Shown: positions 1 to 64,000, counted from the stretch's first letter. The stretch is 64,000 nt of DNA from Candidatus Omnitrophota bacterium (GCA_003598025.1 QZKH01000009.1:64896-128895); one strand, 5' to 3'. The notes: a model not told the origin generated them from the letters alone. Made by a program: numbers and translations.

Positions 1-366
1 GTAAAATTATTTCAACCTCGGCTTGCAAAGGTTAATGATTTCTGTGATTGGGCAGATTTCTTTTTCGCCGAAGATATTAAAATAACACCGGAACTTGAAA
101 ATAAATTTTTTAGCAAAGATTTATCTAAGGAGTTCGGGCTTTTTGTGGCTAGGCTCAAGGGCTTAGAGCAGTTTGATATCCAAAACATTGAGACTGCCTT
201 TAGAGAGCTAGTCGGTGAGCTGGGTATTCAGGCCAAGGAATTGATACATCCGGTCAGGGTGGCTTTAACCGGTAAAACCGTGGGGCCCGGGCTGTTTGAA
301 GTCATATATTATCTGGGTAAAGATAGAGCAATAGAGCGTTTAAGCAGGAGGTTAAGAAAGGAGTAA
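1..366 (+). CDS. gltX: glutamyl-tRNA synthetase, C-terminal fragment (gene starts upstream of window)
   Basis: Frame 1 is open from base 1; translation ...IHPVRVALTGKTVGPGLFEVIYYLGKDRAIERL matches the GluRS anticodon-binding C-terminus; stop at 364-366. Confidence 0.6.
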   Translation, partial: VKLFQPRLAKVNDFCDWADFFFAEDIKITPELENKFFSKDLSKEFGLFVARLKGLEQFDIQNIETAFRELVGELGIQAKELIHPVRVALTGKTVGPGLFEVIYYLGKDRAIERLSRRLRKE

Positions 367-368
367 AA

Positions 369-548
369 ATGTCTGTAAAAAAAGCAAGTCTGTTATTATT
401 GTTATTGCCTGTCATGCTTATGTTGAGCGGCTGCCATACATTGTTTAATTCATCCAAGGGAGCTTACGAAGGCGCTAAAGAAGGGGCAAAGAAAGATTGG
501 GAAGGTTTAAAGAAAGCTGATAACTGGCTTAAAGAAAATCTCTGGTAA
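369..548 (+). CDS. small lipoprotein (59 aa)
   Basis: ATG 2 nt after gltX stop; signal peptide with lipobox LLLLLPVMLMLSGC; K/E-rich mature part; not in ORF track (<60 aa). Confidence 0.4.
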   Translation: MSVKKASLLLLLLPVMLMLSGCHTLFNSSKGAYEGAKEGAKKDWEGLKKADNWLKENLW

Positions 549-566
549 ATTTTTACGGTTTCACAT

Positions 567-992
567 ATGAAAAAAATAAACAAGCAAAGATCGATTGGAT
601 TATCTCTTGCATCATTGATATCTGTAGTGTTTTTTGGATATAGTTTTTTGTTTTTTCTTTTCTTTTTCCCTACCAGGGAGAATCCATGGTTTGTCATATT
701 AAGGTACGGGCTTTGTTTATTAGTCAGCCTCGCCGGATTTATAGCTTCTGTTTTTATATTTGATATTCGCCGTTGGGCACAGAAGTTGATGCTTTATTCA
801 TGCATCTTTTTCCTTAGTTTGGGATTAGTCACGGATTTTACAAATATGACCATATCCGGGTGGTACGGGGTTTCCGGATTCTCAACGCTTATTTATGCTA
901 CCTTTAGCATAAGAAAGCTTGGCCTCTATATTTTCTGGCTGATGCTTGTAGTTTTCCTTACCCGCCCCGACGTAAAAAAACAATTGAAATAA
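567..992 (+). CDS. hypothetical polytopic membrane protein
   Basis: 141-aa ORF with 4 hydrophobic segments. Confidence 0.35.
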   Translation: MKKINKQRSIGLSLASLISVVFFGYSFLFFLFFFPTRENPWFVILRYGLCLLVSLAGFIASVFIFDIRRWAQKLMLYSCIFFLSLGLVTDFTNMTISGWYGVSGFSTLIYATFSIRKLGLYIFWLMLVVFLTRPDVKKQLK

Positions 993-1093
993 ACTACGAT
1001 TATTTTGCATTTTGTATAGGTTTCTCTAATACAACTGGTTAATGCCTGTCCGCGGCATTTTTTGATTGAAAACAGGTTTTACCCGGTATATAA

Positions 1094-2932
1094 TTAACCA
1101 TCAATTATTGCCCTGTCGTCTAATTCGAGCACTATAAATTTGATACAGCGAAATCCCGCCGTTTTCTGGCGGGACGGTAGGACTTGAAAATTGAAATGCT
1201 TTGCCCTGTCGTCTAATCGGTAGGACTTCAGATTCTGGATCTGACTATCTTGGTTCGAGTCCAAGCGGGGCAGCCATTGTTGACAACTATCCGAAACTCC
1301 GGATAGTGATGCAGTGGGAACAAGCGCCTTACAGTCTTCTGTAGGGCGCTTTTCCTTTGTAGAGGCTATTTCGCTAGGGAGGATGCCTTCAAGCGGCTCT
1401 TCGATATACATATTGATTACCAGCCTGTCGCTATAGACGTAAATGTCCTTGATCAGGGCATGTATAAGGCTTTTCTGGGCTTCCGGAGGGGCGTCTTCAA
1501 GGTGCTGTATGGCAAAGTTCATGCTGCGGTATACGAGCTCGCCGGAACAGGCGTTTATGCTGGCAACTCTCTTTTGCGCCTGCAGCTTGTCTATTTCGTC
1601 TTCCAGTTTTGCAATCTCCATTTCCAACTCATTCATTTTGTCTTTATAAGTGGAGCCTTTGGTGACTGTGTTGCCCATGGCTAATTCCAGCAGTTTATTG
1701 GCTTGGAAGCGGAAGCCGTTTAGCTTTGTCTCTCTTTCTTTTAAGTCGGTCTCTATCTTTTCAAGCTTTGCCTGCGACTCAAGCATGGCGTCTCCCAGGG
1801 CCTTTATGATAATGCCCTTGTCCTCAGATGCCCGCCTAAAATAGTCGATTATAGCTTTGTCAAAAGTAGTTGCGGAGATGCGTGTTGCTTTGCATCCCAG
1901 AGCCTGCTTGGAGCGGCTGCACTCATAATAAAAAAACTTTCTTCTGTCTCTACCGCCTGAAAAATTGCAGACCATATGGCTTCCGCAGTCGCCGCATCGG
2001 AGAATACCGGCGAGGAGGTATTCATAGAATCTTTCTTTCTGCACAAAGTTGTGGCCGGGAAGCTTGGCGCTCAATATTTTGTTGGCCCGCTCCCAGAGCT
2101 TCTCATCGACAATCGCCGGGTGATTGCCTTTGTGGTATTCTCCGCTGTATTGAATATAGCCTTTGTAAAAAGGATTTTTTAATATCCTTGAAATAACCTG
2201 CCTGCGCCATTCCTTGCCGTTTAGAGTTTTTAGCCCGCGCCTGTGAAGCTCAAGGCCTACCTGCGTAAGCGACCGGTTATCCGCGGCCATCTCCCAGATG
2301 ATTTTAAGATGCGTAGTTATTTTTTCATCAGGAACAATTTTATGCGGCTGGCGGCCGTTAGGAAGCGGCTCTCCGTCTGGTATAAGCTTATATCCATAAG
2401 GCAGCATCCCGCCGACCCATTTGCCCTGGCGCACTCTGGCAATAGCGGATGCTTTCACGCGCTCGCCGGTGAGCTCCCGCTCAAAGGCTGACAAAATCCC
2501 AAGTATGCCAATTACTACTCTACCTATGGCGGTTGAGCTGTCCAAGTTTTCTCTTACCGAGACGAAATCGATTTCCTTTTCTCTGAATAGATCAATAAGC
2601 CAGTAGAGGTCCCGGGTATTGCGGGTCAAGCGGTCAAGGCGGAAGAAGATTATTCCGTCAAATGGGGCGGTTTCTCTACGCACGCGGTCGATAATCATCT
2701 GGATGCCGGGCCGGTTGAGATCCTTGCCGGAATATCCGTCATCGTCTATTCGGCCTTTTTTGCCTATCTTGGCAAGGTCATATCCAAAAGCGTCCAGCAG
2801 ATTCTTGCAGTGATAGGCCTGGGAATCCAGGGTGGTAAAATCTCCCTGGGCCTGGTCATCAGTAGAGCAGCGGGTATAGATTACATAGCGTTTTTTGTTA
2901 TTTGCATTATTTGTTTTGGCATTCATAATCAT
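1094..2932 (-). CDS. large serine recombinase (resolvase catalytic + recombinase + zinc-ribbon domains); 3' end disrupted because the last 57 codons are antisense of tRNA-Gln and the duplicate fragment
   Basis: N-terminus MIMNAKTNNANNKKRYVIYTRCSTDDQAQGD... (catalytic Ser in YTRCST). About 70% identical to the second recombinase at 23430-25529. Start chosen by alignment with the paralog (MIMKAK). Codons WLP = revcomp of tRNA 3' end GGGCAGCCA (1268-1276). Confidence 0.8.
   Translation of the reverse strand: MIMNAKTNNANNKKRYVIYTRCSTDDQAQGDFTTLDSQAYHCKNLLDAFGYDLAKIGKKGRIDDDGYSGKDLNRPGIQMIIDRVRRETAPFDGIIFFRLDRLTRNTRDLYWLIDLFREKEIDFVSVRENLDSSTAIGRVVIGILGILSAFERELTGERVKASAIARVRQGKWVGGMLPYGYKLIPDGEPLPNGRQPHKIVPDEKITTHLKIIWEMAADNRSLTQVGLELHRRGLKTLNGKEWRRQVISRILKNPFYKGYIQYSGEYHKGNHPAIVDEKLWERANKILSAKLPGHNFVQKERFYEYLLAGILRCGDCGSHMVCNFSGGRDRRKFFYYECSRSKQALGCKATRISATTFDKAIIDYFRRASEDKGIIIKALGDAMLESQAKLEKIETDLKERETKLNGFRFQANKLLELAMGNTVTKGSTYKDKMNELEMEIAKLEDEIDKLQAQKRVASINACSGELVYRSMNFAIQHLEDAPPEAQKSLIHALIKDIYVYSDRLVINMYIEEPLEGILPSEIASTKEKRPTEDCKALVPTASLSGVSDSCQQWLPRLDSNQDSQIQNLKSYRLDDRAKHFNFQVLPSRQKTAGFRCIKFIVLELDDRAIIDG
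1108..1185 (+). repeat. interrupted partial duplicate of the tRNA-Gln 5' half (pseudo-tRNA / att scar)
   Basis: 1108-1124 is identical to tRNA-Gln 1201-1217 (TTGCCCTGTCGTCTAAT). 1175-1185 (CGGTAGGACTT) matches tRNA 1218-1228. The two are separated by a 50-nt insert containing a CCCGCC-N7-GGCGGG hairpin. No T-arm or acceptor 3' strand. Confidence 0.45.
1202..1276 (+). tRNA. tRNA-Gln (anticodon CUG)
   Basis: Manual cloverleaf: acceptor TGCCCTG/CGGGGCA, D-stem GTCT/GGAC, anticodon stem TCAGA/TCTGA, loop TTCTGGA (U33, CTG, G37), T-arm CTTGG-TTCGAGT-CCAAG, discriminator G, encoded CCA 1274-1276. Confidence 0.85.
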
Positions 2933-2963
2933 AGAATTCCTACCACATTTTAATGCAGGCATA

Positions 2964-2994
2964 CGCCAGGCAGAAGATCTCCTTCTGCCTGGCG
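2964..2994. promoter_or_regulatory. perfect 13-bp inverted repeat (CGCCAGGCAGAAG-atctc-CTTCTGCCTGGCG) immediately upstream of recombinase start
   Basis: Read directly; lies between the recombinase start (2932) and the next minus-strand ORF. Confidence 0.4.
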
Positions 2995-3006
2995 GCGCTA
3001 AAACAG

Positions 3007-3330
3007 TTATGCCTGGGCCTTCTGCTTTTTGCCTTTTCCCCAGCCAGCCTTCCATCTGGCCACTGCCCCGGAGACGATCTCGTTGATGCGCTCCTGGGTT
3101 GTGCCTTCCTTGAGGATCTCAACAAGCTCTTCTTTGTTGATTACCCGGAAGTTTTTGATGCCGCGCTCTTTGGCTTTAAGCATCAGCTCATGGCGCGACG
3201 ACTCTTTGGCGGCTGATTTGCCGGCTTCAGGCTCTTTTGTAGCTTCTACCGGCGCGCTGGCTTTTTCAACGAACGGCATGTTCTTTGATGAGGACGTCTT
3301 TAAGAAATTTGCCGAGCTTGGCATGGCCAT
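3007..3330 (-). CDS. small Rho_N/SAP-like nucleic-acid-binding protein (start uncertain)
   Basis: C-terminal half HELMLKAKERGIKNFRVINKEELVEILKEG matches the Rho N-terminal domain consensus (L..LK..A.E.GI.N...M.K.ELI..IL). No SD seen at either candidate start. Overlaps antisense with the 5' end of the rSAM remnant. Confidence 0.4.
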   Translation of the reverse strand: MAMPSSANFLKTSSSKNMPFVEKASAPVEATKEPEAGKSAAKESSRHELMLKAKERGIKNFRVINKEELVEILKEGTTQERINEIVSGAVARWKAGWGKGKKQKAQA

Positions 3331-4129
3331 TCAGGTCAGCTGCGACGGAGATAAAATTACCCAGGAAGAATACCGGCACGGAGACCACGCGCTTATCATT
3401 GAAAATATGAAGAAGATTTTAAAGCTAAAGCCGGATATGAGCGTGCGCATGACTTTCACACCTAAGACAGTAGGCAGGCTGGCTATTAATATCCAGTATC
3501 TTCATGAGCTTGGCGTTGCCAAGATTACACACCATGCGGTGATGGAAGAGGACTGGACAGAAGAAGCAGTCCAGCAGTACCAGTATCAATTAGCTCAGGT
3601 TTATCATTACCGCAGGTACTGCAAAAGGCAGGATATCCCTCTTGAGATCGCTTTCATTGATAAGCCCCTCAAAGTCCTTAACGATGAAATCCCTGCAGAG
3701 AAGGAATACTGCCAGGCAGGCAAAAGCTACATTGCCGTATTAGACAACGGAGATGTTTACCCCTGCCACCGTGCAGCAAGCGCCAGGCTCTTTAAGCTGG
3801 GAAGTATCTTTGACGAGATTCCTTTTATCAGGGGAATCTTTTTAAATATAGACAAGGAATACACCGGCTGCTGGAAAAACTGCAGGCACTCCAGAACCTG
3901 CCACAGCTGCATTATTACGCACTTTAAGGTCAACCAGGAATTAAACGCGCCTTTAGCAAAATACTGCAAGCTCTGCGCTGTGGAAAACAATCAGGCATTA
4001 GGATATCTGCCGGTTGAGTTAGCTGACCGCAGGGAGCGGATGCTTTATAAAATAGGCAATGTCCTGGTGGATGTTGCCAGGCAGAATGAGGAAATCTTAA
4101 GACTGCTCAAGATAAAAGGAGGGGTTTAA
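3278..4129 (+). pseudogene. radical SAM / SPASM-domain maturase-like gene, N-terminally truncated (no CxxxCxxC segment present)
   Basis: STNG...VSCDGDK..EEYRHGDH, then the SPASM Cys pattern CQAGKSYIAVLDNGDVYPCHRAA ... GCWKNCRHSRTCHSC. Sequence upstream of 3266 is antisense of the Rho_N ORF and lacks the Fe-S cluster motif. Confidence 0.55.
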
Positions 4130-4131
4130 CC

Positions 4132-4422
4132 ATGGGCAAAGTTATAAATCACGAGGAGATAACGGTTGAGGATATAGTAAAGAGCTTAAATCCGGCAGTA
4201 TACAATCCGGGCAGCGGCGAGTCAGCTTCTTTTGCGCTTATCCATGCCGAAGGCGGGCCGATGAGATATTTTGTCAACGGCCAAAACCCTACGCCGTCAT
4301 CCGGAGCGCTTTTAGAAGATGGAGACATTGTGGAGCTGCCGTCAATTTATCATATTAAGGATTTTAGGGTGGTTAAGTCAGGAGACGACCCGGGCAAACT
4401 CACCGTAACTTACGAGGCTTGA
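4132..4422 (+). CDS. hypothetical protein (96 aa)
   Basis: ORF starts 3 nt after the rSAM remnant stop; RBS GGAGGGG upstream. Confidence 0.4.
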   Translation: MGKVINHEEITVEDIVKSLNPAVYNPGSGESASFALIHAEGGPMRYFVNGQNPTPSSGALLEDGDIVELPSIYHIKDFRVVKSGDDPGKLTVTYEA

Positions 4423-4437
4423 AAGGAGGCGTTAAAT

Positions 4438-4992
4438 ATGCAGCTGCATCTTAAACACAGAAAGGCAAGCAGAATACTTAAAAGGGCCTATGAGATAAAT
4501 TCCGACGGAGGCCTTCCTAAGACCGGCCAGAGCATGATTTATCAGCCCGGAGACGACGGCTCATACCAGATGGGCTATCCTCTCGGCGGAGAAGCAAGGT
4601 TTATTGACAACGCAGATGGTACGGTAGTCGATTTGGCCACGGGTCTTATGTGGATAAAAAATCCGCAGGAGGCAGGATTAGGTTCTCCTATGTACTGGTA
4701 TGACGCAATCAATGCCTGCGAGAATCTTGACTTTGCCGGACACAACGACTGGAGGCTTCCGAATATAAACGAGCTGATGTCTATTGTGGATCACTCCAGA
4801 TATGACCCGGCATTTGACCCGCTCTTTTTTACGCCGTTTTCGGATACCTGGACTCCTTGCTGGTCCTCAACTTCAAGCGCGTCTTGGATAGACGGCGCGT
4901 GGGCAATGTATCCCTATGACGGCTATAAGACTACCTGGGGAAAACCCTGGGATATGTGTTATGTCAGACCTGTAAGAGGCGGGCAGGCTTAA
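4438..4992 (+). CDS. DUF1566 (Lcl C-terminal domain) protein
   Basis: VVDLATGLMWIKNP...YWYDAINACENLDFAGHNDWRLPNINELMSIV matches the DUF1566 signature (TGLmW...A..C..L.....DWRLP...EL). Confidence 0.6.
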   Translation: MQLHLKHRKASRILKRAYEINSDGGLPKTGQSMIYQPGDDGSYQMGYPLGGEARFIDNADGTVVDLATGLMWIKNPQEAGLGSPMYWYDAINACENLDFAGHNDWRLPNINELMSIVDHSRYDPAFDPLFFTPFSDTWTPCWSSTSSASWIDGAWAMYPYDGYKTTWGKPWDMCYVRPVRGGQA

Positions 4993-5010
4993 GAAACGGA
5001 GGATATAAAA

Positions 5011-5214
5011 ATGGCAGGCGAAAAAATTACTGTTGAATTCAAAGACGGAAAGAAAATAACCAAATACCCCGGAGGGAAGGTTTCCGAGCAGACCCAGGAG
5101 GACCTGGAAAGATACAAAGATTTTCTTACAAGGGAGAGGCAGCGGATTGACCGGCATATCTCTTTAATTGACGATGACCTCAGTCAAATAACGGCAAGCA
5201 AGAAGGCAAAGTGA
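5011..5214 (+). CDS. hypothetical protein (67 aa)
   Basis: ORF with RBS; charged, coiled-coil-like. Confidence 0.3.
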   Translation: MAGEKITVEFKDGKKITKYPGGKVSEQTQEDLERYKDFLTRERQRIDRHISLIDDDLSQITASKKAK

Positions 5215-5217
5215 GCG

Positions 5218-5502
5218 ATGGAAAATAATAAAGGCTGGACAAAATTCATAACGCCGGTACTAGTTACGATTGCCATCTTTATGCTGGGCAATATCACTAT
5301 GCAGCTCAGCCGGCTTGAAGATAGAGTATTCCAGCATCTGGCCAACGACCAGATTCATGCTCCGAGATCTCAATTCGTCTCTAAGGCAGAATTTGACTTG
5401 CACTGCAAATTCTCTGAAAAAGAAAACGGTCAAATCTTGAAGGCAATCGATGACTTGAGAAACGATTTAAAGGTAAAAAGCCGAGATGAAAGAAATCAGT
5501 AA
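5218..5502 (+). CDS. small membrane/coiled-coil protein
   Basis: One TM (FITPVLVTIAIFMLGNI) followed by a coiled coil; same architecture as the 27291-27506 product. Confidence 0.4.
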   Translation: MENNKGWTKFITPVLVTIAIFMLGNITMQLSRLEDRVFQHLANDQIHAPRSQFVSKAEFDLHCKFSEKENGQILKAIDDLRNDLKVKSRDERNQ

Positions 5503-5668
5503 AGTAAGGCTTGAATTTGACCTGCATGAGTATCGGCAGCTTGCTTTAGTTATTCGGGATCACAAGAGTCTGCTTTATAAGTTAAAAATGAATGAGCTGA
5601 TTAAGCAGGGCCTTATAAAAGATCTGAATATTATTGTTGGCATACTGGAAAGAGCCGAGCTTAAATAG
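5486..5668 (+). CDS. hypothetical protein (60 aa)
   Basis: ORF overlapping the previous stop. Confidence 0.3.
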   Translation: MKEISKVRLEFDLHEYRQLALVIRDHKSLLYKLKMNELIKQGLIKDLNIIVGILERAELK

Positions 5669-5688
5669 CTAAAAGGGGAGGTGAAAAC

Positions 5689-5799
5689 ATGAAGGTGCTT
5701 ATAGCTTTTACTCTGGGGAATATCGTCGGCGGATTGGGAATGTTTTTCTATCTTTGGCTGAAAGGCAAGGTGCAGGATGGCGGAAAGCGAAAAATTTAG
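5689..5799 (+). CDS. 36-aa single-TM peptide (MKVLIAFTLGNIVGGLGMFFYLWLKGKVQDGGKRKI)
   Basis: SD AAAGGGGAGGTG; conserved paralog at 27522-27632; overlaps the next gene by 23 nt in both copies. Confidence 0.45.
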   Translation: MKVLIAFTLGNIVGGLGMFFYLWLKGKVQDGGKRKI

Positions 5800-6109
5800 C
5801 CTACTTAAATTCGCTGAGAGCTTTTTTCAGTTTTTGCCGTGGGTTAAGACTTTACGCTACGCAGCCGGTATTGCGCTGATAAGTTTTGTGGGCCTTACGA
5901 TTTATCGGGCATTCTTTATGCCTACGCAGACTACCAAGCAGGTCACTCATATTATTGCTCAGCCTGGCGCCCAGGTGACGGTAGATCAGAAAAAAGAGGA
6001 AAAGAAATCTAAGATTGAAGTCAGACCGTTCGCAGAGGGATATGGTTTTGCTGAATCTGACGACCGCAAGGGTGTAGGCGCTAAGGCCGGTATAAGGGTA
6101 GATTTCTAA
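5777..6109 (+). CDS. 110-aa membrane protein, paralog of 27610-27939
   Basis: MAESEKFSLLKFAESFFQFLPWVKTLRYAAGIALI... versus MVENERFSLLKFAGSFFQFLPWVKTLRYAAGIALI... Confidence 0.5.
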   Translation: MAESEKFSLLKFAESFFQFLPWVKTLRYAAGIALISFVGLTIYRAFFMPTQTTKQVTHIIAQPGAQVTVDQKKEEKKSKIEVRPFAEGYGFAESDDRKGVGAKAGIRVDF

Positions 6110-6168
6110 AGAAATACCCTGTTAGCTATTTCTGCGATCCCCTTGACTCTTTAAAACACTAAAATAAA

Positions 6169-6204
6169 AACCCTCCGGTTAATTTAACCGGCGGGTTTTT
6201 TATT
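6169..6204 (+). terminator. rho-independent terminator
   Basis: CCCTCCGGTTAA-ttt-TTAACCGGCGGG followed by TTTTTTATTTTT. Confidence 0.6.
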
Positions 6205-6308
6205 TTTAAATGGCATTACACTAAAAAAAATGGTATAATGGCAAAAAATAACTGTAAATATGGGAATATGGTTTCTTAACATCTTTTGAAGCCCCGAGGA
6301 GTTATTCT

Positions 6309-6470
6309 ATGGCTAAAAAAATGAAGAAAACTACCATTGAGATTACCGAAGGCCAATATTTCTATTTAAAAGAAAAATCTCTTCAATTGCAGAAACAAAA
6401 GAAGCGTTACTCAATTGTTTCCATTATCAGGGATTTAATTGAGAATGATCGCAGAAAGCCTGTATTGTAG
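6309..6470 (+). CDS. small RHH/CopG-like protein (53 aa)
   Basis: Extended -10 TGGTATAAT at ~6231-6239; product ...KRYSIVSIIRDLIEN; not in ORF track. Confidence 0.3.
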   Translation: MAKKMKKTTIEITEGQYFYLKEKSLQLQKQKKRYSIVSIIRDLIENDRRKPVL

Positions 6471-6518
6471 CTGGAATCAAAAAATATAAAATAAACAGTC
6501 ATAAGGAGTAGGTTTATT

Positions 6519-7967
6519 ATGGAGCTTGAGATTATTTTATTATGGGTTGCGGTGTTGATATTCGTGAGCGCTGTCTCAAGCAAGCTTTCGGACAGGTTCG
6601 CTATACCTGCTTTGTTGCTATTCTTGGTAATCGGGATTCTCGCCGGATCGGAAGGGATCGGCAGGATTTATTTTGATAATGCGCGGTTAGCTAAATCCAT
6701 CGGAGTCATCGCCCTTATTTTTATCATTTTTTCCGGCGGCCTTGATACTAACTGGAAAGATACTAAGCCGATAGTTTGGCCGGGAATTATTCTTTCCACC
6801 CTAGGAGTTTTGCTGACCGCAGTCATAACAGGTTTTTTTGCCGTATATATCTTTAAATTTTCTCTGCTTCAAGGAATGCTTCTCGGCTCCATTGTTTCCT
6901 CCACTGATGCCGCAGCAGTATTTAGTATCTTAAGGTCAAAACGAATAAGCTTAAAACAGCCCCTGAAGCCATTACTTGAATTTGAATCCGGCAGCAATGA
7001 TCCGATGGCGGTATTTTTGACTGTTGGTTTTCTTACTATCCTGATTGCCAAGAATATGGGTATCGCTGCTTTGATTCCTAGGTTTTTTCTGGACATGGGC
7101 ATGGGCGCGGTTATAGGATATTTGATGGCCAAAGTCATCGTATTTTCCATTAACCGCCTGAAATTGTACTACGAAGGGCTGTATCCGGCCGTGGTTATTT
7201 CTTTGGTCCTTTTGACTTATGTAATCGCTGTTTTCCTGAAAGGTAATGGGATACTGGCGGTGTATGTTGCGGGCCTGATGCTTGGCCAGGCAGACTTTCC
7301 GAATAAGAGGATGATTATAAGATTTCATGACGGCCTGGCATGGCTGATGCAAATCGCGATGTTTATAACATTGGGCCTGCTCGTTTTTCCTTCTCATATC
7401 ATTCCGTTGATAGGACAGGGATTGTTATTGACGTTTCTTCTTATGGCGATTGCCCGGCCTGTCAGTGTATTACTTTGTCTGTTACCGTTTAAAATGAATA
7501 TGCGCAAAAAAGCCATGGTCGCATGGGTTGGCCTAAGGGGTTCGGTTCCGATTATCTTGGCGACATTTCCTTTTATGGCGGGCATCGCGCAGGCGGACAT
7601 TATTTTTAATATTGTCTTCTTTATTGTTATCGCCTCGGTTCTTATCCAGGGGACATCTATTCCGATTGTCGCTAAAATATTGAAACTGGACCTTCCCTGG
7701 CCTAATAAAACGCGTTATCCTATTGAATTTGAAAAAACAGAAGGCATTGATGCTGAATTGACGGATATAATTGTCCCGTATAATTCAGGGGCAGTAGGTA
7801 AGATGATCCGTGATTTGAATGTTCCCGAAAAGTGTCTCATTATGCTTATTTCCAGAAACGATAAATTCATTATTCCTGCCGGACCTACGATTATAGAAGG
7901 CGGTGATGTTTTGCTTGTGCTTGCAAACACAGGAGATCTTTTGGCCTTTCAACAGGAGTTGGCATAG
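6519..7967 (+). CDS. CPA1-family Na+/K+:H+ antiporter (NhaP type) with C-terminal TrkA-C/RCK_C domain
   Basis: About 10 TM segments, FESGSNDPMAVFLTVGF motif, C-terminal ...IIEGGDVLLVLANTGDLLAFQQELA. Confidence 0.8.
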   Translation: MELEIILLWVAVLIFVSAVSSKLSDRFAIPALLLFLVIGILAGSEGIGRIYFDNARLAKSIGVIALIFIIFSGGLDTNWKDTKPIVWPGIILSTLGVLLTAVITGFFAVYIFKFSLLQGMLLGSIVSSTDAAAVFSILRSKRISLKQPLKPLLEFESGSNDPMAVFLTVGFLTILIAKNMGIAALIPRFFLDMGMGAVIGYLMAKVIVFSINRLKLYYEGLYPAVVISLVLLTYVIAVFLKGNGILAVYVAGLMLGQADFPNKRMIIRFHDGLAWLMQIAMFITLGLLVFPSHIIPLIGQGLLLTFLLMAIARPVSVLLCLLPFKMNMRKKAMVAWVGLRGSVPIILATFPFMAGIAQADIIFNIVFFIVIASVLIQGTSIPIVAKILKLDLPWPNKTRYPIEFEKTEGIDAELTDIIVPYNSGAVGKMIRDLNVPEKCLIMLISRNDKFIIPAGPTIIEGGDVLLVLANTGDLLAFQQELA

Positions 7968-8015
7968 TTTAAGAGCAGTAAAAAAGCGTAAGATGTTCTT
8001 AAAAGGTTGAAAAAA

Positions 8016-8357
8016 ATGATAAAAATAAAAAGAATTTACAACATGCCAGCAGGAGACGATGGTTTTAGAATCCTCGTGGATAGACTGTGGCCTAGGGGCG
8101 TGAGTAAAGAAAAGGCAAAAATTAACCTTTGGCTGAAAGACATTGCCCCAAGCGACAGCTTAAGAAAATGGTTTGCCCATGATACAGCAAAATGGGCTGT
8201 ATTTAAACAGAAGTATTTTCTTGAACTCAAGAATAAAAAAGCCCTTATTGGTGAAATTAAGAAGAGAGCGAAAGGCGACGTGACGCTATTATACGCCGCT
8301 AAGGACGAACAACATAATAATGCACAGGCATTAAAAGAATATGTTGAAACGCAATAG
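8016..8357 (+). CDS. DUF488 family protein
   Basis: [52 protein letters not shown]. Confidence 0.65.
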
Positions 8358-8371
8358 TAAAGGAGCATGCT

Positions 8372-8851
8372 ATGCCGGAAATGTTTAAGGCGGCAGAGAT
8401 TTTAAAGACAGCTATACGCATTGAAGAAAACGGTATAATTTTTTACCGCGGGATGATCAAAAGATTCAGAATTCAAGAACTGCAGGATATCTTTAGCTTT
8501 CTGGCGGACGAAGACGAACGGCACCGTAAAACCTTCGAAGAAATGCTTTCTAAATCCGAACAATACGAAATGGTAGACAGTTATCCCGGGGAATACGAGG
8601 CGTATTTACACGCCTTTGCCGATGAGCATGTTTTTAGCAAGGAGAAAACAGGCGAACTTATGTCAAAGAAGGTAAAAAACACAAAAGAAGCCATTCAGTT
8701 TGGCATAGAAGTCGAACTTGACTCCATCAATTACTATCAAGAAATCAAGCGCTTCATTCCAGATTATCAAAAAGATACGCTAGAGAAAATAATTGAAGAA
8801 GAGAGAGGCCATTTTTTAAAGCTGACGGATATCAAGAAAACACAAAAGTGA
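8372..8851 (+). CDS. rubrerythrin/ferritin-like di-iron protein
   Basis: Two E...ExxH pairs (EENG...EDERH; EVELD...EERGH). Confidence 0.55.
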   Translation: MPEMFKAAEILKTAIRIEENGIIFYRGMIKRFRIQELQDIFSFLADEDERHRKTFEEMLSKSEQYEMVDSYPGEYEAYLHAFADEHVFSKEKTGELMSKKVKNTKEAIQFGIEVELDSINYYQEIKRFIPDYQKDTLEKIIEEERGHFLKLTDIKKTQK

Positions 8852-8864
8852 GCAAGGAGACAAA

Positions 8865-9410
8865 ATGAAGCCAACGGAACAGTTAAAAACAGAGCATAGA
8901 GGCGTAAAACTAATGTTAGTGATTTTGGATAAAGTTTGTGTTGAACCCGATGAAATAAATCGGGAGCATTTTACCAGGATATTAGAATTTTTGAAAGTCT
9001 TCGTAGATAAATGCCATCATGGCAAAGAGGAAGATTTGCTTTTGCCTGCAATGGTAGAAGCAGGAGTTCCGAAAGAAGAAGGTGCCATTAAATTCACACT
9101 TCTTGAACACGTGGAAGGCCGAGGGTATATTAAAGGCATGAGCGAAGCGTTCGATAAGCTGAAAAGATGCGATCGTCAAGCCTCAGCCAGGATTGCAGAG
9201 AATGCAAAAAAATATATTGCGCTCCTCGTAAAGCATATCGAAAAAGAAGATAATATACTCTTTCCCCTAGCGGATAAAGTATTATTACAAGCAAAGCAGG
9301 CCGAGCTTGAAGAAGAATTTGAGAAATTAGAAGTTGAGCGAATCGGTCTCGGTAAGCACGAAGAATTTCACGTATTGCTGCATCAGCTTAAAGAAATCTA
9401 TTTAGATTGA
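8865..9410 (+). CDS. hemerythrin-like (HHE cation-binding) domain protein
   Basis: KTEHRGVKLML...CHHGKEEDLLLPAM matches the H..KEE..LFP hemerythrin motif. Confidence 0.6.
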   Translation: MKPTEQLKTEHRGVKLMLVILDKVCVEPDEINREHFTRILEFLKVFVDKCHHGKEEDLLLPAMVEAGVPKEEGAIKFTLLEHVEGRGYIKGMSEAFDKLKRCDRQASARIAENAKKYIALLVKHIEKEDNILFPLADKVLLQAKQAELEEEFEKLEVERIGLGKHEEFHVLLHQLKEIYLD

Positions 9411-9428
9411 AAAAGGAGGACTATTCAT

Positions 9429-9587
9429 ATGGATAAATATCAATGCCGAGCCTGCCCATATATTTATGACCCAGCTGTTGGCGACCCCACACAAGGGATT
9501 AAGCCGGGGACAAAATTCGAGGATTTGCCGGATGATTGGATTTGTCCTGAATGCGGCGTACCTAAGAGCATGTTTGATAAAATTTAA
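9429..9587 (+). CDS. rubredoxin (52 aa)
   Basis: [15 protein letters not shown]...[15 protein letters not shown]; two CxxC pairs; not in ORF track. Confidence 0.8.
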
Positions 9588-9601
9588 AAGGAGATGACAG
9601 C

Positions 9602-10192
9602 GTGAAGAACATAAAGATAAATATATTTTTCTTATTTCTGCTTACCGCAGCAACGGTCATGTTTATAGGACAAGGTAAACTATTTGCTCACTGCGACACT
9701 TTGGATGGCCCTGTGATTCAGGATGCGCGCACAGCTTTAGAGAAAGGCGATGTTACGCCGGTGCTAAAATGGGTCAAAAAAGACGCTGAGCAAGAGATAC
9801 GCGTTGTTTTCGATAAGACGTTAGCCGAGCGCAAGTCTAATAAAGATGCCGCTGATATAAAATTCTTCGAGACGCTGGTGCGTATTCATCGCGCAGGGGA
9901 AGGCGCGTCTTTTACCGGACTTAAGCCAAGCGGTACTGTTGAAGCTATTATCGCCGGAGCGGATAAAGCATTGGAAACCGGCTCAATTGATGCTTTGACC
10001 CAAGAAATGGCAACACATCTTACGAGCGGCGTTAAGGAACGCTTCGAGCGTGCGTTTGAATTGAGGAAACATAAAGATGAAAGCGTCGAGGCAGGGCGTG
10101 AATATGTGGAAGCCTATGTCGAATACGTGCATTACGTAGAAGGATTGCACGATATGATAGGGGGCAAGGAAGGCCATAATCATGAAGAATAA
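9602..10192 (+). CDS. secreted hypothetical protein
   Basis: N-terminal signal peptide; His-rich C-terminus. Confidence 0.4.
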   Translation: MKNIKINIFFLFLLTAATVMFIGQGKLFAHCDTLDGPVIQDARTALEKGDVTPVLKWVKKDAEQEIRVVFDKTLAERKSNKDAADIKFFETLVRIHRAGEGASFTGLKPSGTVEAIIAGADKALETGSIDALTQEMATHLTSGVKERFERAFELRKHKDESVEAGREYVEAYVEYVHYVEGLHDMIGGKEGHNHEE

Positions 10193-10309
10193 CTTCCGTT
10201 TCTTCCTAGCGAACAAAAATATTTAGTCTTTCTGCAAGCATTAGTATAGTCTTGGAAATAACGCCCTATTTATTCAAAAACAATTAAAATTTTTAAAGAG
10301 GAGCAGAAG

Positions 10310-10978
10310 TTGAGAATTTTATTAGTAGAAGACGAAATTAAGATGGCCAGTTTTATCCAGCGTGGCCTGAAAGAAGAGGATTATGTGGTTGACGTAGCCA
10401 ACGACGGAGAGAAGGCTTTATTTCAGGCTGAAATTAACCCATACGATCTCATAATCCTTGACGTCATTTTGCCGGTTAAAGACGGTATTACTGTATGCAG
10501 AGAACTCAGAAGCAAAAAAATAAATGTGCCTATTTTGATGCTTACCTCAAAAGACAAGGTAAGGGATAAAGTTTTAGGATTAAATTCCGGCGCCGATGAT
10601 TATCTGGCTAAGCCGTTTGCTTTTGAAGAGCTGTTAGCCAGAATCAGCGCGCTATTGAGAAGAAATAAGCAGGATAAAACCGGCATTCTTAAGATTGCCG
10701 ACCTGGAAATGGATCAGCTCAGGCATAAAGTTACCAGGTCTGGAAAAGAAATCCAGTTAACCAGCAAAGAGTTTGCCCTTTTGGAATACCTTATGCTTAA
10801 TGCTACTCATGTCGTCACCAGGACTATGATTTCTGAGCACGTATGGCATGAGGATTTTGACAGTTTCACGAATGTAATTGATGTGTATATGAATTTTTTG
10901 CGCAATAAGATTGATAAAGGGCACAAAAAGCAGCTTATCCATACCATCCACGGCAAAGGGTATGTTTTAAGGGAATAA
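10310..10978 (+). CDS. OmpR-family response regulator
   Basis: REC domain (LLVEDE, D in LILDVILP) plus winged-helix C-terminus. Confidence 0.8.
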
Positions 10979-10980
10979 TT

Positions 10981-12012
10981 ATGCGCGCTAAAACCATTAA
11001 ATTAAAAATCAGCATATTATACGCATCCATATTAGGGGTTTTATTATCTTTATATATTGCTTTCTTATTTATTGTTCCCTCGGATACACTAAAAGGCAAT
11101 AAGCTGCTTTATATATTAATTCCTATCCCAATAACTTTATTATTCGGGTATTTTATCGGCCGGGTGATTGTTGTAAGGATTTTAAGGCCAATTAAAGAAA
11201 TTACCGATACTGCTAATAATATTACACATGAAGATTTAAGCCTGAGAGTCAAAGCAGAGAATGTTGATGAAGAGTTGCGTTTATTAATAGAGGCCTTTAA
11301 CGGAATGGTTTCGCGCCTGGGAGAATCATTTGAGTATATAACAGATTCGAGTTCATATATCGCCCATGAACTAAAGACTCCTATCGCCATCATTAGAGGA
11401 GAGTCGGAGTTTGCCTTAAAAAAGGAGAGAGATAAAGAAGAATATAAAAGAGTCATCAGCGTCAGTCTGGAAGAAACCAAGAGAATGCTTAAAATTATTG
11501 AAGATTTACTGCTGTTGACCAAAATGAATTACCAGCCTGGTGTTTTGAAATTCGAACAGATTGATTTAACCCAATTTATCCGAATAATATACGAACAGGC
11601 AAAGATTTTGGCCTCCCAAAAGAAGATAACGGTAAATGCTGATATTCCGGAAGAAGCAGGTATGGTGAGTGCGGATGAGCTACACTTGAGGCGTTTATTT
11701 TTAAATCTAATAGATAATGCGATAAAATTTACCCCCGATAACGGCAGCATCGGTATAAGTTTAAAATACGAAAACCAAAAAGCCATTGTTTCTATCGTGG
11801 ATACAGGAATTGGCATTGAAGAAGAGAATATGCCAAAACTTTTTGAAAAGTTTTTCCGTATCGAAGGAAAGACTAAAGACAATTCTCCCAGCAGCGGATT
11901 AGGTTTGAGCATCGCCCAATCAATAGCCGAACTGCATAACGGTGAAATTTCGGTAACCAGCCGTGCGGGGCAAGGCTCTAATTTTACCGTTTCCATCCCT
12001 CTTCTTAATTAA
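10981..12012 (+). CDS. sensor histidine kinase (2 TM, HAMP, HisKA, HATPase_c)
   Basis: H-box YIAHELKTPI; N/G boxes DNAIKFT, DTGIGI, GLGLSIA. Confidence 0.8.
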   Translation: MRAKTIKLKISILYASILGVLLSLYIAFLFIVPSDTLKGNKLLYILIPIPITLLFGYFIGRVIVVRILRPIKEITDTANNITHEDLSLRVKAENVDEELRLLIEAFNGMVSRLGESFEYITDSSSYIAHELKTPIAIIRGESEFALKKERDKEEYKRVISVSLEETKRMLKIIEDLLLLTKMNYQPGVLKFEQIDLTQFIRIIYEQAKILASQKKITVNADIPEEAGMVSADELHLRRLFLNLIDNAIKFTPDNGSIGISLKYENQKAIVSIVDTGIGIEEENMPKLFEKFFRIEGKTKDNSPSSGLGLSIAQSIAELHNGEISVTSRAGQGSNFTVSIPLLN

Positions 12013-12209
12013 CAAATCTTAAATTCTTCCCCCATTTTTCGAACAGCTAATTATTAAAAATTTTAATTTCTTTTTAACGTTTCTTTAATCCGTCATAAGT
12101 TATACTTATGGCAGGATAAAAAGAAAAAAAGAAAATTTGGGTGGCTGTGGAGGTTTATTAAGAAATGTAGTTTAACTCTGCAGCCGCCCGCTCATTTAAA
12201 GGAGCTAAA

Positions 12210-12938
12210 ATGACAAAAATTCTTATTGTTGAGGATGAAGAGAAAGTAAGGCGGATGTATAACATAATGCTTAAAAATGAAGGCTTTGAGGTTATTGAGG
12301 CTCCTGATGCCATCCAGGCATCCTATATATTAAACAGAGAATCCGTAGATATAATGCTCCTGGATATAAAAATGCCGCAGGTTTACGGCAGTATTTTTTA
12401 CGATATGATGCAGAGATCTTATAAGAAAGTTAAAGTAATCGTCGCAAGCGTTTATCCTCTTGACGAGCAAAAGAAAATGATTGAGGGTGCTGCGGATTAC
12501 TATGATAAATCGCAAGGCCTGGATTTGCTGCTGGAAAAAGTCAAGAAAGCCGAACGTAGTATAAAACAGCAAAAAAGCATATTGGTGATTGACGATGAGC
12601 CTCGTATCAGGAAGATATACCGCCACTATTTAGAGGAATACGGCTACCGCATCATTGAAGCCCATGACGGCAATGCTGGTTTAGATATATTAAGGAAAAG
12701 CAATGAAATCGCCTTAGTAATTCTTGACCTTGCCATGCCCAAACAAAGCGGGTTTGAAATTTATGAGCAGATAAAAAAAGAGTTCCCGGGCATAAAAATA
12801 TTAGTCGCCAGCGTTTTTAATCAAAATGACCAACAATTCTTCCTTCCTAATGCCGATGAGTATTACGATAAATCAGAGGATGCCTCAGGGCTAATCCAGA
12901 AGATCGAAAAGCTGATACATACAGATTGTCCCGCATAA
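12210..12938 (+). CDS. tandem-receiver (REC-REC) response regulator without output domain
   Basis: Two REC domains (ILIVEDEE... and ILVIDDEP...). Confidence 0.7.
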   Translation: MTKILIVEDEEKVRRMYNIMLKNEGFEVIEAPDAIQASYILNRESVDIMLLDIKMPQVYGSIFYDMMQRSYKKVKVIVASVYPLDEQKKMIEGAADYYDKSQGLDLLLEKVKKAERSIKQQKSILVIDDEPRIRKIYRHYLEEYGYRIIEAHDGNAGLDILRKSNEIALVILDLAMPKQSGFEIYEQIKKEFPGIKILVASVFNQNDQQFFLPNADEYYDKSEDASGLIQKIEKLIHTDCPA

Positions 12939-12989
12939 CTAACAATTGCCCCTGGAAGCAAAACGCCAAGGGGATGAAGGAGGTTAATT

Positions 12990-13187
12990 ATGTGCCCATA
13001 TTTTATTTATTCAAAACTCCAGAGTTTATGCGCTTGTTATCCCGGAAGGTTATTTTGCCCGAGCCTTCAAAGAAGGCATGATTTTTGTTTCAGCAGGTTC
13101 AGGGATTGTCCGTATTTTAAAATAGAAACAGTATCAAACTTGGAGCCGACGGTTCAAGAAAACGGCCAGTTGGCAGTATCTGATTGA
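12990..13187 (+). CDS. Cys-rich small protein (paralog A)
   Basis: MCPYFIYSKLQSLCACYPGRLFCPSLQRRHDFCFSRFRDCPYF; shares MCPYF..CxCY.G.LF.PS..R....C...F.DCP[YF] with 13790-13981. Confidence 0.45.
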   Translation: MCPYFIYSKLQSLCACYPGRLFCPSLQRRHDFCFSRFRDCPYFKIETVSNLEPTVQENGQLAVSD

Positions 13188-13239
13188 ATCAGGAAAAATC
13201 AGCGCCAAAAAATAAAGGAATTTAAGGAGAATTTTTGGT

Positions 13240-13776
13240 ATGCAGTTTTATATCCCGCAAAACATTTTTATTCAAATAACCATCCCTCTCTTGATTTTTT
13301 TGGCCCGGGCGGCTGATGTAAGCATGGCGGCAATGAGGATTATTTTTGTTACGAGGGGGATAAGGGCGCTTGCTGCAATTATAGGGTTTTTTGAAATGTT
13401 AATTTGGCTCATTGCCATCACCCAAATAATGCAGAATTTAAATAACCCCATAAATTATATTGCTTTTGCGGCCGGATTCAGCATGGGGACTTTTGTCGGC
13501 ATCACCATAGAAAAAAGGATAGCTATAGGGAATTTAGCGGTTCAATTCATAACAGGCAAGGATCCGGCTGGCTTATTAACGTATTTCCGCGCAAATGGTT
13601 ACGGCGCAACTACAATCGACGCACAGGGGACATCCGGCCCTGTAAAGATTATTTTTATAATTGTGCGGCGCAAGTTATTGGACCGGACATTAGATATTAT
13701 AAAGAAATTTGACCCCGATGCATTTTATACCATAGGGGATGTAAGGACGGCAGCGCGTCTTAGCCCTGCAATATAA
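13240..13776 (+). CDS. UPF0316/DUF2179-like membrane protein
   Basis: Three N-terminal TM segments plus a soluble C-terminal domain; family call from memory. Confidence 0.45.
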   Translation: MQFYIPQNIFIQITIPLLIFLARAADVSMAAMRIIFVTRGIRALAAIIGFFEMLIWLIAITQIMQNLNNPINYIAFAAGFSMGTFVGITIEKRIAIGNLAVQFITGKDPAGLLTYFRANGYGATTIDAQGTSGPVKIIFIIVRRKLLDRTLDIIKKFDPDAFYTIGDVRTAARLSPAI

Positions 13777-13789
13777 GAGGAAATGAGTC

Positions 13790-13981
13790 ATGTGCCCTTA
13801 TTTTGTTGCTACAAGGCCGATTGGTTATTGCGGATGTTACGGAGACGGATTATTCCGCCCCAGCATCAAACGCAAAAAGCAGTATTGTGTGGGGAAATTT
13901 ATGGATTGCCCATTCTATCAATTAGAAATGAGGCCTATTATTATCAAGTCAGTGCGGGGATCGAAAAGTAATGAGGCATGA
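13790..13981 (+). CDS. Cys-rich small protein (paralog B)
   Basis: MCPYFVATRPIGYCGCYGDGLFRPSIKRKKQYCVGKFMDCPFYQ. Confidence 0.45.
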   Translation: MCPYFVATRPIGYCGCYGDGLFRPSIKRKKQYCVGKFMDCPFYQLEMRPIIIKSVRGSKSNEA

Positions 13982-14649
13982 ATATTTTAGCCTGGTTATT
14001 GCAAAAGCATTGGATGGTTATGAGGGATATTTCAATAATGGACATTGAAAGAGATCTTAAGAAATTAAATGATGACTTGCTTAAAAGCTGCCGTTTAACG
14101 CAGGAAGCCATAAGCAAAACATCCAGCATCCTGATGCGTTTTGATGCCGGGAAGATACGAGAGATAATAGATAATAACAAAAAAATAGGAGCTCTTTGCG
14201 TCGCCTCCGGGGAATATCTTACTAATATCATTAAACAGTATCAGCCCGAGGGCAGCGTCTTAACATTCATCTCTTCAAGCATAAGCGTTAATATTGAATT
14301 AAAACAAATTGGAGACTTAACCGCTGGTATTGCGGAAAGCCTATTAAGTTTAAATACAGATATCCCCGAGAGGTATAAAATCAATATTTCTCAATTTGCT
14401 AAAATTTTTCAAAATATTGTCTGGGATTCGGTTATTGCTTTTTTAAAACAAGACGCAGGGTTAGCTAAGAAGACTATTTTAGCAAGCCTGGAGTTAAAAA
14501 AGATATGCAGCCGCATGCAGGACGATTTAATAGAAACAAATAAAAAAGCAGAAACAACGGAAAGAGGCGAAACCATTTTATTATTTATTATCCAGAGTGT
14601 AGGTGATATCGCTGCGCACACAGTCAATATTGCGGAAATTAGCGCATAA
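13978..14649 (+). CDS. PhoU-domain protein
   Basis: C-terminal ...SVGDIAAHTVNIAEISA matches the PhoU repeat signature. Confidence 0.5.
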   Translation: MNILAWLLQKHWMVMRDISIMDIERDLKKLNDDLLKSCRLTQEAISKTSSILMRFDAGKIREIIDNNKKIGALCVASGEYLTNIIKQYQPEGSVLTFISSSISVNIELKQIGDLTAGIAESLLSLNTDIPERYKINISQFAKIFQNIVWDSVIAFLKQDAGLAKKTILASLELKKICSRMQDDLIETNKKAETTERGETILLFIIQSVGDIAAHTVNIAEISA

Positions 14650-14672
14650 GGATTAAGAATGAGTTAAGCTAA

Positions 14673-15104
14673 ATGTGTATAATTAAAAAAAGCGACTACA
14701 GGAGAATGAAGGAGTTAATAATTGGCTATGAGGCCGGGGGTTTTCCTGATCGACAAACAAAAAAACACATTTTATTTGTTAAAGAAAAGTTAAATAAAGC
14801 AAAAAAAGTTGATGATACTTATCCCGGACTCACTGATATCGTATACCTTAATTCTGCAGTAAGGTTTAAAAATATATCAACTGCGGAGGAAAAGGAATAT
14901 TTATTTGTCATTCCAAAAATTGAGTGCAAAGAACTGGGCAGAGTTTCTGTGCTTTCTAATTTAGGAATTGCTTTGCTGGGGCATAAGAAAGGAGATACCG
15001 TAGAAGTAAAAGAATCCGACGGATCAAAATACAGTGTTCAAGTATTAAAGATACAACCCACATCAGAGTTATGGATTAAAAAGCTCGAGCAATATAAAGA
15101 ATAG
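14673..15104 (+). CDS. GreA/GreB C-terminal (FKBP-like) domain protein, Rnk-like
   Basis: VSVLSNLGIALLGHKKGDTVEVKESDGSKYSVQVLKI. Confidence 0.55.
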   Translation: MCIIKKSDYRRMKELIIGYEAGGFPDRQTKKHILFVKEKLNKAKKVDDTYPGLTDIVYLNSAVRFKNISTAEEKEYLFVIPKIECKELGRVSVLSNLGIALLGHKKGDTVEVKESDGSKYSVQVLKIQPTSELWIKKLEQYKE

Positions 15105-15140
15105 AAAGCTAATCTAAAATAATATAGAGAAGGAGCAGCA

Positions 15141-15659
15141 ATGAAAGACAAACAAATTTATATAACAAAGCCGGATTTTGACCGCCTCACAGAAATAACC
15201 AAAAATATAAGGTCTAGGCAGGAGATTGACAGGCGCTCTCTTGATGAGCTGGAGCACAGCTTCAGCTCGCGGGATGAATTAGGATTAATTAAAGAAGTAA
15301 GAAAAATAAAAAGCTCAAGGAACGATACGGAGTGGGCGCGGATTGAAGAGCTTGAAGCCGAGTTAAACAGGGCAATTGTAGTTGATGCCGACAAAATTCC
15401 GCCTGATATCGTTACGATGAACTCAAAGGTTTGCCTTAGGGATGCCGATACAGGCAAAGACGAAATTTATCAATTAGTATACCCCGAAGACGCAGATATT
15501 GAGCAAAACAAAATCTCTATTTTAGCTCCCATTGGCACAGCAATATTGGGATATAAAGTAGGAGATATTATTGAATGGAAAGTCCCGGCAGGTTTAAGAA
15601 AACTTAAAATTAAGAAAATAGTATATCAGCCGGAAGCGGCCAAAGAATACCAACTCTAA
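15141..15659 (+). CDS. GreA/GreB-family regulator (coiled coil + FKBP-like C-domain)
   Basis: ISILAPIGTAILGYKVGDIIEWKVPAGLRKLKIKKIV. Confidence 0.55.
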   Translation: MKDKQIYITKPDFDRLTEITKNIRSRQEIDRRSLDELEHSFSSRDELGLIKEVRKIKSSRNDTEWARIEELEAELNRAIVVDADKIPPDIVTMNSKVCLRDADTGKDEIYQLVYPEDADIEQNKISILAPIGTAILGYKVGDIIEWKVPAGLRKLKIKKIVYQPEAAKEYQL

Positions 15660-15670
15660 ACTCAGGCGAT

Positions 15671-17023
15671 ATGAATAAGAAAATTATTAAAAAAGCAGAA
15701 GAACTGATAGCGCAAAGAAAACTTTCCGAATTAAAGGAGATTATTCCGCAGCATCCGGAAGACATAGCGTATTTTATCTCTCATCTTTTTAATCCATCCT
15801 GGAAAATGATCGTATTCCGCATGATTCCTCCCGAGACCGCCGTGGAAGTCTTTATGAGTTTTCCTGTAGAGGAGCAGGAAAAAATGCTCGAGGATTTAAC
15901 CACATCTGAAATCAGGACAATCTTAAATGAAATGTCGGTTGACGACAGGACTGGATTATTTGAAGAAATGCCCGCGGAGCTGGTTAAAAAATTTATGAGC
16001 TATCTTTATTATGAGGAAAGAGAGATAGCACAGCAGATACTTAATTATCCCGATAATTCCGTGGGAAGGCTGATGACTCCGGACTTTGTGCAGCTTTATG
16101 AAGACATGACTGTTGAAGCCGCCCTGGAGCACATAAAACAAATCGGCTTAAAAACAGAAACAATTTATCACGCTTATGTATTAAACGCCGAAAGGAAATT
16201 AATAGGCGTGGTATCGCTTAAAAAAATAGTTTTAGCCCAGGCTGGCGCGCTGATAAAAGACATTATGTTTAGAGATGTGAAGAAGATTAACGTATACCGG
16301 GATCAAGAAGAGGCTTTAGGCATTTTTAAAAAATATGACCTTTTGGCCCTGCCGGTTATAGATAATAACGAGAAGTTATTAGGGATAATAACCTTTGATG
16401 ATCTGGTAGATGTTATTGATGAGGAGGCCACAGAAGACTTCCAAAGAATTGCCGCAGTTGTCCCTATAGAAGAGCCTTATCTTGAGACGGGCCTATTTAA
16501 TATACTTTGGAAAAGAAGTTTTTGGCTTATCTTATTGGTGATTTTGGGATCTGCGTCGGGCTTTATTCTTCAAAAGTTCCAGCTGACTATACAAAAATGG
16601 ATTGCATTAAGTTTTTTTCTCCCCATGCTTGTTGATACAGCCGGTAACGCAGGCACCCAATCCTCGACGATAGTTATCAGGAGTTTGGCGGTGGGAGAGA
16701 TAAAAATAAACGATTTTCTCAGGGTAGCTTTAAGAGAGTCAATGCTGGGGATTTTATTAGGCGGCATTTTGGCCTTAGCGTGCATATTAAGGGTGTTTTT
16801 TCAAGAATATAACTGGGGTTTGAGCTTTTCTGTGGGGCTTTCTATGGGATTAACGGTTATCATTTCCGCAGTGATAGGCGCCAGCCTCCCCATTATATTA
16901 AAAAAGATTAAATTAGACCCCGCTCTGATGAGCGGGCCTTTACTTACAACAATAATTGATATCTTGGGCATTACAATATATTTCTGGATTGCAAATAAGT
17001 TCTTGTTTTTGCTGAGAATCTAA
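15671..17023 (+). CDS. mgtE: magnesium transporter MgtE
   Basis: MgtE_N domain, CBS pair, C-terminal 5-TM MgtE domain (PMLVDTAGNAGTQS). Confidence 0.85.
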   Translation: MNKKIIKKAEELIAQRKLSELKEIIPQHPEDIAYFISHLFNPSWKMIVFRMIPPETAVEVFMSFPVEEQEKMLEDLTTSEIRTILNEMSVDDRTGLFEEMPAELVKKFMSYLYYEEREIAQQILNYPDNSVGRLMTPDFVQLYEDMTVEAALEHIKQIGLKTETIYHAYVLNAERKLIGVVSLKKIVLAQAGALIKDIMFRDVKKINVYRDQEEALGIFKKYDLLALPVIDNNEKLLGIITFDDLVDVIDEEATEDFQRIAAVVPIEEPYLETGLFNILWKRSFWLILLVILGSASGFILQKFQLTIQKWIALSFFLPMLVDTAGNAGTQSSTIVIRSLAVGEIKINDFLRVALRESMLGILLGGILALACILRVFFQEYNWGLSFSVGLSMGLTVIISAVIGASLPIILKKIKLDPALMSGPLLTTIIDILGITIYFWIANKFLFLLRI

Positions 17024-17076
17024 AAATAAGATTAAAGGCCAGCTTAGAAAGCTTAAAAAGTTAAGGAGGATGCCAA

Positions 17077-17292
17077 ATGAGCCGGAATGTGATATTAAAC
17101 ATAGGAGACACGATAAAATATTCCGGAGAGTGTACCGGCATTATTGAGAAAATCAGGATAATTTCAACGGGGAATTATATTGAGCAGTATGAATATAACG
17201 GCAATGGCGAAGATATAGTTTTAACCTTAAGAAATGATCACGGCATAACAAATCTTTGGCTTAAAGATACGTCTATTTCTAAAATATTCTAA
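17077..17292 (+). CDS. hypothetical protein (71 aa)
   Basis: ORF with SD AAGGAGGA. Confidence 0.3.
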   Translation: MSRNVILNIGDTIKYSGECTGIIEKIRIISTGNYIEQYEYNGNGEDIVLTLRNDHGITNLWLKDTSISKIF

Positions 17293-17294
17293 AA

Positions 17295-17582
17295 ATGGGC
17301 TGCAAACGTAAAGGAAGGATTTCTGACAGATTACTGGAGGTTAAAGTAAAGAGCGTAGATAATAATGCCAAGAGATTAGTTACGGAGGAAATAAGGGTTA
17401 GCGGAAACAGGGCGAAGCATATAAAGACAATTTTTACTGTAGACACCCAAACACTGATTATAGGAAATGGCAATAAAAACGCTGGCCTTCACGATATAAA
17501 AGCCGGAAATAAGATCAATATAGATTTTATAAAGACCCAAGATAAAAAATTGCTGGCCAAGGGTATTGCTTTATTAGATTAA
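17295..17582 (+). CDS. hypothetical protein (95 aa)
   Basis: ORF starts 3 nt after the previous stop. Confidence 0.3.
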   Translation: MGCKRKGRISDRLLEVKVKSVDNNAKRLVTEEIRVSGNRAKHIKTIFTVDTQTLIIGNGNKNAGLHDIKAGNKINIDFIKTQDKKLLAKGIALLD

Positions 17583-17661
17583 GTCTTATTGAAAGGAGGT
17601 GAGCGAAAAGCATTTCAGGCATAGCGGTTAATAGTAATTACATAACAGAAAGGAGCGTCTA

Positions 17662-17838
17662 ATGGCTGCAAAAATAAAGAAAATTACAACCGATAAGAAA
17701 GAAACCTCCGTTGGATCTGAAAAGTTCTTTGTTGAGGTGCAGAAGAAAGCATATTATCTTTGGGAAAAAGAAGGAAAACCTCAAGGCAAGGATTGGGATA
17801 TATGGCTTAAAGCGGAAAAAGAGGTTTTGGGCAGATAA
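17662..17838 (+). CDS. DUF2934-like small protein (58 aa)
   Basis: KKAYYLWEKEGKPQGKDWDIWLKAEKE matches the DUF2934 signature; SD AAAGGAG; not in ORF track. Confidence 0.5.
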   Translation: MAAKIKKITTDKKETSVGSEKFFVEVQKKAYYLWEKEGKPQGKDWDIWLKAEKEVLGR

Positions 17839-17956
17839 AAATATTAAAGCAGTATGGGCAAATAACCCGCGGCCTGTATTTTAGGCCTTATAATAGGCTG
17901 TCTACGCAATAGCAGAGTTGCCATTATCCGGGTTTAAATGTAAAGGAGCGGAGGCC

Positions 17957-18418
17957 ATGGCAATAACCGTATTTGTTAGTTTTAACCACGCTGACCAAAA
18001 ACAGCTTGAAGCTTTTGATTTGCTTAAAAATAAGACGAAACATGTTTTTGAATCTCATGACCATTTATGCAAAGAAGTATCGCCGGACGGCAGCGAAAAA
18101 TTAATTATATGCCAGATAAACGAAGGCCGTTCAAAACCAATGCGCGAAGAAATTATCAAGAAATTCGAGCAGTGTTCTAAGCTGGTAGTTTTAATGGGGA
18201 ATGAAACCTATAAAGACGCATGGGTTGAATGGGAAGTCAACAATTTTTATAAGATGAAAGATGCGCTTTTGCCTGGTAAAGCGTGGATGAATATTCGTGG
18301 TATGTTTCTTGAAGGCTGCGAAAAAGCGACAGCTCCTAAGGCTTTGGAATGCAGGTCGACGCAACGCTTGGCTTGGGACCCCGAGGCTTTAGAAAAATGG
18401 ATAGACGAATTAAGTTAA
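17957..18418 (+). CDS. TIR-like domain protein (DUF1863 / Thoeris ThsB-like)
   Basis: MAITVFVSFNHADQK... resembles the ThsB N-terminus (MAKRVFFSFHYQD, recalled from memory). Later KLVVLMGNETYKDAWVEWEV resembles ThsB VLIGSQTFNRRWVRYEI. SD AAGGAGCGGAGG precedes ATG 17957. Confidence 0.6.
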   Translation: MAITVFVSFNHADQKQLEAFDLLKNKTKHVFESHDHLCKEVSPDGSEKLIICQINEGRSKPMREEIIKKFEQCSKLVVLMGNETYKDAWVEWEVNNFYKMKDALLPGKAWMNIRGMFLEGCEKATAPKALECRSTQRLAWDPEALEKWIDELS

Positions 18419-18443
18419 AACAGGCGCGCAATAAAGTGAAAGA

Positions 18444-19193
18444 ATGCGGAAAGGGTATTTTTATATAGCAAATCAAACCCGCAGCGGAAAGCGCATAGGG
18501 TTGGTTTTTATCCTTAATATTGGGAATGGGAAGCTTCTAAAGCTCTCTACTTTAAAATATATTTGTAATGATAACAGCATTCTCATTATTTTTACGCCTG
18601 TATCAAATAGCGAATCCGGTATTTTAACAAAACATTTGAAACGGAGCAGTATTTTTCATAGAACATTTGACAGCCGAATTTGTAAATTACTCGGGGAGAT
18701 TATTTCCGGCATGTTGAAGCCGGATATCGGCGCAGATCTTGTTATTAGAGAGCTTACCGAAAGGCAAAATAAGGACTATAAATATTTTGAATACAAATGC
18801 TATGATAAAATATATATACCCGGCACGATTCCAATGAAACGGAGTAATGAAATTGAAGTAAACAACCACAAAATAAAACTCGGAGACTCTATGTTTAAAT
18901 TATTCCTGCGCCTTGTGCTAGAATTAAAAAAGAAAAAGGAGGGTTGGGTTCATAGGCATAGCCTGGGTTCAGACAATATCATTATGGATGTCGAAAAATT
19001 CCAGATTTACAGCAATCTTAGGACGGCTTTGCAAGGAAGTCTATTAGATAAGGACGGCCAGAAGTTTATAGAGAACAACGGCTCAAAGCAGTACCGGATA
19101 TCGCTCCACCCAGATTTTATTACCTACGACAGAGAAAAACTCCTCAAGCACCCCGATAGCAGTATTCAGAAGCTCGCTAAAAAACTAACCTAA
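18444..19193 (+). CDS. uncharacterised 249-aa protein adjacent to the TIR-like gene
   Basis: No recognisable motif; AT-rich; 25-nt gap after the TIR gene suggests an operon. Confidence 0.4.
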   Translation: MRKGYFYIANQTRSGKRIGLVFILNIGNGKLLKLSTLKYICNDNSILIIFTPVSNSESGILTKHLKRSSIFHRTFDSRICKLLGEIISGMLKPDIGADLVIRELTERQNKDYKYFEYKCYDKIYIPGTIPMKRSNEIEVNNHKIKLGDSMFKLFLRLVLELKKKKEGWVHRHSLGSDNIIMDVEKFQIYSNLRTALQGSLLDKDGQKFIENNGSKQYRISLHPDFITYDREKLLKHPDSSIQKLAKKLT

Positions 19194-19300
19194 CTATAAT
19201 CCGGCGCATTAATCTTGATTGCTAATAAGAAAAATTCTTGGTATTATCTAAAGTGTAATAATGTTAAATCATTTGTGTTAGGAGATTCGCATATGCCTAA

Positions 19301-19453
19301 GAGTTACCTAAAAAATTTCTTATTGTGCTTATTTCTCGTGAAGGCAAGTTTATGATACCGTCAGGCAATACCGTTGTTATAGAAGGTAGAGATGTTTTGC
19401 TGGTGCTTGCAAATATGGCAGATCTTTCTATTTTTCAGCAAACCGTAGCATAG
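19301..19453 (+). pseudogene. 3'-terminal remnant (~45 codons) of a paralogous CPA1 antiporter gene
   Basis: In-frame stop at 19298. Remnant KKFLIVLISREGKFMIPSGNTVVIEGRDVLLVLANMADLSIFQQTVA* aligns with the C-terminus of the 6519-7967 product (CLIMLISRNDKFIIPAGPTIIEGGDVLLVLANTGDLLAFQQELA*). Confidence 0.6.
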
Positions 19454-19474
19454 CTTAAAAGGGATCAAGAGTAG

Positions 19475-20746
19475 ATGTCGAAATTCTCTGAGGTTTTAAA
19501 ATCCCGTAATTTTTTCTGCCTCTGGCTGGGGCAGATCATCTCGCAACTTGGGGACAGGCTTTCACAGATGGCCTTGATTGCCTTTGTTTATTCAAGGGCG
19601 CCGGGTTCAGCTTATGAAATCGCCAAGATACTGTCATTTACAATAATCCCTGTATTTTTAATCGGTCCGATTGCCGGTGTTTATGTAGATAGATGGGATA
19701 GGCGTAAAACCATGTATGCATGCGAATTCCTGCAAATGATTTTAATTTTCACTATACCTTCCTTTCTATTTTATACCAAAAATATGATTCCTATTTATAT
19801 CATCGTTTTTATATCATTCTGTATCGGCAGGTTTTTTGTGCCGGCAAAACTGGCGATTATCCCTGAGTTAGTTGAGCCCAGGAATTTGCTGATGGCAAAT
19901 TCCTTAGTGAATATTACCGGTATGATCGCCACTATCGCCGGTTTTGGTATCAGCGGTATCTTGGTAGAGGTGGCTGGCCCCAAAAAAGGTTTTTACATGG
20001 ATTCTTTAAGTTCTTTAATTTCTGGCACATTTATATTTTTTATTTCCAGCAAAACTGCTGTTTCCTTAAAACATCCGGCGTTTAAAGATGTAATTTTAGT
20101 AAGCCGGGATATCGTGCAGAAGATCAGAAAGTCTATTTGGCTTGAGATCAAGGAAGGTATAATTTACTTTTTACGCCATAAAAATATTCGTTTCATCGCC
20201 GCAGTGATGTTTCTGGTATTCTCTGCCCTGGGTTCGGTGTATGTGGTTTTGATTATCTTTGTGCAGCAGGTTTTACAATCCGCGACCAAAGACGTAGGGT
20301 TATTAATTATGTTTTTGGGTGCCGGGCTTTTTGCGGGCTCTATGCTTTACGGCAAGTTTGGCAGCCGGGTTTCCGAATATAAGGCGATATTTTCCGCCTT
20401 AATTTTAAGCGGTATGGTGTTGATTGTATTTGCCGTAACGCTAAAGAATTACCCTAAATTCTATATGGCGGCATTTTTATCTTTTATCTTCGGCATATTT
20501 GTTTCGCCGATTCTATCTGCCTGTAATACCATTATACATAATGTCAGCAGCAATGAAATGATGGGCAAAGTTTTCAGTTCCCTTGAGATGGTAATGCATC
20601 TCGGGTTTCTTATATTTATGTTTATTAGCAGCATCTTAAGCGCAAAATACGGTCCTTTCATCATGCTTGTGGTTGTGGGAAGCGTAATAATTCTTTTAGG
20701 GGCAATCAATCTTATTTATCAGCGCAGGGCTTCTTGGCTGAATTAG
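19475..20746 (+). CDS. MFS transporter
   Basis: 12 predicted TM segments; G..DRWDRRK motif. Confidence 0.7.
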   Translation: MSKFSEVLKSRNFFCLWLGQIISQLGDRLSQMALIAFVYSRAPGSAYEIAKILSFTIIPVFLIGPIAGVYVDRWDRRKTMYACEFLQMILIFTIPSFLFYTKNMIPIYIIVFISFCIGRFFVPAKLAIIPELVEPRNLLMANSLVNITGMIATIAGFGISGILVEVAGPKKGFYMDSLSSLISGTFIFFISSKTAVSLKHPAFKDVILVSRDIVQKIRKSIWLEIKEGIIYFLRHKNIRFIAAVMFLVFSALGSVYVVLIIFVQQVLQSATKDVGLLIMFLGAGLFAGSMLYGKFGSRVSEYKAIFSALILSGMVLIVFAVTLKNYPKFYMAAFLSFIFGIFVSPILSACNTIIHNVSSNEMMGKVFSSLEMVMHLGFLIFMFISSILSAKYGPFIMLVVVGSVIILLGAINLIYQRRASWLN

Positions 20747-21009
20747 TCTAAGTATTTTTCTTATTATTGGTGCTGGCCCTTGGTCGATTGACGCAGATAT
20801 AATAGCCGCCCATATAATTTTTTTAATTCAACGGACGGCGTAACAAGGAATGGGAGGGGTGTTTAGCATGACTGGTAATTTATATCAGGATTGGCCTGTA
20901 TATGTATTGCTAGGAGGAGCAGTAGTATGGATTATTTGGTTAATTATCAAAAGTAATTTAGCAGACAAAAAGGATGACTCTTCAACGAAAAAAGACAATA
21001 AATAGTTCA

Positions 21010-22257
21010 ATGGCACTTATGACTTTTAATTCTCCAACCGCAGCAAGAAGGAGAGCCTTAAATATTATTATTCTTTTTGGTTTGGTCAGCCTTTTTGGTG
21101 ATATTGCTTATGAGGGGGCGCGTAGCGTCAACGGTCCTTATCTAAAACTGCTTGCGGTAAACGCTGTTACCCTAGGGGTGATAACCGGGATAGGAGAGTT
21201 TCTGGGATATACCTTGCGTTTACTTTCAGGGTATGTTTCGGACAAGACAAAATCGTACTGGCTTCTGACTATTGTTGGATATGGTTTGTTGGTGAGTGTG
21301 CCGTTGCTTTCTCTGGCTGGCATATGGCAGATTGCTGCGCTGTTTATAATTTTAGAAAGAATAGGCAAGGCCATCCGCAGCCCCGCAAGGGATACCATAC
21401 TTTCGCAGGCAAGCTCACAGGTTGGCACCGGATTTGGGTTTGGCCTGCATGAAGCGATGGATCAGATTGGCGCGGTTGCCGGGCCTTTGATTTTTACGGT
21501 CTTTTTTATGCTGATAGGCAAAGAGCAGATAGGAATTGTCGCTTATCAGAAAGGGTATGCCTTTCTTTGGATTCCTTTTTTACTGGTCATGTTTTGCCTG
21601 TTTGTTTCTTACCGGGAGGTCCCTCATCCAGCTGCTTTGGAGGCCGCGGGGAAAAAAGCAAAAATTCTAGATAGACTCTCCAAAGTTTTTTGGCTGTATA
21701 CGCTGTTTACTTTTGTTACGACGTTGGGTTTCTGCTCTTTTTTACTGCTTGCTTTTCATTTTAAGTCTTCTAATATTCTCCCTGACGCGCAGATTCCTTT
21801 GTATTATTCAATAGCGATGGGCATTGATGCCGTAGCTGCTTTATCGGTCGGTAAACTATACGATGTAATGAAAACCCGCAAGAATAACCACAATGCTGGA
21901 TTAGATTTATTGGTTATCATTCCAATTATGACGCTTTTGATGTCGCTATTCGTATTCTCCCAACGCCATATCCTTGTTATTATCGGAGTGCTTTGTTGGG
22001 GGATAGTAATGGGCGTTCACGAGACAATTATGCGCTCGGCGATTGCAGATATTACCTCTCTAAACAAGCGAGGAACAGGTTACGGCATTTTTAACACCAC
22101 ATATGGTCTGGCAGTTTTTTTGGGGAGTGTCTTATTGGGATTTTTGTATGATCGTTCGATAGCATTCGTTATCACGGCAGTTATTTTTGTGGAGTGCCTG
22201 GCCTTAGCGGCTTTCTTTTATCTGAAACAAGAAACCTCAAAGGAGATAACGGCATAG
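21010..22257 (+). CDS. MFS transporter
   Basis: 12 TM segments; start moved to MALMTF (internal ATG). Confidence 0.6.
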   Translation: MALMTFNSPTAARRRALNIIILFGLVSLFGDIAYEGARSVNGPYLKLLAVNAVTLGVITGIGEFLGYTLRLLSGYVSDKTKSYWLLTIVGYGLLVSVPLLSLAGIWQIAALFIILERIGKAIRSPARDTILSQASSQVGTGFGFGLHEAMDQIGAVAGPLIFTVFFMLIGKEQIGIVAYQKGYAFLWIPFLLVMFCLFVSYREVPHPAALEAAGKKAKILDRLSKVFWLYTLFTFVTTLGFCSFLLLAFHFKSSNILPDAQIPLYYSIAMGIDAVAALSVGKLYDVMKTRKNNHNAGLDLLVIIPIMTLLMSLFVFSQRHILVIIGVLCWGIVMGVHETIMRSAIADITSLNKRGTGYGIFNTTYGLAVFLGSVLLGFLYDRSIAFVITAVIFVECLALAAFFYLKQETSKEITA

Positions 22258-22302
22258 CGCATGCATAGACAAGAATTACCGAAATGCTGGTTTATGCTTT
22301 TG

Positions 22303-22385
22303 GCAATAGGTATTCAATTATCTCCCGGCGTTCTTGGATGGGTTTTAGGTGTGAATATTTAAAAGTTCTCTGCCGGTGAAACAAA
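22303..22385 (-). pseudogene. remnant of a serine-recombinase gene 3' end (~28 codons)
   Basis: Minus-strand translation ...NFDLFHRQRTFKYSHLKPIQERREIIEY aligns with the Rec2 C-terminus ...TLRIFTGRRLLNISRLKTIQERRDMINQ. About 80% nt identity to 23455-23522. Confidence 0.45.
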
Positions 22386-22396
22386 TCAAAATTGTG

Positions 22397-22449
22397 TTGA
22401 CTTTATCTAATTGTCTAATATAATAAACAATTGTCTAATACATTAGACA
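22397..22449 (+). promoter_or_regulatory. promoter (TTGACT-16-TATAAT) with TTGTCTAATA direct repeats and palindrome TGTCTAAT-ac-ATTAGACA: likely autoregulatory operator of the MNT/HEPN pair
   Basis: Read directly, upstream of 22459. Confidence 0.45.
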
Positions 22450-22458
22450 GGAGAGAAG

Positions 22459-23013
22459 ATGGGGAAAAGAAATAATAAGGTAATAGATATATTCGGCGCG
22501 ACTAATTCCCTTAAGGTGCTTTCGTATCTTGCCCAGGACCCGAGTAAGGAATTCTTAGCCAGCGAAATTCAGAAGACTACCCTTGCCAGCAGAGCAGGGG
22601 TGTATTTCGCTTTAAAAGAGCTTATGCGGCAGGGTCTGGTTTCGCAAGAGAGAAGAGGCAAGGTTATCTTTTACCGCATTGTCTATGATGACGCAGCTAT
22701 AAAGCAGTTTAAGATATTGAAGAATGTGTTTTCCTTACGCCCTATCGTAGCCAAGCTTAAACCTTTCTCGCGTAAGATTGTGCTTTACGGCAGCTATAGC
22801 CGCGGTGAGAATGATCCTGCCAGCGACATAGACCTTTTTATACTCTCAAAGGATCCAGAGGCAACAAAAGACGCCCTTTCTTCCCTTAAAACTAAGCAAA
22901 AACTCCAGACTGTAATTAAGACTGCAACTGAAATGGCCAGCTTTAAAGAAAGCGAAAAAGTCTTCATGCAGGAAGTAGAACGTGGCATAGTGCTCTGGGA
23001 GGAGAAGGGATGA
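22459..23013 (+). CDS. wHTH + minimal nucleotidyltransferase (MNT) antitoxin-like protein
   Basis: LYGSYSRGENDPASDIDLFIL (GS..RGE...SDID NTase motif). Confidence 0.7.
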   Translation: MGKRNNKVIDIFGATNSLKVLSYLAQDPSKEFLASEIQKTTLASRAGVYFALKELMRQGLVSQERRGKVIFYRIVYDDAAIKQFKILKNVFSLRPIVAKLKPFSRKIVLYGSYSRGENDPASDIDLFILSKDPEATKDALSSLKTKQKLQTVIKTATEMASFKESEKVFMQEVERGIVLWEEKG

Positions 23014-23444
23014 CCATAGAATATGATGATTGCCTAAAGAGAGGCAAGATTAAGCCGTTTTCACGCGGGCCTGCGTTGGCAGCAAAGGAAATAGAAGCAG
23101 CAGAAGCAGACTTAAGTCGGGCGCATAAAACCTACAGCGAAACCGACTATAAATGGGCAACTATTCAGACCTATTATTCGATGTTTCACAGCGCAAGGGC
23201 CTTGTTATACGCCAAAAGCCTGCGGGAACACAGCCATTATTGCCTTGTCGCTGCCATTAAGACTTTGTACGTTGAGACGAAGGTTATCCCGGTATATATC
23301 CTTGAAGGTTTCCAGCAGGCCAAAACTTTAAGGGAAGAGGCTGATTATTATAACCGTTGGTCCCAAGCAGGCTGCGAAAAACTTATAAAGTTGGCCGAAG
23401 AGTTCTTAGGAATAGGTAGGAATACAATTTTACCTAGGCAATAA
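23010..23444 (+). CDS. HEPN-domain toxin-like protein
   Basis: Overlaps the MNT gene by 4 nt; SLREHSHY and REEADYYNR (Rx4-6H HEPN motifs). Confidence 0.65.
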   Translation: MTIEYDDCLKRGKIKPFSRGPALAAKEIEAAEADLSRAHKTYSETDYKWATIQTYYSMFHSARALLYAKSLREHSHYCLVAAIKTLYVETKVIPVYILEGFQQAKTLREEADYYNRWSQAGCEKLIKLAEEFLGIGRNTILPRQ

Positions 23445-25529
23445 TAGCTGGTTTATCATATCCCGGCGTTCTTGAATGGTTTTTAGGCGGGAAATGTTCA
23501 AAAGGCGTCTGCCGGTGAAGATTCTTAATGTCTCTTGATTGCCGCATTGCTTCATATTTTCAACAAATTCCGGAGGTAGCTTGTTGACTATTTTCAACAA
23601 GTGGGCTAATTTAGACTCTGATATATTTAGTTCTCTACAGGTTTTTGCCCAGGTTATTTTGGTCTGGCCGCTGTTAATGAAGGCCTTAATCTTTAGGGCC
23701 TCTACTATGGTGTTTGGGTAGATTCGGGGCTTGCGGACGGGTACCGGCGGCAGAGGATCTACTAAACTAAGCAAAATCCGCTTGCTTCTCCGGATATCCA
23801 TCTTCACAACCAATTGAACCACTTGGGGTTCTGCGGTGCGGCGGAAGACAACATTGGGCAGCCACTCTGGACGAATATTCGAACCACCAGCAGTTGGCAC
23901 CAGTGCCCTACAGTGATCCTGTGGGGCATTGCTGTTTTTAGGGGCATTTCCGGGGTTATTGTGGGTGTTTTCGGGTAGGTGGCAGGCAATCTCTTCGTAA
24001 GGGCTGCCTACATACATGCGGAATTCCACACGGTCATCTAGGACTGTTATGGATTTGATTAATAGCTGCAGCAGGGCTTTCTGGTTTTCCGGAGTGGCCT
24101 TATCAAGGTACTGAATAGCAAATTTAAAGTTAGAGTATAAAAACTCGCTGGAGTTAGCGGTCATTTGAGCGACTTTTCTTTGGGCTTCAAGCTTGGATAA
24201 TTTCTCTTGAAGCGCGAAGATCTCATTATCAAGGGCATCCATCTTGGTTTTGTAAGTGGCGCCTTTTGAGATAGCGCCTTCAATCGCAAGGGAGAGCAGC
24301 TTGTCTGCTTTTTCCCTTGCGATTTTTAGTTTCTCCTCGGCCTGCTTGATTTCTTTCTGCACTTTACCAAGTTTGTCCTTGGCATCAATTGCCGCGTCAC
24401 CCACGGCCTTTACGATAATGTCCTGGTTCTGTGAGGCAACTCTAAAGAAATCAATTACAGCTTGGTCAAGCTGCGTAGCCGGTAGATTAGGGACATCACA
24501 TCCTAATCTTTGTAATGACCGGCTGCAGGCGTAGTAAAAAAACTTCCTGCTCCTGCCATTAGCAAAATAGGATATGTAGTGGCTTCCGCACTTTCCACAC
24601 CGAAGTATCCCATTCAATAAGTAAACATACTCCTTAGGTTTTTTAGTGAAGTAGTGCTTTGGCGTGTTGCCGGTAAGAATTTTATTGGCTTTCTCCCAGA
24701 GGCCGTCGTCAATAAGCGGAGGGTGGTTACCTTTGTGCAGTTCACCGGCGTAGCGGATCATGCCTTTGTAGAAAGGGCTTTTTAGTATGGCAGCAATGCT
24801 TTGCTTGCGCCAGCTTTTTCCTTTGTAGGTTGGGACTTCCAGCTTAACCAATGTATTGCCGATTTCAGTCAACGACTTATTCTCAGCAGCCATTTGCCAG
24901 ATGGCTCTTAACTTCGGGCCTATTTCTTCATTGATTACAACCTTGTGAGGCTGCCTGCCGTTTGGCAGCATGGGTCCGTCATTAATAAGTTTATAACCTA
25001 AAGGAAGCGCTCCGCCAGTCCACTTGCCTTGGCGGGCCCGGGCAATGCAAGAGGCTTTAACGCGTTCACCGGTGAGTTCGCGTTCAAAGGCAGAAAGGAT
25101 CCCGAGTATGCCAATTACTACTCTGCCTATAGCAGTTGAGCTGTCAAGATTCTCGCGTACGGATACAAAAGCAATTTCTTTGGAGTTGAATAGATCAATA
25201 AGCCAGTAGAGGTCGCGGGTATTGCGAGTCAAGCGGTCAAGCCGTAAGAAGATTAAGCCGTCAAAGGATTTCTTGCCGCTATGAATATCGTTAAGCACTG
25301 ACTGTATGCCTGGCCGATTCAAGTCTTTTCCGGAGTAGCCGTCATCATAGACAACACCGGATTTTCCGAAAGCAGCCATCTCATAGCCAAAGGCGTCAAT
25401 CATATTCTTGCAGTGGTGCGCCTGAGCATCAAGAGTGGTATAGTCGCCCTGGGCCTGGTCATCAGTGGAGCAGCGAGTATAGATGATGTAGCGTTTCTTT
25501 TTGTTATCTGGTTTTGCTTTCATAATCAT
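23430..25529 (-). CDS. large serine recombinase, full length, with C-terminal HTH extension
   Basis: MIMKAKPDNKKKRYIIYTRCSTDDQAQGD...; the internal codons EWLP are encoded by revcomp of GGGCAGCCA at 23856-23864, the same 9-mer as the tRNA-Gln 3' end. Confidence 0.85.
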   Translation of the reverse strand: MIMKAKPDNKKKRYIIYTRCSTDDQAQGDYTTLDAQAHHCKNMIDAFGYEMAAFGKSGVVYDDGYSGKDLNRPGIQSVLNDIHSGKKSFDGLIFLRLDRLTRNTRDLYWLIDLFNSKEIAFVSVRENLDSSTAIGRVVIGILGILSAFERELTGERVKASCIARARQGKWTGGALPLGYKLINDGPMLPNGRQPHKVVINEEIGPKLRAIWQMAAENKSLTEIGNTLVKLEVPTYKGKSWRKQSIAAILKSPFYKGMIRYAGELHKGNHPPLIDDGLWEKANKILTGNTPKHYFTKKPKEYVYLLNGILRCGKCGSHYISYFANGRSRKFFYYACSRSLQRLGCDVPNLPATQLDQAVIDFFRVASQNQDIIVKAVGDAAIDAKDKLGKVQKEIKQAEEKLKIAREKADKLLSLAIEGAISKGATYKTKMDALDNEIFALQEKLSKLEAQRKVAQMTANSSEFLYSNFKFAIQYLDKATPENQKALLQLLIKSITVLDDRVEFRMYVGSPYEEIACHLPENTHNNPGNAPKNSNAPQDHCRALVPTAGGSNIRPEWLPNVVFRRTAEPQVVQLVVKMDIRRSKRILLSLVDPLPPVPVRKPRIYPNTIVEALKIKAFINSGQTKITWAKTCRELNISESKLAHLLKIVNKLPPEFVENMKQCGNQETLRIFTGRRLLNISRLKTIQERRDMINQLLLPR

Positions 25530-25558
25530 AAAAATCACTCCTTTAATCTGCTGGGGTT

Positions 25559-25596
25559 GCCGACACGCGGAAAGTAAATCTTCCGCATGTCGGCAG
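25559..25596. promoter_or_regulatory. imperfect inverted repeat (TGCCGACACGCGGAAAG-taaat-CTTCCGCATGTCGGCAG) upstream of recombinase 2
   Basis: Read directly; analogous position to the IR at 2964-2994. Confidence 0.4.
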
Positions 25597-27113
25597 CAAA
25601 GCGTTTAAGCTTGAGGCTTTTGTTTTTTGCCTTTGCCCCCCAGGGCAACTCTCCGATTGACGCCAAGGCTGACGCTGCTGATGCGACCAGTATCACAGAT
25701 GCGAGTATAGCAGGCTTTGGGAACAATTACTTTGTCGGGGACGTGATCCTGCAGACCAGCGGAACCTATAAAGGCCAAGAGGCAGTGGTCACCGGCTACA
25801 ATAATTCTACAGGGCAGATTTCCGTAGCGTCTTGGCCTTCGGGAACGCCGAGTATTAATGATGAATTTGTTATCAAAGACCGGGCTTATTATAAAGTAAG
25901 GGCAGTAGACACTTACGGTCCCGGGAGTTTCTCATCCGCAGTAACAATAAACTTCACGCCTTTGGCTGAGGCAGAAATAGGCGATACTATAATCTCAGCA
26001 AGAAAGCTTATTGCCGGAGAGCTGATTACCTTATCTGCGCAGATAAAAGACCTTATTGTCACTAATGCCAAGATTTACGATTTAGACGGAAGCAAAATTA
26101 CCGCCCAATCCATAACGCTTTCCAAGCTGGCCAGTGACGCTATTCCGCCCAAAACTTATTATCAGGCCAGCGAGCCGACAAGCGGCATGAATGAAGGGGA
26201 TTACTGGATTGATACGGACGATAATAATAAGCTCTATATTTATCAAAACAGCTCCTGGCAGGTGGTCTCTGAAAGCGGTGGAGGAGGAGGTATCACTGTT
26301 TTTAAGCAGGCCTCTATCCCTACTTCTTTATCCATCGGAGATTTATGGATAGATACCGACGACGGGGATAAATTGTACCGGGCAGCTAGTGTCGGCGCAG
26401 ATCAAATTGTTTCTGGCGAATGGGAATTGGTGAATGTTGCAACAGCCACCGGTTGGGCGCACGGTTCTGATATCACCAAGATTGACGGTGGCAAGATTTA
26501 CACGGATTCCATTACTGCGGACAAGATAAATGTCAACCAACTGGATGCCTTGGCAGTTAATACCGGAAATTTGAATGTAGACGGCTATATAAAAAGTAAT
26601 AATTATGTAGCAGGCACCACGGGCTATAAGCTAAGCGCAAGCACAGGCTTAGAGGTAAATACCGGCGTAATCAAGGGGCAGGTCTTAGAAACCAACGCCA
26701 TCTCAGAAATAATCACCGCAACCGCCACAAATAAGTCAACCGGCAGCACCAGCTATGTGGATTTAATCAGCGCTCAGATTACCACGCCGGATGCCACCAA
26801 GTTATTGATATTATTTCAGGCAGGCGATTTAAGGCTGGATTACCAGGAAGACCAGTCTGACTGGATAGATATCCAGGTTTTGATTAACAGCGTTGAGAAA
26901 ACCGGAGCAAGAGTCGGCGGGCTTTTTGCTGATATTCCCGGAGGCATACTTTTTTACAACCAGAGACTCCCTACGCAGATCCATCACTGGGAAGCGGTCA
27001 ACGCTGGCACATATACAGTACTAGTACGCTGGAAAGTGGGAAGATCAGGCATCACTGCTTATGCAGGGGATAGTTTCGCGGTAAAACTTTCATTGATGCA
27101 AAACAAAAAATAA
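25587..27113 (+). CDS. phage tail-fibre-like protein (start uncertain, possibly 5' truncated)
   Basis: Repeats of tail-fibre type: SARKLIAGELITLSAQIKDLIVTNAKIYDLDGSKITAQSITLSKLA; YWIDTDDNNKLYIYQNSSWQ / LWIDTDDGDKLYRAAS; no internal Met for the first ~190 aa. Confidence 0.5.
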   Translation: MSAAKRLSLRLLFFAFAPQGNSPIDAKADAADATSITDASIAGFGNNYFVGDVILQTSGTYKGQEAVVTGYNNSTGQISVASWPSGTPSINDEFVIKDRAYYKVRAVDTYGPGSFSSAVTINFTPLAEAEIGDTIISARKLIAGELITLSAQIKDLIVTNAKIYDLDGSKITAQSITLSKLASDAIPPKTYYQASEPTSGMNEGDYWIDTDDNNKLYIYQNSSWQVVSESGGGGGITVFKQASIPTSLSIGDLWIDTDDGDKLYRAASVGADQIVSGEWELVNVATATGWAHGSDITKIDGGKIYTDSITADKINVNQLDALAVNTGNLNVDGYIKSNNYVAGTTGYKLSASTGLEVNTGVIKGQVLETNAISEIITATATNKSTGSTSYVDLISAQITTPDATKLLILFQAGDLRLDYQEDQSDWIDIQVLINSVEKTGARVGGLFADIPGGILFYNQRLPTQIHHWEAVNAGTYTVLVRWKVGRSGITAYAGDSFAVKLSLMQNKK

Positions 27114-27129
27114 TCTCATGGAGGGCTAA

Positions 27130-27294
27130 ATGCTTGAAGAATTAAAACAGCAGTTGAAACACTTAGAAGTCACAGCCGTGCAGTTGAAGGAATCCCAGGA
27201 AAAGGCAAAAATAGCCTACTGGCAAACCGTGGGCAGGATAGCGCAACTCGAGGAAATTATTGCAATACTGCAGAAGGAGGCTGAAAAGAAATGA
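27130..27294 (+). CDS. small coiled-coil protein (54 aa)
   Basis: Stop overlaps next start (AATGA); not in ORF track. Confidence 0.3.
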   Translation: MLEELKQQLKHLEVTAVQLKESQEKAKIAYWQTVGRIAQLEEIIAILQKEAEKK

Positions 27295-27506
27295 ATGGGG
27301 AAACCAAAATTAAGTTAAAAGCCGGGTTTACCGGCGCAATTATCACCTTGATTCTTACCCTTGCTGGAATTGCCTTTGGCTACGGCCAGTTAAACAACCG
27401 AGTAGAGGCTATGGAAAAAAGAATAAGCTGCATTGAGGAAATCAGGGAGCGCTTGGTCAGGGTTGAGACCTTGGTTGAGCGGATAGACAGGAAAATCGGA
27501 AACTAA
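27291..27506 (+). CDS. small TM + coiled-coil protein (holin-like architecture)
   Basis: TGAIITLILTLAGIAFGYG followed by a coiled coil. Confidence 0.4.
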   Translation: MNGETKIKLKAGFTGAIITLILTLAGIAFGYGQLNNRVEAMEKRISCIEEIRERLVRVETLVERIDRKIGN

Positions 27507-27521
27507 AGGGAGGTGGATAAT

Positions 27522-27632
27522 ATGAAGGTGTTGATAGCTTTTACACTTGGCAATATCGTCGGAGGACTGGGGATGTTTTTCTATCTGTGGCTGAAAGGTA
27601 AGGTGCAGGATGGTGGAAAACGAAAGATTTAG
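27522..27632 (+). CDS. 36-aa single-TM peptide, paralog of 5689-5799
   Basis: MKVLIAFTLGNIVGGLGMFFYLWLKGKVQDGGKRKI (35/36 aa identical). Confidence 0.45.
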   Translation: MKVLIAFTLGNIVGGLGMFFYLWLKGKVQDGGKRKI

Positions 27633-27939
27633 CCTGCTTAAATTCGCCGGAAGCTTCTTTCAGTTTTTGCCATGGGTTAAGACCTTGCGCTACGCGGCCG
27701 GTATTGCGCTTATTGGCTTAGTGGGCCTGACGATTTATAGGGCGTTCTTTATGCCTACGAATAAGCAGATTACTCAGATTGTAGCCCAGCCCGGGTCCCA
27801 GGTTACAGTGGTTGAGGAAAAGAAGAAAGAAGCAAAGAAACTTTTTAGGCCCCAGCCCTTTATTGAAGGTTATGGCTTTGTCGAGTCAGATGGAAGAAAT
27901 GGGTTAGGGGGTAGATTAGGAATAAGAATTGAGTTCTAA
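27610..27939 (+). CDS. 109-aa membrane protein, paralog of 5777-6109
   Basis: See paralog; ~85% nt identity over the module. Confidence 0.5.
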   Translation: MVENERFSLLKFAGSFFQFLPWVKTLRYAAGIALIGLVGLTIYRAFFMPTNKQITQIVAQPGSQVTVVEEKKKEAKKLFRPQPFIEGYGFVESDGRNGLGGRLGIRIEF

Positions 27940-28114
27940 GGTAACATTTCAGCCTCCAGAAGTAGCCCGTCGGGACGACCCAACCTACCTTGAGCATGGT
28001 CTCGTCGGGGCACTTCCAAGAGCTGAACAGTTACAACTGTTACAAAAATTAAGTTGGATATGCGGTTATTAAATTACGAAAACCGAAAAAAAAATTGCGA
28101 AAAACACTTGAAAA

Positions 28115-28143
28115 AATGCGAAAATTGTGCTATATACATAGCT
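28115..28143 (+). promoter_or_regulatory. sigma70-like promoter TTGAAA-17-TATATA upstream of hspR
   Basis: Read directly. Confidence 0.4.
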
Positions 28144-28144
28144 G

Positions 28145-28435
28145 ATGAAAAAAGCAATCAAGTATGGAGATATCTTTGATGTGGGGATAGACGAGCCGGT
28201 ATATACGAGCGGTGTAATTAATAAACTTCTTGGAATACCGGTCTGGGTACTAAAGCAGCTCGACAAAGAGGATATTATTCGTCCGCCCCGAAAAAAAGGA
28301 AGGTCACGACTTTACTCAAAAAATGAGCTAAATAAGTTAAGCCATATTTGGTATCTGATGAAGGAGAAGAAAGTAAAGGTAGACGGTTTAAAAGTTATAT
28401 TAGAAATGGAAGAAAGAATGTGCGTGAAGACCTAA
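28145..28435 (+). CDS. hspR: MerR-family heat-shock repressor HspR-like
   Basis: YTSGVINKLLGIPVWVLKQLDKEDIIRPPRKKGRSRLYSKNELNKLSHIWYL; position upstream of hsp20/groESL. Confidence 0.6.
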   Translation: MKKAIKYGDIFDVGIDEPVYTSGVINKLLGIPVWVLKQLDKEDIIRPPRKKGRSRLYSKNELNKLSHIWYLMKEKKVKVDGLKVILEMEERMCVKT

Positions 28436-28452
28436 AATTTTTTGCCCTTAAG

Positions 28453-28479
28453 TTGGCACTCTCATACGGAGAGTGCCAA
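28453..28479. promoter_or_regulatory. CIRCE-like inverted repeat TTGGCACTC-N9-GAGTGCCAA (HrcA operator consensus TTAGCACTC-N9-GAGTGCTAA)
   Basis: Perfect 9+9 IR with 9-nt spacer, 110 nt upstream of the first hsp20. Confidence 0.6.
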
Positions 28480-28589
28480 CAAGGGACGGCGACTTATGGA
28501 GGTGATGTGCCAAGAACGGCGATACTTAAGCTTCGGGTATTGATTTTGACAATAACAAAAACTAATCATTTTGAAGGGAGGTGTTAACT

Positions 28590-29060
28590 ATGGCGCTTAT
28601 ACCGTGGAGACCGAGAGAAACATGGTGGGATCCTTTCAGGGATCTGGAAGTGATTCAGAATGAGATGAACAGAATGTTTAACTCTTCCTTAGTAAGATGG
28701 GGTGATCGGGATGTGGGTTTACTAGAAGGCGCTTGGAGTCCTGCGATAGATATTTACGACTCCAAAGACAACATCATGGTTAAAGCCGATATCCCGGGAA
28801 TGAAGAAAGACGAAATAGAAGTTTCTGTGCATGGAGACACCTTGATTATAAAGGGAGAGAAGAAACAAGAAAAAGAGGTTAAAGAAAAAGATTATGTCAG
28901 GACAGAACGCTTCTATGGTTCTTTCAACCGGGCAATTAGTCTGCCTGCGGCGGTAGATGCCTCTAAAGTAAACGCCAGCTACAAAAATGGCGTATTAGAG
29001 CTTGTGCTACCCAAAAAAGAAGAGGCAAAACCAAAACAGCTTAAGGTCGATATAAAATAA
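28590..29060 (+). CDS. Hsp20/alpha-crystallin small heat-shock protein
   Basis: SD GAAGGGAGG; ADIPGMKKDEIEVSVHGDTLIIKGEKK...SLPAAVDASKVNASYKNGVLELVLPK. Confidence 0.8.
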   Translation: MALIPWRPRETWWDPFRDLEVIQNEMNRMFNSSLVRWGDRDVGLLEGAWSPAIDIYDSKDNIMVKADIPGMKKDEIEVSVHGDTLIIKGEKKQEKEVKEKDYVRTERFYGSFNRAISLPAAVDASKVNASYKNGVLELVLPKKEEAKPKQLKVDIK

Positions 29061-29107
29061 CGTTTTTCCCCAGAGACGCTATTTTGTTTGGAAGGGGAGG
29101 TGGAACT

Positions 29108-29482
29108 ATGGCGCTTATTAAGCAAAAACAAAAACAGCCTGAGTCAAGGGTTATACAACCTTTGGTTAACATACATGAAACCGATAAAGAAGTGGTTCTT
29201 GAAGCAGAGATGACCGGTTTAACCAAAGAAGATATAGGGCTTGAGCTTAAAGGAAATGAGCTGACTATTAAAGGAAAGACCCGCGAGAATGATGAGGCTA
29301 TACCTAAAGGATATACCGTTATCCATAGAGAGCGCTGTCCACTAGAATATATTAGAACCTTTGTTATTGGCGATGATATTGACAAGAGCAAAATCGACGC
29401 TCAATATGAAAACGGTATCTTAAGAGTAAAGCTAGTCAAGTCAGATGAAGCTCAGCCAAAAAGAATTGAAATTAAAGAGTGA
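29108..29482 (+). CDS. Hsp20/alpha-crystallin small heat-shock protein
   Basis: EAEMTGLTKEDIGLELKGNELTIKGK...DAQYENGILRVKLVK. Confidence 0.75.
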   Translation: MALIKQKQKQPESRVIQPLVNIHETDKEVVLEAEMTGLTKEDIGLELKGNELTIKGKTRENDEAIPKGYTVIHRERCPLEYIRTFVIGDDIDKSKIDAQYENGILRVKLVKSDEAQPKRIEIKE

Positions 29483-29725
29483 GGTGGTTTGGTATGTCCA
29501 AGGGAGAATATATTAAAAGATTAGGTGAGCAGTTTAAGGGCTGGACAGCCAAGATCGGTACATTAAGGCAGAGACTGACAAAGTCGTTCTTAAGACAAAA
29601 ATAGGCCTAAGCCGAAGAATGGAGATTAAACAACTAAAAAAGCCTAAAATCTAAGGTAGGGTATTTTTATCTTTATGCCCCAGCTTCACAGCTCGAACGT
29701 ATGATTTAAAAGGAGATGATGGGCG

Positions 29726-30406
29726 ATGAAGAATCAAAAAATATTAATAGCTTTGGTAATCATATTGGCTATCGGATTGATTGTCGAGGGGGGATATCTG
29801 ATTAGCCTTAAGAAGCGCGTAGATAGTTTCGGGAGTATATCAGCGAGAAGCAATTCCCCTGTATTCTCAAAAAAAGCTACAATCCCAAGATTTGCCCAAA
29901 GGGCTTTTGATAATGATTGGTACTGGGATGATTTTTTTAGTGACGAATGGAAGCCTTTTGAAGAAATGAAACATATGCAACAACAGCTTAACAAGATGTT
30001 TAATGAAAGCTTTGGGAGAGGCATGAGGAGTCAGGGATTTTTGCCTTCTGATAAGGGGAGCTTCTTTGAGCCGGATATCGATATTAAAGAAGATAAAACT
30101 CACTACATGATCACAATGGATCTTCCCGGCATGGATAAAGATAAAATAAGCGTGGAAATAAAGAACAAGGTGCTTAGGGTATCCGGCGAACGAGAAACCG
30201 TGCTTGAGGAGAATAAGGGCGATAAGTTTTTTAGGCAGGAAAGAAGTTACGGGCATTTTTCAAGGGCTATTCCTTTGCCTGATAATATAAAAGAAAATGA
30301 AGTTTCAGCTGACTATAAGAATGGCGTATTAACTATTAAGGTAGCAAAAGCTATTACTGAAGGTGAAGAGGAAGAAGAAACGGCGAAGAAGATCCCGATA
30401 TCTTAA
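29726..30406 (+). CDS. Hsp20-domain protein with N-terminal signal peptide/TM anchor (exported sHSP)
   Basis: MKNQKILIALVIILAIGLIV then DLPGMDKDKISVEIKNKVLRVSGER...ADYKNGVLTIKV. Confidence 0.7.
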   Translation: MKNQKILIALVIILAIGLIVEGGYLISLKKRVDSFGSISARSNSPVFSKKATIPRFAQRAFDNDWYWDDFFSDEWKPFEEMKHMQQQLNKMFNESFGRGMRSQGFLPSDKGSFFEPDIDIKEDKTHYMITMDLPGMDKDKISVEIKNKVLRVSGERETVLEENKGDKFFRQERSYGHFSRAIPLPDNIKENEVSADYKNGVLTIKVAKAITEGEEEEETAKKIPIS

Positions 30407-30666
30407 TCAAAGCTAGCGCTGATTAAATCCAAAAAGTGCTCGCTGCCTCACGTTAAGCCGAAACAAGACAAAAAATAAAATCTAAATTTTCCCTACTTTC
30501 ATTGTAAAGGAGGTGACAATTTATTAAGATGAAAAAACGAAGAACTATCTCTAAAAAGAAACCTTTAGCTCGGACAAAAACTCTAAAGGAAAAGCCCATT
30601 GAAGAGAAGGAAGAGATAAAACCAGAGATAACTCAACAGGATATTCAAGGAAAGGAGGAGGTGTCT

Positions 30667-30957
30667 ATGCAGATTACGCCATTAGGAGACAGAATTCTGG
30701 TTAAGCCTTTGGAAGCTGAAGACAAAACCAAGGGAGGGATAATCTTACCGGATACTGCCAAGGAAAAACCGCAAGAAGGCAGGGTAGTTGCAGTGGGAAA
30801 GGGCAAGGTTTTAGAGGATGGTAAAGTTCAGCCCTTAGAGGTTAAGCCGGGAGACAAAATCCTCTACGGAAAATATTCCGGCACAGAAATAAAATTAGAG
30901 GATGAAGAGCATTTGATTATTAAGGAAGAGGATGTTTTAGCTATTATTATCGATTAA
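30667..30957 (+). CDS. groES: co-chaperonin GroES
   Basis: [14 protein letters not shown]...[12 protein letters not shown]; strong SD AAGGAGGAGGTG before ATG 30667 (the track's 48-aa N-extension rejected). Confidence 0.9.
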
Positions 30958-30961
30958 GTGA

Positions 30962-32599
<1,638 letters not shown>

Positions 32600-32687
32600 T
32601 CGCAACTAAAGGTTAAAAATAAGGGGCTGCTGTCATTATAAATGGCGGCAGCCTCCCGTCTGTAATTAGAAATGTGCATATCTGAAT

Positions 32688-32894
32688 TTGGCAATGACAA
32701 GAGAAGTGCCATTAGAGAAAGTTCTAGATAAATGTGGCAATTCTATTTATAAATTGGTGGTTTTAGCTTCTAAGAGGGCTATAGAAATTTCTGAAGGTCA
32801 ACCCAAGCTTGTAGAGGCAGATGCGGTCGCTAAACCCTCTACCATTGCCTTGCTTGAGATTGCCGAAGGAAAAGTTAGATTGAAGGAAGAATAA
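32688..32894 (+). CDS. rpoZ: RNA polymerase omega subunit
   Basis: CGNSIYKLVVLASKRAIEI...STIALLEIAEGKV matches the RpoZ consensus. Confidence 0.65.
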   Translation: MAMTREVPLEKVLDKCGNSIYKLVVLASKRAIEISEGQPKLVEADAVAKPSTIALLEIAEGKVRLKEE

Positions 32895-32939
32895 ACAATG
32901 CCACTGGTGCGGTCAAGACCTTTTTCAGATAGATAAGGC

Positions 32940-33128
32940 ATGAGTTCAAAAAGAAAGTTGCAGATTAAATTCAGACAGAAATTAAAGAGGCGCCGCAGGC
33001 GGCTTAATCTATTAAAGAAAGGCATTGATCCAAAAGATTATTATTGTGGGGGATATTACATAAAAAATAATTCAAAACCGCAATGGGAAGAAAGCCGGAA
33101 TGAGGATGGGGAATTATTGAAGCAATAG
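32940..33128 (+). CDS. hypothetical basic protein (62 aa)
   Basis: ORF only; K/R-rich. Confidence 0.2.
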   Translation: MSSKRKLQIKFRQKLKRRRRRLNLLKKGIDPKDYYCGGYYIKNNSKPQWEESRNEDGELLKQ

Positions 33129-33257
33129 AGCAATTGCCAGAGGTAATATCTCTAAAGGTAAAAATCTGTTTTATGTGCAGAATGCGAATCTTACATCATG
33201 CCGCGTAAAAGATTGGCAGAGTTGGTGATATTAGGTGGTAAAGGTTAAAACAGCGAT

Positions 33258-33455
33258 ATGCCTATGAGCGGAAAAATTAGATGTCCTTGGTGCGAGAAGA
33301 TTTTCGATTCGCCTGCAAACTGTAAAGTCAAAGATACTATTGAATGCCTTTCTTGTTTTACTAGATTGGAGATTACGCAAGCTTCCCCTGTGCAAGTAAA
33401 AATAGCCGGCGAAGTCGATGATTATATGTACGAAGAATACGATGATTGGAAATAA
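33258..33455 (+). CDS. zinc-ribbon protein with acidic C-terminal tail (...EEYDDWK)
   Basis: CPWC...CLSC; the tail resembles LysW-type carrier termini (recalled from memory). Confidence 0.35.
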   Translation: MPMSGKIRCPWCEKIFDSPANCKVKDTIECLSCFTRLEITQASPVQVKIAGEVDDYMYEEYDDWK

Positions 33456-33492
33456 GAGAAAGTAGATATGTTGGTGGTGGAGGTAAGCAAGA

Positions 33493-34029
33493 ATGAAAAA
33501 AGATCTGCAATGCAGAAAACATAAATATATAGGTAAGAGAATAGAAGGCATCCATTCGCATGCGGGTTTACCCGCAGAATGTAAGATTTGCAGCAAAATG
33601 TATTTGTCTGATAACCCTTTGGTTTTCAAAACAGCGTCTCTTAAGAAGGTAAGTATATGCACTGCTTGTCAGGAAAAGCTGCATTGCGCTAAATGCAAAC
33701 AGGAATTTATATTAAAGAAATTCTTTGTTGCAGAATGCACTCAGTGCGGGCATTTAGAATTCTACTGCAAGAAGTGTAGTAAAAAATTGCCGACCTTGCC
33801 TGTAGGTTGCGAGCCGCATGAGCAGATTTTACGTAAGATGCAGACAATTCTAAGAGAGTATATGCCGGATCTTGGAGATAATCTGCCTAAAAATTTAAAA
33901 GACCTTAAGAAATTCAAAGGTTTTGGGGATATACCGTCGTATCTTTTCCTCCATTTTAATATCATTCTGCCTCCGGATTTTGACAAGTTCGAGGAGGAAG
34001 GCGATGATGCGGATTGGTGGAAGAAATAA
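33493..34029 (+). CDS. Cys-rich (multi CxxC) protein with acidic C-terminus (...EEEGDDADWWKK)
   Basis: At least 6 CxxC pairs. Confidence 0.4.
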   Translation: MKKDLQCRKHKYIGKRIEGIHSHAGLPAECKICSKMYLSDNPLVFKTASLKKVSICTACQEKLHCAKCKQEFILKKFFVAECTQCGHLEFYCKKCSKKLPTLPVGCEPHEQILRKMQTILREYMPDLGDNLPKNLKDLKKFKGFGDIPSYLFLHFNIILPPDFDKFEEEGDDADWWKK

Positions 34030-34212
34030 GATAATGAATACCCTTGTTAATAAATACATCGCGTATCTGATGGTAGCTGAAAAAGAGCTTGCCGGAGCAC
34101 ATGCGTCTAAAAGCTTTCCCGGTAAGCAGAACAAGGAAGAAAAGCAGGCATTCAGCTTGAAAGGGAGTGAAAATTGAGGATATCGCCTGCGGTTTTGTGG
34201 GAGGTGGTAGAA

Positions 34213-34626
34213 ATGAACGAAGAAAGAAGAGCATTTAAAAGGCTACCTGTAGAATTGAAAACCCACTGTATCAGAAACCTCTGCGGGAAATCCCATGAAT
34301 ATTTCCCGTCTTTCGCGAAAAATATCTCATTTCAAGGTATGCATCTTATCTCTTCTAAGGATATCGGGATAGGCGAACGTTTAGATTTTGCCTTAGAGGT
34401 TCCTATCTACTTTATACCGCTCTTGCTTCATGGAGAAGCTAAATGGGTAATACATAAAAATGGCCTGAATAATAACGTCGTGTGCGGTTTTAAATTCTTT
34501 AAAATGGAGCCAATTGATTATAAGAGATTGAAAAATTACTTAATCTCAATTGAAAAAGAATATTTCTCCTCTCTCAATGAAGCAGCTTCTATCCGGGAAG
34601 ATGCTGGTATCTTACAGGAGGTTTGA
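34213..34626 (+). CDS. PilZ-domain (c-di-GMP-binding) protein
   Basis: EERRAFKR (RxxxR) and KNISFQG (D/NxSxxG) motifs; SD GGGAGGTGG. Confidence 0.6.
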   Translation: MNEERRAFKRLPVELKTHCIRNLCGKSHEYFPSFAKNISFQGMHLISSKDIGIGERLDFALEVPIYFIPLLLHGEAKWVIHKNGLNNNVVCGFKFFKMEPIDYKRLKNYLISIEKEYFSSLNEAASIREDAGILQEV

Positions 34627-34642
34627 ATCCGAGAAAGAAGAG

Positions 34643-34867
34643 ATGATGTGGGACGAAAGAGAAGACGAGCAGGACCGGCAATTCGAAAAAATGACCGCTA
34701 CGCATTTGTATTGCAACAATTGCGGCAGGTCAATGCCGGTGCAAGAAACATTACTGTTGGTATTGCCCGATGGTGAATTATATGATTACCGTTGCATGCA
34801 ATGCCATGAATCAGTTGGCACGCGCAAGGAAACAAAAAGGCCATCTTTAGAAATAAAAGGCGGATAA
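34643..34867 (+). CDS. small zinc-ribbon protein
   Basis: CNNCG...CMQCH. Confidence 0.35.
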   Translation: MMWDEREDEQDRQFEKMTATHLYCNNCGRSMPVQETLLLVLPDGELYDYRCMQCHESVGTRKETKRPSLEIKGG

Positions 34868-34876
34868 ATTAAATAT

Positions 34877-35509
34877 ATGGACATTGGTAAATGTATCTAC
34901 CGAGTTTCTCAAGGTTTATTTTTTGTAATTTTAAAGTTATTTTTCAGACTAGAGATAAAGGGAAAAGAAAATATACCCCAAAAAGGCCCTGCCATATTGG
35001 TTGCCAATCATTTTAGCCTTCTCGATCCGTTCGTAGTTACCTGCTGCACAAACCGCATAATCCATTGGTTAGTAGCAAGTTGGGTTTTTTGCATTAAACC
35101 TTTCTCTTTTTTTGCCAAACGAGTCCCCTTTTTTAAAGTAGAACCGGGTAAAGGCAATAATAAAGAAGCGCTGAAACAGGCTACGAATCTTTTAAGCCAA
35201 AATCGGATTATCGGCGTATTCCCTGAAGGTAAATTATCAAGGAGCGGAGAATTAAATCCCTTCTTTTCCGGCGCTGCTTATATAGGAATTAAATCCAAAG
35301 CTCCCATTATCCCTTTGTATATAGATGGCACTTATAAAGCATTTAGGCGAGTTAATAATTTTTTGAAATGGCCTAAAATTTGCGTTATAATTGGAGAGAA
35401 ATTTTCTCTTAATGGGGTTTATAACCTTGTTTATAAAGAAGATATTGAAAAAGGCAGCGAATTTATTAAAAATAGAATTGCTGGGTTAAAAAAGGAGGTC
35501 AAGACATGA
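34877..35509 (+). CDS. 1-acyl-sn-glycerol-3-phosphate acyltransferase-like (PlsC family)
   Basis: NHFSLLD (HX4D) and FPEG motifs. Confidence 0.65.
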   Translation: MDIGKCIYRVSQGLFFVILKLFFRLEIKGKENIPQKGPAILVANHFSLLDPFVVTCCTNRIIHWLVASWVFCIKPFSFFAKRVPFFKVEPGKGNNKEALKQATNLLSQNRIIGVFPEGKLSRSGELNPFFSGAAYIGIKSKAPIIPLYIDGTYKAFRRVNNFLKWPKICVIIGEKFSLNGVYNLVYKEDIEKGSEFIKNRIAGLKKEVKT

Positions 35510-36501
35510 ACTATACTGGCGTAACTGCAATAAATGAAAAAGTGAAGCAGGAAAGCAGTTTTGTCATTAGCCTAAAGCAGGAGATTGAAAAGGTTATTGT
35601 CGGGCAAAAATATTTGATTGAGCGGCTTTTGGTTGGGCTTTTAGCTAATGGCCACATGCTTGTTGAGGGTGTGCCAGGCCTGGCCAAGACACTTTCTGTA
35701 AAAACCCTATCCCAAGCGATCAATACGAAATTCCAGAGAATTCAGTTTACCCCTGACCTTCTGCCCGCGGATTTAATCGGTACGCTTGTTTATAATCCCA
35801 AAGATGGGGCCTTCACTACAAAAAAAGGTCCTATCTTTGCGAATATCATTCTAGCCGATGAGATTAACCGCGCTCCGGCAAAAGTGCAGAGCGCACTCTT
35901 AGAGGCAATGCAGGAGAGGCAGGTCACTATTGGCGAGAATACTTTTAAATTAGATGAGCCGTTTTTGGTGATGGCTACACAAAACCCGATAGAACAAGAA
36001 GGAACTTATCCTTTGCCTGAAGCGCAGGTTGATAGGTTTATGCTAAAAATCAACATCACCTATCCGAATAAAGACGAAGAGCGCAAGATTCTAAAAGAAA
36101 TGAGTGTAACGGATAAGGAGATAAAGGTTTCTCCTGTAGTCGGACCTGACGATATCAAGCGCGCTCGCAAGGTAGTAAATGAGATTTACATGGATGAGAA
36201 GCTTGAGAATTACATCATTGATATTGTATTTGCTACCAGAGAGCCAGCTAAATATAAACTGAGCGATTTAACTAATTTAATCCAATACGGCGCTTCTCCT
36301 CGCGCCAGCATTTATTTAACGCTTGCCTCAAAAGCGTATGCTTTTATCCAGGGTAGAGGCTATGTCACGCCACAGGATGTGAAGTCCATTGGTCCGGATA
36401 TCTTAAGGCACAGAGTTATCGTAAGTTATGAAGCAGAAGCGGAGGAAAAGACATCCGAGGATATTATTAAGAGGATATTTGATGAGGTTGAGGTTCCTTA
36501 A
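35506..36501 (+). CDS. MoxR-family AAA+ ATPase
   Basis: Walker A GVPGLAKT; ADEINRAPAKVQSALLEAMQE. Confidence 0.85.
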   Translation: MNYTGVTAINEKVKQESSFVISLKQEIEKVIVGQKYLIERLLVGLLANGHMLVEGVPGLAKTLSVKTLSQAINTKFQRIQFTPDLLPADLIGTLVYNPKDGAFTTKKGPIFANIILADEINRAPAKVQSALLEAMQERQVTIGENTFKLDEPFLVMATQNPIEQEGTYPLPEAQVDRFMLKINITYPNKDEERKILKEMSVTDKEIKVSPVVGPDDIKRARKVVNEIYMDEKLENYIIDIVFATREPAKYKLSDLTNLIQYGASPRASIYLTLASKAYAFIQGRGYVTPQDVKSIGPDILRHRVIVSYEAEAEEKTSEDIIKRIFDEVEVP

Positions 36502-37380
36502 ATGATCCCTAAAGAAGTCTTACAACAAATAAGGCGCATCCAGATTACTACCTCGCGCATGGTTACTGATGTGTTTTCCGGCCAATATCAAAGCGTATTT
36601 AAGGGGCGAGGTATGGAGTTTGATGAGGTAAGGGAGTATCAAGTAGGCGATGAAATACGCTCAATTGATTGGAATGTAACCGCGCGCATGGGTCATCCCT
36701 ATATCAAAAAGTTTATGGAAGAAAGAGAGCTGACAGTAATGTTGTTATTGGATTTATCCGGCTCTTCCTATTTCGGCACGGTTAATAAACTAAAAAGGCA
36801 AATTGCCGCAGAGATTTGCTCAGTCTTGGCTTTTTCGGCAATCCGCAATAACGATAAAGTAGGGCTGATTATTTTTACCGATAAAATCGAGAAATTTGTC
36901 CCAGCAAAAAAAGGAATAAGCCATGTGCTGCGTATCATTAGAGAGGCGTTGTATTTTAACCCGCAAGGCAAAAAAACGGACATTCCCGCGGCCTTAGAAT
37001 ATCTCAATAAAGTATGCAAACGCAGCACGGTTACTTTTATCGTATCTGACTTTTATGATACTAACTTTGAGAAGCCGCTTTCCATTGCCAATAAGCGCCA
37101 TGACCTGGTAAGTATTACCATAACCGACCCCAAAGAACTGGATTTGCCTAATATTGGCATGGCACAATTCGATGATCCGGAAACCGGCAAGATGTATAAT
37201 CTGGATACCTCAAATGAAGCCTTGCGCCGCTCTTTCCGGGAAAACGCCTTAAAGATAACAGGCGAACGCAAGAAAACATTTGATAGATTGGGGGTAGATA
37301 ATGTAGATATTCGCTGCGATATCCCCTACAACCGCACCTTATTTAAATTTTTCCGCATGCGGGAAAGGAGGCTACGTTAA
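36502..37380 (+). CDS. DUF58 (vWA-like) protein
   Basis: DWNVTARMGHPYIKKFMEERELTVMLLLDLSGS. Confidence 0.8.
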   Translation: MIPKEVLQQIRRIQITTSRMVTDVFSGQYQSVFKGRGMEFDEVREYQVGDEIRSIDWNVTARMGHPYIKKFMEERELTVMLLLDLSGSSYFGTVNKLKRQIAAEICSVLAFSAIRNNDKVGLIIFTDKIEKFVPAKKGISHVLRIIREALYFNPQGKKTDIPAALEYLNKVCKRSTVTFIVSDFYDTNFEKPLSIANKRHDLVSITITDPKELDLPNIGMAQFDDPETGKMYNLDTSNEALRRSFRENALKITGERKKTFDRLGVDNVDIRCDIPYNRTLFKFFRMRERRLR

Positions 37381-38586
37381 ATGCGCCAGGTTTTCTTTTC
37401 CATAATTATAGTTTTAATGTTAGCGGTTTTAATATTTTTGGTGGCAAATTTACCTACACGGATAGTTAAACCTAAAGAGCAGAGCTCTTTCTTGACCAGC
37501 CCAAACCAGATAGATTATGCTAACAAGCTTTTAAGCAAAGGGCTAAAGAGTGAGGCTGCTGAAGCATTCGAAGAATATCTTGCCGCTGGCAAGATGCAGC
37601 TACAAGAAGAGGCCCAGCTTTTATATAAACTAGGCAGTATTTATATGGAGTTATATAAGTATGAGAAGGCGCTGAAAAGTTTCTATAAAGCAGAGATGTT
37701 AAATCCAAAGGCAGAGTTCGCTCAAGAAATGAACCAAAAGATAATTGAGGCATTGGAGAATTTGGGAATGAGCGCTCAAGCCAGATACGAATTGGAGGCG
37801 CGGACTTCTTTGGGCAAAGAAAAACAGGCAAAGGGAAAGGTAGTTGCGCGTATCGGAAAAAGAGAAATAACCGATACTGAGATTGATGAAGCCCTCAAGA
37901 ATGTTCCGCAATGGATGAGAAAGAGTTTAGAAGAGCCGGAAAGGCGCCTTGAATTCATTAGAAATTATGTCGGGCAAGAAGTTCTTTATACAAAAGCAAA
38001 GCGTTTAGGGTTGGACACAAAAGAAGAAACCCGCTCAACCTTAGAGCAGCTAAAAAAACAGATTGTGGTTGAACAGCTTTTAGGTAAAGAGATACAGGAA
38101 AAACTGGATAAGATTAGCCCCGAAGATATCAAATTGTATTACGAAGCCAATAAAGATAGTTTTACTGAGCCGGCACAAATAAAGGCGGCTTTCTTAAGCT
38201 TTGAAAACGAATCCCAAAAAGACGAAATGGTTCAAAAGCTCAAGAAACAGGAAGGAAAATTCCAGGAGGCTTCAATTACAGAAGAAGACTCAAGTATTGC
38301 CGGTATCGGAGAGGCAAAGGATGTAATTGCCGGCCTATTCCTTAAAGAAAAGGGGCAAATAAGCGATCCTTTAAAGATAAAAGATAAATTTTACGTTTTT
38401 TCTATACTTGAGAAAAGACAGAAACGACAGAAAAGTTTTGATGAAGTGAAATCAGAAGTTGAATACGAATATAAGATGAAGAAGCAACAGGAAATAAGCC
38501 AGGATTTGCTTAAAAAAGCATTGGAAGAGCAAGAAGTAGAAATTTTTGAAACAGGAAATAAGAATGAAACCAAAAAAGATAATTAA
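37381..38586 (+). CDS. membrane-anchored TPR/SurA-like hypothetical protein
   Basis: N-terminal TM, TPR-like helices, K/E-rich. Confidence 0.35.
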   Translation: MRQVFFSIIIVLMLAVLIFLVANLPTRIVKPKEQSSFLTSPNQIDYANKLLSKGLKSEAAEAFEEYLAAGKMQLQEEAQLLYKLGSIYMELYKYEKALKSFYKAEMLNPKAEFAQEMNQKIIEALENLGMSAQARYELEARTSLGKEKQAKGKVVARIGKREITDTEIDEALKNVPQWMRKSLEEPERRLEFIRNYVGQEVLYTKAKRLGLDTKEETRSTLEQLKKQIVVEQLLGKEIQEKLDKISPEDIKLYYEANKDSFTEPAQIKAAFLSFENESQKDEMVQKLKKQEGKFQEASITEEDSSIAGIGEAKDVIAGLFLKEKGQISDPLKIKDKFYVFSILEKRQKRQKSFDEVKSEVEYEYKMKKQQEISQDLLKKALEEQEVEIFETGNKNETKKDN

Positions 38587-39526
38587 TTTAATCTGCGCCA
38601 TTTTCTGCTTAGGAGTGTTTTTGGTAAACAGCAGTATGTCTTTTGCGGCTCAAAATAAGGGAAAGAAAAATTCAGACATCGAAGCGACTGCCGCAGTGGA
38701 TAAAACTTCAATACAAATAGGCGATAAGTTCACCTATACAATTACGGCAAAGGCAAAAAAGAATATTGAAGTTGAATTCCCGCAAATTCTTCCAGAGGAC
38801 TTATCCGGTTTTGCGATTAAAGACTTCGGATCTAGCGCCAAAGGATTATTCGCAAAAAAGACTTTCAAGCACTGGTATCTTTTGGATACTTATGTTAGCG
38901 GAGAACATACTATTCCGGCGTCAGTAGTTAAATATCGCACTAAAGGACAAACTGATTGGCAGGAGTTAAGTGTAAATGAAGTAAAATTGGAGGTTAAAAG
39001 CGTATTGGATAATGCGTCAAATCGAGCGGATATCCGCGATATAAGGGGGCCGAAAAGTTTTACCAGCAGAACGTGGCTCTATATCTTAATAGTATCAGCA
39101 CTTCTTTTAATTATAGGAGGAGTTTTTGGTTTTATTTCTTTGAAGAAAAAGCAAGAAGAATCCAAGGCGCCGCCTACTCCCGCGCACATTATTGCTTATG
39201 AAGCCTTGGCGGCATTAGAGAAAAAGGACTATATTCGCAAAGGACAAACCAAGGCTTATTACATAGAACTCTCAGATATTGTGCGGCATTATCTTGAAAA
39301 CAGATTTAATATCCGAGCTCCGGAGATGACTACCGAGGAATTTCTGCTTAAGGTTAAAGAGGATAGCTCTTTATCGGTTGAGCATAAAGGCTTATTACGT
39401 GATTTTCTGACTAATTGCGACTTGGTTAAATTCGCAAAATATCAACCTGCCCAAACAGAAGCAAGTTTAGCGCTTGCCTCGGCAAGAAGATTAGTTGACC
39501 AGACTAAGCAAGAAGATAAGTCTTAA
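38564..39526 (+). CDS. hypothetical exported protein with one mid-sequence TM (DUF4381-like position in bat operons)
   Basis: Signal peptide; TM TWLYILIVSALLLIIGGVFGF. Confidence 0.4.
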   Translation: MKPKKIINLICAIFCLGVFLVNSSMSFAAQNKGKKNSDIEATAAVDKTSIQIGDKFTYTITAKAKKNIEVEFPQILPEDLSGFAIKDFGSSAKGLFAKKTFKHWYLLDTYVSGEHTIPASVVKYRTKGQTDWQELSVNEVKLEVKSVLDNASNRADIRDIRGPKSFTSRTWLYILIVSALLLIIGGVFGFISLKKKQEESKAPPTPAHIIAYEALAALEKKDYIRKGQTKAYYIELSDIVRHYLENRFNIRAPEMTTEEFLLKVKEDSSLSVEHKGLLRDFLTNCDLVKFAKYQPAQTEASLALASARRLVDQTKQEDKS

Positions 39527-39529
39527 GAT

Positions 39530-40525
39530 ATGCTTATTCAAAATCCCATAAATTTTTTATTAATTCCCGTTGCGGCGGGGATTATCTATTATTCTTTACG
39601 CAAGAATAAATCTCCCGGAATCCGGTTTTCTTCGGAGAGGTTTCTAACCATAGGCAGCCCTACTTTTAAAACCCTTTCTAGCCGTTATATATGGGTTTTA
39701 CGCCTATTGGTGTTTGTGTTCCTGGCTCTTGCCTTAGTTAGGTTTCGAGTGCCCATTGAAGAATCAAAGATTCAGACCGAAGGCATTGACATTATACTTT
39801 GCTTGGATACCTCAACCAGTATGCTGGCAGAGGATTTTACTCTGCGAGGCAGGCGGGCAAACCGTTTAGATGTAGTAAAAGATGTGGTGGAAAACTTTAT
39901 TCAGGGAAGGAAAAATGACCGCATCGGCATTGTTGCCTTCGCTGCCCGCGCCTATACCGCAAGCCCCTTAACGCTTGATTACGGCTGGCTGCTTGAGAAC
40001 CTTAAGCGCGTTAAAATCGGCATGATCGAAGACGGCACGGCTATCGGCTCGGGCTTATCAGTTGCCCTCAAGCGGCTGGAAAATACCAAAGCAAAAAGTA
40101 AAATCGTAATTCTTTTAACTGACGGTATAAACAATGCAGGAAAAATCTCGCCTTCTTTGGCAGCCGAGGCTGCTAAGGCTTTAAAGGTGAAAGTGTATAC
40201 TATCGGCGCCGGCACTAAGGGTATGGCGCCGTACCCGATGAAAGACTTCTTTGGCAATACTGTGTATCAGCCGGTAAAAATAGATATTGATGAGGATAGT
40301 CTGATAAATATCGCATCCAAGACAGAAGGCAAATATTTCCGCGCTACAGATACAAAATCATTAAAAGAAATTTATGCCGAAATTGACCATATGGAAAAAA
40401 GCCCTATTGAAGAAAAGGGATATATGGAATACCGGGAATTGTTCCCGATATTTTTAACTATTGCTATGGCGCTCTTGTTATTAGAGGTTTTATTGAGAAA
40501 CACAATTTTACGGAGAATTCCTTAA
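39530..40525 (+). CDS. batA: BatA-like vWA-domain membrane protein
   Basis: Two N-terminal TMs, vWA with MIDAS DTSTSM, C-terminal TM. Confidence 0.75.
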   Translation: MLIQNPINFLLIPVAAGIIYYSLRKNKSPGIRFSSERFLTIGSPTFKTLSSRYIWVLRLLVFVFLALALVRFRVPIEESKIQTEGIDIILCLDTSTSMLAEDFTLRGRRANRLDVVKDVVENFIQGRKNDRIGIVAFAARAYTASPLTLDYGWLLENLKRVKIGMIEDGTAIGSGLSVALKRLENTKAKSKIVILLTDGINNAGKISPSLAAEAAKALKVKVYTIGAGTKGMAPYPMKDFFGNTVYQPVKIDIDEDSLINIASKTEGKYFRATDTKSLKEIYAEIDHMEKSPIEEKGYMEYRELFPIFLTIAMALLLLEVLLRNTILRRIP

Positions 40526-40526
40526 T

Positions 40527-41531
40527 ATGAGATTTGCCAATATGCAAGCAGCTCATCTTTTTTGGTTGATTATAGCCTTGATAGGTTTCTTTTTCTGGGT
40601 AAACGCAAGGAGAAAAAAATCTCTGGAAGCCTTTGCCGATAAAAATCTGTTAGCTACGCTCCTTGCTTCTTTCGATATTCGTAAATACAGATTAAAACAG
40701 GTTTTGATTATCGTTGTTTTCTCATTAGCAGCTTTTTCTTTTATGCAGCCGCAATGGGGGTTTAAGTGGCAGGAGATAAAACGCAAAGGCTTGGATATAT
40801 TGGTAGCGGTAGATGTATCCAAGAGCATGCTTGCAGAGGACATAAAGCCAAATCGCCTGGAACGCACAAAATTGGCATTGGCAGATTTTGTCAAGCACCT
40901 TAAAGGCGACCGCATTGGCCTGATTGCTTTCTCCGGAACCGCTTTTGTGCAATGCCCCCTGACAGTGGATTATGGCGGATTTCTTTTATCTGTAGACGCG
41001 CTTGATATAAATACCATCCCTAAGGGCGGAACCTCAATTTCCAGCGCGATTCGGCAGGCGATGGAAAGTTATGAGGGCGGACTTAAGAAATATAAGGTGT
41101 TGATTATTATTACTGACGGCGAGGATCATGAGGGAGATCCGGTTAAGGCTGCTGAATTGGCTCAAAAAGAAGGCATAAAGATATTTTGCATAGGCATAGG
41201 CACAAACGAGGGCGAGTTGATACCGGTAACTGATGAAAGTGGTGATAAAGCCTTTTTAAAGGATAGAAGCGGAGCGGTGGTCAAGAGCCGCCTTGATGAA
41301 GCAACTCTGCAAAAAATAGCTCTGGCTACGGCGGGGAGTTATGTGCGCGCAAGCGCCAAAGAGTTCGGGTTAGACTTAATTTATAAAGAGAAACTTTCGG
41401 AAATGGAAAAGAGAGAACTTGAGACCAAGATGGCTAAGCAGCATGAGGAGCGTTTTCAGATTCCACTGTCCATTGCTTTCTTTCTTTTGGCAGTCGAATT
41501 TCTCTTAAGCGATAGGAAGAAGGCGTTATGA
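40527..41531 (+). CDS. batB: BatB-like vWA-domain membrane protein
   Basis: vWA MIDAS DVSKSM; same architecture as batA. Confidence 0.75.
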   Translation: MRFANMQAAHLFWLIIALIGFFFWVNARRKKSLEAFADKNLLATLLASFDIRKYRLKQVLIIVVFSLAAFSFMQPQWGFKWQEIKRKGLDILVAVDVSKSMLAEDIKPNRLERTKLALADFVKHLKGDRIGLIAFSGTAFVQCPLTVDYGGFLLSVDALDINTIPKGGTSISSAIRQAMESYEGGLKKYKVLIIITDGEDHEGDPVKAAELAQKEGIKIFCIGIGTNEGELIPVTDESGDKAFLKDRSGAVVKSRLDEATLQKIALATAGSYVRASAKEFGLDLIYKEKLSEMEKRELETKMAKQHEERFQIPLSIAFFLLAVEFLLSDRKKAL

Positions 41532-42379
41532 GTAAAAGTTGCAGGGTAGCTACATTTTTTATTAGCTTGTGTATTTTTGCGGTTGCGAACTTGCCGTGCT
41601 TTGCTGCAACTGATGCTAAGAAAAACGTCAAGGAAGCAAACAGGTTTTACAAACAAGGAAAGCTTGATGAGGCGCTACAGAAATATAATGATGCAAGCGT
41701 AGCCCTTCCTGATTCTGATATCGTAAACTTCAACATGGGGACAGCGTTATATAAAAAAGAAGATTACGAGAAGGCGCAAGATGCCTTTACTAAGGCCTTA
41801 ACCAGCGAAGATAAGAAGCTCGAAGCAGATGCCTTATATAATTTGGGGAATTGCAAATATAAATTGGGTAAGCTTAAAGAAAATACGGATTTATCAACCA
41901 CCGTAGCACTTTTGCGGGAGTCATTGGATTATTATAAAAGAGCGATAGATTTAGACCAGAAAAATACCGATGCGCGTTTTAACCATGAGTTTGTTGAAAG
42001 AGAGCTGAAGGTTTTACTGGATAAATTAAAGCAGCAACAATCTAATACCGATAAACAGAAAGAACAAGAGCAGCAACAGGAGGAACAGAAGCAAGGCACT
42101 TGCCCTACGGGTAAAGAACAGGGTAAGGAAGATAAAGAAAAAGAAGGGTCGGCTCAAGAAAAGGAGCAAAAGCAACAAGAAAAAGAAGGTCAAGAGGGGC
42201 AGTCGCAACAAGAGGAGCAAGCAGCCGCAGAAGAAACACAACAAGAAGAGCAAGGTAAGGAGTTATCAGAAGAAGGGGCACGCGCGCTTTTAGAGCGCTA
42301 TGGGCAAGAAGAAACAACGCCAAATTATGAAGATAGGCGCACCGGAGCCTATGATAGGGAAGTATCGAAGGATTGGTAG
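41528..42379 (+). CDS. BatC-like TPR protein with E/Q/K-rich low-complexity tail
   Basis: TPR repeats (NLGNCKYKLGKL...), long QEQEQQQEEQK tract. Confidence 0.6.
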   Translation: MSKSCRVATFFISLCIFAVANLPCFAATDAKKNVKEANRFYKQGKLDEALQKYNDASVALPDSDIVNFNMGTALYKKEDYEKAQDAFTKALTSEDKKLEADALYNLGNCKYKLGKLKENTDLSTTVALLRESLDYYKRAIDLDQKNTDARFNHEFVERELKVLLDKLKQQQSNTDKQKEQEQQQEEQKQGTCPTGKEQGKEDKEKEGSAQEKEQKQQEKEGQEGQSQQEEQAAAEETQQEEQGKELSEEGARALLERYGQEETTPNYEDRRTGAYDREVSKDW

Positions 42380-42388
42380 ATTAGGATT

Positions 42389-44236
42389 ATGAAGAGGGCA
42401 TTATCTTTTACCTTATTTTTTGCGTTATTTTTAACTTCAGTCGCTCATGCTAGTGATATCCAGCTTGAAGCAACGGTTGACCGCAATAAAATAGCGCTTG
42501 GCGAAGCGCTCCAGCTTAATCTGACTTTTCAGGGAACGCAGAATGTTTCTGCGCCAAGTATAGATAAAATAGAAGGCTTTGATGCGCGCTATCTTGGGCC
42601 TTCTACCATGGTTTCGATTATTAACGGGGCGGTCACAAGTTCCATAACCCACGTTTACACCTTAATTCCTTTAAAGACAGGTACCTTTACCATAGGGCCG
42701 TTTTCCGTGCAAGCTCAAGGGAAAACTCTGACTTCTAAGCCGATAACCGTAGAAGTAGTTTCAGCTCCTACTGGAGGCCAACAATCTGCTCCCGGTCAAG
42801 CCTTACAAGAACCAGCTCCTACAAAAATAGACGCGGAAGAATTAAAGGATAGAATTTTTTTAATCTTGAGCATAGGAAAAAGAAAAGCATATTTAAGTGA
42901 GTTTGTACCGCTAACCGTAAAACTTTATGTAAACCGCTTAGGCGTGCGGGATATTCAGTTCCCCGAAATAGAAACAAACGATTTTTCCATTGAAAAATTT
43001 GGTCAGCCAAAACAGTACCGCGAAGAATTTGGCGGTGTCTTGTATGATGTTATTGAGTTCACGACGAATATGTTTGGAATAAAGCCGGGAGATTTTACTT
43101 TAGGACCGGTAAAATTAAAGTGTAATTTGGTGGTGCGCAGACAAGCTCAAGCGCACCGGCGAACTCCCTTTGATGATGATTTCTTCAACGGGATGTTCAA
43201 TGACGACATTTTTAATGATTTCTTCGGTAGATATGAAGCGTATCCCTTAGAGTTAAAATCCACAGAGATTCCGATTACAGTGTTATCTTTACCGCAAGAA
43301 GGAAAGCCTGAGGGTTTTGATGGAGCATTGGGTAATTTTCAATTAAATGTTGAAGCAATGCCTCTTGAAGTAAAAGCAGGAGATCCTATTGCCTTGAAAA
43401 TGACAATAAAGGGAGAGGGGAATTTTGATAGCGTTAAGGCCCCGCGGTTACAATCCAAAGATGGTTTTAAGGTTTATGACCCACAGGTTAAACAGAATGA
43501 AAACGAGAAAATTTTTGAACAGGTAATTATTCCGGATTCGGAAAACATAACCCATATCCCGCAGATAAATTTCAGTTTCTTTAATACAAAAACAGGACAA
43601 TATGAAGTCTTAACGCATGAACCTATTCCGATAACGGTATTGAAAGCCGATGAGGCTCAAACAAAATTGATAGAATTACCCCAAGCTCAGGTTAAGATCG
43701 CGCAAAAAGAAGAGCTGGGAAGGGATATAATTTACCTTAAAAGCTCGCCTGGCCAATTCAGGAAAATCGGCCGTTATCTTTATCAAAATTTAGGCTTTTG
43801 GCTATTTCAGATATTAAGTCTTATTATATTCTTGGGTATCCTTATTTTTAATCTTAGACAGCAAAGATTAATTACCGATCAACGTTATGCGCGCAGGTTG
43901 CAAGCTCCGGCAAATGCAAAAAAAGGCATAAAAGAAATTGACAGGTTATTGCGGGAAGGTAAAACAGAAGCATTTTTTGACACGCTGTTTAAAACGGTCC
44001 GAGAATACCTGGCTGATAGATTTCATTTGCCCGCAGGCGGCATAACCGCGATTACCATTGAAGAACTAGCCAAAGAAAAAGGTATTGCCCAAGAGACCTT
44101 AGATAAAATAAAGAAAATTTTTGCTGATTGTGATATGGCTAGATACGCGCCCAGCCAATTTGGTCAGAAACAATTAGAAGACATCTTCCAAGACTTGAAA
44201 GAGATTATTGATTATCTGGAGAAGCAAAAGGCATGA
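42389..44236 (+). CDS. BatD-like protein
   Basis: Signal peptide, repeated beta-rich domains, C-terminal TM and cytoplasmic tail. Confidence 0.6.
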   Translation: MKRALSFTLFFALFLTSVAHASDIQLEATVDRNKIALGEALQLNLTFQGTQNVSAPSIDKIEGFDARYLGPSTMVSIINGAVTSSITHVYTLIPLKTGTFTIGPFSVQAQGKTLTSKPITVEVVSAPTGGQQSAPGQALQEPAPTKIDAEELKDRIFLILSIGKRKAYLSEFVPLTVKLYVNRLGVRDIQFPEIETNDFSIEKFGQPKQYREEFGGVLYDVIEFTTNMFGIKPGDFTLGPVKLKCNLVVRRQAQAHRRTPFDDDFFNGMFNDDIFNDFFGRYEAYPLELKSTEIPITVLSLPQEGKPEGFDGALGNFQLNVEAMPLEVKAGDPIALKMTIKGEGNFDSVKAPRLQSKDGFKVYDPQVKQNENEKIFEQVIIPDSENITHIPQINFSFFNTKTGQYEVLTHEPIPITVLKADEAQTKLIELPQAQVKIAQKEELGRDIIYLKSSPGQFRKIGRYLYQNLGFWLFQILSLIIFLGILIFNLRQQRLITDQRYARRLQAPANAKKGIKEIDRLLREGKTEAFFDTLFKTVREYLADRFHLPAGGITAITIEELAKEKGIAQETLDKIKKIFADCDMARYAPSQFGQKQLEDIFQDLKEIIDYLEKQKA

Positions 44237-45003
44237 GAGCCAAAAATATCCGAAATATCTTTATTTTAGCTGCGCTATTCTTACTTCTTTTCTTAGAAGC
44301 AGGATTTGTTTTTGATGATCAGGAAACAGGGGCTTTTAACCGGGCCAATGTTTATTATGAGCAGGGAAATTTTGACGAGGCAATCAAACAATATAAAAGC
44401 ATTGTTGAAGAGGGTCTGGAAAGCGGCAATCTCTATTATAATCTCGGCAATTGTTATTTTAAGAAAGGCAAGCTCGGAGAGGCTATTTTTTACTATGAGA
44501 AGGCTCGCAGACTGATTCCACGGGACAGGGATTTGGAATCTAATTATGAATACGCTTGCTCGTTGATTAAAGGCGGCACTTTCAGTAGCCAGGAAAGCTT
44601 TCCCGCAAGGTTATGGAATAAGCTATTTGAAAAGCTTGCGATTGACGGATTGACTCTCGCACTCAGCATATTTTTTATTTCAATTCTAATTAGCATCTTG
44701 GCGAGTCTTTTCTTTGCGCCGCTTAAAAAACAGGCTTTAATTCTTACTGCCTTTTTGGGATTGTGCTTTGTTGTTGGTCTCGTCGGTCTGAAAGGAAAAA
44801 TTTCTCGCTTAAACAAAGAGGCAATCGTGGTAGTGGAGCAGGCGGATGCCAAATTTGAGCCGATGGAAAAAGCAACAACCTATTTTACTCTCTACGAGGG
44901 TATGAAAGTCGAAGTGGTAGAATCCAGAGATAATTGGCATAAAGTCAAACGCCAGGATAAGAAGAGCGGCTGGGTGCAGTATAGCGCAATCCTTCCCTTT
45001 TAG
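44233..45003 (+). CDS. BatE-like TPR + SH3b protein
   Basis: TPR (YYNLGNCYFKKGKLGEAIFYYEKA), TMs, C-terminal SH3-like WHKVKRQDKKSGWVQYSAI. Confidence 0.55.
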   Translation: MRAKNIRNIFILAALFLLLFLEAGFVFDDQETGAFNRANVYYEQGNFDEAIKQYKSIVEEGLESGNLYYNLGNCYFKKGKLGEAIFYYEKARRLIPRDRDLESNYEYACSLIKGGTFSSQESFPARLWNKLFEKLAIDGLTLALSIFFISILISILASLFFAPLKKQALILTAFLGLCFVVGLVGLKGKISRLNKEAIVVVEQADAKFEPMEKATTYFTLYEGMKVEVVESRDNWHKVKRQDKKSGWVQYSAILPF

Positions 45004-45036
45004 CAGTAAAACAAGCATCAAACAAAATTTTAAGCC

Positions 45037-45093
45037 TTGACATTTGCACTAAATGTTCATAAAATGTGAACTAATCGTTCACGCATCGTGAAC
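45037..45093 (+). promoter_or_regulatory. promoter (TTGACA) with palindrome GTTCAC-gcatc-GTGAAC (candidate operator of the second MNT/HEPN pair)
   Basis: Read directly. Confidence 0.4.
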
Positions 45094-45111
45094 ACTTATC
45101 CGGAGGCGATA

Positions 45112-45651
45112 ATGGAAAGCATTTTTTCTACAAAGGAACGATTAAAAATCCTAAAAGCAGTTATTTTTAATAAAGCGCCTATCAGCGTTAATGTCATTGC
45201 CGCTCAGCTTAAACTAAGCAAGGGGCTGGTCTCTAAGTACTTTGAAGTTCTGCTAAAAGAAGGCATTGCTAAGAAGTCAAATGGTAAATACCTTATAGTT
45301 GACTCTTCCTTTACAAAGGCAGCCAAGATTTTATTAAATATAATCGGCATTGATGCGGAAATTTTCAAGAAGTTTGACTTTGTGGAGGCTGTTGGCCTTT
45401 ATGGTAGTTGCGCTAAAGGGGAGAACACAGATGATTCTGATGTGGATCTCTGGATAAAGATTAAAAGCGTAAGTGATGAGAAAGCCGCCTCTTTAACTAC
45501 TATAATGAGCAAGAAAATCAAGAATGTTAAGCCGTTATTCTTAACTACCGAGAAGATTGAGAAGATGAAAAAGGATGACATGCTTTTCTATCATTCCTTG
45601 TCATTCGGCTCAATCGTTCTCTACGGAGAAAATAATGCCATTCAATTATAA
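45112..45651 (+). CDS. wHTH + minimal nucleotidyltransferase (MNT) antitoxin-like protein (paralog of 22459)
   Basis: LYGSCAKGENTDDSDVDLWI; SD GGAGG before ATG 45112. Confidence 0.7.
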   Translation: MESIFSTKERLKILKAVIFNKAPISVNVIAAQLKLSKGLVSKYFEVLLKEGIAKKSNGKYLIVDSSFTKAAKILLNIIGIDAEIFKKFDFVEAVGLYGSCAKGENTDDSDVDLWIKIKSVSDEKAASLTTIMSKKIKNVKPLFLTTEKIEKMKKDDMLFYHSLSFGSIVLYGENNAIQL

Positions 45652-46081
45652 CGATTGCATGAGGGAAGGGTTACTGAGGAAAATCCCGCCATCAAAAGAT
45701 AAGGCTGTCCAGTCATTAAAGAAAGCGCAACAGTGGTTAAAAGAAGCGGAGAATTCTCTGGAAGGGAATGCATTCAACTCATCAATTTTGGCTTCTTATA
45801 TGGTAATGTTTCATGCGGCTAGGACTATCCTGTTTTTTGATGGCTTCCGGGAAAAGAGCCATGCCTGCGTAGCAAGATATCTTGAAGAGAAATATGTTAA
45901 AACTGGCAAGCTGGATAAGAAGTGGGTTGAACTATTGGATCACAGCCGGGAAATTAGGCACGATGACCAGTATGACCTTAGTTTTTTCTCAACCAAAGAA
46001 GAAGCGGAGAATGCCTTGAAGTCCGCTAATGACTTCTGGGGTGCTATAGACGGTTTATTTAAGGCGATCTCTTCTAAGTAG
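45635..46081 (+). CDS. HEPN-domain toxin-like protein (paralog of 23010)
   Basis: YNDCMREGL..., FREKSHAC, SREIRHDDQY; 17-nt overlap with the MNT gene. Confidence 0.65.
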   Translation: MPFNYNDCMREGLLRKIPPSKDKAVQSLKKAQQWLKEAENSLEGNAFNSSILASYMVMFHAARTILFFDGFREKSHACVARYLEEKYVKTGKLDKKWVELLDHSREIRHDDQYDLSFFSTKEEAENALKSANDFWGAIDGLFKAISSK

Positions 46082-46109
46082 GGTGAAACAGCATTAAAGG
46101 GGCATGAAA

Positions 46110-46535
46110 CTAAGCCTTTGGAAATAGGCTTTCAAGCGCGTTTCGCCGTTCTTTTTCGGTTTTGAGGCGGGATATCCTTAAAAGCCGTTTGCCGTTGAAT
46201 ATCTTTAGCTTGTCTTGATCCTGGCAGGATTTTATGGTTTCAATGAAGTCCTGGGGTAGGGTGTTAACTATCTTTAAGAGGTGGGCTACCTTGGAGTCTG
46301 AAATTTGCAACTCTTGGCTGGCTCTTGCCCAGGTCATCCTGGTAGGGCTGTTTTCAATAAAGGATTGCAGTTTGAGGCCCTCATAGATGATATTTTGGTA
46401 GATTCTCTTGGGCCGTGCCGGAGGCGCTTCAAACGGCTTGATTAAAGACAATAAAGTGCCCTTTTTGCGGCTTTTATAGAACCTAAGAAGCAGGATAGCC
46501 TCTGTGGTTCGAAAACCGTCTATTGTGGGCAGTAC
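46110..46535 (-). pseudogene. C-terminal fragment (HTH extension, ~140 codons) of a large serine recombinase, beginning exactly at the GGGCAG core
   Basis: VLP-TIDGFRTTEA...LLSLIKP...PRIYQNIIYEGLKL...ISDSKVAHLLKIVNTLPQDFIE... aligns with Rec2 WLP-NVVFRRTAEP...LLSLVDP...PRIYPNTIVEALKI...ISESKLAHLLKIVNKLPPEFVE. No homology upstream of VLP (an in-frame TAA lies 13 codons before). Confidence 0.65.
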
Positions 46536-46706
46536 TTCGACTCGGCCTTCGGCCTCGCTCAGTACGAGTAGTTTATTAGAAAAGTCCGTATTGGGTTGCT
46601 TTTATTTATTACTTGGACGAGAACCAAAGTGGTGCGGGGTGAGACCGTCCCCGCGCTTTCGCGGTGACAGGGAGCTAAGGTAACGACGAATCGAAGGAAA
46701 ACATTC

Positions 46707-46734
46707 TTGATAATAGTTTTTTCAGGGGTATAAT
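46707..46734 (+). promoter_or_regulatory. promoter TTGATA-16-TATAAT for tRNA-Leu
   Basis: Read directly. Confidence 0.4.
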
Positions 46735-46753
46735 AGATAAAAATTTACGGATT

Positions 46754-46837
46754 GCGCGGGTGGTGGAATGGCAGACACGCTACTTTGAGGGGGTAGTGGG
46801 GCAACCCGTGAGAGTTCAACTCTCTCCCCGCGCACCA
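46754..46837 (+). tRNA. tRNA-Leu (anticodon GAG), type II with long variable arm
   Basis: Acceptor GCGCGGG/CCCGCGC, anticodon stem CTACT/GGTAG, loop TTGAGGG, variable arm TGGGGCAACCCGTG, T-arm GAGAG-TTCAACT-CTCTC, encoded CCA. Confidence 0.85.
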
Positions 46838-46844
46838 AATAAAA

Positions 46845-46871
46845 TACCCGCATAAGCATGCGGGTATTTTT
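46845..46871. terminator. bidirectional rho-independent terminator
   Basis: TACCCGCAT-aagc-ATGCGGGTA followed by TTTTT; sits between tRNA-Leu (+) and a convergent minus-strand operon. Confidence 0.6.
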
Positions 46872-46891
46872 ATAATGTAATAAGTATTATT

Positions 46892-47818
46892 TTATCTGCG
46901 CTTATCTTTTATAAAATTTGATTTTTCCATCCTTTTAGCAGCTTCTTTTAATTCTGCCCCTATTTCTCCGATTTGAGCAACATGCTCTATTTTCCTGAAT
47001 TCATTTGTGACAACCCCGATAGACACTGACAGGATGGGTACCTTTTGTTCGCGGCCCTGGCGGTCTTTACCAATAATATAACCAAGTTTTCTATCATGTT
47101 CATTATAGAAAGAGGGGGCTATTTTATCAAAATCAGATATTATCTTTTCGCAAATTCCATCCGCAGATTCAAGAGATGTGACTACTACAAAATCATCGCC
47201 TCCGATATGGCCTACAAAATCTCCTTGAGAGCCTAGCTCCTGCGTTGACCTGATAAGGATACGGGCAGTTTCACGGATAACCTGGTCGCCATGTTCAAAA
47301 CCGTATTTATCATTGTAAGATTTGAATTTATCCAGGTCAATATAACAGACGGCAAATTTTTCCTGGCTTTCGATCCTCCTTGATAGCTCATTCAATATCG
47401 ATACGTTACCAGGCAGGCGGGTAAGGGGATTGGCCTCTAAGTCAATTTCGGTACGCCGCAATATCATTTTTATGCGCGCTATTAATTCTTTGGGCTCAAA
47501 GGGTTTTACAATATAATCATCAGCCCCTGCGTCGATTCCGCCTACCTTATCATTGAGATCGCCTTTGCCTGTTACCATTATTACAGGCATATGCCTCAGC
47601 AACAGGTCTTTTTTAATCAACGCACAAACCTGCCTGCCGTCTACCTTAGGCATTTTATAATCAAGCAATACCAAGTCAAATGCCCGGCTGTTAATTAATG
47701 CCAGCGCCTCTTCCCCGTCTTTTGCCTCGTGGACTTCGTAGTTTTCTTCCGCCAGGGTAATTTTAAGTATATCTCTTATGTCCGGATCGTCGTCTACAAC
47801 CAGTATGCGTATTTTCAT
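46892..47818 (-). CDS. response regulator with GGDEF-family domain (active-site variant GGDDF)
   Basis: REC (ILVVDDDPDIRD...) plus a GGDEF-like domain (RLPGN...HIGGDDFVVV). Confidence 0.7.
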   Translation of the reverse strand: MKIRILVVDDDPDIRDILKITLAEENYEVHEAKDGEEALALINSRAFDLVLLDYKMPKVDGRQVCALIKKDLLLRHMPVIMVTGKGDLNDKVGGIDAGADDYIVKPFEPKELIARIKMILRRTEIDLEANPLTRLPGNVSILNELSRRIESQEKFAVCYIDLDKFKSYNDKYGFEHGDQVIRETARILIRSTQELGSQGDFVGHIGGDDFVVVTSLESADGICEKIISDFDKIAPSFYNEHDRKLGYIIGKDRQGREQKVPILSVSIGVVTNEFRKIEHVAQIGEIGAELKEAAKRMEKSNFIKDKRR

Positions 47819-47826
47819 ATTTAATT

Positions 47827-49320
47827 TTAACTTTTTTTACGTTGTAAAGTAAAACTGAATATTGAACCGTTGCCTAATTCGCTTTTAACCCAGATTTTAC
47901 CTCCGTGGGCTTCCACTATGCTCTTAACAAGTGCCAATCCTAATCCGGTACCTTTTACCTCTTGGTTAATGGCGTTATCTACCCGGTAAAATTCTTCAAA
48001 AATCGCCTCTTGCGCTTCTTTGGGTATACCATAGCCGGTATCAATAACGTTGATTTGTATGGTATTTGGGTCAAGTTCTTTAGTCTCTATAGATATTTTT
48101 CCTCCGGCAGGAGTAAACTTTATGGCATTGCCCACAAGATTTATCAAAACGCGCTCAATCTGTGTTTTATCGGCGAGGATCTGTATAGGATTTTGTGTGA
48201 TCTTATAACTTAAATCCAGCTGTTTATCTTTTGTCTGTACTGATAATAAATCAGTTATTTTGTTGATTATGGCGTTTAAGTCGCACGACTCTAGCTTCAT
48301 GGTTACCCGTCCTGCCTCCATTCTTGATATGTCCAGCAGGTCGTTTACCATATGCACCAATTCATCGCTATGAAGATTAATTTTGGTTAATCTTTCACGT
48401 ATCTCTTCAGGTATTTCTCCTAGTTTTCCGGCAAGCAATATCGAGGCATATCCTTTAATAGATGTCAGCGGCGTTCTGAGCTCGTGAGATACGCTTGAAA
48501 CAAAATCTGTCTTTCGCTTGCTTATTAATTTAACTTCGTTAAGGGCTTTTGTAAGATCGCGCGTTCTTTCTTCAACCTTTTTTTCCAAGTCCTGCTGAGC
48601 GAGCCACGTTTTTGTAAAAAGCCTGGCATTCTCAAGTGCCTGGCCTATTTCGTTAGCCAGTATAGTTATTAATTCTTCATCGCCTTCTGTAATTTTTGTG
48701 TCTGTTCTTTGCGTGCCGACAACCAGAAAACCTCTGTTCCCTTCATTGGGCAAGATAGGCGCAATAACGAATGATGTTGAATCAAATGTTTCCTTAAGGA
48801 CGTTAATTAAGCCTGTTTCTTTTGACAGGGAAGATATGGGCCGTTCTTGTTTTATGAAATTCAGATAAAATTCTTTATTCTGTTTTAATTTAGGCTGAAA
48901 AGAACTGGCTGTGTCTTCGCTGTAGCCTATACTTAGATAACAAGAGAATTCATTATTGTTATCCAGAAGAAAACCGCAGGCTTTTTCGAATCCTAAATTT
49001 TCAAGATAACTTATATCGATCATCTTAAAGATCTGTTTTTCCTCCAGAGTTGTGCTTAGCGATTTTGATAATTTCTGCAAAGCGTATAGCCCTGTTATTT
49101 TCTTATCTAATTCTTCATGCGCCTTATTGAGCTCAAGGTCTGTGCGGACGATAAGCTTGGCTTGTTCGTCCATCTCGTTAAGGGAGCGTTTTAGTTCATT
49201 AATTATTGCTTGCTGTTTTTTAATTTGCTCCATTTTCGCGCTTAGATAAATTACAAGCGCAAAAATTGTCAATATTGAAGCTATGCCCAGAATATTGATT
49301 AAGCTTTCATATGAGAGCAT
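47827..49320 (-). CDS. sensor histidine kinase (TM, coiled coil, GAF-like, HisKA, HATPase_c)
   Basis: H-box SHELRTPL; DTGYGIP; GLGLALV. Confidence 0.75.
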   Translation of the reverse strand: MLSYESLINILGIASILTIFALVIYLSAKMEQIKKQQAIINELKRSLNEMDEQAKLIVRTDLELNKAHEELDKKITGLYALQKLSKSLSTTLEEKQIFKMIDISYLENLGFEKACGFLLDNNNEFSCYLSIGYSEDTASSFQPKLKQNKEFYLNFIKQERPISSLSKETGLINVLKETFDSTSFVIAPILPNEGNRGFLVVGTQRTDTKITEGDEELITILANEIGQALENARLFTKTWLAQQDLEKKVEERTRDLTKALNEVKLISKRKTDFVSSVSHELRTPLTSIKGYASILLAGKLGEIPEEIRERLTKINLHSDELVHMVNDLLDISRMEAGRVTMKLESCDLNAIINKITDLLSVQTKDKQLDLSYKITQNPIQILADKTQIERVLINLVGNAIKFTPAGGKISIETKELDPNTIQINVIDTGYGIPKEAQEAIFEEFYRVDNAINQEVKGTGLGLALVKSIVEAHGGKIWVKSELGNGSIFSFTLQRKKS

Positions 49321-49322
49321 AT

Positions 49323-50513
49323 TTATCCTTCTATAGCTAAAATTGTCACTGTTTGATTATGAGAGTAGACCTTGCCTAGATATCCTATAGCTTTCATCGG
49401 GGCCTGCTCTCCGTATGTATAGATACCAGCTATTATTGTATTTTGTGTAAAATGGTTTTTTATAATCTCAATCTCTCCGATGGCATCCCTCTTTAAAAGC
49501 ATGTACCTGGATATCGAGTCAAATACTAAAGCGAGGTTTGCCTGTTTATTCAGCAGCCCCTTTTTTGCTTCTTCAGCTGCCTGTTGAGTTGCCAGAAGGC
49601 ATGATTCTTTTGTCCCGATCATTAATCGTATTTGGCTGCCCTGAGGAATATCTCCCTGCAATATTATTGAGCCGTCATTTTCTACTGAGAGAATGTTTCT
49701 AAGTAGATACTCTTCTCTCCCGGATATATATATCCCAATAGGATACAGGACTGATATACGGTTTAAATCTATTTTTAGTTTTTTAATTTTCGCAGCAAGA
49801 TAATCTTCATAAAGTTCTACTGCCGGCCGAGAATCGATCTCATAAACGATATTGCCTGTGGACCTGGTTACAGAGCGCATTTTCCCAAGGGGTTTCCAGC
49901 CGTGTTTTACTCCCAGCCCAAAATTTAATTTACCTCCCCAGAGAATGCCGCATGCCGCTTCTGATAAAACCTGGTCTTCAAATATGATCGGAGTTTTCTT
50001 AAATTCCAGATTATCTGAAGCCGAAGCCCCGACTATGGGGAAACTTTTGCCTAGTTTCTGCTGCATCCCTAAAATTATGTCTTGCTTTTCTCCGATCAGC
50101 CCGTCAGAAAAAACCAACCCCAAATCTCTTCTAATACCCTTAAAGCCGTAAAGCAGCTTTTCTGCGAATTGATCTCCTGCCTGTATCAGCGGCCTTGATT
50201 TTAAGTCTTTTATAAAGGCAGTATTAAAATATGTCCCTTCAGAAAATTTTATCAATAGTATAATTATACCATGTTTAAATATGCCCTCGTTAGAAATAAT
50301 TGCAGCCCCGCAACATCCGATTATCGGAGTTTCCGGGAGGTAGCCTTTTAATTTGGAAAGGATGAGGGGGGAGACAGCATCAATGGTTGCAAAAATAATC
50401 GCTAAATCGGCTGTTTCGCTGGTTAATTGAACTTTGGCATGCTGCAAAGCCTCATAAGCAGATTCTAAAGCGGAGCTATGCGTACCTAGGCCTACGCCGA
50501 TTTTTATCGCCAT
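49323..50513 (-). CDS. FIST-domain sensor protein
   Basis: FIST_N/FIST_C-like layout; first gene of the minus-strand operon. Confidence 0.5.
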   Translation of the reverse strand: MAIKIGVGLGTHSSALESAYEALQHAKVQLTSETADLAIIFATIDAVSPLILSKLKGYLPETPIIGCCGAAIISNEGIFKHGIIILLIKFSEGTYFNTAFIKDLKSRPLIQAGDQFAEKLLYGFKGIRRDLGLVFSDGLIGEKQDIILGMQQKLGKSFPIVGASASDNLEFKKTPIIFEDQVLSEAACGILWGGKLNFGLGVKHGWKPLGKMRSVTRSTGNIVYEIDSRPAVELYEDYLAAKIKKLKIDLNRISVLYPIGIYISGREEYLLRNILSVENDGSIILQGDIPQGSQIRLMIGTKESCLLATQQAAEEAKKGLLNKQANLALVFDSISRYMLLKRDAIGEIEIIKNHFTQNTIIAGIYTYGEQAPMKAIGYLGKVYSHNQTVTILAIEG

Positions 50514-50686
50514 TTGAATATTCGATTAAAGATATATTAAATCAGTAAAAATAAGCCAGATATATAACCAATATACAACAATTATTTATAATTTCAATAT
50601 AATATTAAGGGTAAATAGATTAAAAAATTAATCGTTGACTAACTAAGGTTATATAGTAAAATATTTTAAATATTTAAGAAACCTCT

Positions 50687-50761
50687 GGCCCCATCGTCTA
50701 GCCTGGTCTAGGACAAATGGTTCTCAGCCATTAGACACCGGTTCAAATCCGGTTGGGGCTA
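50687..50761 (+). tRNA. tRNA-Glu (anticodon CUC)
   Basis: Acceptor GGCCCCA/TGGGGCT (G1-U wobble), anticodon stem AATGG/CCATT, loop TTCTCAG, T-arm ACCGG-TTCAAAT-CCGGT; CCA not encoded. Confidence 0.8.
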
Positions 50762-50914
50762 TTGATGTTACACACATTGAGCAGTTAAAATATGGTTTTA
50801 TTATGCGCCTCAGGTATCTCAATAGCTTTGGATTCTTAGGCAGAGTGTGTAATTTTGAAAAATTCTCTTGCAATTTTCTGGATTAATGATAAAAATAAAG
50901 AATAAAAAGGAGGT

Positions 50915-51163
50915 TTGATGCGGGAACATTTAGGATTTTTAAAGCTTTCCAGCGCAGTTGTAAAGATTGCTGCCTGGATTTTTTTGTTTCTGGGAGCCAT
51001 AGGAGGGTTATCTATACTTCTTGGTTTTTCGCCTTCAGGCCAGCCGAGATGGATGGGATTATTTGTTTTGGCTATCTATGCATTCCTGTTTTTCTTTTTA
51101 TTCGTAATCGCCAAGATAGCTGATTTGATGACCAAGATAATTAACGAAATCAAGAAAGAATAA
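50915..51163 (+). CDS. small 2-TM membrane protein
   Basis: ORF with SD AAGGAGG. Confidence 0.35.
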   Translation: MMREHLGFLKLSSAVVKIAAWIFLFLGAIGGLSILLGFSPSGQPRWMGLFVLAIYAFLFFFLFVIAKIADLMTKIINEIKKE

Positions 51164-51179
51164 AATTCAGGAGGCTAAA

Positions 51180-52124
51180 ATGAGAAGTGTTATATCCGGC
51201 GCTTTGAGGAATTATCTTTTTCTGACTATTATGTTTCTGGCTGTTTCTGTTCTTGGATGCGACAAGCTGGGTCTTCCGTCTAAGAAGCCTCAAAATAAGA
51301 GGAGCACGGAACCGGTTGCAATGGTAACCGGTACGGTTATCGCCAATGTTAATAATTTACCCATTACTCTTGAAGATTTAGACCGGGAAATAGCTGCTTA
51401 TAACGAACTCATGGAAGCAAACGGGGCTCCGGAATCAAAGATTTCTAATCGCGATGCGAAGATAGATTATTTGAGGAACGATATGGTCAGGCGCGCGTTG
51501 CTGTATCAGGAAGCCCTTGATAGAGGTATGGATAAGAAGTCTGAAGTCAGAAGGATCCTTGAAAGGACCAAAAAAGACCTCCTTGTTGCTGAATTAGTAA
51601 GGGCGGAAACAGAAAATATAGATGTAAGCGCAAAAGAGATAGAGGACTATTATAATAGTTCCAAGAAGATAGGAAGGTCTCTTTTTTATGAAATCGTCAT
51701 TCCCGAGGAAAAGCAAGTCAGAGAAATCATCCTGCCAAGCGAATCCGAAGCAAGAGATATTTTGATACAACTTCTGCAGGGTGCGGATTTTGCAGCGTTG
51801 GCTAAAGAACGTTCAAAAGCTAAGAGCGCAAGTAACGGAGGAGACCTGGGGTTTGTGGCTCCGGGTAGCAAGTTCGCAGAGTTTGATACGGTAGTAGGTA
51901 TGCTTGATGTAGGCAAGGTTAGCAGTATTTTTAAAGGTCCCGATGGATACTATATTATAAAGATAGAAGCAAAGCGCGGAGGCGCGGAAAGATCCTTGTC
52001 AGAAATGTGGGAGAATTTAAAGAAAGAAATCACTTATATAAAGCAGCAGCAAAAACTTGAACAGTTGATTGAGGCGTTGAATAAAAATGCCAAGATTGAG
52101 GTTTATGAAGGAGTAATAAAATAA
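51180..52124 (+). CDS. lipoprotein peptidyl-prolyl isomerase (parvulin/PpiC-type)
   Basis: Lipobox VSVLGC; PpiC domain ...GGDLGFVAPGSKFAEFDTVVGMLDVGKVSSIFKGPDGYYIIKIEAK. Confidence 0.6.
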   Translation: MRSVISGALRNYLFLTIMFLAVSVLGCDKLGLPSKKPQNKRSTEPVAMVTGTVIANVNNLPITLEDLDREIAAYNELMEANGAPESKISNRDAKIDYLRNDMVRRALLYQEALDRGMDKKSEVRRILERTKKDLLVAELVRAETENIDVSAKEIEDYYNSSKKIGRSLFYEIVIPEEKQVREIILPSESEARDILIQLLQGADFAALAKERSKAKSASNGGDLGFVAPGSKFAEFDTVVGMLDVGKVSSIFKGPDGYYIIKIEAKRGGAERSLSEMWENLKKEITYIKQQQKLEQLIEALNKNAKIEVYEGVIK

Positions 52125-53029
52125 TGCCTTTGCCAAAAATCCCCCTATCCAGGCAGCGATTAGCTTTAATCTTCGGGTTGGTCCTTGGTTTGCTGGCGAT
52201 AATAATGCTTAGAAGCTATGTAAACGATCAGAGGGTTAAAGCTGACCAGGAGGCAAGGAAAAAATTACAGATGATTCAGGCAAACCAGACCAGTGTGCTT
52301 GTCGCAAAGAAAGACCTGCCTCCGGGTACGCCGATAGACCCCGAGATGTTTGAAACCAAGATTATTTTTAACAATGAGAAGGCGCCCCGGGCAATAAATT
52401 CTCTGTCCAGGATAGAGGGTATGATTGTAGCTATCCCTATTGCCAAAGGCGAGCAGATAGTAATAGATAAACTGGTCTATGCTCGCGGTGGCGGTAGTCT
52501 TTCTGACTCAACACCTTCAGGCAAGCGGGCGATTTCTATAAATGTCGATAATATAGCTTCATTGGCAGGCATGATTAAACCTGGAAATTATGTAGATGTA
52601 ATAGCAATGGTAGCTCTGCCAATGTCTGCGGGAGAAGGCAGGACTTCTGCCCAGCCGGTAGTCATGCCTTTATTCCAGAATGTACAAATATTAGCAGTGG
52701 GACAAGAGACAAGCATGTCCCCGCAAATAAGCTCAAGCTCCAGATATGGTAAAGAAGAAAAAAGGGATGTATCTTCTATTGTGACGCTGGCGCTTACTCC
52801 GCAGGAGGCCAATATACTATCTTTTGTGCAGGAACAGGGTAAGATTAGGCTGGTTTTGCGTTCTCCTTCAGACTCGAAGGAAGAGCCTATCCGCCCGGTG
52901 AGCTGGGATACGGTTTTTCAATATTTGATGCCACAGCAGGACAGAAAGAATGTGCCGGTAGAAAAACCCAAGCCTACCGTTGAAATTTATAGGGGCTCAA
53001 CTAGAGACGTTGTTACTTTATCTGATTAG
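52124..53029 (+). CDS. cpaB: Flp pilus assembly protein CpaB/RcpC-like
   Basis: N-terminal TM plus SAF-like beta domain; ATGA overlap with previous gene. Confidence 0.55.
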   Translation: MPLPKIPLSRQRLALIFGLVLGLLAIIMLRSYVNDQRVKADQEARKKLQMIQANQTSVLVAKKDLPPGTPIDPEMFETKIIFNNEKAPRAINSLSRIEGMIVAIPIAKGEQIVIDKLVYARGGGSLSDSTPSGKRAISINVDNIASLAGMIKPGNYVDVIAMVALPMSAGEGRTSAQPVVMPLFQNVQILAVGQETSMSPQISSSSRYGKEEKRDVSSIVTLALTPQEANILSFVQEQGKIRLVLRSPSDSKEEPIRPVSWDTVFQYLMPQQDRKNVPVEKPKPTVEIYRGSTRDVVTLSD

Positions 53030-53045
53030 AGATTAAGGAGACATA

Positions 53046-54635
53046 ATGAATAAAAGAAGACTTTGCAAGGGCTTTATGATGCTGAGTTTATTTTTGCTCG
53101 GCTTGAATTCAGTTATTTCAGCAGCCGAAGTCAAATTATATATGGGCGAGACAAAGGTTTTGGCTGTCAGCAGCCCTACCAGAATTGCTATCGGTAACCC
53201 TTCTGTTGCAGATGTCTCCAATGTCAACTCAAACAGCATAACCTTAGTCCCTAAAGGACTGGGCTCTACGTCGCTGGTGCTCTGGGATATATACGGAGAG
53301 CAGGCATACACTTTAAGGGTGCTCCCTGAGAATATAGATTATGCTAAAAAGCGGATTGATGAGCTGCTTAAGTCTTTGAATCTTCCTGAAGTTTATACTA
53401 AGTCGGAAGAAGATGAGGGCCGGATTTTATTGCTAGGCAGGGTCAAAACTCCTCAGGATAGGGAGAGAATAAGCGTTTTGTTGGGCGCTCTCAAGGATAA
53501 AACAATAGATCTCTTAGAAGTTAGAGAAGAAGAAGCCGTTATTGAAATAGATGTGCAGGTTTTAGAGCTTAATAAGGATGCAACAAAGGCTTTGGGGTTG
53601 ACAAACCCGCTTAGTACTCAGGACGGATACAGCATCACTGAAGTAGGCTCTCCAGGATTAACAGGGGCAAAATGGTCAGAGCTGTTTAAAGTCCTAAGCC
53701 TTAAGCGTACCACAGCTTTTAATTGGACGCTTTTCGCTTTGGTCCAAGAAGGCAAAGCCAGGATATTATCTAGGCCAAGATTAGCTTGCCAGAGCGGGAA
53801 AGAAGCAGAGCTTTTAGTCGGAGGGGAGAAGCCGATATTTACTACGCAGGTTGCTTCTGCCGGAGGGCAGGGGACAGAAGTAGAATATAAAGAATATGGG
53901 ATTAAACTCAAGATAAAGCCTACTATCAGCGAGGAGAAAAGAGTAAAGTTAGCCTTGAATGTTGAAGTAAGCGAGGTTGGTGATGCGGAAATAATCGGCT
54001 CAGTAGAAGCCCCTACTGCAAAAGCTTTCCCCTTGACCAAGAGGACAGCGTCTACAGAGTTATTTTTAGATGATGGGCAGACGATGGCAATCGGTGGTTT
54101 GATTAAGAGCAAGAGTGAAGAGGATTATACCAAAACACCCGGCCTTGCAGATATCCCGATATTCGGCATGATGTTTAGGAAAAAAAGCGGTAAAGTCGGA
54201 GGCGGCACAGGGGAAAGAGGAGATAGTGAATTATACATTACTTTAACTCCAAAAGTTATTAGCGAAAAAATTCCCGCCAAAAAATCAGATAACGATAACA
54301 AGAATATTGCCAGTAGCGATCAATCAGCAGGCGTTGAGCCTACATCTACCGAAGGGGTCTATGCAGGCTTAGTGCAACAGCGTATATTAAAGAAAATATC
54401 TTATCCGCTTTCTGCAAAGAAAGCCGGTTTCCAGGGTACGGTGAGGCTCAGTCTTATTATTTCCTATCAGGGTGAATTGCTCGGTGCCACGATTAAGGAT
54501 TCTTCGGGTTACAGAGTGCTTGATGAAAATGCTATCGCAGCGGCCAGGAGCGTTTCTTCTTATCCGCCATTTCCTTCATCCATAGATTCGGAAGAAATAG
54601 AGATTGAAGTCCCGATAGTCTACCAGCTAAACTAA
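53046..54635 (+). CDS. cpaC: Tad secretin CpaC/RcpA with fused C-terminal TonB_C domain
   Basis: Secretin core (…GGLIKSK…TPGLADIPIFGMMFRKK…). C-terminal YPLSAKKAGFQGTVRLSLIISYQGELLGATIKDSSGYRVLDENAIAAARSVSSYPPFP matches the TonB C-terminal signature. Confidence 0.75.
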   Translation: MNKRRLCKGFMMLSLFLLGLNSVISAAEVKLYMGETKVLAVSSPTRIAIGNPSVADVSNVNSNSITLVPKGLGSTSLVLWDIYGEQAYTLRVLPENIDYAKKRIDELLKSLNLPEVYTKSEEDEGRILLLGRVKTPQDRERISVLLGALKDKTIDLLEVREEEAVIEIDVQVLELNKDATKALGLTNPLSTQDGYSITEVGSPGLTGAKWSELFKVLSLKRTTAFNWTLFALVQEGKARILSRPRLACQSGKEAELLVGGEKPIFTTQVASAGGQGTEVEYKEYGIKLKIKPTISEEKRVKLALNVEVSEVGDAEIIGSVEAPTAKAFPLTKRTASTELFLDDGQTMAIGGLIKSKSEEDYTKTPGLADIPIFGMMFRKKSGKVGGGTGERGDSELYITLTPKVISEKIPAKKSDNDNKNIASSDQSAGVEPTSTEGVYAGLVQQRILKKISYPLSAKKAGFQGTVRLSLIISYQGELLGATIKDSSGYRVLDENAIAAARSVSSYPPFPSSIDSEEIEIEVPIVYQLN

Positions 54636-54636
54636 T

Positions 54637-56790
54637 ATGTCAAAAGTCATAGCTTTATTCAGTACAAAAGGCGGCGTAGGCAAGACATTAATCGCAGCTA
54701 ACCTTGCCGTAAGCCTTTTTAAGGATTATTCTAAGAAAGTATTGCTTGTAGACCTTGACCTTCATGTCGTCGGAGATATGGCCAGGATGCTGGATGTAAG
54801 TCCACATCGCTCAATAGCGGATATAATCGTTCATATCAAAAAGCAGCCCGGCGACTCTGTTAAGAAGGAGAGCTATGTCTCTAAGACGTCTATAGGGGTT
54901 GATTTTCTGCCCGCAGTCCTGAAAGCCCAGCAGTCTCCGCATCTTGATGCCCAAAAATTAAAAGATATATTCGAACTTTACGATAAAGATTATGATTTTA
55001 TAATTGTAGATGTCGGCAAAAGCATAACCGACATGCTTGTTTCTACTTTAAACCAGGCAAATTTAATCCTCTTGATTGTAACCCCGGATATTCTATCTAT
55101 CTATCAGACTAAATGGACGCTGGATACCTTAAGATCTTTGCATTTCCCATATAAAATGATAAGGCTTGTCCTTAATAGGGCTGAATCTTTGGCCAGCGTC
55201 AGTTGGCAGGAAGTAAGGATTAACTTTCCGATTGATATTATTGACCAGGTACCTTCTGATGGAAGGGTGGTAGGAAATGCAGTCAACAGGGGCGTGCCGG
55301 TAGTTATCGATAATCCCAAGGCCAAGATTTCCGCGTCAATAAGGCATTTGGCATCATTATTGGTATCCAGGAATGATTATTTTATTGAACGCTCTGAAGT
55401 CAGTCAGATGAAAGTCGAAGAGGACATGCTGGAGAAACCGGCCCAGATATGGCAGGCCGAAGGCTTGACAGAGGCTTTGGGCAAACCCGAAACCCGCGAC
55501 GAGGATGATGAGATATTAAAACTTAAAAGGCGCATACACGATAGATTGATAGAGGAGCTTAATTTAAAAAGGATAGATTCAAAAGTATTCAGCGATCCTA
55601 AAAAAGCCAGGGAATTAAGAAATAAGGCAGAGATATTAGTTGCTAATCTTCTGGTTGAAGAGGCGGGTAGCTTTATTACTTCTCATGATGTGCGCAGAAA
55701 ATTGACCAAAGAGATACTCGATGAGGCCTTGGGCCTTGGCCCGCTTGAAGATTTACTTGCCGATGGCGCGATAACCGATATCATGGTCAACAATAAGGAC
55801 GAAATATATATAGAGAAAAATGGAAAAATTGAGCTTACTACCAAGAAGTTTATTTCTAATGAACAGGTAAAGACTACCATTGAAAGAATAATCGCTCCGT
55901 TAGGAAGAAGAATAGATGAATCTGTGCCGATGGTCGATGCCCGTTTGCCGGACGGCTCTCGTGTAAATGCGATAATTTCCCCGCTTTCGTTAACCGGGCC
56001 TACATTAACAATAAGAAAATTCCGCAAGGAAAGATTCACCATTGACGAGTTAATCGGTATTAAAACTTTAAGCAGGGAGATGTCGGATTTCATAAAGGCA
56101 TGCGTTTTAGCAAGAAAAAACATCATTGTTTCCGGTGGTACCGGTTCCGGTAAGACAACCATACTCAATATTCTGTCTGCTTTTATACCGGATTATGAAA
56201 GGATTGTTACTATTGAGGATGCCGCTGAATTGAAACTGCATCAGGAGCATTGGGTTCGGCTTGAGGCTAGACCGCCGAATATCGAAGGTAAAGGCGCAGT
56301 AACAATACGAGATCTTTTCCGCAACAGCTTAAGGATGAGGCCGGATAGGATCATAATTGGTGAGTGTCGCGGGCTTGAAACCATGGATATGCTACAGGCG
56401 ATGAACACCGGCCACGACGGTTCTATGACTACGCTTCACGCCAACTCAACCCATGATGTCCTGGTGAGGCTCGACTCTATGATTTTGATGTCAGGAGTTG
56501 AGTTACCAGTCAGGGCTATCAGGGAAATGGTGGCCTCAGCGTTACATGTTATTGTCCATACCGCCCGTATGTCTGATGGCTCAAGAAAGATTATAGAAAT
56601 TACCGAAGTCGCAGGAATGAGGGATGACATCCATGTTGATTTAAAAGATATATTCTCGTTTAAGCAGACCGGCATAGATAAAGAGGGGAATGTATTAGGA
56701 GATTTCCAGGCAACAGGTTACATACCGTCATTCATTGAAGAGATCAAAGTCAAAGGTATTCCTCTTTCTGAGGATATGTTTAAGATATAA
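54637..56790 (+). CDS. fused CpaE (MinD/ParA-like) - CpaF/TadA (VirB11-like) pilus ATPase
   Basis: N-terminal [15 protein letters not shown] (deviant Walker A). C-terminal GGTGSGKTT and [13 protein letters not shown]...[13 protein letters not shown], typical of TadA. Confidence 0.8.
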
Positions 56791-56803
56791 CATCACTTCC
56801 TGA

Positions 56804-57148
56804 ATGAAAATAATCAACACAACTCAAAATACAATTTTAGCAGATAAGGCTGTTTTAGCAGATAACCCTTTCTCTAGGATGAAGGGATTATTAGGCAGGA
56901 AGGCGCTTTACGATGGAGAGGCGCTGGTACTAAAACCCGCCAATTCCATTCATACATTCTTTATGCGTTTTTCCATAGATGTCATATTTTTAGGTAGAGA
57001 TAATAAGGTAGTTAAAATCATATCTCACCTTAAACCCTTTAGATTATCCCCGTTATATTTTAGTTCTTCGATTGTAATAGAGCTACCTTCAGGATACATA
57101 AAAAAAACCAATACCAAAGAATCCGATATCCTATCCATCCAGCCTTAG
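56804..57148 (+). CDS. DUF192 protein (common in tad loci)
   Basis: ADNPFSRMKGLLGRK...FFMRFSIDVIFLGRDNKVV. Confidence 0.55.
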   Translation: MKIINTTQNTILADKAVLADNPFSRMKGLLGRKALYDGEALVLKPANSIHTFFMRFSIDVIFLGRDNKVVKIISHLKPFRLSPLYFSSSIVIELPSGYIKKTNTKESDILSIQP

Positions 57149-57150
57149 GT

Positions 57151-57817
57151 CCGTTTCTCCCGCTCTTCAGGGACCGTTTCTCTTGCTGACCACAAAGGTG
57201 CCCCCATAGAGCCGTATTAAACTTCTTTTAAGGTATCTAGTAGATTATTAAACTGTCCCGACATGCGATATCTTGCGCTACTATAAGGATAGCTAAAAGG
57301 AGATAAGGCAATATTGGCTCTCACGGGATTTGATTCAACATATTCGATACATTTTAAGAGGTAATCGTCACTTAGAATAGCCAAGCTTTTATATCTGCCT
57401 TGCCATAGATGGCCAACCTTTTTATATCTGCCATTATACCAAGAGGTATAAGTTAAGTTGACCTTCAACATGATTTTTGACAAAATTTTTCCGTCAACTA
57501 ATCCAAGCAGTAAATGAACATGGTTAGGCATCAGGCAATAACAGAATACCTTGAATTTGCATTCTTTCTTGTAATGCCTTAGAATGTCGAGATATTTTAC
57601 GTAGTCTGTTTCATCATGGAATATGATCTGCTTTTGATTACCCCTTGTTAAAACGTGATAAAAACACCTATCAAGCAATAATCTCTTGGGTTTTGTCATA
57701 ATTCCACCTCCAAATGATTAGACGAAAATAAGGGAGTCTATCTAACGAATTTTCTTAAATAGGGGCACTTCTATGAAGAGCAACGGAAACGGTCTGTGAA
57801 GAGCGGGAGAAACGGCC
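57151..57817. mobile_element. IS200/IS605-like (RayT/REP-associated) element with ~55-bp imperfect inverted ends
   Basis: Left end 57151-57205 CCGTTTCTCCCGCTCTTCAGGGACCGTTTCTCTTGCTGACCACAAAGGTGCCCC. Right end 57762-57817 is its imperfect reverse complement. Each end contains the CCGTTTCTC direct repeat. Confidence 0.65.
57217..57699 (-). CDS. tnpA: Y1 (HuH) transposase, IS200/IS605 TnpA / RayT-like
   Basis: FYHVLTRGN...; HVHLLL (HuH); catalytic Y in ...YSSARY. Confidence 0.8.
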   Translation of the reverse strand: MTKPKRLLLDRCFYHVLTRGNQKQIIFHDETDYVKYLDILRHYKKECKFKVFCYCLMPNHVHLLLGLVDGKILSKIMLKVNLTYTSWYNGRYKKVGHLWQGRYKSLAILSDDYLLKCIEYVESNPVRANIALSPFSYPYSSARYRMSGQFNNLLDTLKEV

Positions 57818-57909
57818 CTAAGAAATTAGTTACTATATTTGTCCAATCTAAAATAATTGACAAGTTTGGACATTTATGTTATATTTAAAATGTCCAATGA
57901 GAGGAATAA

Positions 57910-59523
57910 ATGGGAATAATCTATAAGCTAACCGAACAAGCTAAAAATATAGTTCTTGATGAAAAGCGCAATAATCCCAAGTTAAGCTGCAGGAAATTAG
58001 TTTTATTATTAAAAAATAAGCATAATTTAGTACTTTCCAAATCCAGCATAAATTCTATTGTTAAAGAGGCGGGTTTAAGTCAGTCAGTAGGAAGAAAACC
58101 TGCAAAAATAACTCCAAAAAAAGTTAGGCCCTCAGTACCCACCCCGAAAGAAGCAATCGTTGAAAATTCAGCTGTAATAAGCGAACCTGTTCCAATTGTA
58201 ATTGAGCCGCCCCAGGTTAAGGTTAAAGAATCTCCGGTGCTAATTGAAAATGCCGGATACGTTTTTTTAAAAATAGCCGATGATCTAATAGGCGGAGGCA
58301 GACAAATTGCATCTATAATTGCTTCAAAGCTTAATAACGTAACTACTTCTGATATAATGAGTTACAATAATTCGCTTTTATTTAGAGCATTCAATGCTAC
58401 TTCTATTTTGACAGCCATTCAAAGCCTTTCTCCCAATGAGGTAGGTTTATCTTCATATCTTGCTGATTTACAATCAGTTACGAACATTACCCCCAGGCTT
58501 ATAAAAGCGCTTACAGATGCTTTTACGCGGATAAGAGGCTATAGATTATATTTCTCCGATAATTCAACATTATTTCTTGATAGCCAATTTCGATCTGTAT
58601 GGCAGGTGCCTAACATGCCAATTGATTTTTCTCTATCATATTTAAATGCAAGCAGTTACGTTAAGAGTATCATAAATCACTATAAGAATTTTTGTATTCA
58701 ATCAGGAGCTAAAGATAACTTAATTCCTGAAGAATTCATTGATTTATGTATAGGTTTATCTAACTCCGGTAAAACATTAAAAAACATAAGCTTGTTTTCT
58801 GATAACTTAACTGAGATTGAAAATATTGCTGTTCAGCAGGAGCAGCAGCCTTTTACTCTGGTGGCTGGTTTCTGGAGCGATCAAATTAGGGGGGGAATTA
58901 AAATAAATATGGTCAAGGATTTTGAATCAGCTTTCATTGGAGAATTATCGACTCAGCTTCATATTGGTTTTGCTGATTTAGATGTTACGCAACTAACTGC
59001 AAATAAAAGAGTTAAATTAAAAGGCTACTTGATAAAATCATCCCCTAATGATAAAAGGTTCCTTGTAATCGCATCAAGCAATTATTCAGAACCATTTGAT
59101 AATCAAGGGGTTATAGTAGATTATTTAAAGCTTTGGCCAAATTATTTTGAGGGTTTTATTGACTTTAAACGAAAATATGAGGCTTTTACTTATCTGCCTG
59201 AGCCCGCAGCGAATTTTAATTTTAAAGACTTAGGGCCGAATAGCGATATAAAGGCAACCCTCAGGGAATATTTTAACGGACTTGATTTCTATGTCAGGAG
59301 ATATATTCTGCCTCCAGATTACGAAACTGAATCTTTCTCGACGATAAATGAGCATTTTTACAGCCTTAAAGCAGTTGTCATGGATAAAACAAGCCATTTC
59401 CAGCTTAAATTCCAGGTTCCCGATGGTTACAAATTTACCAGCGTAGTTAGATACGCCTGCCGCAGGGCAAATGAGCGATCAGCAATGTTTGCCGATGGTA
59501 AAAAGATATTACTTGAAATATGA
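57910..59523 (+). CDS. uncharacterised 537-aa protein in tad locus
   Basis: ORF only; N-terminal HTH-like segment and a P-rich linker; no recognised family. Confidence 0.35.
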   Translation: MGIIYKLTEQAKNIVLDEKRNNPKLSCRKLVLLLKNKHNLVLSKSSINSIVKEAGLSQSVGRKPAKITPKKVRPSVPTPKEAIVENSAVISEPVPIVIEPPQVKVKESPVLIENAGYVFLKIADDLIGGGRQIASIIASKLNNVTTSDIMSYNNSLLFRAFNATSILTAIQSLSPNEVGLSSYLADLQSVTNITPRLIKALTDAFTRIRGYRLYFSDNSTLFLDSQFRSVWQVPNMPIDFSLSYLNASSYVKSIINHYKNFCIQSGAKDNLIPEEFIDLCIGLSNSGKTLKNISLFSDNLTEIENIAVQQEQQPFTLVAGFWSDQIRGGIKINMVKDFESAFIGELSTQLHIGFADLDVTQLTANKRVKLKGYLIKSSPNDKRFLVIASSNYSEPFDNQGVIVDYLKLWPNYFEGFIDFKRKYEAFTYLPEPAANFNFKDLGPNSDIKATLREYFNGLDFYVRRYILPPDYETESFSTINEHFYSLKAVVMDKTSHFQLKFQVPDGYKFTSVVRYACRRANERSAMFADGKKILLEI

Positions 59524-59562
59524 TAAGTTAAGAAAGCGGTTTCAAAATGGCTCCCGATTAGC

Positions 59563-59591
59563 TTGACTAGTATATATATAAATGCTATATT
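59563..59591 (+). promoter_or_regulatory. promoter TTGACT-17-TATATT
   Basis: Read directly. Confidence 0.45.
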
Positions 59592-59599
59592 TAAAATGT

Positions 59600-59798
59600 A
59601 AGACGGCAGCGAAAACTCCGGACAAAGATTCGGAGTCCCGACATTTCGTCGGGAGGCAATTCCATTATTGGAGGTAATGGATGCGCAAAGCCACGGGACG
59701 ATGCTCGTCACAAATCAGTCTTTATCCAGTTTTTCGTTTTGGGTCGCAAACGAGAGCGTTAGCCGGGTTACCGAAAGCCGTATGGTTTTCGGTTTTTT
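59600..59798 (+). ncRNA. structured 5' leader, candidate c-di-GMP-I (GEMM)-like riboswitch with intrinsic terminator
   Basis: GGCAATTCC-ATTATTGG...TAATGG-ATGCGCAAAGCCACGGGACG resembles the GEMM core (GGCAAACC...GACGCAAAGCC.CGGG, recalled from memory). Terminator CCGAAA-gccgtatgg-TTTCGG+T7 at 59771-59798. Leader precedes the flp pilin genes. Confidence 0.4.
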
Positions 59799-59860
59799 AT
59801 TTTTTGGGCTTGTTAACAACTTTTAAAAAGATTTAAATAACTGAAAAGGAGGTGAAGAAT

Positions 59861-60046
59861 ATGTTAAGCAAAAGAGGTCAGTCAACATTGGAGTATGTAT
59901 TGATTCTTACTGCTATCATCGCTGCGATAATCTTGGTCGCCAATAATTTTGTCAGGCCAAGAGTAGGGTCATCTTTGGACCATGTAACTAATCAGATGGA
60001 GCAGCAAGCAAACAGAATCCAGTTCGGAGCAGCGCCAGTTGAATAA
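59861..60046 (+). CDS. flp: Flp/Fap-family pilin
   Basis: MLSKRGQSTLEYVLILTAIIAAIILV (G/QSTxEY prepilin motif); SD AAAGGAGGTG. Confidence 0.7.
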   Translation: MLSKRGQSTLEYVLILTAIIAAIILVANNFVRPRVGSSLDHVTNQMEQQANRIQFGAAPVE

Positions 60047-60073
60047 AATTAATAGAAAAGGGGGGTGAATTAA

Positions 60074-60502
60074 ATGTTAAAAATCTTAGGTAAAAGAGCA
60101 CAAACTACTGCCGAATATGCTGTTTTGATTGCACTGGTAGTTGGTGCAGTTGTAGCAATGCAGGTCTATGTAAGGAGAGGTTTGCAGGGAAGGATCAGAA
60201 ACGTCGTTGATCACGTTGATTCCGGTGGGCCCGTAGGGCAAGACGAGGACCAATTTACATTCACTGCTGAGCAGTATGAACCGTATTATTTGTCTTCTCA
60301 GTCAGCCACAGCCCGTGAAAGCACACAACAGGAAATCTTAGGCCGCGGCGGCGAGGTTGGAAGAGGTACTGCAGAGGCAACAGGGGTACAGCGTCAACAG
60401 ATTATGGGTTGGGATGATACGACTTTAGCTACGCCAGTAGCGGCTCCCAGCGTAACAGAGCCGGGAATGCCGACTGTACCGCAACCAGAGAATGTTGAAT
60501 AA
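60074..60502 (+). CDS. Flp-like pilin with ~100-aa C-terminal extension
   Basis: MLKILGKRAQTTAEYAVLIALVVGAVVAM... Confidence 0.6.
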   Translation: MLKILGKRAQTTAEYAVLIALVVGAVVAMQVYVRRGLQGRIRNVVDHVDSGGPVGQDEDQFTFTAEQYEPYYLSSQSATARESTQQEILGRGGEVGRGTAEATGVQRQQIMGWDDTTLATPVAAPSVTEPGMPTVPQPENVE

Positions 60503-60519
60503 TAAAGGAGGTGGAGTAA

Positions 60520-60864
60520 ATGTTCATACATTTAAATAAAAGAGGCCAAAGCACATTGGAATACGCTCTTATTATAGCTGTAATAATAGCAGCTTTAATT
60601 GCTATGCAGACGTATTTCAAAAGAGGCCTTCAGGGCAGGTTAAAGCAAGCAAGCGATGATGTCGGCGAACAATTCTCATCAGGAGCCAGCTACTATGACT
60701 ATACTACGCAGACCAGTATTTCATCTAATGAAGAGGTAAAGCCTGGTGTTGATGATACATCCAGAGGCGGGATCACTCAAACAGATACTACCCAGAATGT
60801 TACCAGGACAGGTACTGAGCATGTTGCTGAATACGGGGACACAGGCGAGTATTGGCCACAATAA
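60520..60864 (+). CDS. Flp-like pilin with C-terminal extension
   Basis: MFIHLNKRGQSTLEYALIIAVIIAALIAM... Confidence 0.6.
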   Translation: MFIHLNKRGQSTLEYALIIAVIIAALIAMQTYFKRGLQGRLKQASDDVGEQFSSGASYYDYTTQTSISSNEEVKPGVDDTSRGGITQTDTTQNVTRTGTEHVAEYGDTGEYWPQ

Positions 60865-60943
60865 TAGCATGGTATATGATGGGAGCACCATTTATGCCGA
60901 TTATGTTTACAAAAGAGAAATTAGGTGAAAAAGGAGCGTAGCT

Positions 60944-61795
60944 ATGTTTTTGGCGATTGCGTTATTCTCAATATCTTCGATATGCCTTATTGCTTCTGTA
61001 GTTTTTCCTTGGGCTGATGATAAGCGTTTAGCCTGGCAGGATGAGAAGGAAAAGACTATAGGCAGGAAGATGGACGATATGTTTTACTATGACAGAAGCC
61101 CAAGGCAGATCGTGCTACTTTATTATATGCTGCCACCAATACTAGCTACGCTCAGCTATTATTTAGTATCAAAATCCCTCCTTGTAATATTTTTTGCAGC
61201 AGGATTAGGTGTAGCTATCCCCAATATTATTCTCAAAGTAAGAGACGCTAATAGAAGAAGAAAATTCCGCCAGCAGATCCTTGATTGCCTCATGCTATTA
61301 TCAAGCTGCCTAAAGGGCGGCTTATCTCTTTTACAGTCTTTTGAAGTTATAGTAGAAGAGATGCCTGCTCCAATGGCGCAGGAGATGGGTCTGTTAGTCA
61401 GGGAAAATAAGATGGGTGTTACTTTAGAGGAGGCTCTAAAGAGGTTCGATAGGCGTATACAAACCGAAGAATGGAGCCTGGTAATTAATTCTATTTTGGT
61501 TGCCAGGGAAACAGGCGGTGATTTAACCAAGGTTTTCAGCCGGCTTTGTACGACGATCAGAGATAATCAAAAACTTAAAGATAGCATACAGACACTCACT
61601 CTTCAGGGCAGGCTGCAGGGTATTATAATGTCAGCGCTGCCGTTTTTGTTTGTTGCCTGGGTATTACAGTTCAATAAAAATCATTTTGATGTTATGTGGC
61701 AGAATGATTTAGGAAGGATGCTTATGATTGCGGCGATACTTTTACAGATTGTCGGTATGGTTTTAATCCGCAAATTCAGCATCATTAAGATATAG
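60944..61795 (+). CDS. tadB: TadB (T2SS-F family inner-membrane platform protein)
   Basis: T2SSF domain; 3 TM. Confidence 0.7.
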   Translation: MFLAIALFSISSICLIASVVFPWADDKRLAWQDEKEKTIGRKMDDMFYYDRSPRQIVLLYYMLPPILATLSYYLVSKSLLVIFFAAGLGVAIPNIILKVRDANRRRKFRQQILDCLMLLSSCLKGGLSLLQSFEVIVEEMPAPMAQEMGLLVRENKMGVTLEEALKRFDRRIQTEEWSLVINSILVARETGGDLTKVFSRLCTTIRDNQKLKDSIQTLTLQGRLQGIIMSALPFLFVAWVLQFNKNHFDVMWQNDLGRMLMIAAILLQIVGMVLIRKFSIIKI

Positions 61796-61808
61796 GAAGG
61801 GATTTAAT

Positions 61809-62666
61809 ATGGAAATATATATATATGCCCTTATATTCGCAAGTTTATTGTTTATACTCTTGGGCATTTTTGGCTTTGGTTCGGAACGCAGCGGTAAATA
61901 TAAACTGCCGGTAAATGAAATCGAAGTCAAAAAAGCAAATATGCACCAGATCCTTACTAATATGTTCCCGTTTACCAGGAAGCTTCTTGAAAGGCTTGGG
62001 ACGTATCAGAAGCTGCGTTTAAAATTGGAAGGGGCACACGTAAATTTATCCCCGATAGAGTTTTTTAATATAAAGATAATATTAATATTCGTCTTATTAA
62101 TCGTATCGATATTCTCATTCGGCAAGTTTGAACCGATGGCCATAGCTGTTTCTTTGGCTGCGGGGTATTTATTGCCGGAAATATGGGTTGCTCTAAAAAT
62201 AAAAAAACGTAAAGAAGAAATAGTAAGGCGCCTTCCAGAAACGGTGGATTTATTAAGCCTTTGCGTTGAGGCAGGGCTTGATTTTACTATGGCAGTAAAA
62301 TGGGTAGTTGAGAAGGTTACATTAAACCCTATGCTTGAAGAATTACGTTTCCTTCTTGAAGAGATAAAATGGGGCAAATCACGCTCCCAGGCATTAAGGG
62401 ATATGTCAAGGAGGATAAATGTGCCTGAGGTTACATCTTTTGCCCAGACACTTATCCAGGCAGACAGGATGGGTACGCCCGTGGGTGAGGCATTTATGAT
62501 ATTGTCAGAAGATACTCGGTTAAGGCGGTTCCAGAGAGGCGAAAGAATAGCCCTTAAAGCGCCTATTAAGATACTGATACCTTTGATATTTTGCATATTA
62601 CCGGTTATCGCAATTATTATCGGCGGGCCGATACTTATACAGTTTTCGAACAATAAATTATTTTAA
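61809..62666 (+). CDS. tadC: TadC (T2SS-F family)
   Basis: T2SSF domain. Confidence 0.7.
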   Translation: MEIYIYALIFASLLFILLGIFGFGSERSGKYKLPVNEIEVKKANMHQILTNMFPFTRKLLERLGTYQKLRLKLEGAHVNLSPIEFFNIKIILIFVLLIVSIFSFGKFEPMAIAVSLAAGYLLPEIWVALKIKKRKEEIVRRLPETVDLLSLCVEAGLDFTMAVKWVVEKVTLNPMLEELRFLLEEIKWGKSRSQALRDMSRRINVPEVTSFAQTLIQADRMGTPVGEAFMILSEDTRLRRFQRGERIALKAPIKILIPLIFCILPVIAIIIGGPILIQFSNNKLF

Positions 62667-62680
62667 GGGGGCGTTTGGTG

Positions 62681-62845
62681 ATGGAGCAGGCAAAGAATAA
62701 AAAAGCACAAAGTATAATGGAATACATGCTTATTATGACTGTTGTCATCGCCGCTATCATTTCGGTCGGTTTTCTTGACAATGTAAAAGGGATTTTCCGT
62801 AATTATTTTGATTCTATGGTGAGCTGGATTTCTGCTCTACCTTAA
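62681..62845 (+). CDS. Flp-family pilin (54 aa)
   Basis: MEQAKNKKAQSIMEYMLIMTVVIAAIISV; not in ORF track. Confidence 0.55.
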   Translation: MEQAKNKKAQSIMEYMLIMTVVIAAIISVGFLDNVKGIFRNYFDSMVSWISALP

Positions 62846-62861
62846 AAGGGGAAGGTTGAAT

Positions 62862-63026
62862 ATGGTTAAAAGGTATCACGATAAAAGGGCTCAAAGTATC
62901 CTGGAATACGCCATGTTGATAATTGTTATAGCTACGGCGCTTATGGTCATGAATACGTACATCCAACGTGCTATAACCGCTCGTTTAAGACAAGTCCATG
63001 AAGAGCTCAATGAGTCCAGGAGATAA
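62862..63026 (+). CDS. Flp-family pilin (54 aa)
   Basis: MVKRYHDKRAQSILEYAMLIIVIATALMVM; SD GGGGAAGG; not in ORF track. Confidence 0.55.
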   Translation: MVKRYHDKRAQSILEYAMLIIVIATALMVMNTYIQRAITARLRQVHEELNESRR

Positions 63027-63028
63027 AG

Positions 63029-63358
63029 ATGCGTTTAAGCAGGAAAGGGCAGAGTACTTACGAATTTGCATTAGTGGTCATAGTCTTAGTCGCTGCGTTG
63101 ATCAGTATGCAGGTTTATATAAAAAGAGCTGTACAGGGAAGGTTAAAAGACAGCATACAACAGTCAGGAGAAGATTTTTATGCTCCCAGGGAGACGACGG
63201 GCACAACCGTTACGCAAACAACGATCGAAGAGAGCCGTGAATCTGAATTACAGCCGGGGATTATGTTTATCGGTGATGATATACAATATGGCCATACAAA
63301 TACTGTAACCGAAGAGCACACTGAATCAAGAGAAGATATTTTACCTGCGGTTTATTAA
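63029..63358 (+). CDS. Flp-like pilin with C-terminal extension
   Basis: MRLSRKGQSTYEFALVVIVLVAALISM... Confidence 0.6.
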   Translation: MRLSRKGQSTYEFALVVIVLVAALISMQVYIKRAVQGRLKDSIQQSGEDFYAPRETTGTTVTQTTIEESRESELQPGIMFIGDDIQYGHTNTVTEEHTESREDILPAVY

Positions 63359-63370
63359 GCAGGAGGCAGA

Positions 63371-64000
63371 ATGTTTATTATGGCAACAAAAATAAAACGC
63401 TCAATCAAAGGCAACGTGTTCTTGGAATATGCCTTGATTATAGGGATAGTAGCGGCAGCATTGATAACAATACAATTATATGTTAAGCGCGGACTGCAGG
63501 GCAGGGTAAGGCAAATGACCGATGTTTTTATAGGTGAAACCCAAGTCAGCCAGGTTGATAAAGAGGTTGTATCCGGCTCTTTGACTACTACTGAGCCTTT
63601 TGGCCCAATGACAAGAACAGAAAGGCGGCAGTTTCTTCCCGGGGGGGCGACATCCAGGGAATACACAGAGGATAAAAAGACAGAAGCAGAAAGCCGAACA
63701 GAGGACGTAGCTCAATCAGGATGGCTTAGCCTTTTTGATTCATTTGTTAATGTAGATGCCGTAGAGTACGACCCTGAGGGTAATTATACGGATGATACCG
63801 GTTATATGGGTGAAGGTGACTGGTGGGAAGAAGTAACTGATATTGCGGTATTACAAGCTGAAATAGACCGGCTTAATGAAGAAATAGCATATCTGAACGA
63901 AGGCAGCGGCACAATAGGTGAAGAAGGTAATAATATGATGGATATGATCAGCCAGCTTCTTGGCTCTTTTGGCGGTTCAGGCCTTATTGGCGACATATTA
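63371..64000 (+). CDS. Flp-like pilin N-terminus fused to a long (>180 aa) acidic C-terminal domain; continues past window end
   Basis: MFIMATKIKRSIKGNVFLEYALIIGIVAAALITI...; frame open through 64000. Confidence 0.55.
   Translation, partial: MFIMATKIKRSIKGNVFLEYALIIGIVAAALITIQLYVKRGLQGRVRQMTDVFIGETQVSQVDKEVVSGSLTTTEPFGPMTRTERRQFLPGGATSREYTEDKKTEAESRTEDVAQSGWLSLFDSFVNVDAVEYDPEGNYTDDTGYMGEGDWWEEVTDIAVLQAEIDRLNEEIAYLNEGSGTIGEEGNNMMDMISQLLGSFGGSGLIGDIL

Follow-up and report, generated by a model that had tools for sequence, protein, structure and literature searches.

Pilins of the Flp type are small proteins. They are 50 to 80 aa and all-alpha, with the 97 aa KilP still all-alpha (PMC12075869), and Tad pilins are stated to have no beta domain (PMC11067988). 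A Tad locus from an uncultured Candidatus Omnitrophota bacterium raises the question of what considerably longer pilins might be doing in such a system. The initial annotation of this locus described an expanded family of at least seven Flp pilins, encoded on both sides of tadB and tadC, of which four carry long C-terminal extensions. It contrasted these with the short size of normal Flp pilins, in keeping with the published range, and proposed that the extended proteins could be minor, tip or adhesin-bearing pilins.

The Omnitrophota are widespread, uncultured and mostly ultra-small, and a predatory or parasitic lifestyle is suspected. Their Tad system is known, has been reported as expressed in a related species, and is among the main genomic arguments for predation or parasitism (PMC10066038). 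Analyses of this system have so far dealt with the machinery genes TadBC and RcpA only.

The pilin array and its Tad locus

The pilin genes at positions 59861 to 64000 of the 64 kb stretch of DNA that was analysed, here called the window, are the front part of a Tad (type IVc) operon. Seven ORFs on the plus strand, P1 to P7, flank tadB and tadC, with P1 to P3 before these genes and P4 to P7 after them (Table 1). A TadA-type ATPase, TadB, TadC, RcpC/CpaB and a secretin provide the tad-locus context around the seven pilins. By Pfam, the secretin of the upstream machinery has a C-terminal TonB_C domain, and CpaE (TadZ) and the CpaF (TadA) ATPase are one fused protein. The upstream gene order is the same in two related loci, L003 and L004. 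The conserved 537 aa protein encoded ahead of the array has a homolog in 68 of 81 loci and only a weak Pfam match, to HTH_Tnp_Tc3_2.

Table 1. Features of the Tad pilin locus, with positions counted from the first nucleotide of the window.
Feature	Position	Strand	Description
Upstream Tad machinery genes	52124..57148	+	CpaB/RcpC, secretin, CpaE-CpaF ATPase, DUF192 protein (Pfam)
Conserved 537 aa protein	57910..59523	+	HTH-like N-terminus; directly upstream of riboswitch and pilin array
Promoter-like site	59563..59591	+	TTGACT, 17-nt spacer, TATATT, extended TG; consensus match only, 10/12 positions, best in region
c-di-GMP-I riboswitch aptamer	59645..59775	+	RF01051; 37.1 bits against gathering threshold of 35, full model matched
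Intrinsic-terminator-like hairpin and T-run	59770..59803	+	10-bp stem with 5 GC pairs, then TTTTTTATTTT; -14.4 kcal/mol
P1, short Flp/class III prepilin	59861..60046	+	61 aa; leader MLSKRG↓QSTLEY; Class_IIIsignal 25.5 bits
P2, extended pilin	60074..60502	+	142 aa; 160 homologs; alignment A2
P3, extended pilin	60520..60864	+	114 aa; 180 homologs; alignment A1
tadB	60944..61795	+	inner-membrane platform protein; T2SSF PF00482, E 2.4e-19
tadC	61809..62666	+	inner-membrane platform protein; T2SSF PF00482, E 2.5e-17
P4, short Flp-like prepilin	62681..62845	+	54 aa from ATG; leader end KKA↓QSIMEY; HMM E 8e-8; JGI gene call
P5, short Flp-like prepilin	62862..63026	+	54 or 56 aa; KRA↓QSILEY; HMM E 9e-15; Flp_Fap below threshold
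P6, extended pilin	63029..63358	+	109 aa; N-terminal module and acidic, Thr-rich, lineage-specific extension
P7, extended pilin	63371..64000 (end equivalent to 64132)	+	210 codons in window, 253 aa complete; N-terminal module and acidic coiled-coil module

The seven ORFs have the lengths given in Table 1, with in-frame stops verified in P1 to P6 and P7 open at the end of the window. The complete P7 ORF is found at 10343-11104 of the source contig (L001). Independent gene calls by JGI give the same genes, and each pilin ORF is preceded by a Shine-Dalgarno sequence. An HMM built from the first 58 residues of 37 homologs from outside the window matches exactly P1 to P7, with E values of 2e-36 to 8e-8, and has no further match up to E = 10 among the 1009 six-frame segments of the 64 kb. 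The ORFs and the HMM agree with the initial description of an expanded family on both sides of tadB/tadC. The C-terminal extensions of P2, P3, P6 and P7 are genuine. The count of at least seven is correct for the window, but underestimates the operon. Four more proteins with class III-type N-termini (268, 96, 621 and 435 aa) are encoded just downstream as P8 to P11, and the operon, which continues past the window, thus has a total of 11 pilin-like genes. Two further ORFs, at 62998-63240 (+) and 62006-62653 (-), are overlapping alternative frames and were rejected as spurious.

All seven proteins encoded in the window have the features of type IV, class III prepilins, these being a short basic leader, Gly or Ala at the cut, Glu at +5, and a helix that is hydrophobic over about 20 residues. 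P1 to P6 share [KR]-[GA]↓Q-[ST]-x-x-E-[YF], the arrow marking the predicted cleavage position, with short, basic leaders of 6 to 12 residues and Gln at +1. In P7 the sequence is G↓NVFLEY, with Asn at +1 and a leader of 14 residues. Residues +5 and +6 are Glu-Tyr in all but P6, where they are Glu-Phe, and the seven were taken to carry the G↓xxxxEY Flp motif.

The label 'Flp' is appropriate for this N-terminal motif, but none of the seven proteins reaches the Flp_Fap (PF04964) gathering threshold of 32.2 bits (the best being P3 with 22.2, P7 with 17.3 and P5 with 16.1), and the leader and Gln +1 are Epd-like. Against the cutoff of 23.7 bits for Class_IIIsignal (PF04021), P1 scores above it, P2 (18.5) and P3 (19.9) score below it, and P4 to P7 have no match. 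This family is matched by 15 of 38 members of the P3 family at E <= 0.01. Searches of P1 to P7 with TadE (PF07811), TadF (PF16964) and Tad (PF13400) gave only a P6-TadF match that is not significant (E 0.18).

The archaeal Epd pilins, such as Methanococcus maripaludis MMP1685 and EpdA-C, have a short leader ending in Gly, followed by Gln at +1 and Glu at +5, and the Epd-type class III definition of a 5 to 13 residue leader with Gln at +1 (PMC3875500) describes P1 to P6. The likeness to Epd pilins (PF04021 / DUF361) lies in the short leader, Gln +1 and Glu +5, and in the mixing of small with much larger paralogs. The differences are the bacterial host, the secretin, the CpaE/TadZ component and the Tyr +6 of the Flp motif, which the M. 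maripaludis pilins do not have. An archaeal system resembling Epd has been inferred as the ancestor of Tad systems (PMC6668835), and the combination of an Epd-like short leader and Gln +1 with the Flp-like Tyr +6 is relevant to the proposal that Tad pili came from archaea.

The Flp size range of 50 to 80 aa includes P1, P4 and P5 and is exceeded by P2, P3, P6 and P7. P1, P4 and P5 conform to the ordinary Flp type, short and all-alpha. Orthologs of P1 in other loci, at 50-67% identity, are usually just ahead of the P2-P3 pair, and P1 is the strongest candidate for the major pilin that forms the shaft. P4, for which an alternative TTG start at 62675 gives 56 aa, has orthologs at the same position in L011, L012, L032, L034 and L069, while the orthologs of P5 are at 50-57% identity. 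P4 and P5 may be adapter pilins. In the Kil pilus of Myxococcus a single major Flp pilin is accompanied by short adapters of the Flp type and by tips of variable minor pilins (PMC12075869), which is a precedent for the assembly proposed below.

Extended pilins and their modules

P2, P3, P6 and P7 have in common an N-terminal module of about 50 residues that ends in the collar motif Y-x-K-R-G-L-Q-G-R, which is degenerate in the short P5 (Y-I-Q-R-A-I-T-A-R). In P2 this module is followed by the motif QYEPYY, which is invariant, then by a long beta-hairpin and a tail rich in Pro and Thr. In P3 it is followed by the motif GEQFSPG and a long beta-hairpin rich in Thr and Ser, and the protein ends with the motif EYW. 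The AlphaFold2 models predict one long, polar hairpin in each, with a helix at 6-46 and strands at 72-89 and 95-112 in P2 (pLDDT 73.9), and a helix at 12-51 and strands at 57-74 and 85-102 in P3 (pLDDT 72.6). Both predicted hairpins are of 18+18 residues and are polar, acidic and Thr/Ser-rich. The models are of monomers of would-be polymer proteins, with pLDDT of about 73 and pTM of about 0.3. Independent support for the hairpin comes from alignments A1 and A2, in which the predicted turns coincide with indels and with conserved glycines.

The classical type IV pilin fold, an alpha-1 helix with a globular sheet of at least four strands, is not seen in the models, which have a single two-stranded hairpin. 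A Foldseek search of the models against the PDB found no pilin or other protein at E <= 0.001, and a profile search of the PDB sequences gave 0 matches. The only structural neighbours of the hairpin models are hairpins that oligomerise into barrels.

The full-length homologs of P2 and P3, about 160-180 each, are all from Candidatus Omnitrophota, and the A1 profile of the P3 family matches 4651 cluster representatives. E14 and Y15 are invariant in both alignments, and the full-length homologs keep the C-terminal motifs, QYEPYY and RTG-x-E ... EYW. The extensions are not the result of missed stop codons, since the homologs cover about 80-100% of the length of P2 and P3; the verified in-frame stops agree with this. 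The orthologs of P2-type and P3-type in V. archaeovorus LiM are at about 21758-22114 and 22154-22471 of NZ_CP019384.1.

P2 and P3 are homologous to one another through the hairpin (hhalign 99.9%). A P3-type gene is directly 3' of the P2-type gene in 60 of 79 cases, and the pair has been duplicated as a unit in three loci, L003, L007 and L009. The hairpin lengths of the two show no covariation (rho -0.04) in a low-power test of 13 pairs. These sequence comparisons indicate that P2 and P3 are a conserved, phylum-wide adjacent pair and not a recent paralog expansion.

The other extended pilins share less. The match of P6 to A1 (hhalign, 99.4% probability) spans 64 columns, corresponding to the N-terminal module and the first strand, and its extension is probably also one long polar beta-hairpin. 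P7 matches A1 only in its N-terminal 43 columns. Its extension is predicted to be a coiled coil, with weak prefoldin-like and coiled-coil matches in Pfam, and P7 is an orphan, for which the sole match in 5.8 billion proteins is P7 itself. The module of P11 is a coiled coil, as in P7. In profile comparison with A1, P7 and P11 each match in the N-terminal module only. No homologs of the C-terminal parts of P6, P7 and P11 were found in the other 80 loci.

Between P7 and P11, just beyond the window, P8 to P10 are a likely TadE/F/G-like tip set. P9 is a borderline match to TadE, scoring 22.6 bits where the cutoff is 22.9, P10 is TadG-like (29.1 bits against 22.3 for Tad, PF13400) and is without Glu at +5, and P8 is included by adjacency.

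A census of 40 long Omnitrophota loci found 6 to 11 pilin genes in each, with a median of 8.5. Their lengths are bimodal, at 50-70 and 100-130 aa, and the collar motif is almost only found in the 100-150 aa class. On the evidence of their sequences, P2, P3, P6 and P7, together with P11, form a modular subfamily that is known to date from Omnitrophota only. This class of long-hairpin or coiled-coil pilins is undescribed and phylum-wide, and about half of the pilin genes per locus break the textbook rule of tiny all-alpha Tad pilins.

The resemblance to established Flp/Tad pilins (Caulobacter PilA, Aggregatibacter Flp1 and Myxococcus KilP) lies in the tad-locus setting, the G/A↓xxxxE-Y cleavage/Flp motif, the hydrophobic alpha-1N helix and, for P1, P4 and P5, the usual size of 54-61 aa. 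Beyond what these pilins have, P2, P3 and P6 are predicted to carry a long beta-hairpin, and P7 carries a coiled coil; the leaders are short (6-14 residues) with Gln at +1, and the Flp_Fap cutoff is not reached. The TadE/F/G minor pilins and the KilL/M/N 'Tip' complexes of the Myxococcus Kil pilus also consist of multiple larger pilin-like proteins; their C-terminal modules vary and have been proposed to tailor the tip. P2, P3, P6 and P7 differ from TadE/F/G in having no TadE/TadF/Tad Pfam match, in a collar that is not described for TadE/F/G and, in the models, in a helix with one hairpin and no globular beta domain. Modular type IV pilins, with a pilin module and a C-terminal functional module, include PilB and PilC of Streptococcus sanguinis, which are type IVa-like and combine a full globular pilin domain with a recognisable functional domain. 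The design of a polymerisation module with diverse C-terminal modules is the same, whereas here it is a minimal Flp-type helix that carries the hairpin or coiled coil.

Proposed assembly and position of the extended pilins

The best explanation overall, and probably the correct one, is that this is a Tad pilin operon with processed prepilins, in which the modular extended members are accessory pilins. The class III leaders of P1 to P7 would be cleaved by a prepilin peptidase whose gene lies in another part of the genome. No peptidase of the TadV/CpaA type (A24) was identified in the window, in the 10 kb that follow it or in related loci totalling about 1.3 Mb, either in the Pfam lists of L001-L004 or when 84 loci were scanned for the motif GxGD[VF]K. 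An EppA-type peptidase was also not found in the loci searched. TadB, TadC and the CpaF ATPase would extract the pilins from the membrane into the filament, which would pass out via the secretin. P2, P3, P6, P7 and P11 would be accessory (minor) pilins with their helices docked in the filament core beside the P8-P10 tip set, P2 and P3 being constant partners and P6, P7 and P11 the variable elements. At the tip of the pilus, or close to it, their modules would be exposed for contact with surfaces or host cells. Judged from sequence, incorporation into the pilus as accessory subunits displaying variable modules is the most likely role of the extended pilins. The initial proposal of minor, tip or adhesin-bearing pilins is plausible, but the extensions contain no recognisable adhesin domain and the tip-type set is encoded beyond the window.

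Another role for P2 and P3 is possible, if on the unlikely side. They may be co-major shaft subunits, with or without P1, along the whole length of a heteropolymeric filament in which hairpins of neighbouring subunits pair into a beta-sheet coat on the alpha-helical core, a new architecture for a Tad pilus. No other pilin types in these loci are as conserved or as widespread as these two, which are near-universal. Their genes come first in the operon after the riboswitch and P1 and have strong Shine-Dalgarno sites, and their duplication as a unit would suit such a role. Several of these features would fit minor pilins equally well. The models point the same way as the shaft role, in that a long hairpin standing alone, with both faces polar, would probably not be stable in a monomer, and the structural neighbours oligomerise. 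However, every characterised type IV filament has one major pilin, with additional operon-encoded pilins being minor, and a canonical short Flp of the P1 type is kept directly upstream of the pair; the uncorrelated hairpin lengths also argue against it, with little power. It is quite improbable that the extended proteins are not filament subunits at all, and are instead periplasmic membrane-anchored parts, or else a pseudopilus or substrates secreted by a machine derived from Tad, with the class III N-terminus used only for membrane targeting or for processing and release. The lack of a prepilin peptidase in the loci searched would fit this, as would a pilus that is predicted here from its genes, a basic Y-x-KRGLQGR collar that could dock a machinery component after the membrane helix, and extensions that are acidic, polar and partly low-complexity. 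Yet polymerising pilins are characterised by Glu +5 and Tyr +6 within an alpha-1N helix of the typical kind, both residues are invariant in the family, the genes are interleaved with tadB/tadC and TadE/G-like pilins, and the Tad complex of a related species has been reported as expressed (PMC10066038). Almost no weight can be given to the extensions being annotation artefacts from over-long ORFs, read-through or chance ORFs, and nothing was found in favour of this. This is already refuted because the full-length proteins are conserved, with hundreds of homologs retaining the C-terminal motifs, and the in-frame stops and the JGI calls are also against it.

The P2/P3 pair and the hypervariable modules on a common assembly module are candidates for host-contact determinants, and they are a defined target for studies of type IV filament diversity. 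A more speculative and unlikely proposal is a Tad pilus of new architecture, switched by c-di-GMP, in which P2 and P3 co-polymerise with their hairpins interlocking as a beta-sheet sheath or collar on an Flp-type core, and the orphan modules of P6, P7 and P11 are exchangeable for contact with host or prey. If true, this would be the organelle with which these ultra-small bacteria attach or prey, and an ordered beta layer would be a first for a filament of the Flp type.

The c-di-GMP riboswitch

Transcription of the pilin genes would start near 59590 and then pass through the c-di-GMP-I riboswitch. The 5' arm of the terminator-like hairpin overlaps the closing stem of the aptamer, CCGA, by 4 bp, and this hairpin is likely to be the expression platform of the riboswitch. 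Because the closing stem competes with the terminator, as suggested by the overlap and by thermodynamic folding, c-di-GMP binding may allow read-through past the terminator into the pilin genes. This riboswitch ties pilus display to second-messenger signalling in a phylum without genetics. In L002, L003, L005 and L007 the first pilin gene is likewise directly preceded by an RF01051 aptamer, with scores of 37.2-51.4 bits.

Pilin genes of the operon

The initial annotation described at least seven Flp-type pilin genes, here P1 to P7, on both sides of tadB and tadC, and this description is accurate, since a profile HMM made without the window finds these seven and nothing else. As a chance control, the HMM was based on the N-terminal 58 residues of 37 homologs from outside the window and was searched against the whole window in six frames (1009 segments). 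The matches are exactly P1 to P7 (E 2e-36 to 8e-8), with no further match up to E = 10 among these segments. The window lies on a 140,854-bp contig of Candidatus Omnitrophota from JGI metagenome 3300038436, with window position 1 at record position 64891. The ORFs are consistent with the JGI gene calls on this source contig and every one is preceded by a Shine-Dalgarno sequence. The T2SSF-domain genes tadB and tadC stand between P1-P3 and P4-P7. Beyond the window end, P7 is followed by P8 to P11 with class III-type N-termini, therefore the operon contains at least 11 pilin-like genes.

Features of the pilin locus, in window positions unless marked L001 (the locus holding the operon, including its part beyond the window end)
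Feature	Position	Strand	Length	Remarks
Tad secretin	53046-54635	+		C-terminal TonB_C domain
Fused CpaE(TadZ)-CpaF(TadA) ATPase	54637-56790	+	717 aa	
IS200/Y1_Tnp-type transposase gene	57217-57699	-		between DUF192 gene and 537 aa gene
Soluble protein	57910-59523	+	537 aa	weak N-terminal HTH-like Pfam match only; directly upstream of pilin array
Promoter-like site	59563-59591	+		
c-di-GMP-I riboswitch (RF01051)	59645-59775	+		37.1 bits; gathering score 35
Terminator hairpin	59770-59803	+	10 bp	with T-run; overlaps aptamer 3' end
P1	59861-60046	+	61 aa	
P2	60074-60502	+	142 aa	
P3	60520-60864	+	114 aa	
P4	62681-62845	+	54 aa	
P5	62862-63026	+	54 aa	
P6	63029-63358	+	109 aa	
P7	63371 to beyond 64000	+	253 aa	complete when read past window end
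P8	beyond window end		268 aa	class III-type N-terminus
P9	beyond window end		96 aa	borderline TadE-like: 22.6 bits, cutoff 22.9
P10	L001 12188-14053		621 aa	TadG-like: Pfam Tad 29.1 bits, cutoff 22.3
P11	L001 14958-16265		435 aa	class III-type N-terminus, acidic coiled coil

The leader of each of P1 to P7 is basic and short (6-14 residues), and position -1 is Gly or Ala. Position +5 is Glu in all seven, +6 is Tyr except in P6 (Phe), and +1 is Gln in P1 to P6. P1 is above the cutoff of the archaeal-type Pfam family Class_IIIsignal (25.5 vs 23.7 bits), P2 to P7 are under the threshold for this family and for Flp_Fap, and the Flp_Fap cutoff is reached by none of the seven. EppA-dependent archaeal pilins are recognised by Gln at +1 and Glu at +5 after a short leader, and are without the Flp motif's Tyr at +6 (PMC3875500). 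Both sets of traits are joined in the window pilins. The descent of Tad systems from an Epd-like archaeal system has been inferred (PMC6668835). A prepilin peptidase was not found in the window, the next 10 kb, or approximately 1.3 Mb of related loci; an A24 prepilin peptidase motif had no match in the window and 84 loci, which is weak as a negative.

P10 and P11 each end in P-x-C-(S)-F preceded by a coiled coil, and their C-termini are weakly similar to one another (pairwise E 1e-4). It is possible that the two form a disulfide-linked pair. The ending is not a general feature of these loci, being restricted to the window's locus and one other, L026.

Conserved extensions and their predicted fold

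For P3 there are 180 homologs of 100-130 aa, with 45-60% identity across 95-100% of its length, and for P2 there are 160 homologs of 110-150 aa. The named homologs of both are Omnitrophota without exception. These full-length homologs exclude the extensions being artefacts and, judged by the alignments, the extensions of P2 and P3 are conserved domains. In the alignment of P3-type proteins, Q10, T12, E14, Y15, Y32, R35, G36, Q38, G39, D46, and G49 are invariant; there are GEQFSPG and RTG-x-E motifs and a terminal EYW, and a variable-length region divides two Thr/Ser-rich segments. In the alignment of P2-type proteins, QYEPYY is invariant, R-x-Q-x-x-GW is present, and a Gly at the centre of the extension is near-invariant. 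The P2 of the window has an extra Pro/Thr-rich tail. With E <= 1e-3 the P3-type profile matches 4651 representatives of 50%-identity clusters among 1.84 billion proteins, and with E <= 1e-10 it matches 1781.

The claim of long C-terminal domains can be made more specific: they are real, and those of P2 and P3 are conserved and predicted to form a beta-hairpin. The AlphaFold2 models, which are monomers of moderate confidence, share one architecture, with a helix at 12-51 and hairpin strands at 57-74 and 85-102 in P3 (pLDDT 72.6), and a helix at 6-46, strands at 72-89 and 95-112, and a low-confidence tail in P2 (pLDDT 73.9). The hairpins are independently supported by the indels and conserved glycines of the alignments, which fall at the predicted turns. 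Both faces of the P2/P3-type extension are polar. Past precursor residue 55 the P3-type family has 21% Thr, 11% Ser, and no Cys, and the mature proteins have a pI of about 4.4.

With Foldseek, neither model matched a PDB structure at E <= 0.001; the matches below significance are generic long hairpins (pore-forming-toxin stems, flagellar rings, ribosomal proteins) and were not read as homology. No PDB sequence matched in a profile search. In the published view, Tad pilins are all-alpha and 50-80 aa (PMC12075869) and are without a globular beta domain (PMC11067988).

P2, P3, P6, P7, and P11 share an N-terminal module of approximately 50 residues ending in a Y-x-KRGLQGR collar motif, followed by differing C-termini. 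The P2 and P3 families are homologous over 94 columns, hairpin included (hhalign 99.9%). P6 has the module and the first strand in common with the P3-type profile (64 columns), while for P7 and P11 the similarity is limited to 43-46 residues at the N-terminus, in which Y-x-[KR]-R-[GAN]-[LVI]-Q-[GQ]-[RK] is included; these two have coiled coils in place of the hairpin. None of the pilin-like ORFs in the other 80 loci is homologous to the C-terminal part of P6, P7, or P11, and full-length P7 matched only itself among 5.8 billion proteins.

Related loci and possible roles in the pilus

A scan of species-representative genomes gave 333 relatives. The best 80 loci of these are essentially all Omnitrophota and include the Tad locus of Candidatus Velamenicoccus archaeovorus LiM. 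On NZ_CP019384.1, the LiM orthologs are at about 21464-21715 (P1-type), 21758-22114 (P2-type), and 22154-22471 (P3-type). A census by iterated HMM search identified 624 pilin-like ORFs in 81 non-redundant loci; the 40 loci that are 18 kb or longer have 6-11 each (median 8.5). The length distribution is bimodal: 192 ORFs measure 50-70 aa and 272 measure 100-130 aa. Of the ORFs, 230 have the collar motif, mainly those of 100-150 aa, with a median of 3 per long locus. A P3-type gene directly follows a P2-type gene in 60 of 79 cases, usually with a short Flp gene ahead of the pair, and in L003, L007, and L009 the pair is doubled as one unit. The placement of tadBC between P3 and P4, as in the window, is found in a sub-clade including L010-L012, L032, L034, L049, and L069. 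The pilin feature of the window is real and conserved.

Some records carry 'Planctomycetia', 'Dehalococcoidia', or 'Deltaproteobacteria' labels. L039 (CAYYFL010000010.1, 'uncultured Planctomycetia') has 99.6% DNA identity to the LiM locus over 17.4 kb and is therefore a taxonomic mislabel in the public record. The other loci tested, those with machinery genes in the fetched stretch (L015/L002 and L038 being without), carry this same CpaE/F fusion, with 54-67% identity. For the tested loci, a spread of the family beyond Omnitrophota was thus rejected. Tad loci typical of Omnitrophota are also present in several other MAGs labelled 'Planctomycetales'. L002 is a satellite locus on a 2.3 Mb contig (GCA_041300405.1, 841834-862187) labelled Dehalococcoidia, with Omnitrophota-type pilins. 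It has a riboswitch, an unknown protein of approximately 513 aa, and seven pilin genes (P4, P5, P1, P2, P3, P8-like, and a 484 aa form), with no Tad machinery within 10 kb.

Omnitrophota Tad systems are known at the level of the machinery, and their expression in V. archaeovorus has been reported (PMC10066038). The present analysis adds the pilin complement. So far, Flp/class III-type Tad pilins that bear a beta-hairpin or a coiled-coil module are found only in Omnitrophota. For complex Tad pili, the best current model is the Kil system of Myxococcus, with one all-alpha Flp major pilin, short Flp adapters, and interchangeable TadE/F/G-like tip trimers (PMC12075869). Mapped onto it, P1 is probably the shaft pilin, P4 and P5 are possible adapters, and P8 to P10 would be the tip set. 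Tip-most pilins often have no Glu at +5, and it is absent from P10.

No counterpart of the hairpin and coiled-coil pilins has been described. These pilins are best seen, with somewhat better than even confidence, as accessory subunits incorporated into the pilus, which would dock via the shared N-terminal module and display their own modules close to the tip; P2 and P3 would act as a fixed pair. The main rival is rather unlikely: in it, P2 and P3 would be abundant in the shaft, as subunits with hairpins interlocked into a beta layer. Covariation of hairpin length between adjacent P2 and P3 genes, taken as a possible sign of co-assembly, has a rho of -0.04 over only the 13 pairs that passed the end-motif filter, too few to speak for or against it. 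It is more doubtful still that these pilins act outside the filament.

Leader region and neighbouring genes

Upstream of P1 there are, in order, a promoter-like site, a c-di-GMP-I riboswitch, and a terminator hairpin. The closing stem of the aptamer (UCGG/CCGA) takes 4 nt from the 5' arm of the terminator, so c-di-GMP binding should disfavour termination, and the riboswitch is inferred to be ON with ligand. Such a riboswitch is directly ahead of the first pilin gene in four of the seven related loci tested (L002, L003, L005, L007); at gathering score it was not found in L004, L012, or the LiM locus.

Ahead of the pilin array are genes for a rotamase, CpaB/RcpC, the secretin, the fused ATPase, a DUF192 protein, an IS200-type insertion, and a 537 aa protein. 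The TonB_C-bearing secretin and the CpaE-CpaF fusion are found again in L003 and L004, syntenic loci from which the insertion is missing. The DUF192 gene is always next after the ATPase gene. Homologs of the 537 aa protein (median identity 27%) occur in 68 of the 81 Omnitrophota pilin loci, among them the machinery-less satellite L002. Since it is kept at one position in these loci, its weak HTH_Tnp match does not make it a transposase; a conserved role in regulation or assembly is possible.

The pilin genes are directly followed by genes for a 924 aa protein (L001 16278-19052), which has a signal-anchor-like N-terminus but matches no Pfam family, and for one of over 1144 aa (L001 19505 to beyond 20330) with a Peptidase_C39 domain (ABC-type bacteriocin or effector exporter). 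Elsewhere in the window, two large serine-recombinase-like paralogs (1094-3055, - strand, 653 aa; 23430-25538, - strand, 702 aa) have nearly identical N-terminal regions, and the former runs into a tRNA gene (1202-1273). GC is raised to 0.44-0.49 around 2-6 kb and 22-28 kb, and these ORFs and regions may mark integrated mobile elements. Three small heat-shock protein genes (28581-30406) and GroES/GroEL (30529-32599) are also present, as is an aerotolerance-type Bat operon (35506-45003, + strand) encoding a MoxR-like ATPase and DUF58-type, BatA/BatB-like vWA, and TPR proteins.
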